A DNA stretch of 64,000 nt from NCBI RefSeq assembly GCF_964355755.1, contig NC_092673.1, forward strand, positions 33,477,648 through 33,541,647, read 5' to 3'. A program made the position numbers and the translations under genes. Source of the DNA: Antedon mediterranea (taxonomy: Eukaryota; Animalia; Echinodermata). The notes under the pieces were generated by a model. The model was not told the DNA's origin. It was given only the letters and a program-made list of their open reading frames with translations, and searched no databases. This document shows positions 1 to 64,000 of the stretch, in pieces. How positions within the stretch are numbered: the first letter of the stretch is position 1; each line of letters starts with the position of its first letter.

Positions 1-165
1 TACAAAACATGAACAAATAAATTGGTGAATATCACCTACCCACTTCAGGGTGCATTACAAAACATGAACAAATAAATTGGTGAATATCACCTACCCACTT
101 CAGGGTGCATTACAAAACATGAACAAATACATTGGTGAATATCACCTACCCACTTCAGGGTGCGT
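1..165. repeat. 55-bp minisatellite, 3 copies (runs off the window edge)
   Basis: Unit TACAAAACATGAACAAATAAATTGGTGAATATCACCTACCCACTTCAGGGTGCAT at 1, 56 and 111. Confidence 0.95.
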
Positions 166-1229
166 TACATTGTAATGTATACAATAAATATCCTTTAAAA
201 TAAAGGTACTATGGTGTTTTTTCCTTTAAAGTTCAATAAATAATCCTACTCAACTATTAATAATACTGTATACGAAAATAGTCATGTGAACCTTACAGTT
301 ATACCTTCAAGATGAGTCAATCATGAAGTTTAGGGCTACGGGGTCCGGTTGGGTGACTCGAGACTCACTCTCGTCGTCTCCAAATTACAACGGGACTTTT
401 TTTTTTATAACGACGGAAAGCGCCACGGAAGGCGGCAAAAGCTCCCGTTCACATTAGGAGTGATAAGTTACATATGTGCCGTCTTCTAATAACGTTAAAA
501 TGACTGAAGTAGATATTATTCTTAAATACCTCTACAAAATTTAAATTTCGTTAGCTTAAATAAAAGGCCTACTATTGAAATATTTAATTTTTAAAAAGTA
601 ATATTTCACTAGACTAAACTGTAGTTTGTGGACACTTGATATGATTGACAGGGCATTGGATAAAATGATTTTTTCACGAATACATCCGTTTCTCCCGTCC
701 TGATGTGTAAAGTCCCAAAATGACTGCGTAAAGTCCTTGAACAAGGTAACGATCAGCACTATTGCCGCAGAGGGGAAATCACCAAGGAGAATTTACCTTT
801 TTTGTTTTATTAACTTCATGAAATATTATTAAGGTGAACGCTGCTTACAACAATCGCAAGTGAATATAACTTTAATAACCTAATTACGAATCTTACAGAA
901 ACGGAAGGTTGGAATCCGTTTTCGTTATCGTATTTTGTGCGTTTTCGAATTTCTTTTGACATCTATTTTTGTTTACGTGTTTTTCTCTAATTTATAAAAA
1001 TAAAGTTATTGAAAGTACAGTACTGTCTTTATACTAATTTATAATAAACTTAATTACTTCAATAAATAGCATTAACTATTATAAATATAAATACAAGAAT
1101 GAATATTTTTTTTAACTACACATTTGAATTAATAAATATGATTAAATATACAAAAGGTTTGGTTATAACGAATGGATGATTACGAGGTACAATTGGAACA
1201 TTGACCCACTACCAAAAGAGGCACCGTTT

Positions 1230-1333
1230 GGAACATTGTCCCGTACCAAAATGGCGGAACATCTTCCCGTACCAAAATGGCGGAACATTGTCCAGTACCA
1301 AAATGGCGGAACATTGTCCCGTACCAAAATGGC
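1230..1333. repeat. 26-bp tandem repeat, 4 copies, in the 3' UTR of cytokine-like gene 1
   Basis: Unit GGAACATTGTCCCGTACCAAAATGGC; it explains ORFs 1163-1372 and 1201-1383. Confidence 0.9.
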
Positions 1334-1340
1334 GCTTACG

Positions 1341-4261
1341 TTATGAGGTGTGTATGAATCGTATGACGTCATCCTTCATTTGACTGATGTAGTCCGTAAA
1401 ATTCTGCAGAATACCCAACGTTAAACGATTGATGATAACAGAGTTGACCAAGGGTGTTAGATGAACAGAAGAGGGTGTTGTTGAAGAAGCCAGTGTCGAT
1501 GCATTTAGCGACGTAAGCTAAAAAGATGGAAAAGAAATAACTACGTCAAAACATGCGTACACACAAATCCGTGCCGTCATAGCATGCTTTTCAGCGACTA
1601 CAAAAAGTTGTGTGCATGCGCAGTTAGGCATATTTCATGTTAAAATGTAAACGTATACAAAATTGACGACATCAATATTGTTTTAATAGTTGTAAATGCT
1701 TAATAGGCTCTAATTTTATTCGTTTAAAATCGGTACGCTTGATAACCGTGAAAATCAGTACTAACTACGTTCACACTTTGTCTCAGTTCGAGTACGGTGG
1801 CCGGATAACTTAAATATAATGTAAATAATAGTATCCAGGAGGAATATGAAATTTGCACACTAACGCATTCCATATTGCGTACAAAACGCACGTGTGTGAT
1901 TCAAAACGTAACGCTGCCTGAAGTTTCTGGCCACCGGACCAAAACCAGGCTCATTTTGAACGTAGCCTTAAACAAAGATGGCCGCCGGCCGTACTTACCA
2001 CTTGGTTTGTTTCAGCAATACATTGATTTGTACTCGACAACGCGTTGGTAAAATTACTTGTAAAGTTGCTGGAAGACGTTGCTACACGTGACTCCATACG
2101 TATCATAATGCCAATTGCTACACCGTAAGTCTTCAAGTTCTTCAGGTGATAGAGCATAACTAACGTACTCTATTTATGGATATGAAATTGAAAAGATAAA
2201 TTATTGATTGAGATTACACTTTTTATACAGACCCCATGTGCAGTTAAATTATATACAAATATATATATAAACACATCAGGCAAAGAACATTGATTCTAAA
2301 CCGCCCGGTAATATACTGAAATTTAATTAATCAATTTGAAACGATAAAGATAAGGAAATCTGTGAGAATGAGAAATATATTTAATTTGTTTATTATAGAT
2401 CTAAAAATCACTTTTGTCGATTCCACCATACCTACGGTACCACTTACATACAGTGCAACATTCTCGATGCACTTTGAGTAGGCTTGCTACTGGTTAACGA
2501 CCGTGCAATACGCGTTTGCAGTGAGTCTATTGCCGATTATCACATGATATACTATTACAAGAAATACATATCAATTGTACAATAATTTTCTTTTTAAATA
2601 CTGCTTTTACGCTGCTTTATCATAATATTTCCATTGAATTGGTCAATAATATTGTGACGAGGACAATAAATTTAAAATGATGTGGTAATATATATTATGA
2701 TAATAATACTTACGTTTGATGCTAATGAAGTATTGATACTTGCCAGCGTGGGTATCCCTCTTATTGTAGCATTTACATATGCACTTCTTGAACCAAATCG
2801 CTCAATTTTCTGAAGAAATAACATGCAATGTCCAATTTTCATTTTTACCAGTCAGTCTAATAATATCTACTATCAAGAAGTATTTTCTTATAGTTCATTT
2901 CAGACTATTAGAAATGATAGAATCATAATACGATTTGGAGGGAAATGTGTACATCGTAAAGCTTGGTTCCCATTAGCAACGCAACGTAAGTGATTTGATC
3001 AATCAATCACAAACGATCGATTATTCGAACAGTGGCTTGTCATTGGTCAACTCGCTTGCGTTGCGCGTACGTCCTAGGTTTGCGTCTCTAGTGGGGACCA
3101 CGCTTTAGACATCCGATTATTCACGAAGTTTACATGCGTTCATGTGGGCACGTGACTGCGATCCTTGGTACCAATAGTACAAAAATACCACGTGACGATA
3201 TTGAAACTAGGCAGAAAACGGTTCACAGTACTTTTTATTACAGGAAATTAATTTTAGTATCGGAGCAAAAAAAATCGATTGATAACTTTATACGCTACCA
3301 GTAATACGCATGTGCAGCATGGTTATTTAGCAGGAAAAGTACGCGGTCTAGGCGCGCCTATAATGTGCTAGAGATGTGTTATCACGGGTAAAAATAGATA
3401 CATCAAATAGGTTTCCCTTTAATAGGGGTTAAAAACTGTACTTACGTATCGCAGTAACGTTGCATCCACTATGTTTGATAATGTCTGTAAGTTGTCTTTT
3501 AAAGAGTTGTAATTTTGAATAAGGTCATTTGTAGCCCTCCTGTTTGTTGGCCTTGCTGTGCCACGATGAATGCTTGCCGATATTAGTACGGCTACTGTAA
3601 CATAAGTAAGACCTTTATTAATTAACAGAATACCTTATTGCCATGTACGGATAAATAGAAAAATCGTGTACGGATAAGAATAACCGTGTACGGATAAATA
3701 GAATAATCGGGGAATATATTAGTTTCACAACGATATGAATAATATAATCAAACAATACATTTCTATTTAATTGAATCAACAAATAAGAACGTAAATATTA
3801 TTTCTTTAAAAAAATCAATTCACTATTGATAATCCTTGGCCACATTGCCTAAAGACATAAAATAAAATAAAATAACTATTAAAAACATTTCTTAAAGATT
3901 AAAAAAAAAGAAATTAATAACATAAAGTAACAACAGAATATCCAGTGAAATCATTTGATACTATAGTTGTATTATAATGTGTTGTTATTTAGCATAGAAA
4001 AGTTATTTCCGTGAAAACCCTCCTTTGGGACACTCTTCATAGGACACGCCTACTTTGTTGGTTCCCGAAAATTGTTCCCTTAACAGAGGGCCGTACTGAG
4101 TTGCATGGTTCGAATCATACTTGCCAACTACCATTATTTTACCGATTGTCCAAAACAGACATATTTGACTGAGCTGTAATCAAAATTTATTTACGATTAA
4201 AAACATATGCTTTTGAATTGACCAGTTTAATACCTATAGCGATAATTCCAGAACGTTTCAT
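1341..4261 (-). CDS. Secreted 206-aa candidate long-chain four-helix-bundle cytokine (IL-6/IL-11-like), paralogue 1
   Basis: Five exons 4261-4234, 3594-3446, 2809-2714, 2169-1999, 1517-1341 (28/149/96/171/177 nt), all GT-AG, intron phases 1,0,0,0, one continuous ORF: MKRSGIIAIVAVLISASIHRGTARPTNRRATNDLIQNYNSLKDNLQTLSNIVDATLLRY|KIERFGSRSAYVNATIRGIPTLASINTSLASN|STLVMLYHLKNLKTYGVAIGIMIRMESRV...NQCIAETNQV|LTSLNAST...RLTLGILQNFTDYISQMKDDVIRFIHTS*. N-terminal signal peptide. The gene model is well supported; the family assignment is inference. Confidence 0.85.
2960..3104. mobile_element. MITE family A (PIF/Harbinger-Tourist-like)
   Basis: Terminal inverted repeats AGCTTGGTTCCCA...TGGGGACCACGCT with TAA/TTA flanks; the family recurs more than 10 times in the window. 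Confidence 0.8.
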
Positions 4262-4343
4262 TGCAGTCTCTTCTAAATTTTACTTAAATATCTGTTGTTG
4301 AATTAATCTTTGTACTTTATGATGTGCCATGTTGATCCGATTC

Positions 4344-4355
4344 TGTTTTATATTT
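4344..4355 (-). promoter_or_regulatory. Candidate TATA box of cytokine-like gene 1
   Basis: Minus-strand TATAAAA about 85 bp upstream of the ATG at 4261. Confidence 0.5.
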
Positions 4356-4647
4356 AAAGATAGGCCTAATTACGAAATAAGTGACCACAGTATCGGAATA
4401 AATGCATTACGGTGGTGGTTTTCAGTGGGTTGAATAAGGAACAGGGATTTTTTCCTGTTCATTAGTATAGCACCTTAATAATCACTGGGAATTAATGTGT
4501 AATTAATTGCTTTCAATTTCCGTTATCATATTCACATTTTTTTAAATCGGAACAAACTGATATTGAAATCGTTTTTTTCTTCTAGTAATTAAGCATCGGT
4601 ACCCGGCCGTCTAAAGGCCAATTGACACAGACGAGCGGTAACGATAA

Positions 4648-4855
4648 AGCTTGGTTCCCACTACAGACGCAACGTAACGCAACTTACGGAACGTAAGCAA
4701 ATGCCCTTCCAATAATTGTGTTTTCCCCCGCCTGCGTGTTTGCAGCACCGTTGCATCGTCGGTTCCCACTTTTGATTACGCAAAATACAACACTTTGCGC
4801 CAATACGTCGCTGCGTTACGTTGCGTTGCGTTCTAGTGGAAGTGGAAACCACGTT
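4648..4855. mobile_element. MITE family A, longer variant
   Basis: AGCTTGGTTCCCACTA...GTGGAAACCACGTT with TWA flanks; internal sequence shared with 51741-51920. Confidence 0.8.
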
Positions 4856-6608
4856 TTAGCACAAAACCGCGTAGCTTGTCCCACATCGGAAACCGTTGTG
4901 TGTAAATAAATGGTCATTAGAATTAACATAGATTCTATATTTTTATTACTTTTATCGTCTGTGTAAATTGTCCTACGAAGAATTATATGACTGCTAATTA
5001 CTAATTAGTAAATCGCCCTTCTTGGATTAGGCCTTCTAAATAAGTTCTTGAACATCTTATCAAAACAATATTTCGTTTGTATTACGGTACTTCTAACAAC
5101 GTTTTTGCAAGTGATATTTTGACCAATGTCAAGCGACGGCTTGGATGAGTTTAGTTGAGCCGTCGTCGGTTATTGGTTAGTTCTCTTGGATTATGTTTTA
5201 AGGCTATTAAACCCATTTTTTGTTTTGTTTTATAGGTTCGTTTTACTTTTTTCAATCGAAGAATAATCCATCATTTTTTGACATGTTATGTTTTTCACAT
5301 TATTATTTATTTATTTTAAAGAAATTGATTTATTTTGTTGTAAATACAATATTTAATTATCCACATACATCCACATACATTTTTACTTAAGATTGTGCAT
5401 TATTCACTAATCACAGTGTATAGTATCGAAAGAGGATGGTCTAAAGTTATGTAATTTAGGTTTAAGAAATAATAATATTTATCTTCCAGTGGCTGTGAAT
5501 GAGAGTGAATTAAGGCTCTGTTTACGTTACCTCCGAAAGTTGTGGTTTTATGAAAAGGCTTTGACAAAGGGAATGTTAATATATTTTTGTGTTCATATCG
5601 ACATTTTGAAATAAAATGATACCTGGATCATCGACAAAGGAATTATATAGCTCGTTTAATTAACGTACCGTGTATTTTAGTAAATTAAGCAATATTTATT
5701 GACTCCCACACCCAACATCAAAAGTTACCCAGAGAAAGTAAATATGTATATTTTAGCAACATTACCAAAGGTGGTTCCGGAAATTAATCATATAAGTAGA
5801 AGTAGGATGAACATTACACAGACCTAGGTAACACTTGTATAAATTAATAACGTCAATATACTAATGGAGAAAATGTAACATTCAGAATTGGCGTTGATTA
5901 AAATCGATTATGTTATAAAAATTAAAATCTGCTAGTTATTACTGATATTATTTTGACATGATGTGGTCATTCTTATATCAAACATCTTGAAAGTAATAAC
6001 TTGTACTATGCATTTTGAGCTTTTACTGATTTTCTGGCTAAGTTGGCAAACATATGGAAAATGTAGCGTACATTTACCACGATTGTACGATTATCAGCTA
6101 TTCGATGTCGCTGTCAATACAATAGACGCACGGCAGCTTAACAATACACATAGTATAGCGGTGAGATGCAAGCCGAGCAGTCTTAAATTGTCTTTTTAGT
6201 GAACATCGTATAGGTTCTTAAATCATTGTATGTAAAGTTTTATTTAAGTCTGAGTATTCAGCGCCTTTGATAAAGAAGGGTTTTTAGAACTGTGCAATGA
6301 TGCTTACGAAGTAGCACTGAAGGAAATGATCAATATAGTCGTTTGTATTAATGCGGGCAAGTTTAATTAAGGTTTTATTTTATTGATGAGTGCTGGTAAT
6401 TAGTACAGTGTTTCATATAGTAATATCAATATATATTGAGGTGTAACATAACTATAACAATGATATTGTAACAGTTACCAATACTGTTTACGTCTTCGGC
6501 GACTTATTAAAATCGACATTGGTATAAAACAACACAATTGATTTTACATTGTTAAGTGTTATTGTTGATTGTTGTCAATTAGATATAGGTGGTTTGAGTT
6601 GCTGCTTA

Positions 6609-6755
6609 AGCTTGGTTCCCACTAGCGTCGCAACGTAATGCAACATACGCAACGTAAGAAAATTCCCTTCCAATAATTGTGTTGGCCCCTTCTGCGTGAA
6701 ATCAAACCTGTGATGTCTGCGTTACGTTGCGTTGCGTTCTAGTGGGAACCACGCT
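6609..6755. mobile_element. MITE family A
   Basis: TIRs AGCTTGGTTCCCACTAG / CTAGTGGGAACCACGCT with a perfect TTA target-site duplication. Confidence 0.85.
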
Positions 6756-7209
6756 TTAGAGACCGTACTGGGTTGAAATAGAAGAACTGAATTACTAACA
6801 GTTGTGTAGTTATCGTCGAAATTCGGCAGCCCGTCCGCGATATTTCTTTTCGTACATAAGTTTAGGACCCCTCGTGAAACGTCACAAAATAAACATGAAT
6901 ATTCATTAGTTATATCCATAAGGTGTGACGTAAGAATCGAGCTAACTACAATTCGCTAATGTAAACGATTTCTGTCGAGCCGTCTGTGTAGTCGAGTGAA
7001 TATATGGACTTTACATGTCGATGTATGGTGTTCGACTCCCATGAGCTACTTCTTTTACTTTATAGTGAGAGAGAGATTATTTGAAGGGTTAGGTTAAGTT
7101 ATATTTAGGAAGTTTGGCTATCTTTCACTTATGTACGAAAAAAAAAATCGCAGCCCGCCCTCATCCGTCTTCGATCCGCCTATCGTATTATGGCTGCAGG
7201 GGCCTGGGT

Positions 7210-8711
7210 GCGATTTTTTTTCCGTACGAGAGTTCCTCCATCGGTTCGTTTCGGACTCAATCGACTCTCTTCGGTAAAGTCAGCTCACTGATGCGTGAGC
7301 AACATAATACAATTTACATTAATAGTAATACGAGTTTTGATGACATTAATTAATAAATACTAGGCCCTAGGCCTACTTAGTAATTGCATTAAGAACCCAA
7401 TAGCATATTAAAGATAATTAGGTCTACGACCCAATAGTAGGTCGTATCAGATATTATTTGTTGAAGTTGAATGACCTTTTGTCACGAACGAAAGGCTCTT
7501 TTCTTTCGTTATGGTATTGTAGCTAGCCCATGGCTAGCCTAGCCAAGCTTGTGTAGGCCTATGCAATGTATTACTTTTGAATTTAAAATGATTATGTACA
7601 GTAGGAATTCCTATGCACAGTGTATGTTTTTTATACCTTTTAAAATAATATTATTAAATTAATATTTATATTGTAAGGTAATGTAATTACGTTACCGACG
7701 TAGGCCTACGTATTTATCCCCAATCATGAAAAATAAAGATTTCAGACTTTTAATAATAGGCCATTTTGGAGTTTTAATTAAGTTGGGCCTACAACTAAGA
7801 TATATATTATTGTTTATTATGTGTAATATGTAATTTGGAAAATCATAAAAAATACATGCAAAGTAAAAAACATCCAATTACGGTACTGACACGACTACAA
7901 ATAGTACAATACATTTAATAATAACAAATTTTCCAGGAAGCTTATGTGATACTATCATCTTATCATGAAGATCGGTTTTCTGTATTCTGATATTCTTGAT
8001 TTTATTTTTTTTATTATGGTTTCTGAAATTAATTAAAAAAAAAATTGTTCATTTTAATTCAAAATTTCCACCGGCCAAGATATCAATAATTATTAAATTA
8101 ACACAATATTAAACGCTTTATAAGCAAGCATTGTTTCTATACATTACAACTACAAGAATACATGTTACTAGGCTAGGCCTATAAACAATTCATTTCAAAT
8201 GAAGAAATTGTAATTTTCTTGATAAAAACATCTGTTAGTGTTACTGTACATATAATTTCTAACCTACTACTTCATTTTATTAAAATAAAAAATAGTACTG
8301 TAGATGGAAATGTACTACACATTGAAGCACACGTCGTACGTAGGGCTAGGCAGCTAGGCCTTTTGTGACGACCAACAAAGTGCTGCTGTGTGTGTTAACT
8401 GTTTGTGAATCTCATGGTACATACATTGGTTTGTGGCTGCCTATACAGTATTATATTATTAAAATTCAAGGCCTATTATTATTATTATTATTACAATGAG
8501 GTTCAGTACTACTATTAATATTTATTATTATATTTACAGTGAGTATATAATATTAGGCCTAGTAAATCTGTCACTCGTCGTGCAAAAAAAGCTGCTCACG
8601 TTTTGTCTTGTGGTTGCTGTCACGCATCAGTGAGCATCGGTGGCTTACCGAAGAGTCGATGGAGTCCGAAATGAACCGATGGAGGAACTCTCGTACGGAA
8701 AAAAAAATCGC
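7210..8711. mobile_element. ~1.5-kb non-autonomous TIR element with ~95-bp inverted arms
   Basis: 7210-7303 (GCGATTTTTTTTCCGTACGAGAGTTCCTCCATCGG...) is the near reverse complement of 8613-8711; AT-rich noncoding interior. Confidence 0.75.
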
Positions 8712-8987
8712 GAGCCGTATAGCTAGTAAAATGTTAGAATCAATGTCGCCCTCTTGCGATAGGTATGATAACTGTGGAAGACGTAGAGGGCAGTGGTTAT
8801 AAAAACTATGTACGATGTGTACATTATACTGTCTGTCTGTCTGTTATCATAAACGAAATAATCAAAAAAAGTGGACCTTTAACAGGACACACCCATTGGC
8901 ACATTACTAGATTAATATTTTTATCACATCAGTGAATTGTTATTAGTATTCTTCAGCAAGAATGTCGATATGCATCTAAACAACGAA

Positions 8988-9113
8988 AGTGACCTGACCT
9001 AGTAGGCCACACACGACGAGTACGTGACCCTCCGACTCGACCTCCCCATAAGTGACCTGACCTAGTAGGCCACACACGACGATAACTTGACCCTCCGACT
9101 CGGCCTCCCCATA
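8988..9113. repeat. Tandem duplication of ~63 bp
   Basis: AAGTGACCTGACCTAGTAGGCCACACACGACGA...CTCCCCATA occurs twice in succession. Confidence 0.85.
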
Positions 9114-10065
9114 ATCCATATATTGATATACATTATCATTTTAAACAAATAAATAATAAAGAAAATTGCTTTTTTAATTTATGTAAAATTTATTTTTAAT
9201 GTAAAAAAGTATGCATATAAACATAATCATCTTATTAATGGAAGATACATTATCAGCACCCCTAAAACACCTTTATTTTTATAAACAATATTATACTTAA
9301 ACTACAGTTGTATATTACACACATTTCCATTTTATAAATGGTTACAGGAATTCACTGAATAGACTTATTTATTCAAATTTTTTCAATAAGTATTATCCTA
9401 TTTCTTTCAATATGAAAGTACTTCATAAGTATCTAGATTATACATCCAAATGTTTTTTGTTTTCCAAATGTTGAAACAATTTTTTTAAATACATGTGGTT
9501 TTCTTAATTGAAACAATGTTTATAAAAATACAGCGCTGCTTCAACCAATAACCTTAAATAAATAGCATCTAAATAAATAAATATAAATACAGTAGTATAA
9601 AAAATAACGCTTTGCGTTTTAATTAAATCTGGAAGAGCTTGATATATACAGCACCTGATTCTTCAGGAGGACGACACCATAAACAAGACGCGCGGCACCA
9701 TAACCAAGACGCGCGCGTATAAACCCTGATAATTAGGACTGGCATTCTTATTGGACGCTTTCATCAGATGTCTTCTCGTGGTGATATATAAATAATTAAT
9801 TAATTCAAATATTATTTTATTATATTATTTACAAATTAAAGTTAAATTGCATTCGGATTCAAGGTTTAGTACTCTATTGGAATTCAAAATAGAAAATGTA
9901 ATATATCTAAAGTTATTTATATATACAGTATATTAAATATTATTTCAGGTTTGCATTTTTGCTTGCTATAAGCTAAACAGAATGGTACAACAGATGAATG
10001 AAATTCTATTTACAATTGCATGGTGGTGCGCAGTGCACCTTGTATAAATCACCTAATCCTCTCAA

Positions 10066-13000
10066 TTATTGCGAGCCAGAAAAACGCAGTCTGATGACGT
10101 CATCTCTCAAAACGCTCAGGTAATCTGCAAAGTTGTCCATAGTGGCGACCATCATAAAGTCGTTGGCTTGTTCGTTGAAAAATCTACATGCAACCGGGTG
10201 TCCCTCTGATCCAGCAATCAAATCGTGTTCCAACTCTTGCTCAAGCTTTAAAGGAAAAAAAAAATTATTAAAGATATTTAAACTTTTTAATCTTATTATT
10301 ATTGGTTATTTTATTTCTATTAAGTATCAATTCGATTTCTGTGTATAGATAGTGTTTATACATAATATTCGATACTGTTATGTTCGGTCAGTAACACAAA
10401 ACCGTACGCGCGCGCGTACAAACTCTGATAATGTAAACCTTTTGTACGCCGCCTTAAAAAAGTTTGTGGTTCTTTTGTGTTTTAGAAAGATTGATATTGT
10501 TAAATAAAATCAATTAAAAGTGTAGTAACTTAAATAAAAAATATGTACTTCGATAATTTGTTTAATATTAGTTTAATATTACCATAATAGATACCACATT
10601 AGAGCGATATTCACATTAATTTGTTCCGTTTCACGGAAGGACGAAGATTCTTTTTTATGATTTTCCATTTTAAACACAGGGTACAGTGTGAATGTAGCTT
10701 TACAGTGAGCAAACAAGCAATTGACTGTTGACTGTGTGAAAAGACTGTTACCAAAGAGAACCTTTACAACAAAATACTTACATATCTCGTTATACGATGC
10801 TGTACTTCTGTTATTACTAATTGTATTTTGACAAAATCGTCAACATAATTCGGTGTTCTGTTCATTTTTGTTTCATAATTCTTGAAACAGATCATAGCAT
10901 TGTTGTAAGTGAATAGTTCATCATAGTATGCGGCGAATATCTGAGGGAACTGCAAAAGAAACCATAAGACTTGAAATTTACATGGCATTGCTATTGTTCA
11001 CATGATGGGGGGGGGGGGGGAGGAGGGGCAGGGGGAGGGGACGTTGTTCAATAGTCTTTTGGCTAAATCTGTTTGGGTTTTTCCAACTATATGTGGTGGA
11101 GAAGCAAAGCCAAATCACATCTTTTGTGCGTGGGTGTAAAATCGCAATGCAGTGCGGTGGAGTTGACCAATCACAGGCGAAGGTTCTTGATTGGTCAAGT
11201 TACTTTGTGGTGGGTTTGAGCGAGAGTTGATTCACCAATCATGACAAGCGAAAATGCGAATGATCTATCGCGTCGTACGTCAACGTAGTTGCGGCTTAAG
11301 CTTGGTTCCCACTAGAACGTACGCAAGGACGTAAACGCAACGCAAGCGTTTTAACCAATGACAAGCGAAGTTATAGACAGTTAGCAATCACAAGCGAATA
11401 AGCCATCGCTTGTGATTGGTCAATTCACTTGCGTTGCGTTACGTCCTTGCGTTGCGTCGCTATTGGGAACCACGCTTTTGTGGGAGTAGGAAATCAGTCG
11501 CCTTTTTAAAAACTTACCGTTATATCTGGTTGTTGTGACCTAGCGTAGGCATCTTGGTTTTGAGGGACATTGTTATTTGTGTATCCGTTTGTGTACCCAG
11601 GATCACCAAATCTCATAGTTTTCTATAAACAGAAATATTATTACTAATGATGAGTTATCTGAGGACATTTTCAAGAAAATATTATTAAAAATAACTTAGT
11701 GACAACAATGTGAATAGACAAAAATAATATTAATGAGCGTGGCGAAACATAATGATATAGTATATGTAAATCAATAATAATAGTATACTTATACAAAATG
11801 ACAATGATAGTTAAATAATTGGTAAGACAAAAATGACAATGATAACAATAAGAAATAGTGATTTTAAATCTAAAAATGAAAATATTATTATATAATGTGT
11901 AATATTTTATTATGGTAATGAGTACCCACGTGTTGAAAAGGGAAAGGCGATTGTCTAAAACTGGCGGACTTGGATTCATCTGGTTTTGCTTTCGCGTCAA
12001 TAAAGTATAACAACTATCGATTTCTTCATTGACAAAAATTAAGATTTAATCATAGTTAATATTATACCGGATAACTACTGTACATGTATTGTTTACTTGA
12101 TTTTTTTAAAGGCCCTGTTGGTAATATGTGATGTATATTGTGACGTCATGAGTTAAATGAATGATCAATAAATCCCAATTACTATATTATGAGGAGGAAA
12201 CGCATGAACGTAAGCGCAACGCAAGTAATTTTGCCAATCAGGGCGGCGCGCGATGGATCATCCGAACTATCGCCTGTTTTTACGCTATACTTTCGTTGAG
12301 TTGCGTCTCAAAGTGTGAAACAAGCTTTAGTTTGAAAGCAAGTGAGGCACATGTGAATATTAATGATTGGTTCCCACTAGAGACGCAACACAACGACGTA
12401 AGTGATTTGACCAATCACAAGCGATGGATTATTCGAACTGTCGCTTGTCATTGGTCAACACGCTTGCGTTGCGTTTACGTCCTTGCGTTACGTCCTAGTG
12501 GGAACCACGCTTAACTGATTTCTGATATAATAATCATGCTGTACAAACTTTAAATCATTTATAGATATTACTCCATGCATTATAAGCCAAGAAACACTAA
12601 ACTACCCCTGCACTGATAAGGCTGAAACGAATAATACGAACGGTAATACAGTATGAGAAAATCGTTCCAATCAGACTGCAGTATGGGCCCGTTTAATCAG
12701 ACTGGACAGTCTATGGGCTCGTTCAATCAGACTGGACAGTCTATGGGCCCGTTCAATTAGACTGGACAGTCTATGGGCCTGTTCAATCAGACTGCAGTCT
12801 ATGGGCCCGTTCAACAAGCAGACTACAGCAGTCTATGGGCCCGTTCAAGCAGACTACAGTCTATGGGCCCGGCTTTATTTACCCGGGTAAGTTGGTGCCC
12901 TACCCACCAATAAACTGTGCCCATGAAACCATCTTTCGCGTGGGCGAATAACTAAAGGCGCCAAGACTTGAACATAAAATAGATAGGCCAAAGTTTATTT

Positions 13001-14510
13001 GTCTGAAACCGAACTAACTGTCGGTACCGGTACACTATATGCAATGGTATGATAATATACATTTCGTGGTTTTCGTGGTTATATAGGAAATGAATTTATT
13101 CCACCATTACAACACTATTACTAGTATTATTCCGGAAATTACAATAGGGTTGGTGCCGCTAGGAAATTACGGTTTCCCACCTCCCATTCCTTCTAAAATA
13201 AAAACCGAATATATAACTTGAATTTTACATTTCTGGTATTTTTATTCAACTTCAGATTTTTATTTTCATGCTATAGCAAAAATTATCCACCGTATATCCA
13301 CCATCTTTGTTCACCTTCTAGGGAGTCACAAGACATGTTATTACATTTGGTTAAACTACCGTACCTAACTACTGAAAAAAATGTCTTCCTGGTTTTTATA
13401 GCAGAATTTTGCCAAATTTTGTATTTGACCATAATAAGGGAAATTCATGTTTTTCGTCTTGATTTCTGTTACAAATATTTGATTTATGTACAATTAACCA
13501 GATATTATTTAAAATTCATGCCTGTACCTGAGCTTTAAAGTAAAAATACATTGCTACTCACCATATTATTTAATATTGATGTTTGTCTATTTACTAATTC
13601 TTCGACTTTCTTATCTAAATCGTCGACAATTGAGGGAATAGGAGCTGCTTTCACACTGTATAGGCAGGTAGCGATTAATAATAAAACGACTGCGAATGAC
13701 AGAAAAATAAATACATTATTATAAATTCTAAAAAAAATTAGATAATAAGAGAAAACTATTCTTAAAGATTAAGGAATTAAAGACTTGTTCGCGCATGCAT
13801 AAGACATTTTATAATACTGTAGGCCTAGCCTAATGCTGATTGCAGTAACTACCGACGATACACGCACAGCTTGGTTCTCGTTCAACGCAAGGAAGGTAAC
13901 GCAACGCAAGCGTGTTGACCAATGACAAGCGAAATTTCGAATAATCCATCGCTTGTGATTGATCAACTAACTTACGTTGTGTATACGTCCTTGCGTTGCG
14001 TCCTAGTGGGAACCAAGCCTAACTAGGACGTCGACCATTCGAATAATAATCAATCGCCTGTGGTTGATCAAATTACATGCGTTGCGCTTATATCCTTGCT
14101 TAACGTCCTAGTGTAGATTGAGTTCTAATAAAGGTCTAGTTGAATTGTATAATTATTATTTGATCGTTTTATGGAGATGAGTGGATGACTACGATTGATA
14201 TTATTATTAATTAAGCTCATCCACAATGAGGGACCTCAAAACAAAACAAACGTAAAGCATGATTATTGCGCACTATAAGTACATACTGTAATCTAATCAA
14301 TGTACTATCCGTTAAAGGTTTATTATAGGCAAACTATCCTACCAACAGAATAATATACAGAAATTGACTGGGTTCTATCGATCCATCCATCGTGTACACG
14401 ATCATGGCAATAACAACCCTATTTAGTAGCCTAATGGGCTCAGATTATATAAGGAAAAAATGAGAAAAAAAATCAACGTATAAACTCTTACCTGTCGCCA
14501 TTCTGTACAT
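10066..14510 (-). CDS. Secreted 199-aa candidate long-chain four-helix-bundle cytokine (IL-6/IL-11-like), paralogue 2
   Basis: Exons 14510-14492, 13689-13562, 11622-11518, 10949-10782, 10245-10066 (19/128/105/168/180 nt), GT-AG, phases 1,0,0,0: MYRMATVVLLLIATCLYSVKAAPIPSIVDDLDKKVEELVNRQTSILNNM|KTMRFGDPGYTNGYTNNNVPQNQDAYARSQQPDIT|FPQIFAAYYDELFTYNNAMICFKNYETKMNRTPNYVDDFVKIQLVITEVQHRITRY|LEQELEHDLIAGSEGHPVACRFFNEQANDFMMVATMDNFADYLSVLRDDVIRLRFSGSQ*. Shares KxxRFG and NFxDY...DDVIR with paralogue 1. Confidence 0.85.
11299..11476. mobile_element. MITE family A (intron 3 of paralogue 2)
   Basis: Both TIRs present; nearly identical in reverse orientation to 60907-61085. Confidence 0.85.
12364..12511. 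mobile_element. MITE family A
   Basis: TTGGTTCCCACTAG...CTAGTGGGAACCACGCT, TAA on both flanks. Confidence 0.8.
12664..12870. repeat. ~28-30-bp degenerate minisatellite, ~7 copies
   Basis: Unit GTTCAATCAGACTGGACAGTCTATGGGCCC. Confidence 0.9.
13205..13538. mobile_element. Dispersed repeat, TTAA-ended (Kolobok-like) non-autonomous element fragment
   Basis: Closely similar in reverse orientation to 18664-18968; ends GTACCTGAGCT-TTAA, compare GTACCTGGCCT-TTAA at 19230-19244. Confidence 0.6.
13868..14019. mobile_element. MITE family A
   Basis: AGCTTGGTTC...CTAGTGGGAACCAAGCC, followed by a partial second copy to ~14115. Confidence 0.75.
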
Positions 14511-14550
14511 GTTTACGTTTAGGAATGATCTGATTTGACTCCATCTCTGC

Positions 14551-14754
14551 TTTTATATATGTAAGGCTATCAGATCATTTCTCAGATTCAAAATACCGCT
14601 TTCCCTATTACCGATGAAGTTTTACTTGCCTTACCGATGATGTAATCGCTAACAGTAATGTTGGCCAATAGTGCTCTTTTGTACTGTTACGTATCCTATG
14701 CAAAGTTGCTTTGAGCTCTGATTGGATGATGTGGATGACATCATGGGATTCCCC
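14551..14754 (-). promoter_or_regulatory. Proximal promoter of paralogue 2 with TATA, C/EBP-ATF-like, CCAAT, CRE-like and kappaB motifs
   Basis: TATATAAAA (14551-14559, minus), TGATGTAAT (~14638-14646), CCAAT (14721-14725, minus), TGACATCA (14736-14743), GGGATTCCCC (14745-14754, matches NF-kB consensus GGGRNNYYCC). Confidence 0.55.
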
Positions 14755-15871
14755 TTTTCGATGTAGTAACGAAATAATTCAACAGTCGACTCAGTACGCT
14801 GCAAGAGAACAGAAGATTTAGTTTGATATTGGAATCATAGGCCTAAACCACTTACAGTTTTCAAATCACTGTATTGTCTGTCACTATTTTTCGTGTTTAG
14901 GATTATATTAGATGATTTTGATTGTCAGCATGCCATCGGAAGTGAATTGCAGTGCAGCAGATCGCGTACATAGGCCTACTACTAGGCTAGTAAGCCTAGC
15001 TTTAGGTAGGCTAGGCCTTTGTGTGCCGCTGCGATACCTCGTAACGTGTAAGGTACCCGTGTGTATACAGTATTCTTGAATATAATAGGCCGTTCGGTTT
15101 GGTTTTGTAACCAGGGAAGAGACGTATTGATGGGTGGGTTGTGACGGTGCCACTGCCTGTCTGTGGTAGGTTACCCAACAACAAAAAAGGCCCATAAAAT
15201 CTCATAAAATCATATGGATGGGTTTGGAATCCCGAATTTTAATTTGCATGACACTGACAGAGGAATATAGTACTAGAGTAGCCTAAGTAGGAGACGTTGA
15301 TCTCCAGCAATTGTATTTTATGACAAATTTGTATTATCTATAATAATGCCTATTATTAATATAATACTGTACATATATGCGTATTGAAATTTATTCTAGG
15401 TGAAAAGTCTTGTATTAGAAAATTTAGTTCAGAATAAAACTGGTATGTAGATTGAATACGAAGTTGATACAGTAGTTATGTTTGTGAGTGTTTTTTTTTT
15501 CAATATTGCGTTATTAACACACTCGTACTGCTCTGGGTAGCACATGCGCCTGTAGTAGGCAGCACCATTAGCCTACCAAACAATCGATTGGATTTGCTGT
15601 ATCAAAGAACGGGATATGGAGTGGAAGATTCCAGTAGTGACAGCAGGTACCGTAGGCATACCGATGTGTTCTTCAGTGGTTACTGTTAGTTGATTGATGC
15701 CGAAGTGTGTTATGATTGTCCCCGGGTATTTCTTGTTAGACCCAAAAACCACCTGAGCAGTGTAACGGTAGACATGCTCATGAGCTGGTTGGGCATCGAC
15801 ATCGAAAGCTCACTGTCAAAATGTTATAAGAAAGAAGGGGTCTGATCATAAATTGAACAATTCGAAATGCA

Positions 15872-16309
15872 TACCGCATAGGCAGCAATGGGTGTGTGCT
15901 CTGTTCTGGGTTGACCGACTAGCATAGTATAGGTGTTTAGCGCATACCGCATAGGCAGCAATGGGTGTGTGCTCTGTTCTGGGTTGACCGACTAGCATAG
16001 TATAGGTGTTTAGCGCCTACCGCATAGGCAGCAATTGGTGTGTGCTCTGTTCTGGGTTGACCGACTAGCATAGTATAGGTGTTTAGCGCCTACCGCATAG
16101 GCAGCAATTGGTGTGTGCTCTGTTCTGGGTTGACCGACTAGCATAGTATAGGTGTTTAGCGCCTACCGCATAGGCAGCAATGGGTGTGTGCTCTGTTCTG
16201 GGTTGACCGACTAGCATAGTATAGGTGTTTAGCGCCTACCGCATAGGCAGCAATGGGTGTGTGCTCTGTTCTGGGTTGACCGACTAGCATAGTATAGGTG
16301 TTTAGCGCC
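15872..16309. repeat. 73-bp minisatellite, 6 copies
   Basis: Unit TACCGCATAGGCAGCAATGGGTGTGTGCTCTGTTCTGGGTTGACCGACTAGCATAGTATAGGTGTTTAGCGCC. Confidence 0.95.
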
Positions 16310-16759
16310 TGTTTGGTCTTTCTTTCTTGCCTTTTATATATGTTTTGTCTTCTTTTTATTGTATATGGCAGAAAATTGAATAAGTAAATATATAATAATA
16401 TATAATTCATTAAGGTACTAAATTAGGCCTATTAATAATTTAGCAGAAATGTATATTATTTGGGATTTTTTTTAAAATATATAACTGTTGTGAGATACAT
16501 TTATCTTAATTTGTTTATTATTTTGAATTGAATCAATTTCAATCGAATTCAAAAACAGATCTTGCTTGCTATTAGTGGAGAAAGGCGGAGGGGATGTTCT
16601 ATAGAGAGGATCGCCAGAGTGCTTTTGATAAAATTATCACTGGCATGATATTTTTTAGTGAAAGATTCAAAGCGAGGCCATGTTTCCGCGCCGGAAATGT
16701 TTGGAATATTGTTGAGTGAAAGAGTGAATCGATAATTTCTTTACATTTGTAAATATGGA

Positions 16760-17465
16760 AGTTTGGTGTAATTGACTTCTCTGACCTAAATGGATCACAG
16801 TAGCTCAAATCTTTTCTGTTTCACTACGTTATGCTTTTTAAATATAGTAGGTGTACTATTAAAGATGTATCCCCCCCCCCCTCCACCCCACCCCAAGCAA
16901 AATAAACATGAAAAGTGAAGATTAATAAAATCAGACGTTTATTTAAGTTTAATATAATTGAATTTTCTGACCTAAATGGATCTCAGTAGCTCAAATCTTT
17001 TCTGTTTCACTACGTTATGCTTTTAAATACAGTAGGCGTACTATTAAAGATATATCTCTCCCCCCCCCCCCCTCCCCCCCCCCTCCAACAAGAAAAACAT
17101 GAAAGTTGAAGATTAATAAAATCAGACTTTATTTAAGTTTGGTCTAATTGAATTTCTGACCCGATGGGTCTCAGTAGCTCAACTTTTGTTCTGGTTTGCT
17201 ACGGTATATGCTTTTTAAATACAGTAGGCCTACTATAAAGATTTAGTCCAACAAAACACATGGAAAGTGAAGATTAATAAAATCAAACTTTTATTTAAGT
17301 TTGGTCTGATTGAATTTTCTGACCTATAATCTCAGTAGCTCAAACCTTTTCTGTTTCGCTACGGTACCGAATATGATTTTTAAATACAGTAGGCCTACTA
17401 TTAAAGATGTATTGTCCCCCAAAAAACATTAAAAGTAAAGATTAATAAAATCAGACTTTTATTTA
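16760..17465. repeat. Four degenerate tandem copies of a ~165-190-bp unit
   Basis: Recurring TCAGTAGCTCAAATCTTTTCTGTTTCACTACG...ACAGTAGGCCTACTATTAAAGATGTAT...GAAGATTAATAAAATCAGAC; includes the TTAAAGATGTATTGTCCCC terminus also seen at 30500. Confidence 0.8.
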
Positions 17466-18663
17466 TTTATTTATTTATTCTGGTTTATTTTAAAAACGAC
17501 ATTGTAGTACAAAACTAAATTGCGTCCAATAGAAAAATACAACCATGATACGTAGAAAAAAACGTATAGATGTGTTATTATAGAGTCAAGCTAAATTTCA
17601 TATACATAAAAAAAAAAAGACAATATTTAATAAAAAAAAAATATATATAGCATTATAAAATAAATTTACATATTCAAATAATTGCGAAAAAAATTTCCAG
17701 TTTTCCTAAAAACAAATAAAAGTATATTTTTAATTTATTGAATAGGCCTACATAGATATTATATATTTGATAAACGATTTCATGATTTAAATTAGTTTCG
17801 GTTCATTATGCATCTTAGAGCCACTCAATACAATTGTTTAATTATTAAAAATAAAATGTTATTTATGTTGACAGGTCGTGGCATAGTATCGGTATCTGTT
17901 CGCAATAGACCCATAGCAACCGTTCATCCCTTTTTGCAACAGAAAACATAACATTAGTTTCGGTTTCGATACCCTGTCTATTGAATTAGGCATTGTATAA
18001 ATAGATATGAAAGGAAATCCCGATTCTAAAAATAGATACTTCGATTAGATACGCGGAAAGAAACTTCCCGATGCTAAAAATAGATTCGTCCATTTATGTG
18101 TATAAGCCGTCTATTGATGAAAATTGATTGACCAAACAACAATACATGCGGTATTATAATTGCAAATGAGACATTTCCTGAATATTATGAAGTGAAGATG
18201 ATGAGAATATTAAAGTAAATGATTTGATTAGGCCTATTGAGACTTAATTATTGATTAATACAGTAGGCCTATTGGGTTGTTTTTATTGTCAGTCAATAAT
18301 GCTTCGTACAATACAAAACTTCATAATCATATCATTTTCAATTCGCAATTTATTAAACATTAAAAATCAGTAATATGTTACGTACATATTCTTAAATAAG
18401 ACCATGGGCCTAAACAGAAACATCTCATTACCTTAACGTAATCAATCAACCGTGAAATCGGTTAAACACTTTCTCTTCTTACAGAAGATACTTTTTTTAT
18501 AATAATTTTAAAATCATCTTTACTGTCAAAATACAGTAAAAAGTACTGTGAAAATCGCAAATTAGCAACTGTTGTGTCGTGCCATAAAGTCAGGAGGCTC
18601 TGTAACACAATTTTAATCTTATATAATAGATACTATACTAGGCCCTAGTTCTTATAAAGAGTG

Positions 18664-19244
18664 GGGTACAGGCATGAATTTTAAATTTAATATTTGGTCA
18701 ATTGTACATATATCAAATATTTGTAACAGAAATCGAAACAAAAAAACATGAATTTCCCATAATATGGTCAAATACAAAATTTTGCAAAATTCTTCCATAA
18801 AAACCAGGAAGACTTTTTTTCAGTAGTTAGGTAGTTAACCTGATCTGATGACTCTCTAGACGGTGAAAAAAGATGGTGGATATACAGTGGATAATTTTTG
18901 CTATAGCATGAAAATAAAAATCTGAAATTGAATAAAAATATTAGAAATGTAATATTCAAGTTATATTACCTATATTAAGTCCTCTGATAACATATTTTAC
19001 CACACCGTTTATTTTTCATAGCTTTTTAAAATGCCTCTCTATTTACAAAATGTGTGTACAAAAGAATAGAGATTTTACTGTGTAATTTTAACTATCCCCC
19101 CACTGATAAGAAAGTGCTTATTTTCAACAAGCTCGTGTAACACAAATAAAATCCAAAAAATTATGAAACATAGGGGAAACTAAAGATTGATAATTATTGG
19201 AATGTATGATCAATAGAAATTTTTTGCCCGTACCTGGCCTTTAA
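18664..19244. mobile_element. Dispersed TTAA-ended element related to 13205-13538
   Basis: Inverted copy of 13205-13538 (ORFs 13218 and 18768 give near-identical translations); right end GTACCTGGCCTTTAA. Confidence 0.6.
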
Positions 19245-20010
19245 GCATTTTACAAAATTAAACACTGTTGAGTAAAGAATTGCTAGTGAGATAGAGGTCA
19301 CTAACATTATACCTTAATTACATTGTTTATATGTTTATAACAATACTGTAGAATCAAAAGGCCAGCACAACATGGCCCAAACAATGGCAAGAAAAGCAAG
19401 CACCCTGATATATCAATTAAACAACTATTCCAATATACATTATAAATAACAGAAAACATAATAAATAAAAATAACCGTAAATCTAATAGTTCACACTCTA
19501 ATAAAACCCTTCTAAAAGTAACCCACCAAGTCAATCTATGGAGGTTACTATTATTTATTACTATATAAACGTATGACAACATCGTTTAGCGAGGTATACT
19601 GTGGGGTATATAGCACATAAGTTGGAAGGCGTTAATTTCGTTTGATTTGATTTAAACCAATAATACAAGAAAACCCGATTATTAAACATTGTTGCACGAA
19701 CCAAGGATTTGTTTAAACGCATGACGTCAGCGTTCACGTGTTATAACACATATTGTATAGCACTCCTGCTTAAGCTTGGTTTGCACTAGGACGCAGCGCA
19801 AGAACGTAAGCGCAAGGCTACTAAATTGACCAATCACGACGCGATGGATGATGATTCATCGCGTCATGATTGGTCAAATTACTTGCATTGCTTTAAAAGA
19901 GGTGTGTGTGTGTTTATTTTCGTAAGGTTGTTTTATAAAAAATAAATGATTATTAATATTAGCTGAACATTAATTTTTTTTTTAAATAAATTAACTTATT
20001 GGCATGACAA

Positions 20011-20664
20011 TCAAGAGCTGCTACTATTATGATGTAAACGTATGACGTCATCATAGAGCACACTTACAAAAGTTGATAAATTTTCAACGATTACGGCATT
20101 TTCGTTGATTCGATGAGCATCGTTAAAATATCGGCGACATGGAAAAGGAGCCAAAGTAGCATAAGGTCCGCCGCCATCACCAGTGCTTTGAAGCTGTGGA
20201 GTAAACAATAAAATTATTAAAATAAACATCTAGATCAAAGATTTATCAATAAAAAAATCAATAACTTTGAAATAAACATTTGTTAGTATTCTATTTTCTA
20301 TTTATTATAAGTTAATATTAATGATATCAAAGCTCGGTTCGCACTTGGACGCAACGCAAAATAAGCGCAGCGAATTTGACCAATCACGACACGATGGATC
20401 ACCCGAACCGTCGCTTGTGATTGGTCAAATTCTTGCCATAAAGCTTACGTTGTTGCGTTCAAATGCTAAGCAACATGAAATGGAAAAACTTACATAGTTA
20501 TCAATGCGATAATTAACGTCTAAGATGTCGTTGATTATATCTTGACAAGCTTCTGAATAGTTTGTTGAGGACGAGGAGGAGATGATCGACTCTCTTTGCT
20601 TCACACAAATCATTCCTTGGCGATAACCCCTGAGGTCTGTAATATACTCCCGAAAATGATCGTT
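20011..20664 (-). CDS. Cytokine-like paralogue 3, exons 4-5 only (exons 1-3 not found; possibly a 5'-truncated pseudogene)
   Basis: Exon 20664-20494 (171 nt: NDHFREYITDLRGYRQGMICVKQRESIISSSSSTNYSEACQDIINDILDVNYRIDNY, donor GTAAGT) and 20193-20011 (183 nt: LQSTGDGGGPYATLAPFPCRRYFNDAHRINENAVIVENLSTFVSVLYDDVIRLHHNSSSS*). Shares MIC, CR, SVL.DDVIRL and phase-0 boundaries with paralogue 2. Confidence 0.75.
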
Positions 20665-20730
20665 CTAATTAAAAGAAAATTATTTAATGGTATTGGTTTT
20701 ATAATTAAAATGATATATATATATAAATAT

Positions 20731-20925
20731 GATGGGACGTAAAGCCGTTGGTCCCGTGTACATAATGCAATATTACACTATTCGCAAAGAGTAGAGGATC
20801 GTCTTCCGCGGTGTGCTGGTCGGCGCTGCACTGCTGGCTGTCGTGGGTCCGTGGAGGGCCTAATCCGAATTTCCTCAGTTTCCAGTTAAGCATGAGGACA
20901 AATATAAAAACCTTATATCTTATAA
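20731..20925 (+). mobile_element. 5'-truncated SINE with Deu/Nin-like domain
   Basis: GGGACGTAAAGCCGTTGGTCCCGTGT...TTCGCAAAGAGTAGAGG...CGGTGTGCTGG resembles the Deu/Nin central domain and the SINE at 53770-54064. Confidence 0.55.
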
Positions 20926-20930
20926 TATCC

Positions 20931-22251
20931 TTTATTTGTTTGTTTGTTTTTTATTGATTTTCCACACAAAATGAATATGATAATTAAGTAACAATAAACA
21001 TATATATATACAAGAAAGATGTGTCGCTGGTGGGCAAATAAGTTCAAAGAACTTTAAGGCTTACCCACCAGAAAAGATACAATAAACATTATCAAGTATA
21101 ACGAGTAATTAATACATAGTAAGAATATAAAATAAGAAGTAAAAATACATAAGTAAAATAAAAAATTTAAAAAGTAAGTAAATAAGAAAAACAGTAGTAC
21201 TGTATAAGTTATTAAAATGAATCATAAGTGTTTTAAACTTTAGCATTTGCACAAGTAATAATAAGTTAATAATAATAATAAATACGTAGTATTTAAGTAC
21301 TAATAAATTATTTATTATATTCAGAGACTAAAAGCTTTTTGTAGTTGTATTTAAAACTATAAGAGACTGTACATTTTCTTTTTAATTAACTCTTGTGAGA
21401 TTACTCTCCAGAGCTTAGGTCCAACATAAAAACCAGAGTGACGACGAGGCTTATAAAACGACTTATCAGGAATAAAATTATTTATCGAACTTCTAGTGTT
21501 ATGTGTATGACCATCAGCAGTTTTTGAAAATAGAGAACTTATATGAAAAGGCAAGATATTTTTAGATAAGCGGAACATAAATAGAGCTATCTGAAGCTTA
21601 TTCAAATCATAAATGTTTAGAACGTTAAGCTTATAAAAAAGTAATTTCGAATATGTGATCTATAAGATTGCCCTGCACAAATACGTAAAGCACGTTTTTG
21701 TAATTTGAAAAAGCAGTCAATATGGGTAGTCTCATTACTAAGCCATGGGCACAATGTATCGAACTTATCTAAGGTAACGGCCCAACTTAAATTAATATAT
21801 GAAAGATAAGGTAAAACTAAGACATTGTATAATGTGAGTAGGATTTGTTGAGGGAGTAGATGTTTAAGTTTGTTAATTATACCTATGTTTCTAGCGATCA
21901 AGCTACTGGTTGTATTAATATGTTGCTTCCATGTCAAATTTGAGTCAATAGTGACACCAAGGAACTTGATTTCATGAACATGGTTAATTAGCATTTTATC
22001 AATGTATATATTTTTATCTGTTTTTGTTTTGGCTTTTGGTTTTGGATATGTTAAGAATTAATTTGTTGCATTTTAACCAGTTTGATATGTTACAAAGTTC
22101 ATTGTTCATGATATTAAATAAAGTGTTAAGATTAGAATGTGAATAAAATATGTTAGTATCGTCGGCAAAAAGAATAAATTTGAGTATTCTAGAGCTGGAG
22201 GGTATGTCGTTAACGAAAATAGAAAATAAAAGTGGGCCTAAGATTGAGCCT
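20931..22251 (-). mobile_element. 5'-truncated, frameshifted L2/CR1-group LINE
   Basis: RT motifs GSILGPLLF and LFADDT (ORF 22014-22280), KFLGVTIDSNLTWKQHI (21617-21994), HNTRS...GPKLW (21357-21605); 3' stem-loop CTGGTGGG...CCCACCAG at 21027-21071 and an (AAAC)n-like tail at ~20931-20950. Confidence 0.9.
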
Positions 22252-24367
22252 TTATAGTTTAATAGTTTTCCAAATAACAAACAAAAACACGATTAGAGAA
22301 GATATCCGGAGGCTTTGCCCATAATTTCTTTTTTCAATTTGTAAATTTAAGATTTTAGCAGGGAGTTGTGCAATTTTACTTTTTCCTGTTTGTAGTAATA
22401 AAGGCCAATATACACGGGTGTCTAGAAAACTAAGATCTAGAAAACTAAGACCCAAATATATTTTGAAAATACCATTGTTTAGTGTTACCTACCTATTTTA
22501 TATCATTTATAATACAGTAATTTATTGAAAGTGCTAAAACATTGCTGAAAATCAAAGTCAATTTATTCGTATTGCAATGTAAAGGCTCTTATCCTATGCC
22601 TGGATGATGTACCAGGAATATTGAATGTGTCATATTGCAATCAACTATTCCCGAGTACTACTCGCTATGAAATCCACTTTCCAACGTCGATGACTTTCGA
22701 TCGATCCATCATGGAATATCCATTGGTTATACTATATGTTGTTCATTTATCGGATTTAGTGCCAACTACAGTTAATCTAAATCCATGGATTAGTTACGTA
22801 ATTATTGTATTATTTTGTAATAATAAATTGTTTTCAGTTTTAAGTATTTTTTTTTTAAATTTTAAATAGAAATGCACTGCACTGCACATTTTTTTTCCAT
22901 AAAAATCCAACAAATATATATTTACAGAAATTAAAAATCAATATTTCAAATATTAAATATAATATTTGATATAAAAAACATCTGTTTTGGTTTCGGGTGA
23001 TTAATTAGGTCAAATGTTACATCATATTTCTCAATAATAGTATCATGGTTATTTTGTAATGCATCTTTACTATAGTAGTACCGTATGCCATAGGACTACA
23101 TTATATTATATATAGTTAATCAAAAGTTCAGATTTCGGATATGTGGCATATCTATACATGCTTACCTCGTAGATTTAATTTGCATCAAGTAGGAACAAAA
23201 TTAATTTTTGTGTTTTTTTTATTTAATTTTTTTTTTTTCAAGAAAAAAATACAAAAATTGACGGGATAATAACGCACCTGTACTAAAAATTATACTTGAA
23301 CCAGAGGTGAGAAACAAATTAGCGACCAACCCACAAAACAACCAAACAGTAATAATGACGGAAGTTATTGTCAAGCTATTGTTGGAAATGACCTAGCATG
23401 TATCTCATTCAGCTTTACGAGCATTGTATCATTACATCAATGTTTCAATTGGCCATTATTACCATGTAATATGAAATAATGTCGATTATTAGCCATATAG
23501 AAATTGATATTAATAGTTTCCTTATATCCTTAATAGTGGTTAGTGTCTTTAGGACGGACTGACGGGGGAAAGGTCGGTAAAACGTCTTCCGGTGAGAGCA
23601 ACCGAAGACGGGGAATGCCGATGAATTTTTTCTTGATTTTTTGGTCCACTTTCATGGATGACCATACGCAATACTCATAAAGAATTTTGTAATTTGTTTA
23701 TTGATTCGACGTCTTAATATGCATTTTCACTATTTGAAAAGTTGCCTCAAAGAAATGAAAGTGACAACTGATTGAATCATAATAATTATATAATAAATGT
23801 TTCTTTTTTTTATTGTAAATTTGGTAATGTTTTATGAGTTGACGCCGCGTACCTTCCTTGGTGTTGAGTGCCACTGATGCAAATGGTGCTTGTAAATAAA
23901 TATTATCTAAGTTCAACTCTACTCAGAGAAAGACTTTATTTGTAGGCCAGCAGCCTTAAAATATAATTATTTTAATTGAAGATGCCAAATAATATATTAT
24001 TTTTTTAAATCATTAATAACATTTTTCGAAATACTTTTGAGTTATTGTTGTTACTGGGCCTAATTTTTCAGTATAAAATGAATGAAAATATTCAGTTTTG
24101 CTAACTTAATTATAAGTAATTAATTTAAATAATATACATATTCATAAAAATATGTATATATAGATATATATAATAATAATATAGATATACTGTATTAAGT
24201 GACGATGATAAAAGATAGGTATTTCATAACCTATAATACGCCCTTGATATTTCCACCTGCAAAACGAAATGTCTTTTTTTGTCCGGGCCATAATACTATA
24301 CTAATATCACTTTGACATATTCGTGTTATTATTCATTCATAGTTTGTTGTTATACTTTTATAAGGCC

Positions 24368-24905
24368 CCCGATCCCGATTATTATGTCTGGGTACGGTCC
24401 GCCGTGCACCCGATCCCGATTATTATGTCTGGGTACGGTCCGCCGTGCACCCGATCCCGATTATTATGTCTGGGTACGGTCCTCCGTGCACCCGATCTCG
24501 ATTATTATGTCTGGGTACGGTCCGCCGTGCACCCGATCTCGATTATTATGTCTGGGTACGGTCCGCCGTGCACCCGATCTCGATTATTATGTCTGGGTAC
24601 GGTCCGCCGTGCACCCGATCCTGATTATTATGTCTGGGTACGGTCCGCCGTGCACCCGATCCCGATTATTGTGTCGGGTACGGTCCGCGGTGCACCCGAT
24701 CCCGATTATTATGTCTGGGTACGGTCCGCCGTGCACCCGATCCCGATTATTATGTCTGGGTACGGTCCGCCGTGCACCCTATCCCGATTATTATGTCTGG
24801 GTACGGTCCGTCGTGCACCCGATCCCGATTATTATGTCTGGGTACGGTCCGCCGTGCCGTGCACCCGATCCCGATTATTATGTCTGGGTACGGTCCGTCG
24901 TGCAC
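24368..24905. repeat. 41-bp GC-rich minisatellite, ~13 copies
   Basis: Unit CCCGATCCCGATTATTATGTCTGGGTACGGTCCGCCGTGCA; stop-free on +, producing the three overlapping repetitive ORFs. Confidence 0.95.
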
Positions 24906-26126
24906 CTGTCGTGGTAAAGATAAAGAAGATGATATCGATACAGTACCGATTTACCGAAAACGCCTTTTAAAGAAATATCTATTTCTATCCCGATTTCTAT
25001 ATTTGGTTAAATGCTTAAAAAATACAATTCATGATTATTTGTTTATTAATAACAATTTATATTATTGTTGTGGACAGATCGTTGAGTTAAATAAAAACAA
25101 TAGAATGGTTTCAATTGGCAAACTGGCAATCTATGACTTTCGGTTTGTTAGTCAGAATACAGATACTATAATGCTCCGTTTTAAAATACATTGTGCCCTA
25201 AAAACGTTCATACTGCAAATCTAGAAATTGGGGAAGGGGATACAATAGTTAATGGCGGCGCACACTCACTGGTGATTTATAGTAATGAAATACGATTGGT
25301 TATTGGTTAGGTGCCCATAAAAACAGAAAATCTGCCTTTGGTCGGCATAGAAATTTCATAAGGTACAGGTCAGTAAAAAAGATGCACATTGAGTACATAC
25401 ATACATTGAGTTGAGCTATAGCTTGGTGGTTAACGTATTTTCCTTCCAATACCAAGGTCGATCCAGGGTTTAATCATGACCTAGTGCCAGGGTTGTACCT
25501 CACACCTCTTCCAACTCCACTCCCTAAACCTCAAATGAGACTTATAGTTTATAAGCATGCCAAAAATAGTTTATCCATCCTGTAATTGATGATTTACATT
25601 GAACTCAACAACAACACTTTATTTTTTAAATATTTTATTTCACATCAATAATGTCCCAAAATTTAAAAAAGAATCATATTGTGGTCTAAGAAGCAAGTAT
25701 AAAATGATCTCAAATATTATTTCCATGTTCGATGTCTTTTCTTTTTAAGTATTTAAAAGAATCAGTGATGGTAGTATGGACGTTATACTGTATTCTTAAA
25801 TACTATTACCCTTTTTATGTATATTTCTTATTATCCATCTTAGCCTCAGCAAAGATTTCTGAATTGGATCAATGCAATTTTCAAACATGAAAACATATAT
25901 GCCGCAAGATCCTGTACATCGAGCTGTTGAAAGTGGTGAGTTGTTCTTTAAATAATTCCTGGCATTTGACAAGACTGACATCCAGTGACTGTATTCACCA
26001 TTCACACTTAGGCTAAGGAAAATAAATTACCCTTATAATCTAAAATATCTCCTATCTAAATGAATGCAATATAGAAGAAGAAATCCTTAAATATTTATTG
26101 AATTAAGTGAAATACTTTAAGAGAAA

Positions 26127-27135
26127 TATCTCACTTAAGTGTTATTGGCGAATACGACACAACAGTACTCTGAAGGATTTATCTCACTTAAGTGTTATTG
26201 GTGAATACGACACAACAGTACTCTGTAGGATTTATCTCACTTAAGTGTTATTGGTGAATACGACACAACAGTACTCTGTAGGATTTATCTCACTTAAGTG
26301 TTATTGGCGAATACGACACAACAGTACTCTGTAGGATTTATCTCACTTAAGTGTTATTGGTGAATACGACACAACAGTACTCTGTAGGATTTATCTCACT
26401 TAAGTGTTATTGGTGAATACGGCACAACAGTACTCTGTAGGATTTATCTCACTTAAGTGTTATTGGTGAATACGACACAACAGTACTCTGTAGGATTTAT
26501 CTCACTTAAGTGTTATTGGTGAATACGACACAACAGTACTCTGTAGGATTTATCTCACTTAAGTGTTATTGGTGAATACGACACAACAGTACTCTGTAGG
26601 ATTTATCTCACTTAAGTGTTATTGGCGAATACGACACAACAGTACTCTGTAGGATTTATCTCACTTAAGTGTTATTGGTGAATGCGACACAACAGTACTC
26701 TGTAGGATTTATCTCACTTAAGTGTTATTGGTGAATGCGACACAACAGTACTCTGTAGGATTTATCTCACTTAAGTGTTATTGGTGAATGCGACACAACA
26801 GTACTCTGTAGGATTTATCTCACTTAAGTGTTATTGGTGAATGCGACACAACAGTACTCTGTAGGATTTATCTCACTTAAGTGTTATTGGTGAATGCGAC
26901 ACAACAGTACTCTGTAGGATTTATCTCACTTAAGTGTTATTGGTGAATACGACACAACAGTACTCTGTAGGATTTATCTCACTTAAGTGTTATTGGTGAA
27001 TACGACACAACAGTACTCTGTAGGATTTATCTCACTTAAGTGTTATTGGTGAATACGACACAACAGTACTCTGTAGGATTTATCTCACTTAAGTGTTATT
27101 GGTGAATACGACACAACAGTACTCTGTAGGATTTA
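26127..27135. repeat. 53-bp minisatellite, 19 copies
   Basis: Unit TATCTCACTTAAGTGTTATTGGTGAATACGACACAACAGTACTCTGTAGGATT, contiguous with no spacers. Confidence 0.97.
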
Positions 27136-28268
27136 TAGGCAAAACATAATCACCATACGTTACTAATTATGATACATTTTTTGTGAAATACGTTGAAATA
27201 CAAATTAAGAATGTATATTTTTCGGATTATTTTTACAATAAAAACCAATTTCTACCAATGTTTGTGAGAACATCTCGTATTACCTAAGTTACAAGCTATA
27301 AAAACATAACGTTGATTCTGTTTGAATCGGAGCCATCTTTTAGTTCAATATATGACTCTTTTGGAATACATCAACACCGCCCTCTGGAGAAAGAAGAATT
27401 CCTTCCACTTATTCTCTACATTTTGACAACATTTTCTCAGCTCTTTATAAGATATTACCTTCAGCACTGATCATTGGCATTTCCAGGATTTTGTAATAGG
27501 CAAAGTACATAACATTACCAAATACCCTATCTTTTGCACTGTAATTTTGAATTTAGAGGGGTGACCCTATGAACTTATGCATATATATACCTATGCCTAT
27601 ATTTTCTAGTAAATGTTAACCTTTTTAATGTAAAATGATATGGTTTCAGTCTTTTTGTAACAATGATCGTCTGTTTTTGGACAATAGTACCTGAATTATA
27701 ATTATAACTTGCTTAATGTATCTGCACCAAATGAACTATCTATCAATTCAATCTACTTTTGCAATTGGCCTACACGTTATCTTAACAATAAATACTTTTT
27801 ACATATCCACCAATTTGAAAACTTATGTTTTTGTTTAAATAGGTTACATGAACAGATGAATTGATCATTAAATATATTTACATTTTAAAATCTAATTCAA
27901 TAAATAAGAGAACAAATTTGTTTACATGATTATGGGTAAAACCAGTTATATTTAAGAAAAGTGGCAGCACATCCCTTTGGAGAAAATGGAATTACCCACC
28001 ACTCTTTTCTCTTTAATTTCAATACTAAATATGTAGTGCTTTTTTTACCCTGGTTCCAACATAGTGTACATATGACTTGATGTGGGGTTCCTCCCTACCC
28101 CCTACACATGATTTAGTTTTTCCCTGATGTACCTTGGCTTGGTATTTCCCTGATTCGAGGTTCCGCCACTAAGCATGATTTGATCTTTCCCAATGTGCCA
28201 AATATTAACAGTCTCTTGTTGTATAATTGCACAAAACCTATTAAATGACTGTAACAAAATGTTGATAA

Positions 28269-31200
28269 CTACACAAGACCATCGTAAAGACAGAGTGCTT
28301 TGATGATGCTTGGGTCCAGTTTACACCCGTCTTTGAACTCTTCTTTTGACAGTTTGTGTGTCAGGTTCTGAAAGATAGAATGTGTAGTGTCATAAATAAA
28401 GCCTTGTTCGCACTGGCAAATGTTCAGTAAAACTAAAGCTCTGTCTAAACTATCAAAAGTTTACAGGTATGTGACATGATGATGTCATATCACTGTCATA
28501 TTTGGGCACATCACTACCATTTGGGTAAATCACACTTTTTTTGTCAAACTAGTTTGATAGTAGAAAGAGCTTTAGTGATTTAGTGCAGTTAAATATTCCA
28601 GTTGTTTAAACTCGAATTATCAATTTATCCGCTCTCCACCTCGACAGAGTTTTGAAAGTTTTTAGGTCTAAGGAAACATTGACATGACCTAGTTTGTTCC
28701 TAGGTCAAAAGGTCATTACCAGTTTGGTCAGTTTAACCAACGTATATGCTCTTTGCATTGTACCTTCAAAACATACCTTGTCCATTTTTTTGAAGATTTT
28801 AGAAACCATTTTTTCTGGTGTGCTCTCATCCTCTGGGTAAGTTACCATGGTACCAACCATTTTATAAATTGCATCTACAACATCAGTCATTTCTTCCTCA
28901 GTAATATAACCATCTTTATCGAGATCATACAGTTTAAATGCCCCTATTTGAAAAGTTAAATAAAAGTTATTGGTAGTCAAGTAAATATAGGAACACAGTA
29001 AATTACAGAGTTAAAGTTTAGTCATGTAGTAAAATATCCATATTTGGTATTGTTAAATGTAAATGGGGGAATAACCTGTGACTTGCAGCCTACTGGGCTG
29101 AATTGTGCACAGGTGTGGATGACACATACCACAACTTTCTACTCCCTATAAAAGTCCCTTCGTGTCGAGTGCTTCCACCAAAGGGCGCTCGTTCGTCTGT
29201 CCACAACAACAGGGGCTGAATTATAATCTATTATGTACAACAATTCCGGGCATCCAAAAATCGTAATAAAGTATCATAACTCATATGCATTTCTTATTAC
29301 AAAATTAGATAAAAATAATGAACAGAATTAATTGGGTTCTGGTTTCCAAAAATTAGCAAAGAAGGTAGTTACTTTACCTTGGTTTTGTTATTTTATTATA
29401 AAAATTTAAAAAAAAGGTGTTTTAAACTTAAAGTACAGTAAACATAGTGGGGTTTCCCATTCCAGGACCTCCGCAAAAAAAGATTTAAAAGAAAGCTTAC
29501 ATTCTAATTTATCTTCCACGGTTCCTCTTGATGTAACCGATAAAGCTTTAATGAATTCAGTAAATTCAATCAACCCATCCTAAAAAAACAAAACTTTATT
29601 TATTAAAAACACATTCATATTTGTATAGTACAAATATGTTACAACTTTTGAGCAATGGCCATGATTGCATGTACAGTAACAAGTACTAAAAGATTACAAA
29701 CTCTAAAAATGAAAAGACATGAAAAGATAAATAAAAAAATTAGGCATTAAGGAGGCAGATGAAGATATGAATTATTGTATAAGCCCATCCCTTGATATGG
29801 GCTTATTCCTGAAATCAATCACAATAGTGTTGATCAGGAAACACCTGCATAAATGATGTATCATTGATAATGAGTATACCCCTAATATTGGATCACTTTA
29901 TACCAGCTTTTTACTAGATTACTTTATTTGCAAAAATTGCAAGAGTTTGTTTTTGCAAAACTGTATTCATAATACAACCAATCAGAACTGAGAAATGTTT
30001 CATTCGTACAAATAAATTTGTATGAGCCTTAAAATGATATTCTGTATTCTTAGTTTATGTTTGGGAATGGACCATTAAAAATAGGGAGTTATTTAATCTT
30101 GGTTCCCACTAGGACGTAACGCAAGCACGTAAAATAATCCATCAAATTGCGTACGTTGCGTTTGTGTCCTAATGGGAACCAAGCTTAAAGTTGAGAACAA
30201 TACCTGATTGTCGTCAAATACTTTAAAAACAAAAGTTGCAAATTTGGTAGCATCTCCAAAGGGAAAGAATTGTTGATAGATACTCAGAAACTCATGTTGA
30301 TGTAAACTGCCATCGGGACAGTCCTTCATAAACCCACGGTGCCTGTATAAATAAAATAAGAAAATAATAATAATAATTTAACAGCTACCAGTTTAAATTT
30401 AGCAAGGTCTCACAGTGTATACACTGGTTTTTAAGAGAATTTTACATAAAACCTGCTACTTTCTTATAAAAATTGTAATTTTATCCAGTGGAGTTTAGTT
30501 TAAAGATATATTGTCCCCTGAAAAAATAATTGTTTTAAATTTTTTTTAATTTGCCATGTTAATGTTATTTACCTAAAAAACTGTAATTTAATGCAAAATA
30601 TAGTCAAATTGACTTGAAGTCAATGGGTTTTTGGTTGAATGTAACTGTTTATCTTGTCTTCTTATAAGTTAAATATTATTATTTTATATTTTTTTTTTTC
30701 TACAGAAGTGATTAACTAGATTAAAACTGTGAAATTGCGTAATCAAAGTCTTTTTTTTTAAATCTTCATTTTCAAATTCAAATCATTATTTTGGGGGACA
30801 ATACACCTTAAAAAATTTCATTAAGCACAGGTATGTTTTATATTTTATTATTTTTATTAATTTTTTATTTGCTTTATACTTACCACTGTGAAATTTCTTT
30901 TGAAGAAACTGAAATAGGAATTGGGAAAAGTATTAGAAAAATGTATTTGCTAAACCTAATTTTTGTATACACAATATAAGATATGAGTGTTGGTAATCCA
31001 TATTCTATCTATATAATACTACTGTTATTATTGTTGTTAGCATTGTATACTGTAGTTTGTAAATTAATGTATTGTACAGTAGGAATTTGGAAAAGTATTC
31101 GAAAAACATATTATTTTTTTTACAATATTATTATTAGCCATGTTGATAATCTATATTCTATCTACAGTATACAGTAATACTACTGTTGTTGTTGTTGTTA

Positions 31201-31630
31201 GCATTATCAATTTCTTTACTATTGAGAAATTGCATATTTTGTAAATTGTTGTACTGTATTGTATATCCGAGGATCAACTGGATTATTCTGCATTGAATAA
31301 CTAACCTACTACTGTACTTGAGATGGTTTAACCGACATATGGAGATAATTCGTTTTGCCTAACCCTGATTTCCTGTGGCAAAGATAATGCTTAAAAGCAC
31401 TGTATACACTATCATAGTTGAACAAAACAATTGTGGTGTGCCCAAATACGGTAGTGATATGCCCAAATATGGTAGTGATATGACATCATCATGTCCATAT
31501 ATGGGCACATCACATTTTTGTTCACATAAATTTTGATAGTGTAGACAGAGCTTTAAATTGACTTACAATGCGTGTTTGTTTGAAGATCTTTAAGAATAGC
31601 GCTGTCTAGCTTACTGCCACTTTTACCCAT
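28269..31630 (-). CDS. NCS1: Neuronal calcium sensor 1 / frequenin-like protein, 190 aa
   Basis: Exons 31630-31567, 30908-30884, 30342-30204, 29579-29501, 28943-28777, 28367-28269 (64/25/139/79/167/99 = 573 nt), all [12 protein letters not shown] myristoylation motif, [24 protein letters not shown]2 [41 protein letters not shown]-terminal ALCLYDGLV. Confidence 0.93.
28437..28571. mobile_element. MITE family B (Harbinger/Tourist-like)
   Basis: TIR AGCTCTGTCTA(C)ACTATCAAA / TTTGATAGTAGAAAGAGCT with TAA/TTA flanks. Confidence 0.75.
30096..30185. mobile_element. Internally deleted MITE family A
   Basis: TCTTGGTTCCCACTAGG...TGGGAACCAAGCT in NCS1 intron 3. Confidence 0.75.
30504..30807. mobile_element. 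TTAA-flanked (Kolobok-like) MITE
   Basis: TTAA-AGATATATTGTCCCC ... GGGGACAATACACC-TTAA; the same left end recurs at ~17401 and ~37380. Confidence 0.7.
31396..31552. mobile_element. MITE family B
   Basis: AGCACTGTATACACTATCA...TTTGATAGTGTAGACAGAGCT, ending a few bp from the NCS1 first coding-exon donor. Confidence 0.75.
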
Positions 31631-33247
31631 TAGTCTGTTTTTATCTAGAACGTTTAGTACCATCTAAAAAGAAAAAGAACGTCAGTTTGATTTATAGTAG
31701 AAAAATAATAAAATTTAATATTAAATTGTAAATATATTTTCATATATTTTTTAGGACTTTATTTGAGTGAGTCATTCAAGTTAACTTTGCATGTTAAATT
31801 TTATTTTTATTTATGAAATTGTGCATGGCTACTTAGGCTTAATTCAATATAAGGGCAAACAGTTAGCAAGGCTATCAAACATAGCCTTACACTACAGTTT
31901 GTTTGTGTATAAGACTGATATAAGATTAAGTCACGATTGCTTTTTATATCGTTATATGATTAAATCTCAAAATATTCAGTCTCAGAGTACTGTACATGGA
32001 TTAAAATACTTACAAAATATGCCTATTCCGTGAAAAATACAAAATTGGCTGCCTTAGTTACGTGTAAACCACCATTATGACGGCATATACAACAACTAAA
32101 GAAAGCACGCGCATGAAAGCAGTTTTTATTGACCTTTAGCACTAAGAACTAAGTATATTCATTGTTGTCTTAACAAAAGGAAATCAATATGCTTTTGAAT
32201 ACAAAAAGTAAATGGAATCTACCATTATTCAGCAGGGAGAATAAAAATATATACAATTAGTTAATGATTAATTACAAGAGTTAATATAATTTCATAATTT
32301 TCAATAAATTGTGTTTAATATATACTTGTCAGACTTATCAAAAAAAAAATCTGGTCATTACTTTTGAGGGTGAATAAAAGTTATGGAAAAAGAGTGGAAT
32401 TACTGTCGTGGAAAAAAGTGTAATTATATATTTTGACTATAGAGGGCAGCCTACTAATATTTGTTTACATCAGGGACACATTTATAATATACCCTCATCA
32501 TAGATTAACTATGCTTTTTATTAAGTACAGTATTTGTACAGAATTGATTTATTAATTAGAACATTGGCAAGGTTGTTAATTGACAAAAATGCACCAACCT
32601 TTTTCAGATATTAATTGATTAATAATCAAATCAAGTGTGTTTTCTGCAAGACAAAATGTATTTGATTAAAATGATTTTCTTCCCAAATACAGTAGTAATT
32701 AGTAGTATACACCCTTGTTGTCAACTAGAAGAAGACTGTCTCTACAACAATTGAACACTAATATGGCTTCATCCCAAAAAGAGCGGACTTGGTGTCCTCT
32801 AGACATCATGTGACAAAATATGGTAGTGATTTTTGCCACATAAAGTATGATAATAGTGTAGACAGAGCTTTACAAAAAAGAAAGAGAGGTTTCTATGAAA
32901 TGTACAGCAAGCCAGTGCTATTTTAATACAGTACTTATTTTTTTTCCAAGTGGCCAAATTCATGATCAACTGCTGTTATTTATTATTTTCTATCAACATG
33001 GTTAACTATTACTTTGCGTCAAGTATAACTTTCTATAGACACATTGAAAACAAGGCATTTAGTCGCAGGGTTGACCATGCCGACTTACATCTAATTTGAA
33101 TTACATTTCAATTTAAGAGCCTCAGATTTTATAACAACAATCCTTTATTTTACATTAATTTTATTCCTCGTCTTGTATTTTAGTATTACAAGGTGAAATA
33201 TTTATGAAATATATTCGGCTAAGGACCAACAGACATACTGTACCTTT

Positions 33248-33430
33248 TTAATAAAAGTGTTCGTGTTCTCTGATAGTGACCCTTTTAGACAAGAAATATG
33301 CAACAGCGAAAGTTAAGATGACGAAGAAAAATGCAAACCAATAAAATGTATATTCATCGAAGACGTCTGTGAATCCGGGTATAGCTTCATATACGTTCTT
33401 AAATGGGTGTACAGGTGCCTTTATTCCCAT
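33248..33430 (-). CDS. 60-aa single-pass transmembrane microprotein of unknown function
   Basis: MGIKAPVHPFKNVYEAIPGFTDVFDEYTFYWFAFFFVILTFAVAYFLSKRVTIREHEHFY*; acceptor TTTTTCAG at 33449-33450 just upstream of the ATG; candidate noncoding first exon ending at 34509 (AG|GTATGC); ~20-aa hydrophobic helix followed by basic residues. Confidence 0.75.
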   Translation of the reverse strand: MGIKAPVHPFKNVYEAIPGFTDVFDEYTFYWFAFFFVILTFAVAYFLSKRVTIREHEHFY

Positions 33431-33571
33431 CGTGAAACATTCACTGATCTGAAAAATATTCAATTCAATCATTGTATTGTCTTGTCTCATTTATCATTTC
33501 ACCATCATAATAATTGGCATTGTTCTTGGTTTAGATAGGTTAGTAGTACTGTGTATATATGTAGATCAATT

Positions 33572-34211
33572 GGTGCTAGTTCCGTTTCGCATCTGTATTT
33601 TATTTCAACTCCAAATTTGTTAAGGAACTTTATCCTGAATACCACACCTTAGAATTAGACCTCATAAGTACTTTAACGATGGAGAATCACAGAAAAAGTA
33701 ATAAATAAATCCTTTGAATTGTTGAATTTACAAACGTGTTTCTCGCACACGGTTTGTGAATTCCGCATACTCTATGTTCAATATTAACATTTCTATGGAG
33801 TGCCAAAAGAGCAACTATAATAGAGGGCTAAAAGGCAGTGGAATGCGTATATTTATTGCATCTATTGAATTGGGGAAAATTATGTTCAATTTCAATATAT
33901 TTTGTCAATGTCAATACAAGTAAAATGTTACTGTTGATACTGTACATGGTTTGTAAGAATAAAAACTGACAAATTCATCATCATAAGAAAGATGTACTGT
34001 AGGTTAATAATAATATTCCTCAATAATCTAAATAATATCTCAATGACAATAATCTAAATAATATATAGGATTTATTTTTTACGTGATTCTTCTTCATACA
34101 ACAAGTACTTATGATGTCTATATACTAAGGCGTGTTATTCACAAGTTACTTAACAAGTTTGGAGTCGAAAGAAAGTCTCAATAAAAACAGGTGCGAAACG
34201 GAACTAGCACC
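33572..34211. mobile_element. 640-bp TIR element
   Basis: GGTGCTAGTTCCGTTTCGCA(T/C)CTG at both ends in inverted orientation; interior homologous to 62737-63574. Confidence 0.75.
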
Positions 34212-34629
34212 GAGCAATTAGCATTGAACATAAAATAACTAGGCCTAAGATTAATCTGTATTAATAGTAGGGTTATTATTAGTAGTAAACAGTTAATTTG
34301 AAATATCTAGAGATGACACCTACGTAACAAACGTCAATATTTGTGTTCGTTACGCTTCGCTGAACTTGGCACTACTGCATGCTGCTGCTGTAACAACATG
34401 ATGTGCGAGAACAAAAGGAGGAGTGGTGGGAGAGAGGGATGGTTAGGCCTAGGCCTAGTTGTCGTTTATATGTCTTTAAAATCGATTAGAATCGTAATAA
34501 ATGCATACCTATAAAATAATGACTTGTTGTTTTACTATTTAATAACACAATAATATCCAAAATCACTTGGGAAGGCACCCAAAACAGATCGCTTAAATTC
34601 TCAAATTTTCTTCCTATTGTTTTTCCGTC

Positions 34630-34890
34630 CACTACTGTGATCCCTCAACGGTGGACTGGTGAACCAAAATTAGATTAAAGTTTTTATTATTTAATTTTTA
34701 AAAAGAAGTAAAACAAATCTCTTTAGTATAATAAAATTAACATTAACATTAACATTATTTTGTTAAAGTTAAACAAATTAAATAAAATCGAACGTGTAAG
34801 TGCTTGATAATAATACGCTCTAAATATTAAACAATCAAGTACGCAGATGAACCTTGACCTAAACAAAATAAAAGCAGAAGAAGAAAACAA
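34630..34890. promoter_or_regulatory. Putative bidirectional promoter (microprotein/NCS1 unit and NELFE)
   Basis: Head-to-head arrangement: minus-strand donor at 34508 and NELFE ATG at 34897 are under 400 bp apart. Confidence 0.5.
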
Positions 34891-34896
34891 CCGAGA

Positions 34897-37800
34897 ATGA
34901 AGATGTTATTTCCTTCCAGATTGACTGAAGAAGAAGAAATACTTCAACAGAAGTTTGCATTACTTAAGAAAAAGGTAAATTTGTTTTCAAATATTGTCGA
35001 TCTATAGGCTAAGTAAGGTTTATTTAATTAATTGTGCTAGGCCTCAGTCAGACCAGCTAGGCTAGCTAGGCCTAGGTCCAGGCAGGCCGCGCCGCGCCGC
35101 CTAGACTAGAGTAGATAAGGTAGGCGGCTCCTGGTCCGGTTGGCTAGCTGTCTGGCTTCGCCCTACTTACCAGGCCTAGTGTTACTAGGTAAGGAATGAG
35201 GGTAAAGGATATAGCCCTACAGTCGAGCTTTCAAGGATCCAAGTAGCAACTTCCTTTCAGTTTTAGTTGTAGGGCTTTTGAGTCGTTTTGTCCTCACGTT
35301 GTCATCATCATTTGTGGGCTAGCCGACTCCAAAAAAAGTTAATAATGTGAATTTATTTAAATATAATAATATGTAAACTATTTATTTCAGCATTTTCTAC
35401 ATCATACGCTTACACACATTTAGGCCTATTTTACATTTTAAACTAGGTAGGCCAATAATTATAATGGGAACAAACAGTTTTAATAATGATAAAAACGCAA
35501 CCCCAATTTTGTAATAATTATGTGATCTGCCTTGTTTTATCTTGGGTAGAAAAGAGCATTGTATTTATTGAAGCAGGCAAAAGCAAAGCCCCCAGCTGAA
35601 TCTCAAGAGGCCAAACCAAAGGGCAATGCCAAAAGAAGTAAGTTTGATAACCTCCTCAGTAGTCCAGTGATTTAAACGCCCACCCACCCTGTAAAAACAA
35701 GAATTTATAATTTTCGGAGGATGGCAATCTAACAACAAGACACTGTACTTACCTTGCCAAGATAGGAAATTGCAACAATCCTTTTATCTCATTTCTGGGT
35801 ATATTTATATATATATAAATACCAACAGGAAGTGTACTATGTACCTATTTGCTGTGGCGTGTGGTATCTGTAAAGGTTGGGAACTGATCGTGTCGCAGCC
35901 ACAGATAAACTCTTTGATCTCTGGACCTCAGCATCCTGTTGTTGTTATGTTGCCTTGATTGTAGTACATATATAACTTATTTTATCTTTTTTATCAGCTA
36001 TTTCAGAAGTTAGTCAAGAAGAAGCAAAGGAAATGGCAAAGAAAGTTCTAGCGACTCAGGTATACTCTTCTGTTCATATAACCATTGAGGGTGGGGGAAA
36101 ATCTTCCGACACCTCATTCCCCTATTATAATCTAATTGTTTGTAAATCTTTGATTCACCAGTGTGTGCTATTTTAGTAGGTATATTAAAATAAACTGTAG
36201 TGATGATCTGGAATGCTTGCATATTATAATGCCACCCCCTAATTTGAGCTAAATTCAGACTTAATTTCATTGTTAATGCAATCCAAGGATAATCCCCCCC
36301 CCCCCCCACTTATTTTCACCAACCTCCATAATTACTCAATCATGTGTGAAAGTTAAATTGGATTTTAAAACTTTTTTACAACAATTTAATTTAAAAGTAT
36401 TTCTATACTACTGTATTTCCTGGCTAATACATACATTTTTTTTTACAGTCGGCTATGGTTAAGAAAGAAAAAGGTTTTAAACGATCCAAACATTTTGAAA
36501 GGAAGATTAAAGAAACTGAAAAACCGGATAAATCTGGTATGGTGCCGTTTGAACCCTTCAACGGTGCCGGTGAAGAAGACGCACCATCAACTCCAACTAA
36601 AGACAGACGTTCTTCCTACAGGCCATTATATGAAAGGTATTTAATTCCAGTAGGAACCCCTTCTTTGCTCTGTCTACAACACTATCAAACTTTATGTGAC
36701 AAAAAATGTGATGTGCCCATATATGACATGATGATGTCATATCAACCAACGCAAGGATGTAGACACAACGCAAGCAAGTTGACCAATCAAAAGCACTTTT
36801 TCGAATAATCCATCGCTTGTGATTGGTCAAATCATTTACGTTTACATACTAGTGGGAACCCAGCTTTAATGAGGTTCTATTGTAATCGGTTAAAGTCACT
36901 GTAAAATCCATTGTACTTTCATTAATACACAAAGATTGCAAAGATATCGTACATATAAAACATTAGCTGAACTGACAATATCTAATAATATAGAAACAAT
37001 ACTGTCTACAGATTGGATAATTAAGTAAAATTGTAAAGTGCAATTTTTTTTCTTAGCTTACAGTATAAGTTCAACATTGTAAATATCGATATATTTTTTT
37101 AGTTGATTGTAATTTTTAAATGGTTTATTTATATTATATTAATTTTGTGAAAACTTTTCTAAACTAATTTTTTTTTTAATTTGTCATCACTTGTAGTTTT
37201 GTGAGTAGCAGTGACAGACAGCCAAGGAAATATGAAGAAAGTAAGTAAAATGCTTAAATTATTAATAAATTAAAATTCTTCATGTATTTATGCTTATTAT
37301 ATTGGTTTTATTCAGATGGCCAAACCAACGTTAATAAATGGCAAATAAAAGATAATAAGTCAATCAATTTTTTCAACCTAAAGATTTATTGTCCCCTGAA
37401 AAAATAAATCTTAAATTTTTGTTTGTTGAATATGCCATTTAAATGATAATAGTTATCCAATTTTACCAAAAGTTGGATCGGAAAAAAAAATGTAATTACC
37501 TAAAAAAATAATTTGCATGTGGACATACATTTGTCACAATCAACCAATTTTAGTCAATGATGACTTAGTAGGTCATCACAAATTGAAAGGCTTCTTAGGC
37601 TACTACTAATAAATCACTTTTTTTAGGGCCGTCATATTCAGATATGGAACCAAAGCGAGGAAACACAATTTATGTAAAAGGCACAAATATGTTAACAGAA
37701 AAATTGTGTCAAGAAGCTTTTAAAAAATATGGAAACATTCTAAATATGAACTTGGAAAAAGATAAAAAGTAAGTAAAACAATATTTACATTCATAAATCG

Positions 37801-40126
37801 TGAAATTAATTTTCACTTACTAACAATTTTAGTTAGTAGTCTTTTTTACCCTGGTGAGAAACATTTTTTATCGCATCCTGCAAAAGAGTGTTTTCTGCAT
37901 TGTCCTAAATTCCTTTTTAACAGTACAAACATATTCTAAATACCAGAATTTCCAGAAAACCAGACATATTATGCCAGCCCAAAGGTGTCTGGTATTGGGA
38001 GAGTTGACTGTACTATAGATGCCAATATTTTGTTTTTTAATAGTGCCCTCTATAGTTTTAAGAAGTATTTTTATATGGTTTCATAAATTCTCCCCATGTT
38101 TCATTTTTCCGATTTCTGGCACTAATCATGTTAATGTTAACATGTAGTGTTTGAACCAGTATTGTGTAGCATACAGTCGCCAGACAGACTAATATATGAA
38201 ATTATTTCAATGCAGCTATCGTGAATGTAGTATATGTTTTTAAAATTACAGAATATTTAAATATTTGAACTATAATTAATATGGTTTTACCTTTAGTGCA
38301 TAACTTTCTTGTTGAAAGAACTTGAATTGAACACAGAATGTCTAAAAGATTTTTGATCTATTTATTTGGAAAGAGTGCAATCAATTGGAACTTACTTTTG
38401 TAAAGCAACATTTTTATGTAATCTCTATACTAAATTTGTCATTGCGCCGTTGACTTAATGTTGAAAGCCTAATGGTATTAATAAAAGAAATATACTTAAC
38501 TTACTATAAATAACTATATGTTGACTTGTACATGCTGTAGCAGTGTTTCTTATAACAATCAGTCACATTATACTAGCAATTAGAGGTTTTAAAAAATGAA
38601 ATTTTTTTCTTGTGAACAGAAATGGGTCCTTTTAAAAAATCACAAAGGATATCTTATCTTATGTTTCCATTCACAATCGCCCAAAAACAGTTTTCGGGGA
38701 GCAATTTTTAGCTGCAATGCAAAACTGTTTTTTAGGAAGAAAATTGTTTTTAAACAGAAAAAGGTCCTTAGTGGTATAAATTTATGTTTCATTAAATTTA
38801 TTCAAACAACACATACATAATACATGAATACGTGTATGATGCAAACTGAAAAATTATCTAAAAACCATGGAATTACCTTTTTTTTTGTCTGGTGTGGTTT
38901 CTTCCCACTTGTATTATGATACTCTGTTATAAATATATATATATATATACAAATCCAAAGAGAAATAACTGAAAAATGACAATGCTGTCAGTATCAGTGG
39001 CTGGATCTCAATGGAGACACTGTTTTCTCTCTTTTGTATGTACTGTATTATGTATATATACACAGTGTTAAAAGTAGTAGTACAATAAATAAATACTTTA
39101 TATGCTTGTATTCATAAACCACATTTACCATCATTTACAATTACAGTAATATATATAAATAACAAAATTGCAATAAAAAGATGATAAAGATGAAATAAAT
39201 CAAATCAAAATTGCATTATATTTTCAGTGTTGCTTTTGTGACCTTTGATAAAGTAGAGGGAGCTGAAGCAGCCATCAAAGACATGAATAAAGCTATAATG
39301 CAAGACGTCAGATTGAGGGTATCATTCGCAAGACGTCAACCATTGCAAGAGGGACCAGGGGACTCGTCGTCACCTTGGGCTGATGTTTGTAAGTTGCGTT
39401 TCAGTTTATGATATACTTTCATTTTTATAAAGGTGTGCAAATTTATCCTACAGATCATTAACAATGTATGGTCCTCTAAAAAAATAAAAAATGAAGATAA
39501 ATAAAATATTCAATAGACCGTTTTGTAGTTTTAATAAAGTTGTTCACTTTCATAGAAAACAACAACAAAAATATAGATTTAACTTATAAAAACTTTACAA
39601 AAAGAGGTTAGATTTAATATTAAAAAAAATTTTCTGGTAAATATTTCTTTTTCCATCCAATTTTGATCAAAGTAAATACAGTAACTAGTATGTGAAAATA
39701 AAAAAACATATTCAAAAAAATTATTTAAAGGACAACTTGACCGAGGACCATATTTTAACAACGTATTAGGGATGTACATATCATTTCAGAACCATCGCGA
39801 GATTAAGGATATCGCCGCACTCGCTCTTCGTACAGCTGTCTCTGTAAATTGCTGTGACGTCACAGGTGCATCGAAAAATTTGTGTCATGTAATGAGTTTT
39901 CTGGCAAATCGCGAAAATTTCTAGTAAACACACGTAAATCGTAAAAAATATAAATGTTGATTTTTATTTTATTGTTTCTGCTTTATGCTTATCTGGACTC
40001 ATTAAGTACATTTTTTTTTTATTATTCTTTATTTTCTTTTTAGCATTTAATCGTACGAAACCAAGGCATCAAGACAAACGGTCTGTATTAAGCTACAAAG
40101 AGGATGAAGACCTTTTCTCATCATAA
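34897..40126 (+). CDS. NELFE: Negative elongation factor E (RDBP), 281 aa
   Basis: Exons 34897-34974, 35550-35637, 35998-36059, 36449-36636, 37197-37240, 37627-37768, 39228-39388, 40044-40126 (846 nt, GT-AG, phases consistent). LTEEEEILQQKFALLKKKKRAL, GFKRSK, LYESFVSSSDR, RRM (PKRGNTIYV...AFVTF...LRVSFARRQP), HQDKRSVLSY match NELF-E; no RD repeat. Confidence 0.93.
36667..36865. mobile_element. Chimeric MITE (family B left half, family A right half)
   Basis: Starts GCTCTGTCTAC..ACTATCAAAC and ends CTAGTGGGAACCCAGCT. Confidence 0.7.
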
Positions 40127-41188
40127 CCAAAAGATACGCATACACACACTATTGGATCAAGTTAAGCAGGGTACTATCATAAGCTACTTATCTGTTCACA
40201 TTGTCCTATCTTGTTTGACAAAATATTGATATTGTTCGATTTATGTAATGCATTTGAATACAAAATTGTGATAATATGCTTCTAGATAGATTTATCAGAG
40301 GATGGAATTCACTCCATTCGGGAAAGTTGTGACATGATGTAGACTCCAAATGAATCATTTCAACTTCAGTGCTTGACATAAGGTAAAACTCTGTCTGTGA
40401 GTACTAGGCAGTTGAGGGTGGATCTCTAATGTTCTGCCTATGTTGTTAAAACATCATGGTCGTATGGATTGAAGTGTTGATTCAGCTAGCCACTCCTGAT
40501 GGAATTAGTATTGAATTGGTGAGCTACACCTTGGCGGTGTGGTGAAATAGGAGAGCTGCCACACGGTGATTTGAACTGTCTAATGCCGAGTGATTTTTAT
40601 CAGCAGCAACCTGACGGAATGAAGTAACAGTCATTTTTGTCACATGGAGGAAATGAAATAACACATTTCGAGTTATCTATCATAAAATTTTAAAAAAGGG
40701 AAAAAACACCATAAAAACAGTATACTGTAATTAGTGAAAAGCTGAAAGAAAGGAATAAGATGGAATTCAACAAAAACAAGACCATGTACATGGCTGCAGT
40801 TGCATGCTCATGTTAGTGTTTAACAATCAACCGACTGACTTAGTGAGCTGTAGAGTCATGTTGAACGCGACTAAAAAGAAAGAAAAAATATATAAAACCT
40901 TTATATACAATATAATATACAAAATAATGATAATTCAATTCATCTTTTATTGGTCTAATTCATATAAAAATAAAATCTTTTTTAATACACTGCAGCAGTT
41001 TAAAATACCAAAAACCGGTTAAATTTAATCAACATAACACTGGTATGACACGCCATGTGTGCATAAAAGTTTTTATTTTATGAATATCTAAATTGCTGTA
41101 TAGGATATTGACTAGTTACAGTGGTTTCAATATTTTATGTTCAATATTAGTTATTCATACACAAGAACAATTATACAATATGATATTT

Positions 41189-41275
41189 AACAAGGCCATA
41201 TACATGGCTGCAGTCACGTGCAAGTTAGTTTTTAACGACCGACATAGTGGGCTGTAGAGTCACGCGACTAAAAAA
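41189..41275 (-). mobile_element. Short dispersed repeat, Helentron/HINE-like; related copies at 40774-40877 and 58301-58392
   Basis: Minus strand TTTTTAGTCGCGTGACTCTACAG...CCATGTATATGGCCTTGTT; family assignment is from recalled terminal motifs. Confidence 0.5.
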
Positions 41276-41819
41276 GTGGCAGTGTAGCTTGGCGTTTGGT
41301 TGCTTAACCTAATTCTTGGGTTCAAATCCCATGCCAGGAATTTCTCATGTATTAGATCAGCGCCATTAAATGATTACCTTACTAAGTCTTGAAGCGTGGG
41401 TTTATTTTATAAAAACTAATTGACGTTTAACGCTGTTGGATATTTATTATTTAAATTGGTGTCAAAAATACAACGTGGGCGAAAGTTCATTCACTTCTCA
41501 GCGGTGTTCTTGGTTGGTTTTGGTTTTGCGCTATTAAGTTACACTAATTTCAAATATAAAGTGTTTTTTGGCTCTTATTCTTTACAATGGGAGTTGCGTC
41601 ACTAGACGAAAAGGCATAAAATAACAGCATAAGGCATGAGAATTTATTTAATAGAATAAAAGGATGGTTGATTACACTACCTTTTATCACGAATAAAAAT
41701 ACAGCGAACTGGTAATAAAGAGAGAATGAAAACATTTACAGTGTCAAGCTGAGTTTATTACACCTTTTTTAAGAAAAACTAATTTAGAGAGACGATGAGA
41801 CCGTCTGAATTTTTACTCT

Positions 41820-42138
41820 TACTAATCCAGACCTACTTTTATATAAGTAAAACCTCTGCGTGGACATTAAATCGTTTGTACTATAAGTCTGATTTACTTC
41901 AGAAGGTCAGATGTATAATTGTAGTAAAGTTTGACAAAACGAATTATTGATAGAAGAAATCCATTTAAAGTTCAGTCTTCCCTGATAGTACTAATCCAGA
42001 CCTACTTTTATATAAGTAAAACCTCTGCGTGAACATTAAATCTGTTGTACTATAAGTCTGATTTACTTCAGAAGGTCAGAGGTATAATTGTAGTAAAGTT
42101 TGACAAAACGAATTATTGAAAGAAGAAATCCATTTAAA
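41820..42138. repeat. ~150-bp direct duplication upstream of secreted paralogue A
   Basis: 41820-41969 and 41989-42138 are nearly identical; each contains TATATAA. Confidence 0.9.
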
Positions 42139-42315
42139 CAAAGGCGTGTGATTTCCATTGTTAAACCCTCCTACGTCGCCGAACTATTAAAAGAAAAAAT
42201 CTAGTACACGTCTTTCACGCATTGTGTGTTCTGCTTGTTGAACCGTACAGTTGACAATCAAAGTCACAGAAGTCAAATTTAGGCTTAAAGCAAATCAGTT
42301 GATTTTGTCTTCGGA

Positions 42316-44257
42316 ATGATCGCAATCATGGCTGTGTTAAGGAGAATCGTCGCAGATCTTGTCATTTTAAACGTTGTTTTACTTAGTTTATCGTCGTGCT
42401 GTGTCGGTCGTGTAATCAACACTAGAGATGTTGCAGGCGATCAGCTTTTGGTGAGTTTTTCACATGACATGTTTTAAAATTTGTATAAGAATAGTAATAA
42501 CTAATAGCATAGAGATATAGTGAACTATAATATCTCTATTCTAATAATAAAACAATAAGAAGGAGTGTCCAAACCTTGAAATAACGATAAAACATACCAT
42601 TTCTAAAATGAAACTTGGTAGAAATATGTAAAAATAGTCCACAATGTATTTAAATATTACAAAAAACATTTGAGAATTTTTGTTTTGCTTAAACATAGTG
42701 ATTATAGTCTGGTATTACTTTGGAACACCAGACGTTCGTTTTAATGATAGGGCATAGACAGGAGCAGGTTGTATCACCTAGGATAATATCAGACGTTCGT
42801 TTTAATGATAGGGCATAGACAGGAGCAGGTTGTATCACCTAGGATAATATCAGACGTTCGTTTTAATGATAGGGCATAGACAGGAGCAGGTTGTATCACC
42901 TAGGATAATATCAGACGTTCGTTTTAATGATAGGGCATAGACAGGAGCAGGTTGTATCACCTAGGATAATATCAGACGTTCGTTTTAATGATAGGGCATA
43001 GACAGGAGCAGGTTGTATCACCTAGGATAATATCAGACGTTCGTTTTAATGATAGGGCATAGACAGGAGCAGGTTGTATCACCTAGGATAATATCAGACG
43101 TTCGTTTTAATGATAGGGCATAGACAGGAGCAGGTTGTATCACCTAGGATAATATCAGACGTTCGTTTTAATGATAGGGCATAGACAGGAGCAGGTTGTA
43201 TCACCTAGGATAATATCAGACGTTCGTTTTAATGATAGGGCATAGACAGGAGCAGGTTGTATCACCTAGGATAATATTGAAAGTTGCTAAAGCTGCTCTG
43301 TCTACACTATCAAACTAGTTTGTTTGACAAAAAAGTTTGATGTGCCCATGGTAGTGGTATTCCAAAATATGGTAGTGATATGACATCACCATGTCCATAT
43401 ATGGGGAATCACATTTTTCTGTCACATAAAGTTTAATAAAGTGGAGACAGAGCTTAAGGACGTGGATTTATAGAATAATTGAAAATCGAATAATTTTCTT
43501 TTGTTTGTTACATGCCTATAGTTCCAGCAACGCATTTAAAACATTAAAGGGACGTATAAAATTAACATTTTTTAATTTTTTTTTTCGATTTTTTATTCTG
43601 TTACAGGAACGTGAACTTGACGACTTTAAGGTAAAATGGCTACTTGATAAATTAATGTCGCTCGTCAGCAACGAAGAAAACGTAGAAATAACCACTGTTG
43701 AAAGCATTCAAACTACAGCGCCATCGACAACCACTGCCCAAAAACCAGTTGACAACACCGTGTATATCCAGCACATTGTCAATTGCTACAAATCATATCG
43801 ATTTATTACTGAACAAGGTCTAAGTGAACGTGATAACATCTACAACATTGTAAACGTCCAATGTATGGCAGATCCCACCGTGGAACGATTTGTCAAAGTT
43901 TTAACCGCTTATTATACTTACAAACTCAATAAGGACATTGGGTATAGCGATTACGCTGTGGTGGAGTGGCTGTTTAGCATTTTTGATGAAGACACCGAAG
44001 ACAACCAGATAAACACTGACGTTTATCAAGAAGAGGTAAAGACAACAGCTGCACAACCAACAATAGAACCAACTTCTGAGAATACCACTACCAGAAAGGT
44101 TGAACCTACAACCCTGAAACAAGAAACAACTGAAGAGCAAGATGCCAATGTGCCAACTACATCCTACCCCCTAAATGAAGAGAACAATGGCGAAGACTTA
44201 GTACGAGAGTTACAGCTTGAACGTATACTAAATATATTAAAAAAACAAAGGGGTTAA
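42316..44257 (+). CDS. Unknown secreted protein, tandem paralogue A (261 aa)
   Basis: Exon 1 42316-42450 (MIAIMAVLRRIVADLVILNVVLLSLSSCCVGRVINTRDVAGDQLL, donor GTGAGT); exon 2 43607-44257 with core YIQHIVNCYK...EQGLSERDNIYNIVNVQCMADP, Thr/Glu-rich stalk and C-terminal VRELQLERIL. Confidence 0.85.
42729..43277. repeat. 61-bp minisatellite, 9 copies with no visible differences, in the intron of paralogue A
   Basis: Unit CAGACGTTCGTTTTAATGATAGGGCATAGACAGGAGCAGGTTGTATCACCTAGGATAATAT. Confidence 0.97.
43291..43454. mobile_element. MITE family B
   Basis: GCTCTGTCTACACTATCAAA...GAGACAGAGCT with TAA flanks. Confidence 0.75.
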
Positions 44258-44585
44258 ACTTACGGCACTACCATTGATTATTTTTATTTTTTAAATCATT
44301 GTTTAGTTATAAAACCAGAAAACGAGGCCTAAATATTATAAATTGATGGGTACTTATGTGAACTAATATAATTATAAAACTAACTATAAATACAATATTT
44401 TTCTGTTGTTTGGCTAGTAACTGATTTGTTTAAAACGTGATTTTGTTTTGATACAAATTCAAACCATACTCAGAAAAAATTCTATATAATTGGATAGCAT
44501 TGGATGAAAATAAAGTAAACGTTCTTTATAGCATTGTTTTTGTTTTCAATCGATTGCTTTCCACTTTCGTTTTAAGATGCATTTA

Positions 44586-44651
44586 CATTAGACCGTTTTC
44601 TATACGCGTCCATCATAGTAATGATGGACGCGTATAGAAAACGGTCTAATG
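44586..44651. repeat. Perfect hairpin, 31-bp arms and 4-nt loop
   Basis: CATTAGACCGTTTTCTATACGCGTCCATCAT-AGTA-ATGATGGACGCGTATAGAAAACGGTCTAATG. Confidence 0.95.
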
Positions 44652-45358
44652 ATTGTAATTTACAAGAGCTGGACTTTAATGGTGGTAAATCGCTAAACGT
44701 ACTTCTAATGGATTTGATAAATAAAGAACCGGACGCCATCTACATTTGGTGCCGTTCCTTTTTATTCGTCTGTTAGAATATCCCGTCTTATTTACCATAT
44801 CCACAGGTGGAAACATATGCAAATTAAGTCATTGACCACGGGTCACAACACTAATGCTGAAATGCAGATAGTAAAATGTAGAAAGTAGACATGCGCAGAA
44901 TGAAGAGTTCTTCCTTGAGATCGCACATTTTTCTATTACAAAATCACCTAAATTGTATATAGGCCTAGACCTATTCTTATTGGATAAAACATACCAAAGA
45001 TCTTCATATTTCTAGACAGAATGTTTGCATATTGAGCATGCGCACTGATCGTGTATACAGGCCTTATAAGCAAAACAAAACATTTTTGTTCGGCCAATCT
45101 TCTATTTTACTGGGAAAAATATCGCGTATGTGTGTCGATAAGTTCTTCGAGTAACATTACAGTAGCTCTTTTGTACAATATAGTTAATTGACTTAATTGC
45201 AGGAAGTTATAATAGACATTATTATAAAATACATTTATGAATACCATCGCGTGATTGCAAGGTCTGTTGACACCAAGGAGGGGCCTATATAGGCCTAATA
45301 ACTGACGGCAAGACAGTTTTTAGTTGCTTTTGCGCCGTTTAGCTAAAAGGAGAGAGAC

Positions 45359-46129
45359 ATGATGGTCAGTATTCAAGAGAGTCGTTGCTGATCTTGTTAT
45401 TTTGAACATTGTCTTGCTGAGTTTATCGTCTTGCTGTGTCGCTCGTGTTGTCGTCACTAGAGATGCTGACAATGATGGTGACTTTGAGGTAATGTTTTAT
45501 TTATTACATTTCAAGAATATTTAGGTTTTACCTTTAAAGATTGGATGTTATTAAACAACATAAATTATTATATATCGTAAGAATTGATGCACATCACGTT
45601 TACATGAAGCCCGGACTTACCCGGGTAAGTTAGTTTTTTACCTGTCAAAGTAAGTGATAAGTGTGCCAATGAAACCAACTTACCCGTGTATAATAACTAA
45701 GTATGAACGGGCCGTGTTAATTTGCGCCTGCGTATTAGCAAAGAAAAAAAAGAACTTAATTCTAATGATAAAATATAATCTTTATAGGATCGTGAACTTG
45801 TCATGGCTGTAAAAGAGCTTTATGCCGAACTGATGGAAAAAAGAAACGGCATACAGACCACTACAGTGTCCATTCCAACAACCACTTCCAAGCAGCAGCA
45901 GCAACCTGGTACAAACCTGTATATCCAGCACATTGTCAACTGCTACAAATATTACCAATTTGTTACTGAACAAGGTCTAAGTGAACGTGACGACATCTAC
46001 AACATTGTAAACGTTCAGTGTATGGCAGACCCGAAAGTGGCTCGCCTTGTCAAACTTATGACCGATTACAGATTCAAAGAAAATGATGAAATTGCAGGCA
46101 ACCAAGAGGAAAAGCTTTCGAAGAGGTAA
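45359..46129 (+). pseudogene. Secreted paralogue B with a 1-nt frameshift after the start codon (pseudogene or sequence error)
   Basis: Exon 1 ~45362-45488 reads ATG-GTCA-GTA-TTC-AAG-AGA versus ATG-GCT-GTG-TTA-AGG-AGA in paralogues; the signal-peptide frame has no ATG (TGA at 45360). Exon 2 45788-46129 is open. Confidence 0.7.
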
Positions 46130-46344
46130 AAATACAAAGAATATCCGGAAATATTTCCCGACTAGTAGCAACGTAGCCCGTATTTCATTGTTGTTACTTG
46201 TGATTTCCATTATTCCGTTATTCACGGTATATTGTACTCAGTTTGTACTGTTTTTGGCTTCTTTAAATTTTTTTCAGTTCGTTTAAGACGAATGTTTTGT
46301 AGACTTTAAAATGTCTTTTGTAAATTACCCTTTGATAATATTAC

Positions 46345-46620
46345 TTGAACTTAGACCGTAAGTCTGCAGTGACACATCTCCAGTTGTTTCTACCGGTCCT
46401 CCATCTCTTTCTGCACTGTCCTCCGCCATATTGTTTTGGACCGTCCGACACTTCTTTTGTCTTTGTCTTTCATTGCTGTCAAACAATAAATTGGTTTTCA
46501 TTCTTATCACAAGCCAATCCATTTCCATTTTTTGATCTAACAATAAATTGGTTTTCATTCTTATCACAAGCCAATCCATTTCCATCTTTTGATCTTTGTC
46601 TCTTTGCTTATCTATCCCTA
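46345..46620 (-). mobile_element. RTE-clade LINE 3' fragment
   Basis: Minus strand translates WKWIGLVIRM (duplicated) and KRSVGRSKTIWRRTVQKE, matching the RTE C-terminal WIGH...GRPKTTWRRTV pattern. Confidence 0.7.
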
Positions 46621-48046
46621 AAACCAGGACAATTTGTCAACTAAAACTCGCTCATTTCCGCCATCATGTAAACATTTTCATAGTTATAATGTCTCGCTAT
46701 TTTAGAATTCACTGATTTATTCATTTATTGTGAAAGTAAGATTGAGAAAATCTGCTAGACTAAAAAGGCACCTCAACCGACACTCGAACGCATGACAAGG
46801 GGTTACCATCCGTAAAACCACTGGGGATGATGCATAAATAAATGCTTTTTTATTTATTTTAGCAAAGCATGTTTTAATACAACTGTTTTATTGTATTTGG
46901 GAGATGCAGATAAATATACCTAGTATAATTGATGTAGATATTTTTTGTCAATCTTTATTTAATATTTACTTCAAAAGTTGTGCCGAGACTCTAAAATTAG
47001 ATTCTTAAAAATCAGAACGTAACGGTAATAAAATAGACATGCGCAGAATGAAGGTGTGCAAAGGTTAGATGTTTTTGAAATTTGCGATGCGCTACATCGT
47101 TTCATATCCTATAGGTAAGCGGAAATTTTCTTAAATAAGAGACTTTGGCTCAAAGAAGGGTGGAGCATTGTCACAAGTTCGCAGAGTATCTCCCCAAAAT
47201 TAAACAAACTGCTGATTTAATCCCACCGACAAAATTACCCAGCTAGCGTCTAAAACATCCAGATTTACTAATAGCCCTATACCCTACTTCATCAAATTAT
47301 TACATTCTTAATTTTTTCCCCTGCGAGCTTGCGACTACTCTTTCCTTCTTTGTTTTTTATATATATATATAAATATATTTTTATTATGACATGTATTTTT
47401 ACACGCAATTTGGCTCTTACCCACGAGTTGTAATTATGGTCGATTTTTTATATTTGAAATAAAAGTGAAATAACTATTGAGAGCGCTATGTCAACAAATA
47501 CGAACCAAGCGTAAATGTTAATAATGATGACGCTGTGCAATGACAGTAATTCGTTCAGTGGGTTAAAGTCACGTGATACCACTAGAGCAAATTGTGTCAA
47601 ATGTCGTAACTCTTTATATATCGGCTCTGAATTCGTTATGCATAGATAATTTATATAAACGGTTACGTAATGTAGGCCTCTACGGTATAAAATACGGTGT
47701 AAACGTGTACCCGTTGTTCACTGTTGATGCGGATAGGGCCAGATGATGATGCACCATCGTTGTTATAACTAAAGTAGGCCTATACATGAATTAACTTGTA
47801 CGTGAGAATACTGAACGACATAACAATGCTAACGTTTTTTTCTTTGCGCGAAGGTTAAACGTAATACGCCCATTGTAGAATTTGACAAATGACATAAAAA
47901 TGTAGAAATAATTACTCTATTAGGCTGGCACCCAACCGAATCATAGAGATAATTAAATAAATACTTGTCATTTATTGTGCTAAGCTTGTTCAACAATGAA
48001 AGTTATTGAAATCGAATTTTAAAAATCAGTTTACTTTGTCTCCTGA

Positions 48047-49007
48047 ATGATCGTGATCATGGCTGTGCTTTTATACGTTGTTTTACTAAGTTTATCGTCG
48101 TGCTGTGTCGGTCGTGTAATCAACACTAGAGATGCAGTTGCTGAAGAATTTAATGTAAGTTTGTTTGTGTTTTGTTTTGTAAATTACACTATAGTATTAC
48201 TATAACGTACCTATCCTCTTCGGGCCTCGTAGCCCATAAGTCTGTAGTGACACATCACAGTTGGTTCTATCGTCGCCAATTTGCTTTGCTACCGTATCTC
48301 TCCCCGCACCCCACCCCCTCTTTCTCTTTCTCTTTCTTCTGCCTTCTGATTTTCATTTCATTGTTTCAAACAATGAATATTGGTCTCATCACAAGCCAAT
48401 CCATTTCCATGTTTTAATCTTTGTCTCATTGTTTATTCTTTTCATGTTGGTGGTTTTTAGTATGTAGGCTTAGGCCTATTGTCCTTAGATATAACATAAT
48501 GACCAACTTATTTTAAGTATCATCTGTAGACATTTGAATACTAGTGCATCACGTTTCTGATTATCATGTTCGTTGGTTTTTCATGTCACAACTCCATATA
48601 GCTTTGATAATATTAAAAATATTGTCACTTTATAGGAACGTGAACTTGACATGGTGGTGAAAGAGCTCTATGCCAAATTGATGGAAAAAAGAAACGGCAT
48701 ACAGACCACTACATTGTCCATTCCAACAACCACATCAAAGCAGCAGCAGCAACCTGGTACAGACCTGTATATCCAGCACATTGTCAACTGCTACAAATAT
48801 TACCAAATTGTTACTGAACAAGGTCTAAATGAACGTGATGACATCTACAACATTGTAAACGCTCAATGCATGACAGACCCGGAAGTGGCACGAATTGTCA
48901 AACTCTTAACCACTTACAGATTATCAGAAAATGTTCAAAGTGGTAAAGGCCATAATTTTTCGAAAAGGAAGATGTCGGACGATTTTTCCACGTGGCTACC
49001 GCCATGA
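48047..49007 (+). CDS. Unknown secreted protein, tandem paralogue C (159 aa)
   Basis: Exon 1 48047-48154 (MIVIMAVLLYVVLLSLSSCCVGRVINTRDAVAEEFN; in-frame loss of RRIVADLVI; donor GTAAGT); exon 2 48636-49007 with the conserved core and a short tail. Confidence 0.8.
48210..48445 (-). mobile_element. RTE-clade LINE 3' fragment in the intron of paralogue C
   Basis: Homologous to 46345-46620; ends CAGACTTATGGGCTACGAGGCCCGAAGAGGATAGG on minus. Confidence 0.65.
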
Positions 49008-50029
49008 CCTTTTCTCAACGGTTACAAACGGAGCCCAACGCTCCTACAATTTCGTGACTTCTGCGGTTAACCTCTTCTGTGATTTTTTCCCATTTTATAG
49101 CCTATGCACACTGTTTTGTTAAGTAGTCTTAAATAGTGTAATTTGTAGACAGAAGACGGTGATTCAACTTCAAATGGGTAAAAATGTTGGCACATTTGAC
49201 GTTTCATACGTATAATACGATATTTCTAGCTGAATCATGAGTGTAGTTTAGTGCCACTGGAATATACTAAACATAAAAAATAGAATAACTACAGACTTGG
49301 TTCAAGTTTATCTATGTAATGTTACTTCATATTTCAAGTTTCTATTTAGGAAATGTTAAGGTTTTACATTGTAGTCTTAAAGCTTTCGTGAAAACAACTT
49401 TTAACTAGAAAATTGTTTCTCCTTTTTTAATACTTTTACTACTTTTATAATTGTATTTTTGTTTTATTTCTAATTAAAAGTTGCAAATAAAAATGGAAAA
49501 GGGTCATTGATGTGGATTTTCTTGTATGTGTGTGAAGTCCTTTATCTGCGAAACAGTGTTCATGAAAAGATGGAACATCTGATCTCTAGCGACAATCTGA
49601 TCTCAAAGAAATTATGGAACATCGGATCTCTAACAATAATCAGATCGAAGCAGCCACGAAGAATCAAATCGAAGAAATTAAATGGTGGAAAATGGAATCT
49701 CGAGGTTTAACCATGAAACATTGGATCTCAAGAAAGCATGAAACATTTGATCTCAAAGAAACAATGAACATGGATCTCTAAGAACAATAATCGGATATTG
49801 AGAAAACACAATGAACACCTCACGCACTTACAAGGGTTCAAACATAGAATTTGACCAGCGAAACATTTCAATTGTTATACCCGCCTACGTCACTAATTAC
49901 AAAGAAAGAAATAGAAATACATGTAGACCAAGTATTGTGATCTGTTTACTGAAGCGTTCAATTGACAATCAAAGTCAAATTTAGGCTTAAAGCAAATCAG
50001 TTGATTTTGTCTTCAGAAGGATCGTGATC

Positions 50030-51087
50030 ATGGCTGTGTTAAGGAGAATCGTCGCAGATCTTGTCATTTTAAACGTTGTTTTATTAAGTTTATCGTCGTG
50101 CTGTGTCGGTCGTGTAATCAACACTAGAGATGTTGGTGAAGAGTTGGAGGTGAGTGAATTACATTACATGCAGTGTGTTTACTATTATAATATTGTTATT
50201 TGACCGCTGAGTAACACTGACACGATTAGAATAGTTATGCAAATCATCTGTAGTCATCCAATCGAAACTTGGTCCCGCTCCATTTTTTTGATAATTTTCA
50301 TATTATATACCTTTTCCACGTTTAAGCCTACTATAATCCGATTGCGCCTTATCGGTATGAGACGCCCTAACATAGGGAGGAAGCCGTTAACTTATGTGCC
50401 TGTTACTATACTCTGCTATGTATTATTTTGTTTTGTCATAAACGTAAAAAGATAGATAGATTTAATAAATTAAATAATTATTATGCCATATCATTTTCAT
50501 AGGATCGTGAACTTTTCATGGCTGTAAAGGAGCTCTATGCTGAACTGATGGATGACAGCAACGCCATACAGGCCACTACAGTGTCCATTCCAACAACCAC
50601 ATCCAAGCAGCAGCAGCAGCAACCTGATACAGACCTGTATATCCAGCACATTGTTAACTGCTACAAATCTTATCAATTTGTTACTGAACAAGGTCTAAAT
50701 GAACGTGATGACATCTATAACATTGTAAACGTTCAGTGTATGATGGACCCAGCAGTGGCACGCCTTGTCAAACTCTTAACCGCGTATTTTTATTATGAAA
50801 ACATTGATGTGCCAGGCAGTGACAGTAGTAGCAGTGAGGAAGACAGTTATAGCAGTGAGGAAGACAGTAGCAGCGAGGAAGAGAGTAGGAGCGAGGAAGA
50901 GAGTAGGAGCGAGGAAGAGATACGGACAACAGTTGCACCAACTACGACATCAAACTCAATGACGACTCGTCGACAGAAAACCTCTGAATCGCCCTTGGAT
51001 GAAGAAAACAATGATGACGATGCAGTGCGTGAATTGCTCCTTGAGCGAATACTAATGATGATAAATAAAAAACACATAAGAGGGTGA
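50030..51087 (+). CDS. Unknown secreted protein, tandem paralogue D (234 aa) with SSSEE/SxE acidic repeats
   Basis: Exon 1 50030-50149 (MAVLRRIVADLVILNVVLLSLSSCCVGRVINTRDVGEELE, donor GTGAGT); exon 2 50503-51087. Confidence 0.85.
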
Positions 51088-51740
51088 AAGGGGTTTTTTT
51101 CATAATGGTATTTATATATATAACATGGCAGTCCGAAGGCTACATTGCGAAATATATTAGAATTATTTTAGTTTTAAAACTCTTGTTTAAATTACTGGAC
51201 CATAAAAATAAACTCTGGACAGAAGAGACACACAAAGGCACAAAAGGACAACAACATCTAGGTAGAGTTAATTTGGTATTCAGCCTAGTTTTATCAGAAT
51301 TAGTCCTTGAGGGAGAGAGAAGAGAATTTAATTTAGATTGTTGGGAAAGAAGGGTTTTATTTTGTTGGTAAAACCTGGTCGTATAATTACAAGTCAACAT
51401 AAGAAAACATTTAAAGGGTATTTGGGGTCTACTAACTGTAAACGTCATTTTAGACACTGACAATACCCATTGCTTTCATTTTAATAGAAATTAAAATGTC
51501 ATCAATATTATTTGGCCTTTTCAGATTGAAGCTGCTTGCCGATCTAAGTCGGTTTTATGGGCACAATTTTGTGAAAAGAACCAATTTCACCGGTTAACTA
51601 AGCCTAAACGCATGCATCGTTTGTCTTTTAAACTCATTATTGAAAAAACCTTATCTTAATAAAATACAATGAATAATTGAGAATACTAGTGGTTATTAAT
51701 GTTTTTCTTAATTCAAAAAAATTTACCCATATTTGTGTAA

Positions 51741-51920
51741 AGCGTGGTACCCACTAGAACGCGACGTATCGACGCAAAGTGCTTTATTGCGTAATCACAA
51801 GTGGGAACCGACGACGCAACAATGCCACAAACATAGCAGGTTTGCTTTCATGCAGGCGGGGGAAAACACAATGATTAGAAGGGCATTTTCTTACGTTGCG
51901 TCTCTAGTGGAAACCAAGCA
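51741..51920. mobile_element. MITE family A, longer variant
   Basis: AGCGTGGTACCCACTAG...CTAGTGGAAACCAAGCA with a perfect TAA duplication. Confidence 0.8.
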
Positions 51921-52392
51921 TAATTGTTGTTTATGTTGACATCAAGAGTGTGCAGTAGGCTGCGCCACGTATATGTGGTTCTGAAAGGAGGATTGATGGG
52001 TTTCTCAACGTTTTCATCAATGGATTAAGGGCATCAAAATACTTTAATCATCCTCAGGAGTGAAATATACAATAGTGGTGTACCGAAAAAACTTATAAGA
52101 TCAACTTATTGATTTCGCCATACACAGCTTAAACAATATATTGTTCTTTAAAAAATCTCTGACACAGCATCTGAACCATGGTGTCATGATCCAACGCACT
52201 TTTACGAAGGTCAAACATCGCATTTGAAACATCGAAACATTCTATTGTCAAGCCCCCTTACGTCACCAATTACAAAGAAAGAAATAAAAATACCTGTCGA
52301 ACACATATTGTGTGATTTGCTTACTGAACCGTTCAATTGACAATCAAAGTCAAATTTTAGTTGAAAATAAATCAGTTGATTTTGTCTTCGGA

Positions 52393-53709
52393 ATGATCGC
52401 GATCATGGCTGTGCTTAGGAGAATCGTCGCAGATCTTGTCATTTTAAACGTTGTTTTACTTAGTTTATCGTCGTGCTGTGTCGGTCGTGTAATCAACACT
52501 AGAGATGTTGGTGAAGAGCTACTACAGGTGAGTTTTAATGTATTTTAAGAAAGTTTAGTGGTTGTACTCTTGCTGAGTAACAACTCACGTAGTCAGAATA
52601 GTTATGCAAATTAGTCACTCACTTTTGTAAAGTATTCTTTGTTCCATGATTGTTAAGCTTACACTATCCGATCATTGTGCGCTTTCAGTCTGCAACACGA
52701 CCTGTTGTGATGGCGTGATATTGCCATGAAAAAATAAGCTAGACAATCTACAATAGTTTATCGTTTTGCCATTCTGAAAAAAAATAACCTAAAGCATTTC
52801 TCAATGGTATTACATCATACATACAGTACCAAATGTATACCTTTTAAATAATATTAATAATTTAGTATATCATCTTAACTGTATGCGCTTTGCCAGAATA
52901 TTTTCAGTAGGAATTTATTTTTAGACTAAAGATAATATGAATATAGATATTCTGTACATTTATTCTGATGGTCTACGTATTTGATAAATAATACTATTTA
53001 TACTTTTTCTTCTATTTTGTTAATCATGTATTTTTTAGCACATATTAACAAATTCATTTTTCTTGGTTTTCTTCTAAATTAATAACTACCGTATTTCTGA
53101 ATGCGGCAGATCACTATTTTATAACGATTTAATTTTTAATTGAATAAATAAGATGAAATATAATCTTTATAGAAACGTGAACTTGACATGGTGGTAAAAG
53201 AGCTCTATGCCGAACTGATGGAAGAAAGCAACGACATACAGACCACTGCAGTGTCCATTCCAACAACCACTTCCAAACAGCAACAGCAGCAACCTGATGC
53301 AGACCTGTATATCCAGCACATTGTCTACTGCTACAAATCTTATCAATTTGTTACTGAACAAGGTCTAAGTGAACGTGACGACATCTACAACATTGTAAAC
53401 GTTCAATGTATGGCAGACCCGGAAGTGGCACGTCTTGTCAAACTCCTAACCGTGTATTACTTATATGACAACACGTTTTTCTTCGATGAAAACAGTGGCG
53501 GTGAATACGGAGAATCAAACATAATCGAAGAAGATATATCGACTACAGCTGAACCACCAACGACTACCAACAAAGTTGCCGTTACGACCCAATCGCCTTT
53601 AGATGAGGACGAAAACGACGACGAGGAAGCCGTGAGTGAATTACTCCTTGAGAGAATAATGATGATAATGAAGAAACAACGACCAGGCGAGGACCTTGGT
53701 CGGGGGTAA
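52393..53709 (+). CDS. Unknown secreted protein, tandem paralogue E (223 aa)
   Basis: Exon 1 52393-52527 (donor CAG|GTGAGT); exon 2 53173-53709 with conserved core, acidic/Thr stalk and VSELLLERIM tail. Confidence 0.85.
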
Positions 53710-53769
53710 ACTGAAGATGATTAGGCCTACCGGATTTTAGATGTTTTCATTGATTGAATTGAAATATAT

Positions 53770-54064
53770 ATTTATACTGGGTAACCTCTTCAGTCAAAGA
53801 CTTTTTCTCCAAGTGGGCCCAGTTGGTGATCAGTGGCTGTGATGTACTAATACACCGGGGTAACCCCCTACTCGTCTCGAAAGATGTACTAGGTTCTTTA
53901 AAGTGTACACGAGCTAGATGTGTACACTGGACCTACGGTTTATAGTCCTTATCCGAGAAGACTGGTTCTACCACCAGAACCATGGAGTAAGTGAGCCTCG
54001 AACCCTTTTTGCCGATGTTATGGCTCCGTAATTACGGTTCCACTGTCTTAACCGCTCGGCCACT
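53770..54064 (-). mobile_element. Full-length tRNA-derived SINE with Deu/Nin-like domain
   Basis: Minus strand: A box TGGCCGAGCGGTTAAG, B box GGTTCGAGGC, central GGACTATAAACCGTAGGTCC...TAAAGAACC...GAGTAGGGGGTTACCCCGGTGT, 3' stem-loop CTGGG...CCCAG and AT-rich tail. Confidence 0.8.
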
Positions 54065-54996
54065 CACTCACATTATCATTATGAGGGTATTTGGGGGCTT
54101 CTAACTAATTTTGAATTATTACTGTCGACATTATAAGTGTTCCTTGTTAAAAAATCTAATAACAATTTACTTTACTTGAGAATACCATTAATATGATATT
54201 GTTAAAGGGGTTTCTTTATAAATAAATATTCAATCAATATTTGTGTTCCATAATGTGTGTTTACTTTTGTTGGCGAAACCAAGTCAATATTTCCTTGTTG
54301 AGCACGAGTTTTAGCATATCGCTCGTGTGTGGAAGCTGTGACAGGGAATCGGCGATGACGGTGACGTAACGCCTCGTCGTGTAGTGCGTGTGGAACATCA
54401 GAATATTTATCAATACAACACACAGCGGGACATTCAACGAATTGTATTCAAAATACGTACGTATGCGCGATATAATTTTGAAACACTTTGTATTGAGTAA
54501 AATATAGTTTCAGTTTATTGTTTGTTTGGCAAAAATAAGCATTCAACGATAGATTAAATCAATGGTGGATTAGGTGAAATTTTCAGTAAACGAGAGTCTT
54601 AGAGCAGGGAGTTGTATAACAATAACATAATTTGTTTTACAACTCCCTAATTAGAGCGAGTCTGTACCTGTTTAACCATGGTTTAACATGCAAATGTATA
54701 TAAAAGTTATTCTATAGCAGTCTGTGACATTATGACAATACTATATAGGCCTACTGCCTCATTTCGATACTGCGATACCAGGCATACTTACAATATAGGC
54801 TTTTAAAATCACATAATTTTACATAATAATATATAGATATACAGTAGCAGTCAATGATGCATAGCAATATAATATACTGCAATACCAAATACAATACAAT
54901 TGGCTTTTAAAATCGTCTAATTTCATATAATAGTTGTGATATAAAAGTCAGTGACGTATGGCCATATAATACGCCTCCTTTCGACTGCTAATACCA

Positions 54997-55124
54997 AAAA
55001 AGGAATATTTTAACATAATCTAAAATGTAAGGTTAAAGCTTCACCCACATCAAACACCACCTGACTTAGGTTATTGATTCTTTGTTACCTTTTTAGTTTC
55101 AGCTACATGATTTCTGGTCCTTGT
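54997..55124 (-). pseudogene. Decayed partial duplicate of the NFKBIL1-like gene
   Basis: 54997-55038 matches 58031-58074; 55052-55124 matches 58669-58686 joined to 58804-58859 (end of coding exon 2 plus donor). Confidence 0.7.
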
Positions 55125-56564
55125 AGTTGTTTATTAGAGCAAGTCGTATCTGTTCAGAAACTACTATTCGAAAACCATAGACGCAACATTCTCAGTTTGT
55201 TGATAGTAGCACACTGAATATTTAATAGTTTTTACAGTGTGATTACACCAGGAATAGACACAGTAACAATACTCACTTTAAACCCCATTTATAATCTCTC
55301 AACAAATTTTTGCTGGAACTTATGAGGATGCAAAAAAATAAATTATGTTAAAAATTAATCAGTTAATTTGTTTTGGATCATGCTGGTACACTAGAAAGTT
55401 TTGGCTGTCATATAGTTACTTTAAACATTGGTAACTGAAATGCTGTTTAATTTAGGGAAAGATAGCAAACGTATCTAAAAGATACAAAAACATCAGATAT
55501 AGCTATCGACGATAAGTAGATCAACATACATTTTTCTTACAAAAAAAAACGAACAAAAATTCAAAAGGATTTATTTTTATTATAGGATAACCATTTATGC
55601 TGATCATAATAATAATTAATAAGAACAATACAATCGTATATTTACAATATTATGATTGCGCTTTTTAATGATGACGTCATCTGATTGGACCGCATAAATG
55701 GTTATCAAAGGTTCTAGGTTGGAAAATGTTTCGATTTCTTTTCTGTAGAAAAATGCGCATTATACTAGGCCTACTAATTATCATTGATCGTTATTTTCCT
55801 AGCAGGGAGTTTTTAGTTATCAACTCCCTGGACCACCCTTTACACATCCGCAGAATAAATGTATGCAGTGGCTATGTATTTTCAAAAGAAGAAAATGATA
55901 AAGTGTGACCAATCGGAAATTTCGAACTTCTGTACTGTCTACTGAAAAAAAAAATCGCGTGTGAGCGTTAATAATCAAATTAGCGAATATATTAACTCTT
56001 TTGTTAAGTTAATTATAGAAAGCCAGACAACATTATTGTAAAATATACTTGATGAATACCATCACGTGTTATTGTAATGTCTTAATTGGTTATTTCAAGT
56101 AAATTTCAAAGCAACATTTATTTACTCCTTTCATATACAAAATTGATTTCAATGAACCATATATTTAAACACAATTTAAAAAGAAGGTACAAGTCCAGAA
56201 AGATGAAAAACATATCCTGTGGAGGGCATACCTCCTAATTATAAGTGTATACTCAGTTTGTACTGCTGCTTTTGGTAATTTGATTTATTTTAAGTTTCTA
56301 TTAAAACATTTAACGGTTGAAAGGGTTGAACTGAAAAGATGCAAATAAATAAAATCAACTATTGTTGATGCAATATACGTTGTTTTGTTTATTGTAATTT
56401 TGTTTGTAGTCAATCTATATTTATTCATAGAGATATTATAGTGAATATCTCTATGATTTATTTAACCAGAACAAAATGAGGCTTCTTCCCTCATTTAACC
56501 GTTGCGGTTACATCTGCAAAAGTTGTGCGCGACACGAGCACTGCCGAACGCCTTTTTGGTGACA

Positions 56565-56662
56565 AACTATTCACCGACCGGACATTTCTCCGACCCGTCA
56601 TTTCGTCGACAGGACATTTCGCCGACAGGAAATTCCACCGACAAGACATTCCACCGACAGGA
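56565..56662. repeat. 15-bp degenerate tandem repeat, ~6 copies
   Basis: Unit GACATTTCGCCGACA(G); resembles subterminal repeats of DNA transposons. Confidence 0.75.
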
Positions 56663-56725
56663 TGTAATGTTTATATCAATTTATTGTATCCGTTTATTAT
56701 AGATCGTTATCGTCCAGGTTGTCGC

Positions 56726-56845
56726 AACCCTGTCTACACTATCAAACTGTATTATGTGGTAATTGACATTATGATGTCATATCACTACCATATTTGGGCA
56801 CATCACACTTTTTTGTCAAACTAGTTTGATAGTGTAGACAGAACT
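56726..56845. mobile_element. MITE family B
   Basis: CTGTCTACACTATCAAAC...GTTTGATAGTGTAGACAG. Confidence 0.75.
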
Positions 56846-57370
56846 GTAAAGTGTGTCAGGTTATGGTTTGCCTTGCTTTTACTTATATTTGGCAATAAGC
56901 ATTTAATGCTTTCATTAAATAAGTGCATTAGGTATTACTTTTAGGTAGAATATCTCTATTTTGCGCTATACAAATTTAAAAGCATTAACCATGATTAGAA
57001 CTAGTTGCGCATACTTACCACACAAACTCAATAGGCTTATTCACAATAAGTTTTTAAATCCTACGTCAATTATCAGTGCATTAGGTGAAATTTTGCCAAA
57101 ACATTATCAGTACGATTATTTTGTTAGAGCGAGTCACTTATTTATCACGCAAACTTAATAGACCTATTCACAATAAGTTTTAAAAACCTACGACTTTCGT
57201 AGTTTTATAGCCTCAATCAATGATGTATGTCAATGCATAATTATAGACCTATTTTATTGCAACATACAATATCAGACAGCATGTCAGGTGTCTACAAGGC
57301 CTTCAAGCTGCACCTTTATGATTAAAATACAATAGGCTTTTGAAATCTTTTATTAACAAAACTATAAAAG

Positions 57371-59740
57371 CTAGCTAGGTATGTCTTCTATCAATTTGTT
57401 CAGTCCTTGACTAAGTGCATTGACTTGTTTCAAAATCTGTTCACTATCTTTATGCAATCTTTCGCCAAATTTCTGCTGAAACTTATCTGGATGCCAGAAT
57501 CGAAGTTGAGTTAAAACAAATTTTTTTAAAGACTTGGTTTCGACTCCGCATTGCAACACTTCTAGCATTCCAGTTACATCTGACCTCTGACCCGGCCACG
57601 GAATATCCTCATATTGTAACACTTTTGAATCATCGTTATTATTGTTGAAAAAATGTTCCGATATTAATAAATACTCTTCTTTATTTCTTTTCAGCTTCAT
57701 CGCAGCTTTTTCTTTTTGTTTCTCTAAATATTTCTCATGATCTTTTTGGAGTTTGCGTAATAATTTATCATTGTTTGTGGATTTTTCTTTGGTTTTCTTT
57801 GATTTTTGCCGCGAGTGTTTCTGATGATCTTGTTTTGTGTGATATTCAGAAGACATTCTTTCAGCCCATTCGTCATACGTTTCGTTCTGGCAGTGATTTT
57901 GCCCATTAAAACCTGAAAAAATGGAAATAATTTTTATTGCAGTTTATTTTATACAGATACTGTACTTGTAATGTAACATTTTAATATAAAAAATTGAGAA
58001 AAGCACAATATATAATACATTTCATATATCAAACAAGGGAATGTTTTAACTTAATCTAAAATTGAAGGTTAAAGTGCATTTAAATAAATAAATTACAAAT
58101 TTTAAAGCATACTGAAAACTAAAGATTACCGTACAGTATTATACTGTACAACATTCATCAATCACCACCAAAAGTGTATTTCATGTAAAAATGTTGATGG
58201 CGCTCTTTCAATTTCCAACCTATTCAAAAGTTGGTACTGTATTTCAGATTTAATATTAATATTTTAGATGCATCAATACATACACAGTCTTGCACTACAT
58301 AACAAGGCCATATACATGGCTGCGGTCGTATGCGCAAATTTGAGTTAGTGTTTACCGATCAACCGACCAACATATTGAGCTGTAAAGTCGCGTAACATTG
58401 TCTTTAATGAGCATGTATTCAAGTAAAATATTGTTAATGACGTCACAGTTGTCAACATACTTGTCCAGTATCTGTCATCGTTCATTTGCATATGCTCATA
58501 TGCATATTCATCAGCCAGTTTGTCATTCCAATCCCGATTGAAATCTTGCTCCTCATTTTGCCATGATGCACCTTGCGAACTTGAAGCCTGAAATGGGAAA
58601 TGTATTTTTGTTTAAATACCCTCTCTTTTACAGCGAACCCCTTGATCTAAAACGAAAACACTCCCATTAAACACCACTTAGGCTTAGGATCTGTCTACAC
58701 CATCAAACAACATGTGATGAAAATGTGCTGTCATATCACTACCATGTTTGGGCACATCACACTTTTTTGTCACATAGAGTTTGATAATGTAGACAGGGCT
58801 TTAGGTTGTTGATTCTTTGTTACCTTTTTACTTTCAGCTACATGACTCCTTGCTCTTGTGAGTAGTAATGCGGGCGTTACACCTAAACCATTTCGTTGCT
58901 TTTGCATGATTTCATCGGAGGTGGCATTGAGAAGTAATGATTCCACTAAGTCATTCAGCACTATGTATAATTTTAAAAAACACTTTTAAAGAAGAATAAA
59001 ATCGGATAAACAAAAATATTTAAAACACAAATTTACATAAAAATACTGAAGTCAACAAGATCTGTTAGTTATTACTACAGTAGACCACCTTAAGGGGACA
59101 CTTTCAGGACAAGTGTCCCCTTAATGGGGTTGGTCATATTAATAATATATTGCCCCTTGTTCATTTTTAGTGTTCCCTTAATAGGGGTTTCCCCTGAATA
59201 TCGGGTATCTCAAAGGAGTGTACTCAATTTAACATTTTTTTTTATCAGCAGAAAAAGAAATATAGTACCACTCAATATATGCTGACAAATTCACTACTTT
59301 TTTTTTTCAAACTGAATCAATCAATCTTTGATCATATTGGAGCGAGCTTGGGAGGCGAGTGGGATGGAAACAAATGTAATAGTAATTATGATATATATAA
59401 AACATTATAAAGCATATTTCTTGTATTGTTACTTATAAATGTTATACTCAATAAAATAAAACGCACAATTATTATCGCCCTCTAGGACACGATTCAGAGC
59501 CAGATGAATCGGAGTGTTGTCATCTTTATCCAGACAATTTGCACTGCAACCTGCTCGCAACAATGCCCTAGCAACAGCATCTTCGCCATGGTAACATGCT
59601 AGATGTAGGAGAGTACGCCCACTGCCAGTTTTCACATCATTAATGCTCTTTCCTTCCTTTTTCCACTTTTTAAGACATCGCTTAACTTTGTGTAATGCTC
59701 CGTTCTTTACACACTGAATAAGTTTATCTCTATCTTTCAT
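57371..59740 (-). CDS. NFKBIL1: NF-kappa-B inhibitor-like protein 1 (IkBL), 359 aa
   Basis: Exons 59740-59467, 58960-58824, 58587-58461, 57912-57371 (274/137/127/542 = 1080 nt, GT-AG, phases 1,0,1). Ankyrin repeats (GRTLLHLAC, DNTPIHLAL), WNDKLADE, ETYDEWAERM and C-terminal DIPWP...QLRFWHPDKFQQKF...VNALSQGLN matching NFKBIL1 (DVPWP...RWHPDRFLQRF...VTALSQALN). Probable noncoding exon 1 ends at 62088. Confidence 0.88.
58687..58800. mobile_element. MITE family B with TTA target-site duplication
   Basis: TTA-GGATCTGTCTACAC...GTAGACAGGGCT-TTA; the empty site is preserved at 55066-55068. Confidence 0.85.
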
Positions 59741-59947
59741 TATTTAATATTTGTTCAATTCAATTGATTTTATCAATGATTTTGGTAGAAAAAAACATGT
59801 GCTTTTCTTCCAATTCAATACTCTTCTGTTGGTGGATGGATGATATAGCGAATCCTTTTTCTTCATATCTGTAGAAATCAAATATACATTTGAGTGAATT
59901 TAGTCTAGGATTGCAAGTATTTTTAAAGATTATTTTGTCCTTCCAAA

Positions 59948-60649
59948 GTGATCATTGAGAGTGTAACACAAGAAACCGATTTGGGGATTTTAATAGAATT
60001 GAATTTTTCGGGTCATACTACAAAAGTTGCTAGATCTGCAAATATGATGCTGGGAATGATATGTAGGTCCTTCAAATATCTTGATAGTTCTAGTTACATG
60101 TATCTGTATAAAGCTATGGTTAGACCCAAGATGGAATATGGAGGTAGCTCATGGATCCCACTATATCAAAAAGATAAAGACAGACTGGAGAAAGTTCAAC
60201 AGAGATCAACAAGGCTGGTGTCCGAATTAAGACACAAACCATACGAAGAGAGGTTGAAGGCTTTGGACCTACCTACTTTAGTATTTAGAAAGAAAAGGGC
60301 TGATGTATTACAAACATTTAAAATATTTAATAAGTATGAGAAAATAAATGATGAGAAGCTCTTTGCAAAATCTAATTATAAACAAACTAGAGGACACAGT
60401 TTCAAAGTCTCTAAACCCAAGATAAAATTAAACGTTAGAAAGAGTGCATATTCGGTAAGAGTGGTAGATGATTGGAACTCATTACCCAGTCATGTAGTAG
60501 AGGCACAATCGGTCAATGAGTTCAAATCGGGCATTGCTAAATATTGGTCTGACTACCACATCAAGTTTCGCCCGTACGTTAATGAAGATTTTGCAGTTGA
60601 CGATGGAGGGACAAATGAGCTAGTTCTCAATGTCCGAAGTTCAAGGTAA
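59948..60649 (+). mobile_element. 5'-truncated CR1-type LINE (ORF2 C-terminus, still open)
   Basis: ETDLGI, ANMMLGMICRSF, LYKAMVRPKMEY, YEERLKALDLPTL, TRGHSFK, WNSLP motifs; antisense in the 5'-UTR intron of NFKBIL1. Confidence 0.9.
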
Positions 60650-60906
60650 ATTCAATAAGCAAATTAATACAGTAGAACAAAGTACGTCTTTTTCTCATTC
60701 CCTCTTCCTACTTTACTATCATTATACCTCCCTGCTTCTACATTACAGCTCTACATTACTACTTTACTAGCCTGCACTCCAGGACTACTCTAGCTAGCTA
60801 TTTTAGTAGATTATATTCCAGGCCTATTATATATTTTAGGAAGGTAGGTATAGGCTACCTACTAACTACTACCTAGGCCCTAGCCCAGTAGTAGTAGGAA
60901 GGCTAA

Positions 60907-61085
60907 AGCGTGGTTCCCACTAGCGACGCAACGCAAGGACGTAACGCAACGCAAGTGAATTGACCAATCACAAGCGATGGCTTATTCGCTTGTGATTGCT
61001 AACTGTCTATAACTTCGCTTGTCATTGGTTAAAACGCTTGCGTTCCGTTTACGTTCTTGCGTTACGTTCTAGTGGGAACCACGCT
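60907..61085. mobile_element. MITE family A
   Basis: Both TIRs present; near-identical inverted copy of 11299-11476. Confidence 0.85.
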
Positions 61086-61091
61086 TTCTAA

Positions 61092-61905
61092 AGCTTGGTT
61101 CCCACTAGAACGTAACGCAAGGACGTAAACGCAACGTAAGCGTGTTGAACAATGACAAGCGAAGTTATAGACAGTTAAAGCCCCATTCCCTACGTTTTTT
61201 AGATCTAATTTAAGATCACAAACTATATTTAATGTAAAAATAATACTATATGGTCCTATTGCGATAACTTTTTTCGTCTTTAAACGGTTAAAAATGTGAA
61301 AAATAAATCGATTTTAATAATTATAGCGGCCCGCTATAAATCCCAAAATGCATTGCGCGCGGATTGATATTTTTGTTTTTCACCTGTAATTCGCCCACTT
61401 TTCGATCGATCGTGAAGCAAAAACAAATGGAAGACTCCTAACTTTTCAGCAAAAATACCGGGTGTTCCCCAATTTGTATCAACGGAGTCTGGCAAAAATA
61501 GAAAGACAATTAATGCAGCAACTATACAACGTCAGGCTAGGTATATAGCTAGCGTACGATGTTCGTACGTTACCGATGTTTACCAGCTAGGCCTACAAAA
61601 CTAAGCCTAGCTAGGCTAGGCCTGAGACCGTCCACGAGAGTTCGATCGCCGCGAGCTACTTAGGTAGTGCATTGTTTCTCACTTTTTATCATAATTTACC
61701 ATAAAACGTACATTTAAGACAAGGAATGACATGGTTTAATGTTTTTAAAGTGATATATATGTATTATTTTCCAAAAAACGTCCAAAATTGCAGGGAAGGG
61801 GTCTTTAAGTTAGCAATCAAAAGTGAATAAGCCATCGCTTGTGATTGGTCAACTCACTTGCGTTGCGTTACGTCCTTGCCTTGCGTCTCTAGTGGGAACT
61901 AGCGC
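61092..61905. mobile_element. MITE family A interrupted by a nested 626-bp TTAA-flanked element (61179-61804)
   Basis: The halves 61092-61177 and 61809-61905 rejoin to the 11299 consensus; insert bounded by TTAA-AGCCCCATTCCCTAC...GCAGGGAAGGGGTCT-TTAA. Confidence 0.85.
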
Positions 61906-62736
61906 CGCGGCCTAGTCGTCTAGGTACTCAGTTAGTAGGCCTATAGCCTACTACACTAGACTATAGACTGGTCTATAGCATAGACCTCCTAGCTAGCCTA
62001 GCTAGGGATTAGTGACTGTATATAACCTAGTGACATAGTCTAAATAAATAAAACTGTGGGTTTCATGTTTTGCTGTGGTCGACATACTCCACTAAATAAC
62101 CAATCTCGTCGCCGTCTATCGTAAATTGATTGATTTTTAATTGTCATCGTCAATTTTCGACGACCCGTCGTTTTTGTTTTGTTCGCACACGCGCCACCAA
62201 GTTTTCGTTTCAATCTGGGATAGAGGGCAGTATTTATTATTTTTTACAGAGAGGGAAAAAAGGACACATGTTATCAAAGATGTTTGTTATTTTTTAGCCT
62301 AAAATTTGGTTTTGGTTATTAGTTCAGGTTTTTTTAACCTTGCGATATTATTATAATAATCTACAGTAATTAAACAACTGCTGTAGGACTCAACAATTTA
62401 ACATAAACTGTTTTACCAGACAGGTCTACACACAGACACAGCACAGACAGTACTGTATTGTATTAAATTATTACTATTAGTTTACTAGCTAGGCCGCCTA
62501 GCCTTTTTGACTTATTATATAGAGGCTTAGGCTAGCTAGGCCTACTAACTAACTGGGTAGTAACAAAGTGCGAGGCAGCGAGGCACGCGAGGCAGGGAAG
62601 GCATGCGAGGCAAGTCAGAAATTTATGCGAGGCATCGTTTTACCATCATCAAAAAATGCGAGGCATCATTTTATCATTTCTCAAAATTGCAAGGCAGGAA
62701 ATCACCGAAATTGAAGTAGCCTAGGCCTAGGCCCCG

Positions 62737-63574
62737 CTAGGCTAGTTTCCTTTTGCACCTGCCTTGTACGTATTTTAACCAACTTTATCTTGAATACCAC
62801 AGCTTAGAATTAGTAGGCCTACTTTAATAAAGAAAAATCACATAAAAGTAACAATAAATCCATTAAATTGGTGATTTTACAGACGTTTTTCTCGCATTTC
62901 GCACACTCAATGTTCAATATTTTGGTTTCTATGGAACGCCAAAAGAGCAAAATTAATTAGAGGGCTAAAAACTCTGTGGAATCCATTTATATTTAACGCA
63001 TTATTTGGTGAAAATCAAGTACAATTTCAATAGATTTTGTCACTGTCAGTAAGGAAAAATGTTACTGTTGATAATGTACACGGTTTCGTTAACCTTTTAA
63101 AGAATAAAATAGAAAAATTCATCATAATATCCTTAGTAGGATGTCCTAGGTCTAGACTAGGTAGTGATGTTGATTTAGGATCGATTATTATTCTTTGAAA
63201 ACAGAACAGTATCAGCAGTAACATATTACAACATTTTTATTGACAAATTAACAAATATATTGAAATAAAACGTGTTTTTCACCAATAAATGCATGATAAA
63301 TTGACGCATTCCACTGAGTTTTAGTCCTCTATTATCGTTGCTCTTTTGGCGCTCTAGAAACAAAAATATTGAACATTGAATTAGTGAAATTCGCGAACAG
63401 TGTGCGAGAAACACGCCTGTAAAATCATTAATTTAAGGATTTATTTGTTACTTTTTATGTGATTCTTTCATTAAAGTACTCATGAGGTATACTTCTAAAG
63501 GTGTGGTATTCACACGATAAAGTTAGTGATTTATCAAATTTGGAGTAAAAATACAAGCGAAGGAAACTAGCGCC
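62737..63574. mobile_element. Foldback-like element with long diverged inverted arms, related to 33572-34211
   Basis: GCTAGTTTCCTT...AAGGAAACTAGC termini; ~62780-63080 is a diverged inverted copy of ~63230-63545. Confidence 0.7.
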
Positions 63575-64000
63575 AGGTTTATTAGTACGTACATGGACAA
63601 CAATAAATAAAAATCGTTCGTAATGTACCTAGCTTACTAAAACAGGAATAGTGTATCATTATTAAATATTACACCAATTATTATTTTATCAAAATTGATT
63701 AAATTATTTTCTACATAGGCCTCTTATCTAGGTTAGGGCTAAGCATATTAGCTAAAGTTTAATTTTAGGCCTAGTATTACAAGTCTTTTTTCACACGCGC
63801 TCCAGAATTCTGTCGCAATTTTTTTCTTTGCGGCATGTTATTGGATCGGCATATCAGTTACCTTTTATTCACCGCCAGTTATTGAACTTGTCCTGGCAAT
63901 CGCTGTTCACCTTATTTGCGAGAGAGGTACACGTGTTGTTCCTAGAGAATGGAATGTCAACAATGTCTTTGGCACGCCGCTCAGAGAGAAGTCTGTGCGT

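What the first reader, a model, noticed from the sequence alone, without database searches (positions are those of the whole stretch)
1341..20664. Tandem cluster of candidate invertebrate IL-6/IL-11-family four-helix cytokines, largely invisible to the ORF track
Seen: two complete minus-strand 5-exon genes (206 and 199 aa) and exons 4-5 of a third. The complete ones have a signal peptide, a tiny first coding exon and intron phases 1,0,0,0 (exons 28/149/96/171/177 and 19/128/105/168/180 nt). The paralogues are highly diverged but share KxxRFG at the start of exon 3 (paralogues 1 and 2), a D/E/N-L-x-x-Y amphipathic segment in exon 4 and N(F/L)xx(Y/F)...DDVIR in exon 5. Established: vertebrate IL6 (coding exons 19/191/114/147/168) and IL11 (7/173/87/162/171), sizes recalled, use this layout, with helix A in exon 2, the AB loop in exon 3, helices B+C in exon 4 and helix D in exon 5. 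Paralogue 1 IRGIPTLA recalls IL-11 LDSLPTLA in the same exon, and ILQNFTDYI recalls IL-6 helix D ILRSFKEFL. Inference: these are ligands for a gp130/Domeless-type JAK-STAT receptor, a ligand class poorly characterised outside vertebrates and insects.
Basis: partly seen in the sequence, partly recalled or inferred. Interest (0 to 1): 0.93.

Follow-up and report, generated by a model that had tools for sequence, protein, structure and literature searches.

The report
Feather star IL-6-like cytokine cluster
A feather star genome carries two intact five-exon genes and part of a third, absent from the protein collections searched, for small predicted secreted proteins that likely fold as four-helix cytokines of the interleukin-6/G-CSF kind and would be the missing outside signal for JAK-STAT in echinoderms.

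Summary
Two complete minus-strand genes (206 and 199 aa; GT-AG introns; phases 1,0,0,0) and exons 4-5 of a third lie at the stated places and are paralogues. A damaged candidate exon 3 of the third lies at 20777-20881. A neighbouring gene is 100% identical to an Antedon mediterranea protein, so the host is a feather star. No homologue was found. Exon-wise models give the cytokine pattern (two helices in exon 4; long C-terminal helix in exon 5). Exon 4 carries L-x2-Y-x3-hydrophobic as in the IL-6 signature; 3' flanks are AU-element rich; gene 2 has an NF-kB site. But the whole protein was not folded, no RNA run was available, and no receptor was tested. The five-exon layout is shared by G-CSF, EPO and GH/PRL, and the IL-6 cysteines, site-III Trp/FxxK and TOMM7 linkage are missing. 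So: long-chain class I helical cytokine about 0.72, gp130/Domeless-type ligand about 0.6, IL-6 or IL-11 orthologue about 0.05. This scan noted similar five-exon genes before in cephalopods (unchecked AI notes).

The parts
4234..4261 (-). Gene 1 exon 1 (ATG, 28 nt, phase-1 donor; start of signal peptide)
3446..3594 (-). Gene 1 exon 2 (rest of signal peptide, predicted helix A)
2714..2809 (-). Gene 1 exon 3 (K-x-x-R-F-G, predicted AB loop)
1999..2169 (-). Gene 1 exon 4 (predicted helices B and C; N-L-x-x-Y)
1341..1517 (-). Gene 1 exon 5 (predicted CD loop and helix D; DDVIR; stop). One listed allele at 1473 is silent
741..1340 (-). Gene 1 3' flank: 5 WATTTAW elements, AATAAA at 811
4346..4380 (-). 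Gene 1 upstream: TATA box at -91 and shared 10-mer (C/EBP-like, label recalled) at -119
14492..14510 (-). Gene 2 exon 1 (ATG, 19 nt, phase-1 donor)
13562..13689 (-). Gene 2 exon 2 (signal peptide, predicted helix A)
11518..11622 (-). Gene 2 exon 3 (K-x-x-R-F-G, Pro/Gly/Asn-rich predicted AB loop)
10782..10949 (-). Gene 2 exon 4 (AlphaFold2: helices 2-31 and 36-55; E-L-x-x-Y; Cys at 21)
10066..10245 (-). Gene 2 exon 5 (AlphaFold2: short helix, break, long helix; Cys at 20; DDVIR; stop)
9466..10065 (-). Gene 2 3' flank: 9 WATTTAW elements, AATAAA at 9821
14551..14777 (-). Gene 2 upstream: TATA box at -47, NF-kB consensus site at -244 (14754-14745), shared 10-mer at -267
20494..20664 (-). Gene 3 exon 4 (open, D-L-x-x-Y, Cys at 20 and 40; 31% identical to gene 2)
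20011..20193 (-). Gene 3 exon 5 (open, Cys at 19, DDVIR; 38% identical to gene 2)
20777..20881 (-). Candidate gene 3 exon 3: 105 nt, open, begins K-x-x-K-F-G, pyrimidine tract but GG where the acceptor AG should be, weak donor; 3' half looks SINE-like (recalled, untested)
21357..22292 (-). Broken LINE-type reverse-transcriptase fragment (label recalled from the translations) upstream of gene 3, where exons 1-2 would be expected
19510..19590 (-). Relic copy of the exon-5 end of gene 3 (DNA score 44; 0 of 500 shuffles)

Best explanation
These are tandem paralogues of a gene for a small predicted secreted protein that likely folds as a long-chain up-up-down-down four-helix (class I) cytokine and likely signals through a gp130/Domeless-type receptor and JAK-STAT in a feather star. 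Shown: gene models, paralogy, hydrophobic N-termini, motifs, host clade. Inferred: exon 2 gives helix A, exon 3 the long AB loop, exon 4 helices B and C, exon 5 the CD loop and helix D; a Cys in helix B and a Cys at the end of the CD loop (genes 2 and 3) would form a disulphide; the invariant Arg near the end of helix D and the R-F-G at the A/AB junction would form the site-I face. The genes would be silent at rest, switched on by infection or injury (NF-kB, C/EBP-like and CRE sites) and their mRNA short-lived (AU-rich elements), which would explain why gene callers missed them. Gene 3 is probably a recently damaged copy. They are IL-6/G-CSF-like in kind, not orthologues of IL-6 or IL-11.
For: Layout: five exons, first intron inside the signal peptide, three phase-0 introns, as described for IL-6 from lamprey to mammals (bioRxiv 2026.04.02.716188) and IL-11 with its first intron 7 bp from the start (PMC3271213); length 199-206 aa and a signal peptide meet two of that paper's four screening criteria. 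AlphaFold2 on three-row exon alignments: exon 4 two long helices (mean pLDDT 71), exon 5 a long C-terminal helix (pLDDT 84-93 over residues 21-50). Hydrophobic columns keep a 3-4 spacing across paralogues in all four segments; exon 3 is the least hydrophobic (17-28% L,I,V,F,M,Y against 31-43%). All three have [DEN]-L-x2-Y-x3-[IM] at position 10-11 of exon 4, matching the L-x2-Y-x3-F part of the IL-6 signature Cx9Cx6GLx2Yx3F; the same pattern in IL-11, CNTF and IL-12p35 helix B is recalled. Silent sites differ at invariant N, S and R codons, so these residues are kept at protein level. WATTTAW in 600 nt after the stop: 5, 9, 4 (shuffle p 0.0075, 0 of 2000, 0.058) against 0,0,0,2,1,4,0,1 for 8 other gene ends. 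One of 3 strict NF-kB sites in 64 kb lies at -244 of gene 2; a 10-mer found only twice in the window lies at -119 and -267 of the two genes (spotted by eye, post hoc). An IL6R/gp130-like receptor is reported in sea urchin, with no IL-6 ligand in invertebrates (PMC13203501).
Against: The whole protein was never folded; amphipathic helices and L-x-x-Y are common. No sequence match to any cytokine: Pfam 0 of 10 exons below E 0.2, PDB profiles only chance rows. The IL-6 cysteines, the site-III Trp and FxxK are absent (no Trp in any of the three). The CD loop of gene 2 is short in the exon-5 model (helices 2-11 and 17-56), which fits a crossover loop only if the model over-extends both helices. The D-D-V codons are identical in all three genes and form a CRE palindrome, so part of DDVIR may be kept for DNA, not protein, reasons. 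The genes are missing from protein collections that hold their annotated neighbour, which also fits non-expression. An older paper states that sea urchin has no apparent cytokine receptor system (PMC3296744). No receptor, JAK or STAT was checked in this genome.
Confidence: 0.6

Rival explanations
1. Secreted helical proteins unrelated to cytokines (lineage-specific signal, pheromone or matrix proteins) whose exon layout matches by chance.
For: No homologue or profile match; phase-1 introns in signal peptides and phase-0 introns are the commonest kinds (recalled); the window holds another tandem family of unannotated secreted proteins.
Against: Phases, exon sizes, helix/loop order per exon, the exon-4 motif position and AU-rich 3' flanks all coincide with class I cytokines.
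Confidence: 0.2
2. Class I four-helix hormones of the GH/prolactin/EPO kind, acting through a short homodimeric receptor (GHR-like or CRLF3) in growth or regeneration rather than inflammation.
For: GH/PRL genes have 5-6 exons and a GH-like protein is reported in amphioxus, without the vertebrate cysteines (PMC9546618); EPO has five exons with exon 3 (nt 160-246, both joints phase 0) coding the AB loop (PMC5473850); no site-III Trp/FxxK here.
Against: The helix-B motif is that of the IL-6 signature; AU-rich elements and an NF-kB site point to inducible immune genes.
Confidence: 0.12
3. All three are dead or unexpressed copies.
For: No RNA support could be obtained; absent from annotation-derived collections; gene 3 is visibly damaged.
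Against: Open frames and strong splice sites persist at 15-38% identity between paralogous exons; TATA boxes and polyA signals present; the one listed coding allele is silent.
Confidence: 0.05
4. Class II helical cytokines (interferon/IL-10 kind).
For: About 200 aa, signal peptide, five exons, as for IFN (bioRxiv 2026.05.30.728932).
Against: That class is defined there by phases 0-0-0-0 and five helices, and was not found outside chordates; here the first intron is phase 1 and four long helices are predicted.
Confidence: 0.03

Closest known systems
Vertebrate IL-6 / IL-11 / G-CSF group (long-chain class I helical cytokines), including lamprey and hagfish IL-6 (bioRxiv 2026.04.02.716188)
   Same: 150-280 aa, signal peptide split by the first intron, five exons, predicted four long helices in the same exons, L-x2-Y-x3-hydrophobic in helix B, AU-rich 3' ends, tandem paralogues.
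   Different: No IL-6 cysteines, no site-III Trp or FxxK, no TOMM7 beside it, no detectable sequence similarity; a different Cys pair (helix B and CD loop) in genes 2 and 3; echinoderm host.
GH/prolactin family, amphioxus GH-like protein, and EPO
   Same: Five-exon layout with the AB loop on exon 3; four-helix fold (predicted here).
   Different: Lacks the GH/PRL disulphides; carries IL-6-type helix-B motif and immune-type regulatory marks.
Drosophila Unpaired 1-3 (Domeless ligands)
   Same: Invertebrate secreted JAK-STAT ligands, the role inferred here.
   Different: No sequence link was tested or found; vertebrate-type exon layout here.
Cephalopod five-exon IL-6/G-CSF-like genes noted earlier by this scan (e1-8668343, e1-8668521)
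   Same: Five exons, secreted, predicted four-helix, tandem expansion, in an invertebrate.
   Different: Other phylum; about 30-39 near-identical copies there against three deeply diverged ones here; unchecked AI notes; a sequence look-up from gene 2 exon 5 found no look-alike.

Membership tests
Long-chain class I helical cytokines | N-terminal signal peptide, 150-280 aa | tested here: met
   199 and 206 aa, hydrophobic N-termini, no membrane span; hydropathy only, no SignalP
Long-chain class I helical cytokines | Five exons, first intron in signal peptide, three phase-0 introns | tested here: met
   joints not confirmed by RNA
Long-chain class I helical cytokines | Up-up-down-down four-helix bundle with long AB and CD loops | tested here: inconclusive
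   Only single exons were modelled: helix order fits, topology untested; hairpin searches are non-specific
Long-chain class I helical cytokines | Binds a WSXWS class I receptor and activates JAK-STAT | not testable with these tools
   No genome held for this window, so no receptor sequence
IL-6 proper | Signature Cx9Cx6GLx2Yx3F and two to four conserved Cys | tested here: not met
   Only the L-x2-Y-x3-hydrophobic part is present; Cys and Gly absent
IL-6 proper | Linkage to TOMM7 and the vertebrate IL6 block | tested here: inconclusive
   Neighbours seen are an NCS-1-like EF-hand gene and NFKBIL1; the side below position 1 is not held and 34000-42000 was not annotated
gp130/LIFR-binding cytokines | Site-III Trp or FxxK at the start of helix D | tested here: not met
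   No Trp in any paralogue, no FxxK; an aromatic pair just before helix D in genes 2 and 3 might stand in
IL-11 | Match to the Pfam IL11 profile; Leu/Pro-rich sequence | tested here: inconclusive
   No match for single exons, but lamprey IL-6 also escapes sequence search; whole protein not scanned
GH/prolactin family | Four Cys forming two disulphides (vertebrates) | tested here: not met
   Mature gene 1 has one Cys, gene 2 two; amphioxus GH-like also lacks them
Class II cytokines (IFN/IL-10) | Intron phases 0-0-0-0 | tested here: not met
   First intron is phase 1

The most novel reading that the evidence does not exclude
These are the first gp130-type cytokines of an echinoderm: direct descendants of a bilaterian five-exon, NF-kB-inducible four-helix ligand from which IL-6, IL-11, G-CSF and IL-12p35 arose, so the class I cytokine gene plan predates chordates and the missing invertebrate JAK-STAT ligands can be found genome-wide by exon layout alone; an exonic CRE under the DDVI codons is a conserved control element.
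Probability: 0.45. Interest if true: 0.88.

Novelty: new variant of a known kind. Interest (0 to 1): 0.72.

Why it matters
A 2026 survey found IL-6 only in jawed vertebrates although IL6R-like receptors, JAK and STAT occur in molluscs and echinoderms (PMC13203501, passages); a 2026 preprint pushed IL-6 back only to lamprey and hagfish. A ligand in a crinoid would fill that gap on the deuterostome side, date the exon plan of long-chain cytokines before chordates, and give a defined reagent for testing JAK-STAT in echinoderm immunity and arm regeneration. My nine literature searches (open-access PMC and bioRxiv only) listed no echinoderm class I ligand.

Full report
Observation. The window is AT-rich animal DNA. 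Reading the minus strand and building the models gave gene 1 at 4261-1341 (exons 28/149/96/171/177 nt, 206 aa), gene 2 at 14510-10066 (19/128/105/168/180 nt, 199 aa) and exons 4-5 of gene 3 at 20664-20011 (171/183 nt). All 9 introns are GT-AG with phases 1,0,0,0. Both complete proteins start with a hydrophobic stretch and have no later membrane span. The three are paralogues (0, 0 and 1 of 1000 shuffles reach the scores) but far apart: exon 5 is 38% and 28% identical to gene 2, exon 4 31% and 15%, exon 2 20%. A layout scan found exon 2-5 chains only at the two loci, none on the plus strand, and in 6 of 2354 shuffled windows (thresholds taken from the real sites; it also shows a few alternative acceptors).

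Additions. K-x-x-[RK]-F-G occurs 4 times in the six frames of the window (1.4 expected): at both exon-3 starts, once on the plus strand, and at 20881, 217 nt upstream of gene 3 exon 4, behind a pyrimidine tract that ends in GG instead of AG. An in-phase weak donor gives 105 nt, the size of gene 2 exon 3. Its 3' half resembles a SINE from memory; that could not be tested. A LINE-type fragment lies upstream and no exons 1-2 were found. Gene 3 is thus probably a recently damaged paralogue; its exons 4-5 are still open. A relic of the exon-5 end lies at about 19590-19510.

Host. No genome is held. The last exon of the NFKBIL1-like gene in the window is 100% identical to an NCBI protein of Antedon mediterranea and 63% to Anneissia japonica (3 hits among 491 candidates): the host is a feather star, Antedon or very close. 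The cytokine-like genes themselves were not found in the same collection or in the 1.84-billion library (both hits are repeat artefacts), so they appear unannotated there.

Structure. Only single exons were modelled. Exon 4 (three-row alignment) gave helices 2-31 and 36-55, mean pLDDT 71. Exon 5 gave a short helix, a break and a long helix, pLDDT 84-93 over residues 21-50. Hydrophobic columns repeat at 3-4 spacing across paralogues in exon 2, both halves of exon 4 and the end of exon 5, and exon 3 is polar. This is the order A, AB loop, B, C, CD loop, D required by the up-up-down-down bundle (PMC7378365, passages), but the topology itself is untested, AlphaFold tends to draw helices for such pieces, and the CD loop of gene 2 is short in the model. 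Genes 2 and 3 share one Cys in helix B and one just before helix D; in that topology these places are neighbours (inference).

Family. [quoted passage not shown] IL-11 has its first intron 7 bp from the start (PMC3271213, passages). But G-CSF has five exons (PMC6389648, passages), EPO five with the AB loop on exon 3 between phase-0 joints (PMC5473850, passages) and GH/PRL five to six (PMC9546618, passages); that their first introns are phase 1 is recalled. The layout therefore marks long-chain class I cytokines, not IL-6/IL-11. What leans to the IL-6/G-CSF side is [DEN]-L-x2-Y-x3-[IM] at position 10-11 of exon 4 in all three, the core of the IL-6 signature; the pattern occurs at 70 of 127,996 six-frame positions, but it was defined after the fact and is common in amphipathic helices. 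Against IL-6 proper: no signature cysteines, no Trp, no FxxK (PMC9601804 and PMC7378365, passages), no TOMM7 seen. Interferon-type genes use phases 0-0-0-0 (bioRxiv 2026.05.30.728932, passages; supplements not seen).

Regulation. WATTTAW counts in 600 nt after the stops are 5, 9 and 4, against 0-4 (mean 1) for 8 other gene ends and a window mean of 1.3; the NCS-1-like gene also has 4. Both complete genes have a TATA box; gene 2 has one of the window's 3 strict NF-kB sites at -244; a 10-mer present only twice in 64 kb lies upstream of both. These fit inducible, unstable cytokine mRNAs and would explain missing annotation, but consensus matches are not function. The D-D-V codons are an invariant CRE palindrome, which weakens DDVIR as protein evidence; the Arg, coded by three different codons, is kept as protein.

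Expression and receptor. No RNA holder was listed; the one guessed RNA run behaved as DNA. Of the 8 low-depth alleles among the 40 rows shown of 192, 1 is coding and it is silent. The receptor could not be sought. PMC13203501 (passages) reports an IL6R-like protein in sea urchin and no IL-6 in invertebrates; PMC3296744 (passages) says sea urchin has no apparent cytokine receptor system. PMC13736523 (passages) shows that IL-1 was recently traced to invertebrates, crinoids included, by structure; its text does not mention IL-6.

Earlier notes of this scan describe five-exon IL-6/G-CSF-like genes in cephalopods; they are unchecked, agree with the reading and were not used as support. Look-ups by place, relatives and sequence returned nothing.

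Verdict. Real genes; most likely long-chain class I helical cytokines (about 0.72), most likely inducible ligands of a gp130/Domeless-type JAK-STAT receptor (0.6); IL-6 or IL-11 orthology unlikely (about 0.05). New for echinoderms as far as nine open-access searches reach. The decisive fold, RNA and receptor tests remain to be done. Interest 0.72.

Noticed in passing
window 42316-53709 (+): Five tandem two-exon genes for secreted proteins (signal-peptide exon, phase-0 intron, conserved core with two Cys, acidic Thr/Ser-rich tails); no Pfam match for the two copies scanned; the copy at 45360-46129 was not modelled cleanly.
   Followed up: partly
window 1364, 10095, 20043 (also 12141, 19722, 39855, 55672, 58438): The CRE palindrome TGACGTCA occurs 8 times against 0.6 expected; three copies underlie the D-D-V codons of exon 5 in all three paralogues, identical at silent sites.
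   Followed up: partly
window 57371-59743 (-): NFKBIL1-like ankyrin gene; its last exon is 100% identical to an Antedon mediterranea protein and 63% to Anneissia japonica NFKBIL1.
   Followed up: yes
window 28269-31628 (-): NCS-1/frequenin-like EF-hand gene directly upstream of the cluster (name recalled). Human NCS1 and NFKBIL1 both lie in MHC-paralogous regions (recalled), hinting that the window belongs to the proto-MHC linkage group.
   Followed up: no
window 33251-33430 (-): Single-exon 60-aa predicted membrane microprotein; no Pfam match, exact sequence not in the collection.
   Followed up: partly
window 4007-4027: A STAT-type TTCNNNGAA site next to a loose NF-kB site in intron 1 of gene 1; such sites are common (17 in the window).
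   Followed up: no
window 15880-16300, 24370-24920, 26140-27130, 42730-43270: Minisatellite arrays; many short high-copy inverted-repeat elements sit in the introns of genes 1 and 2.
   Followed up: no
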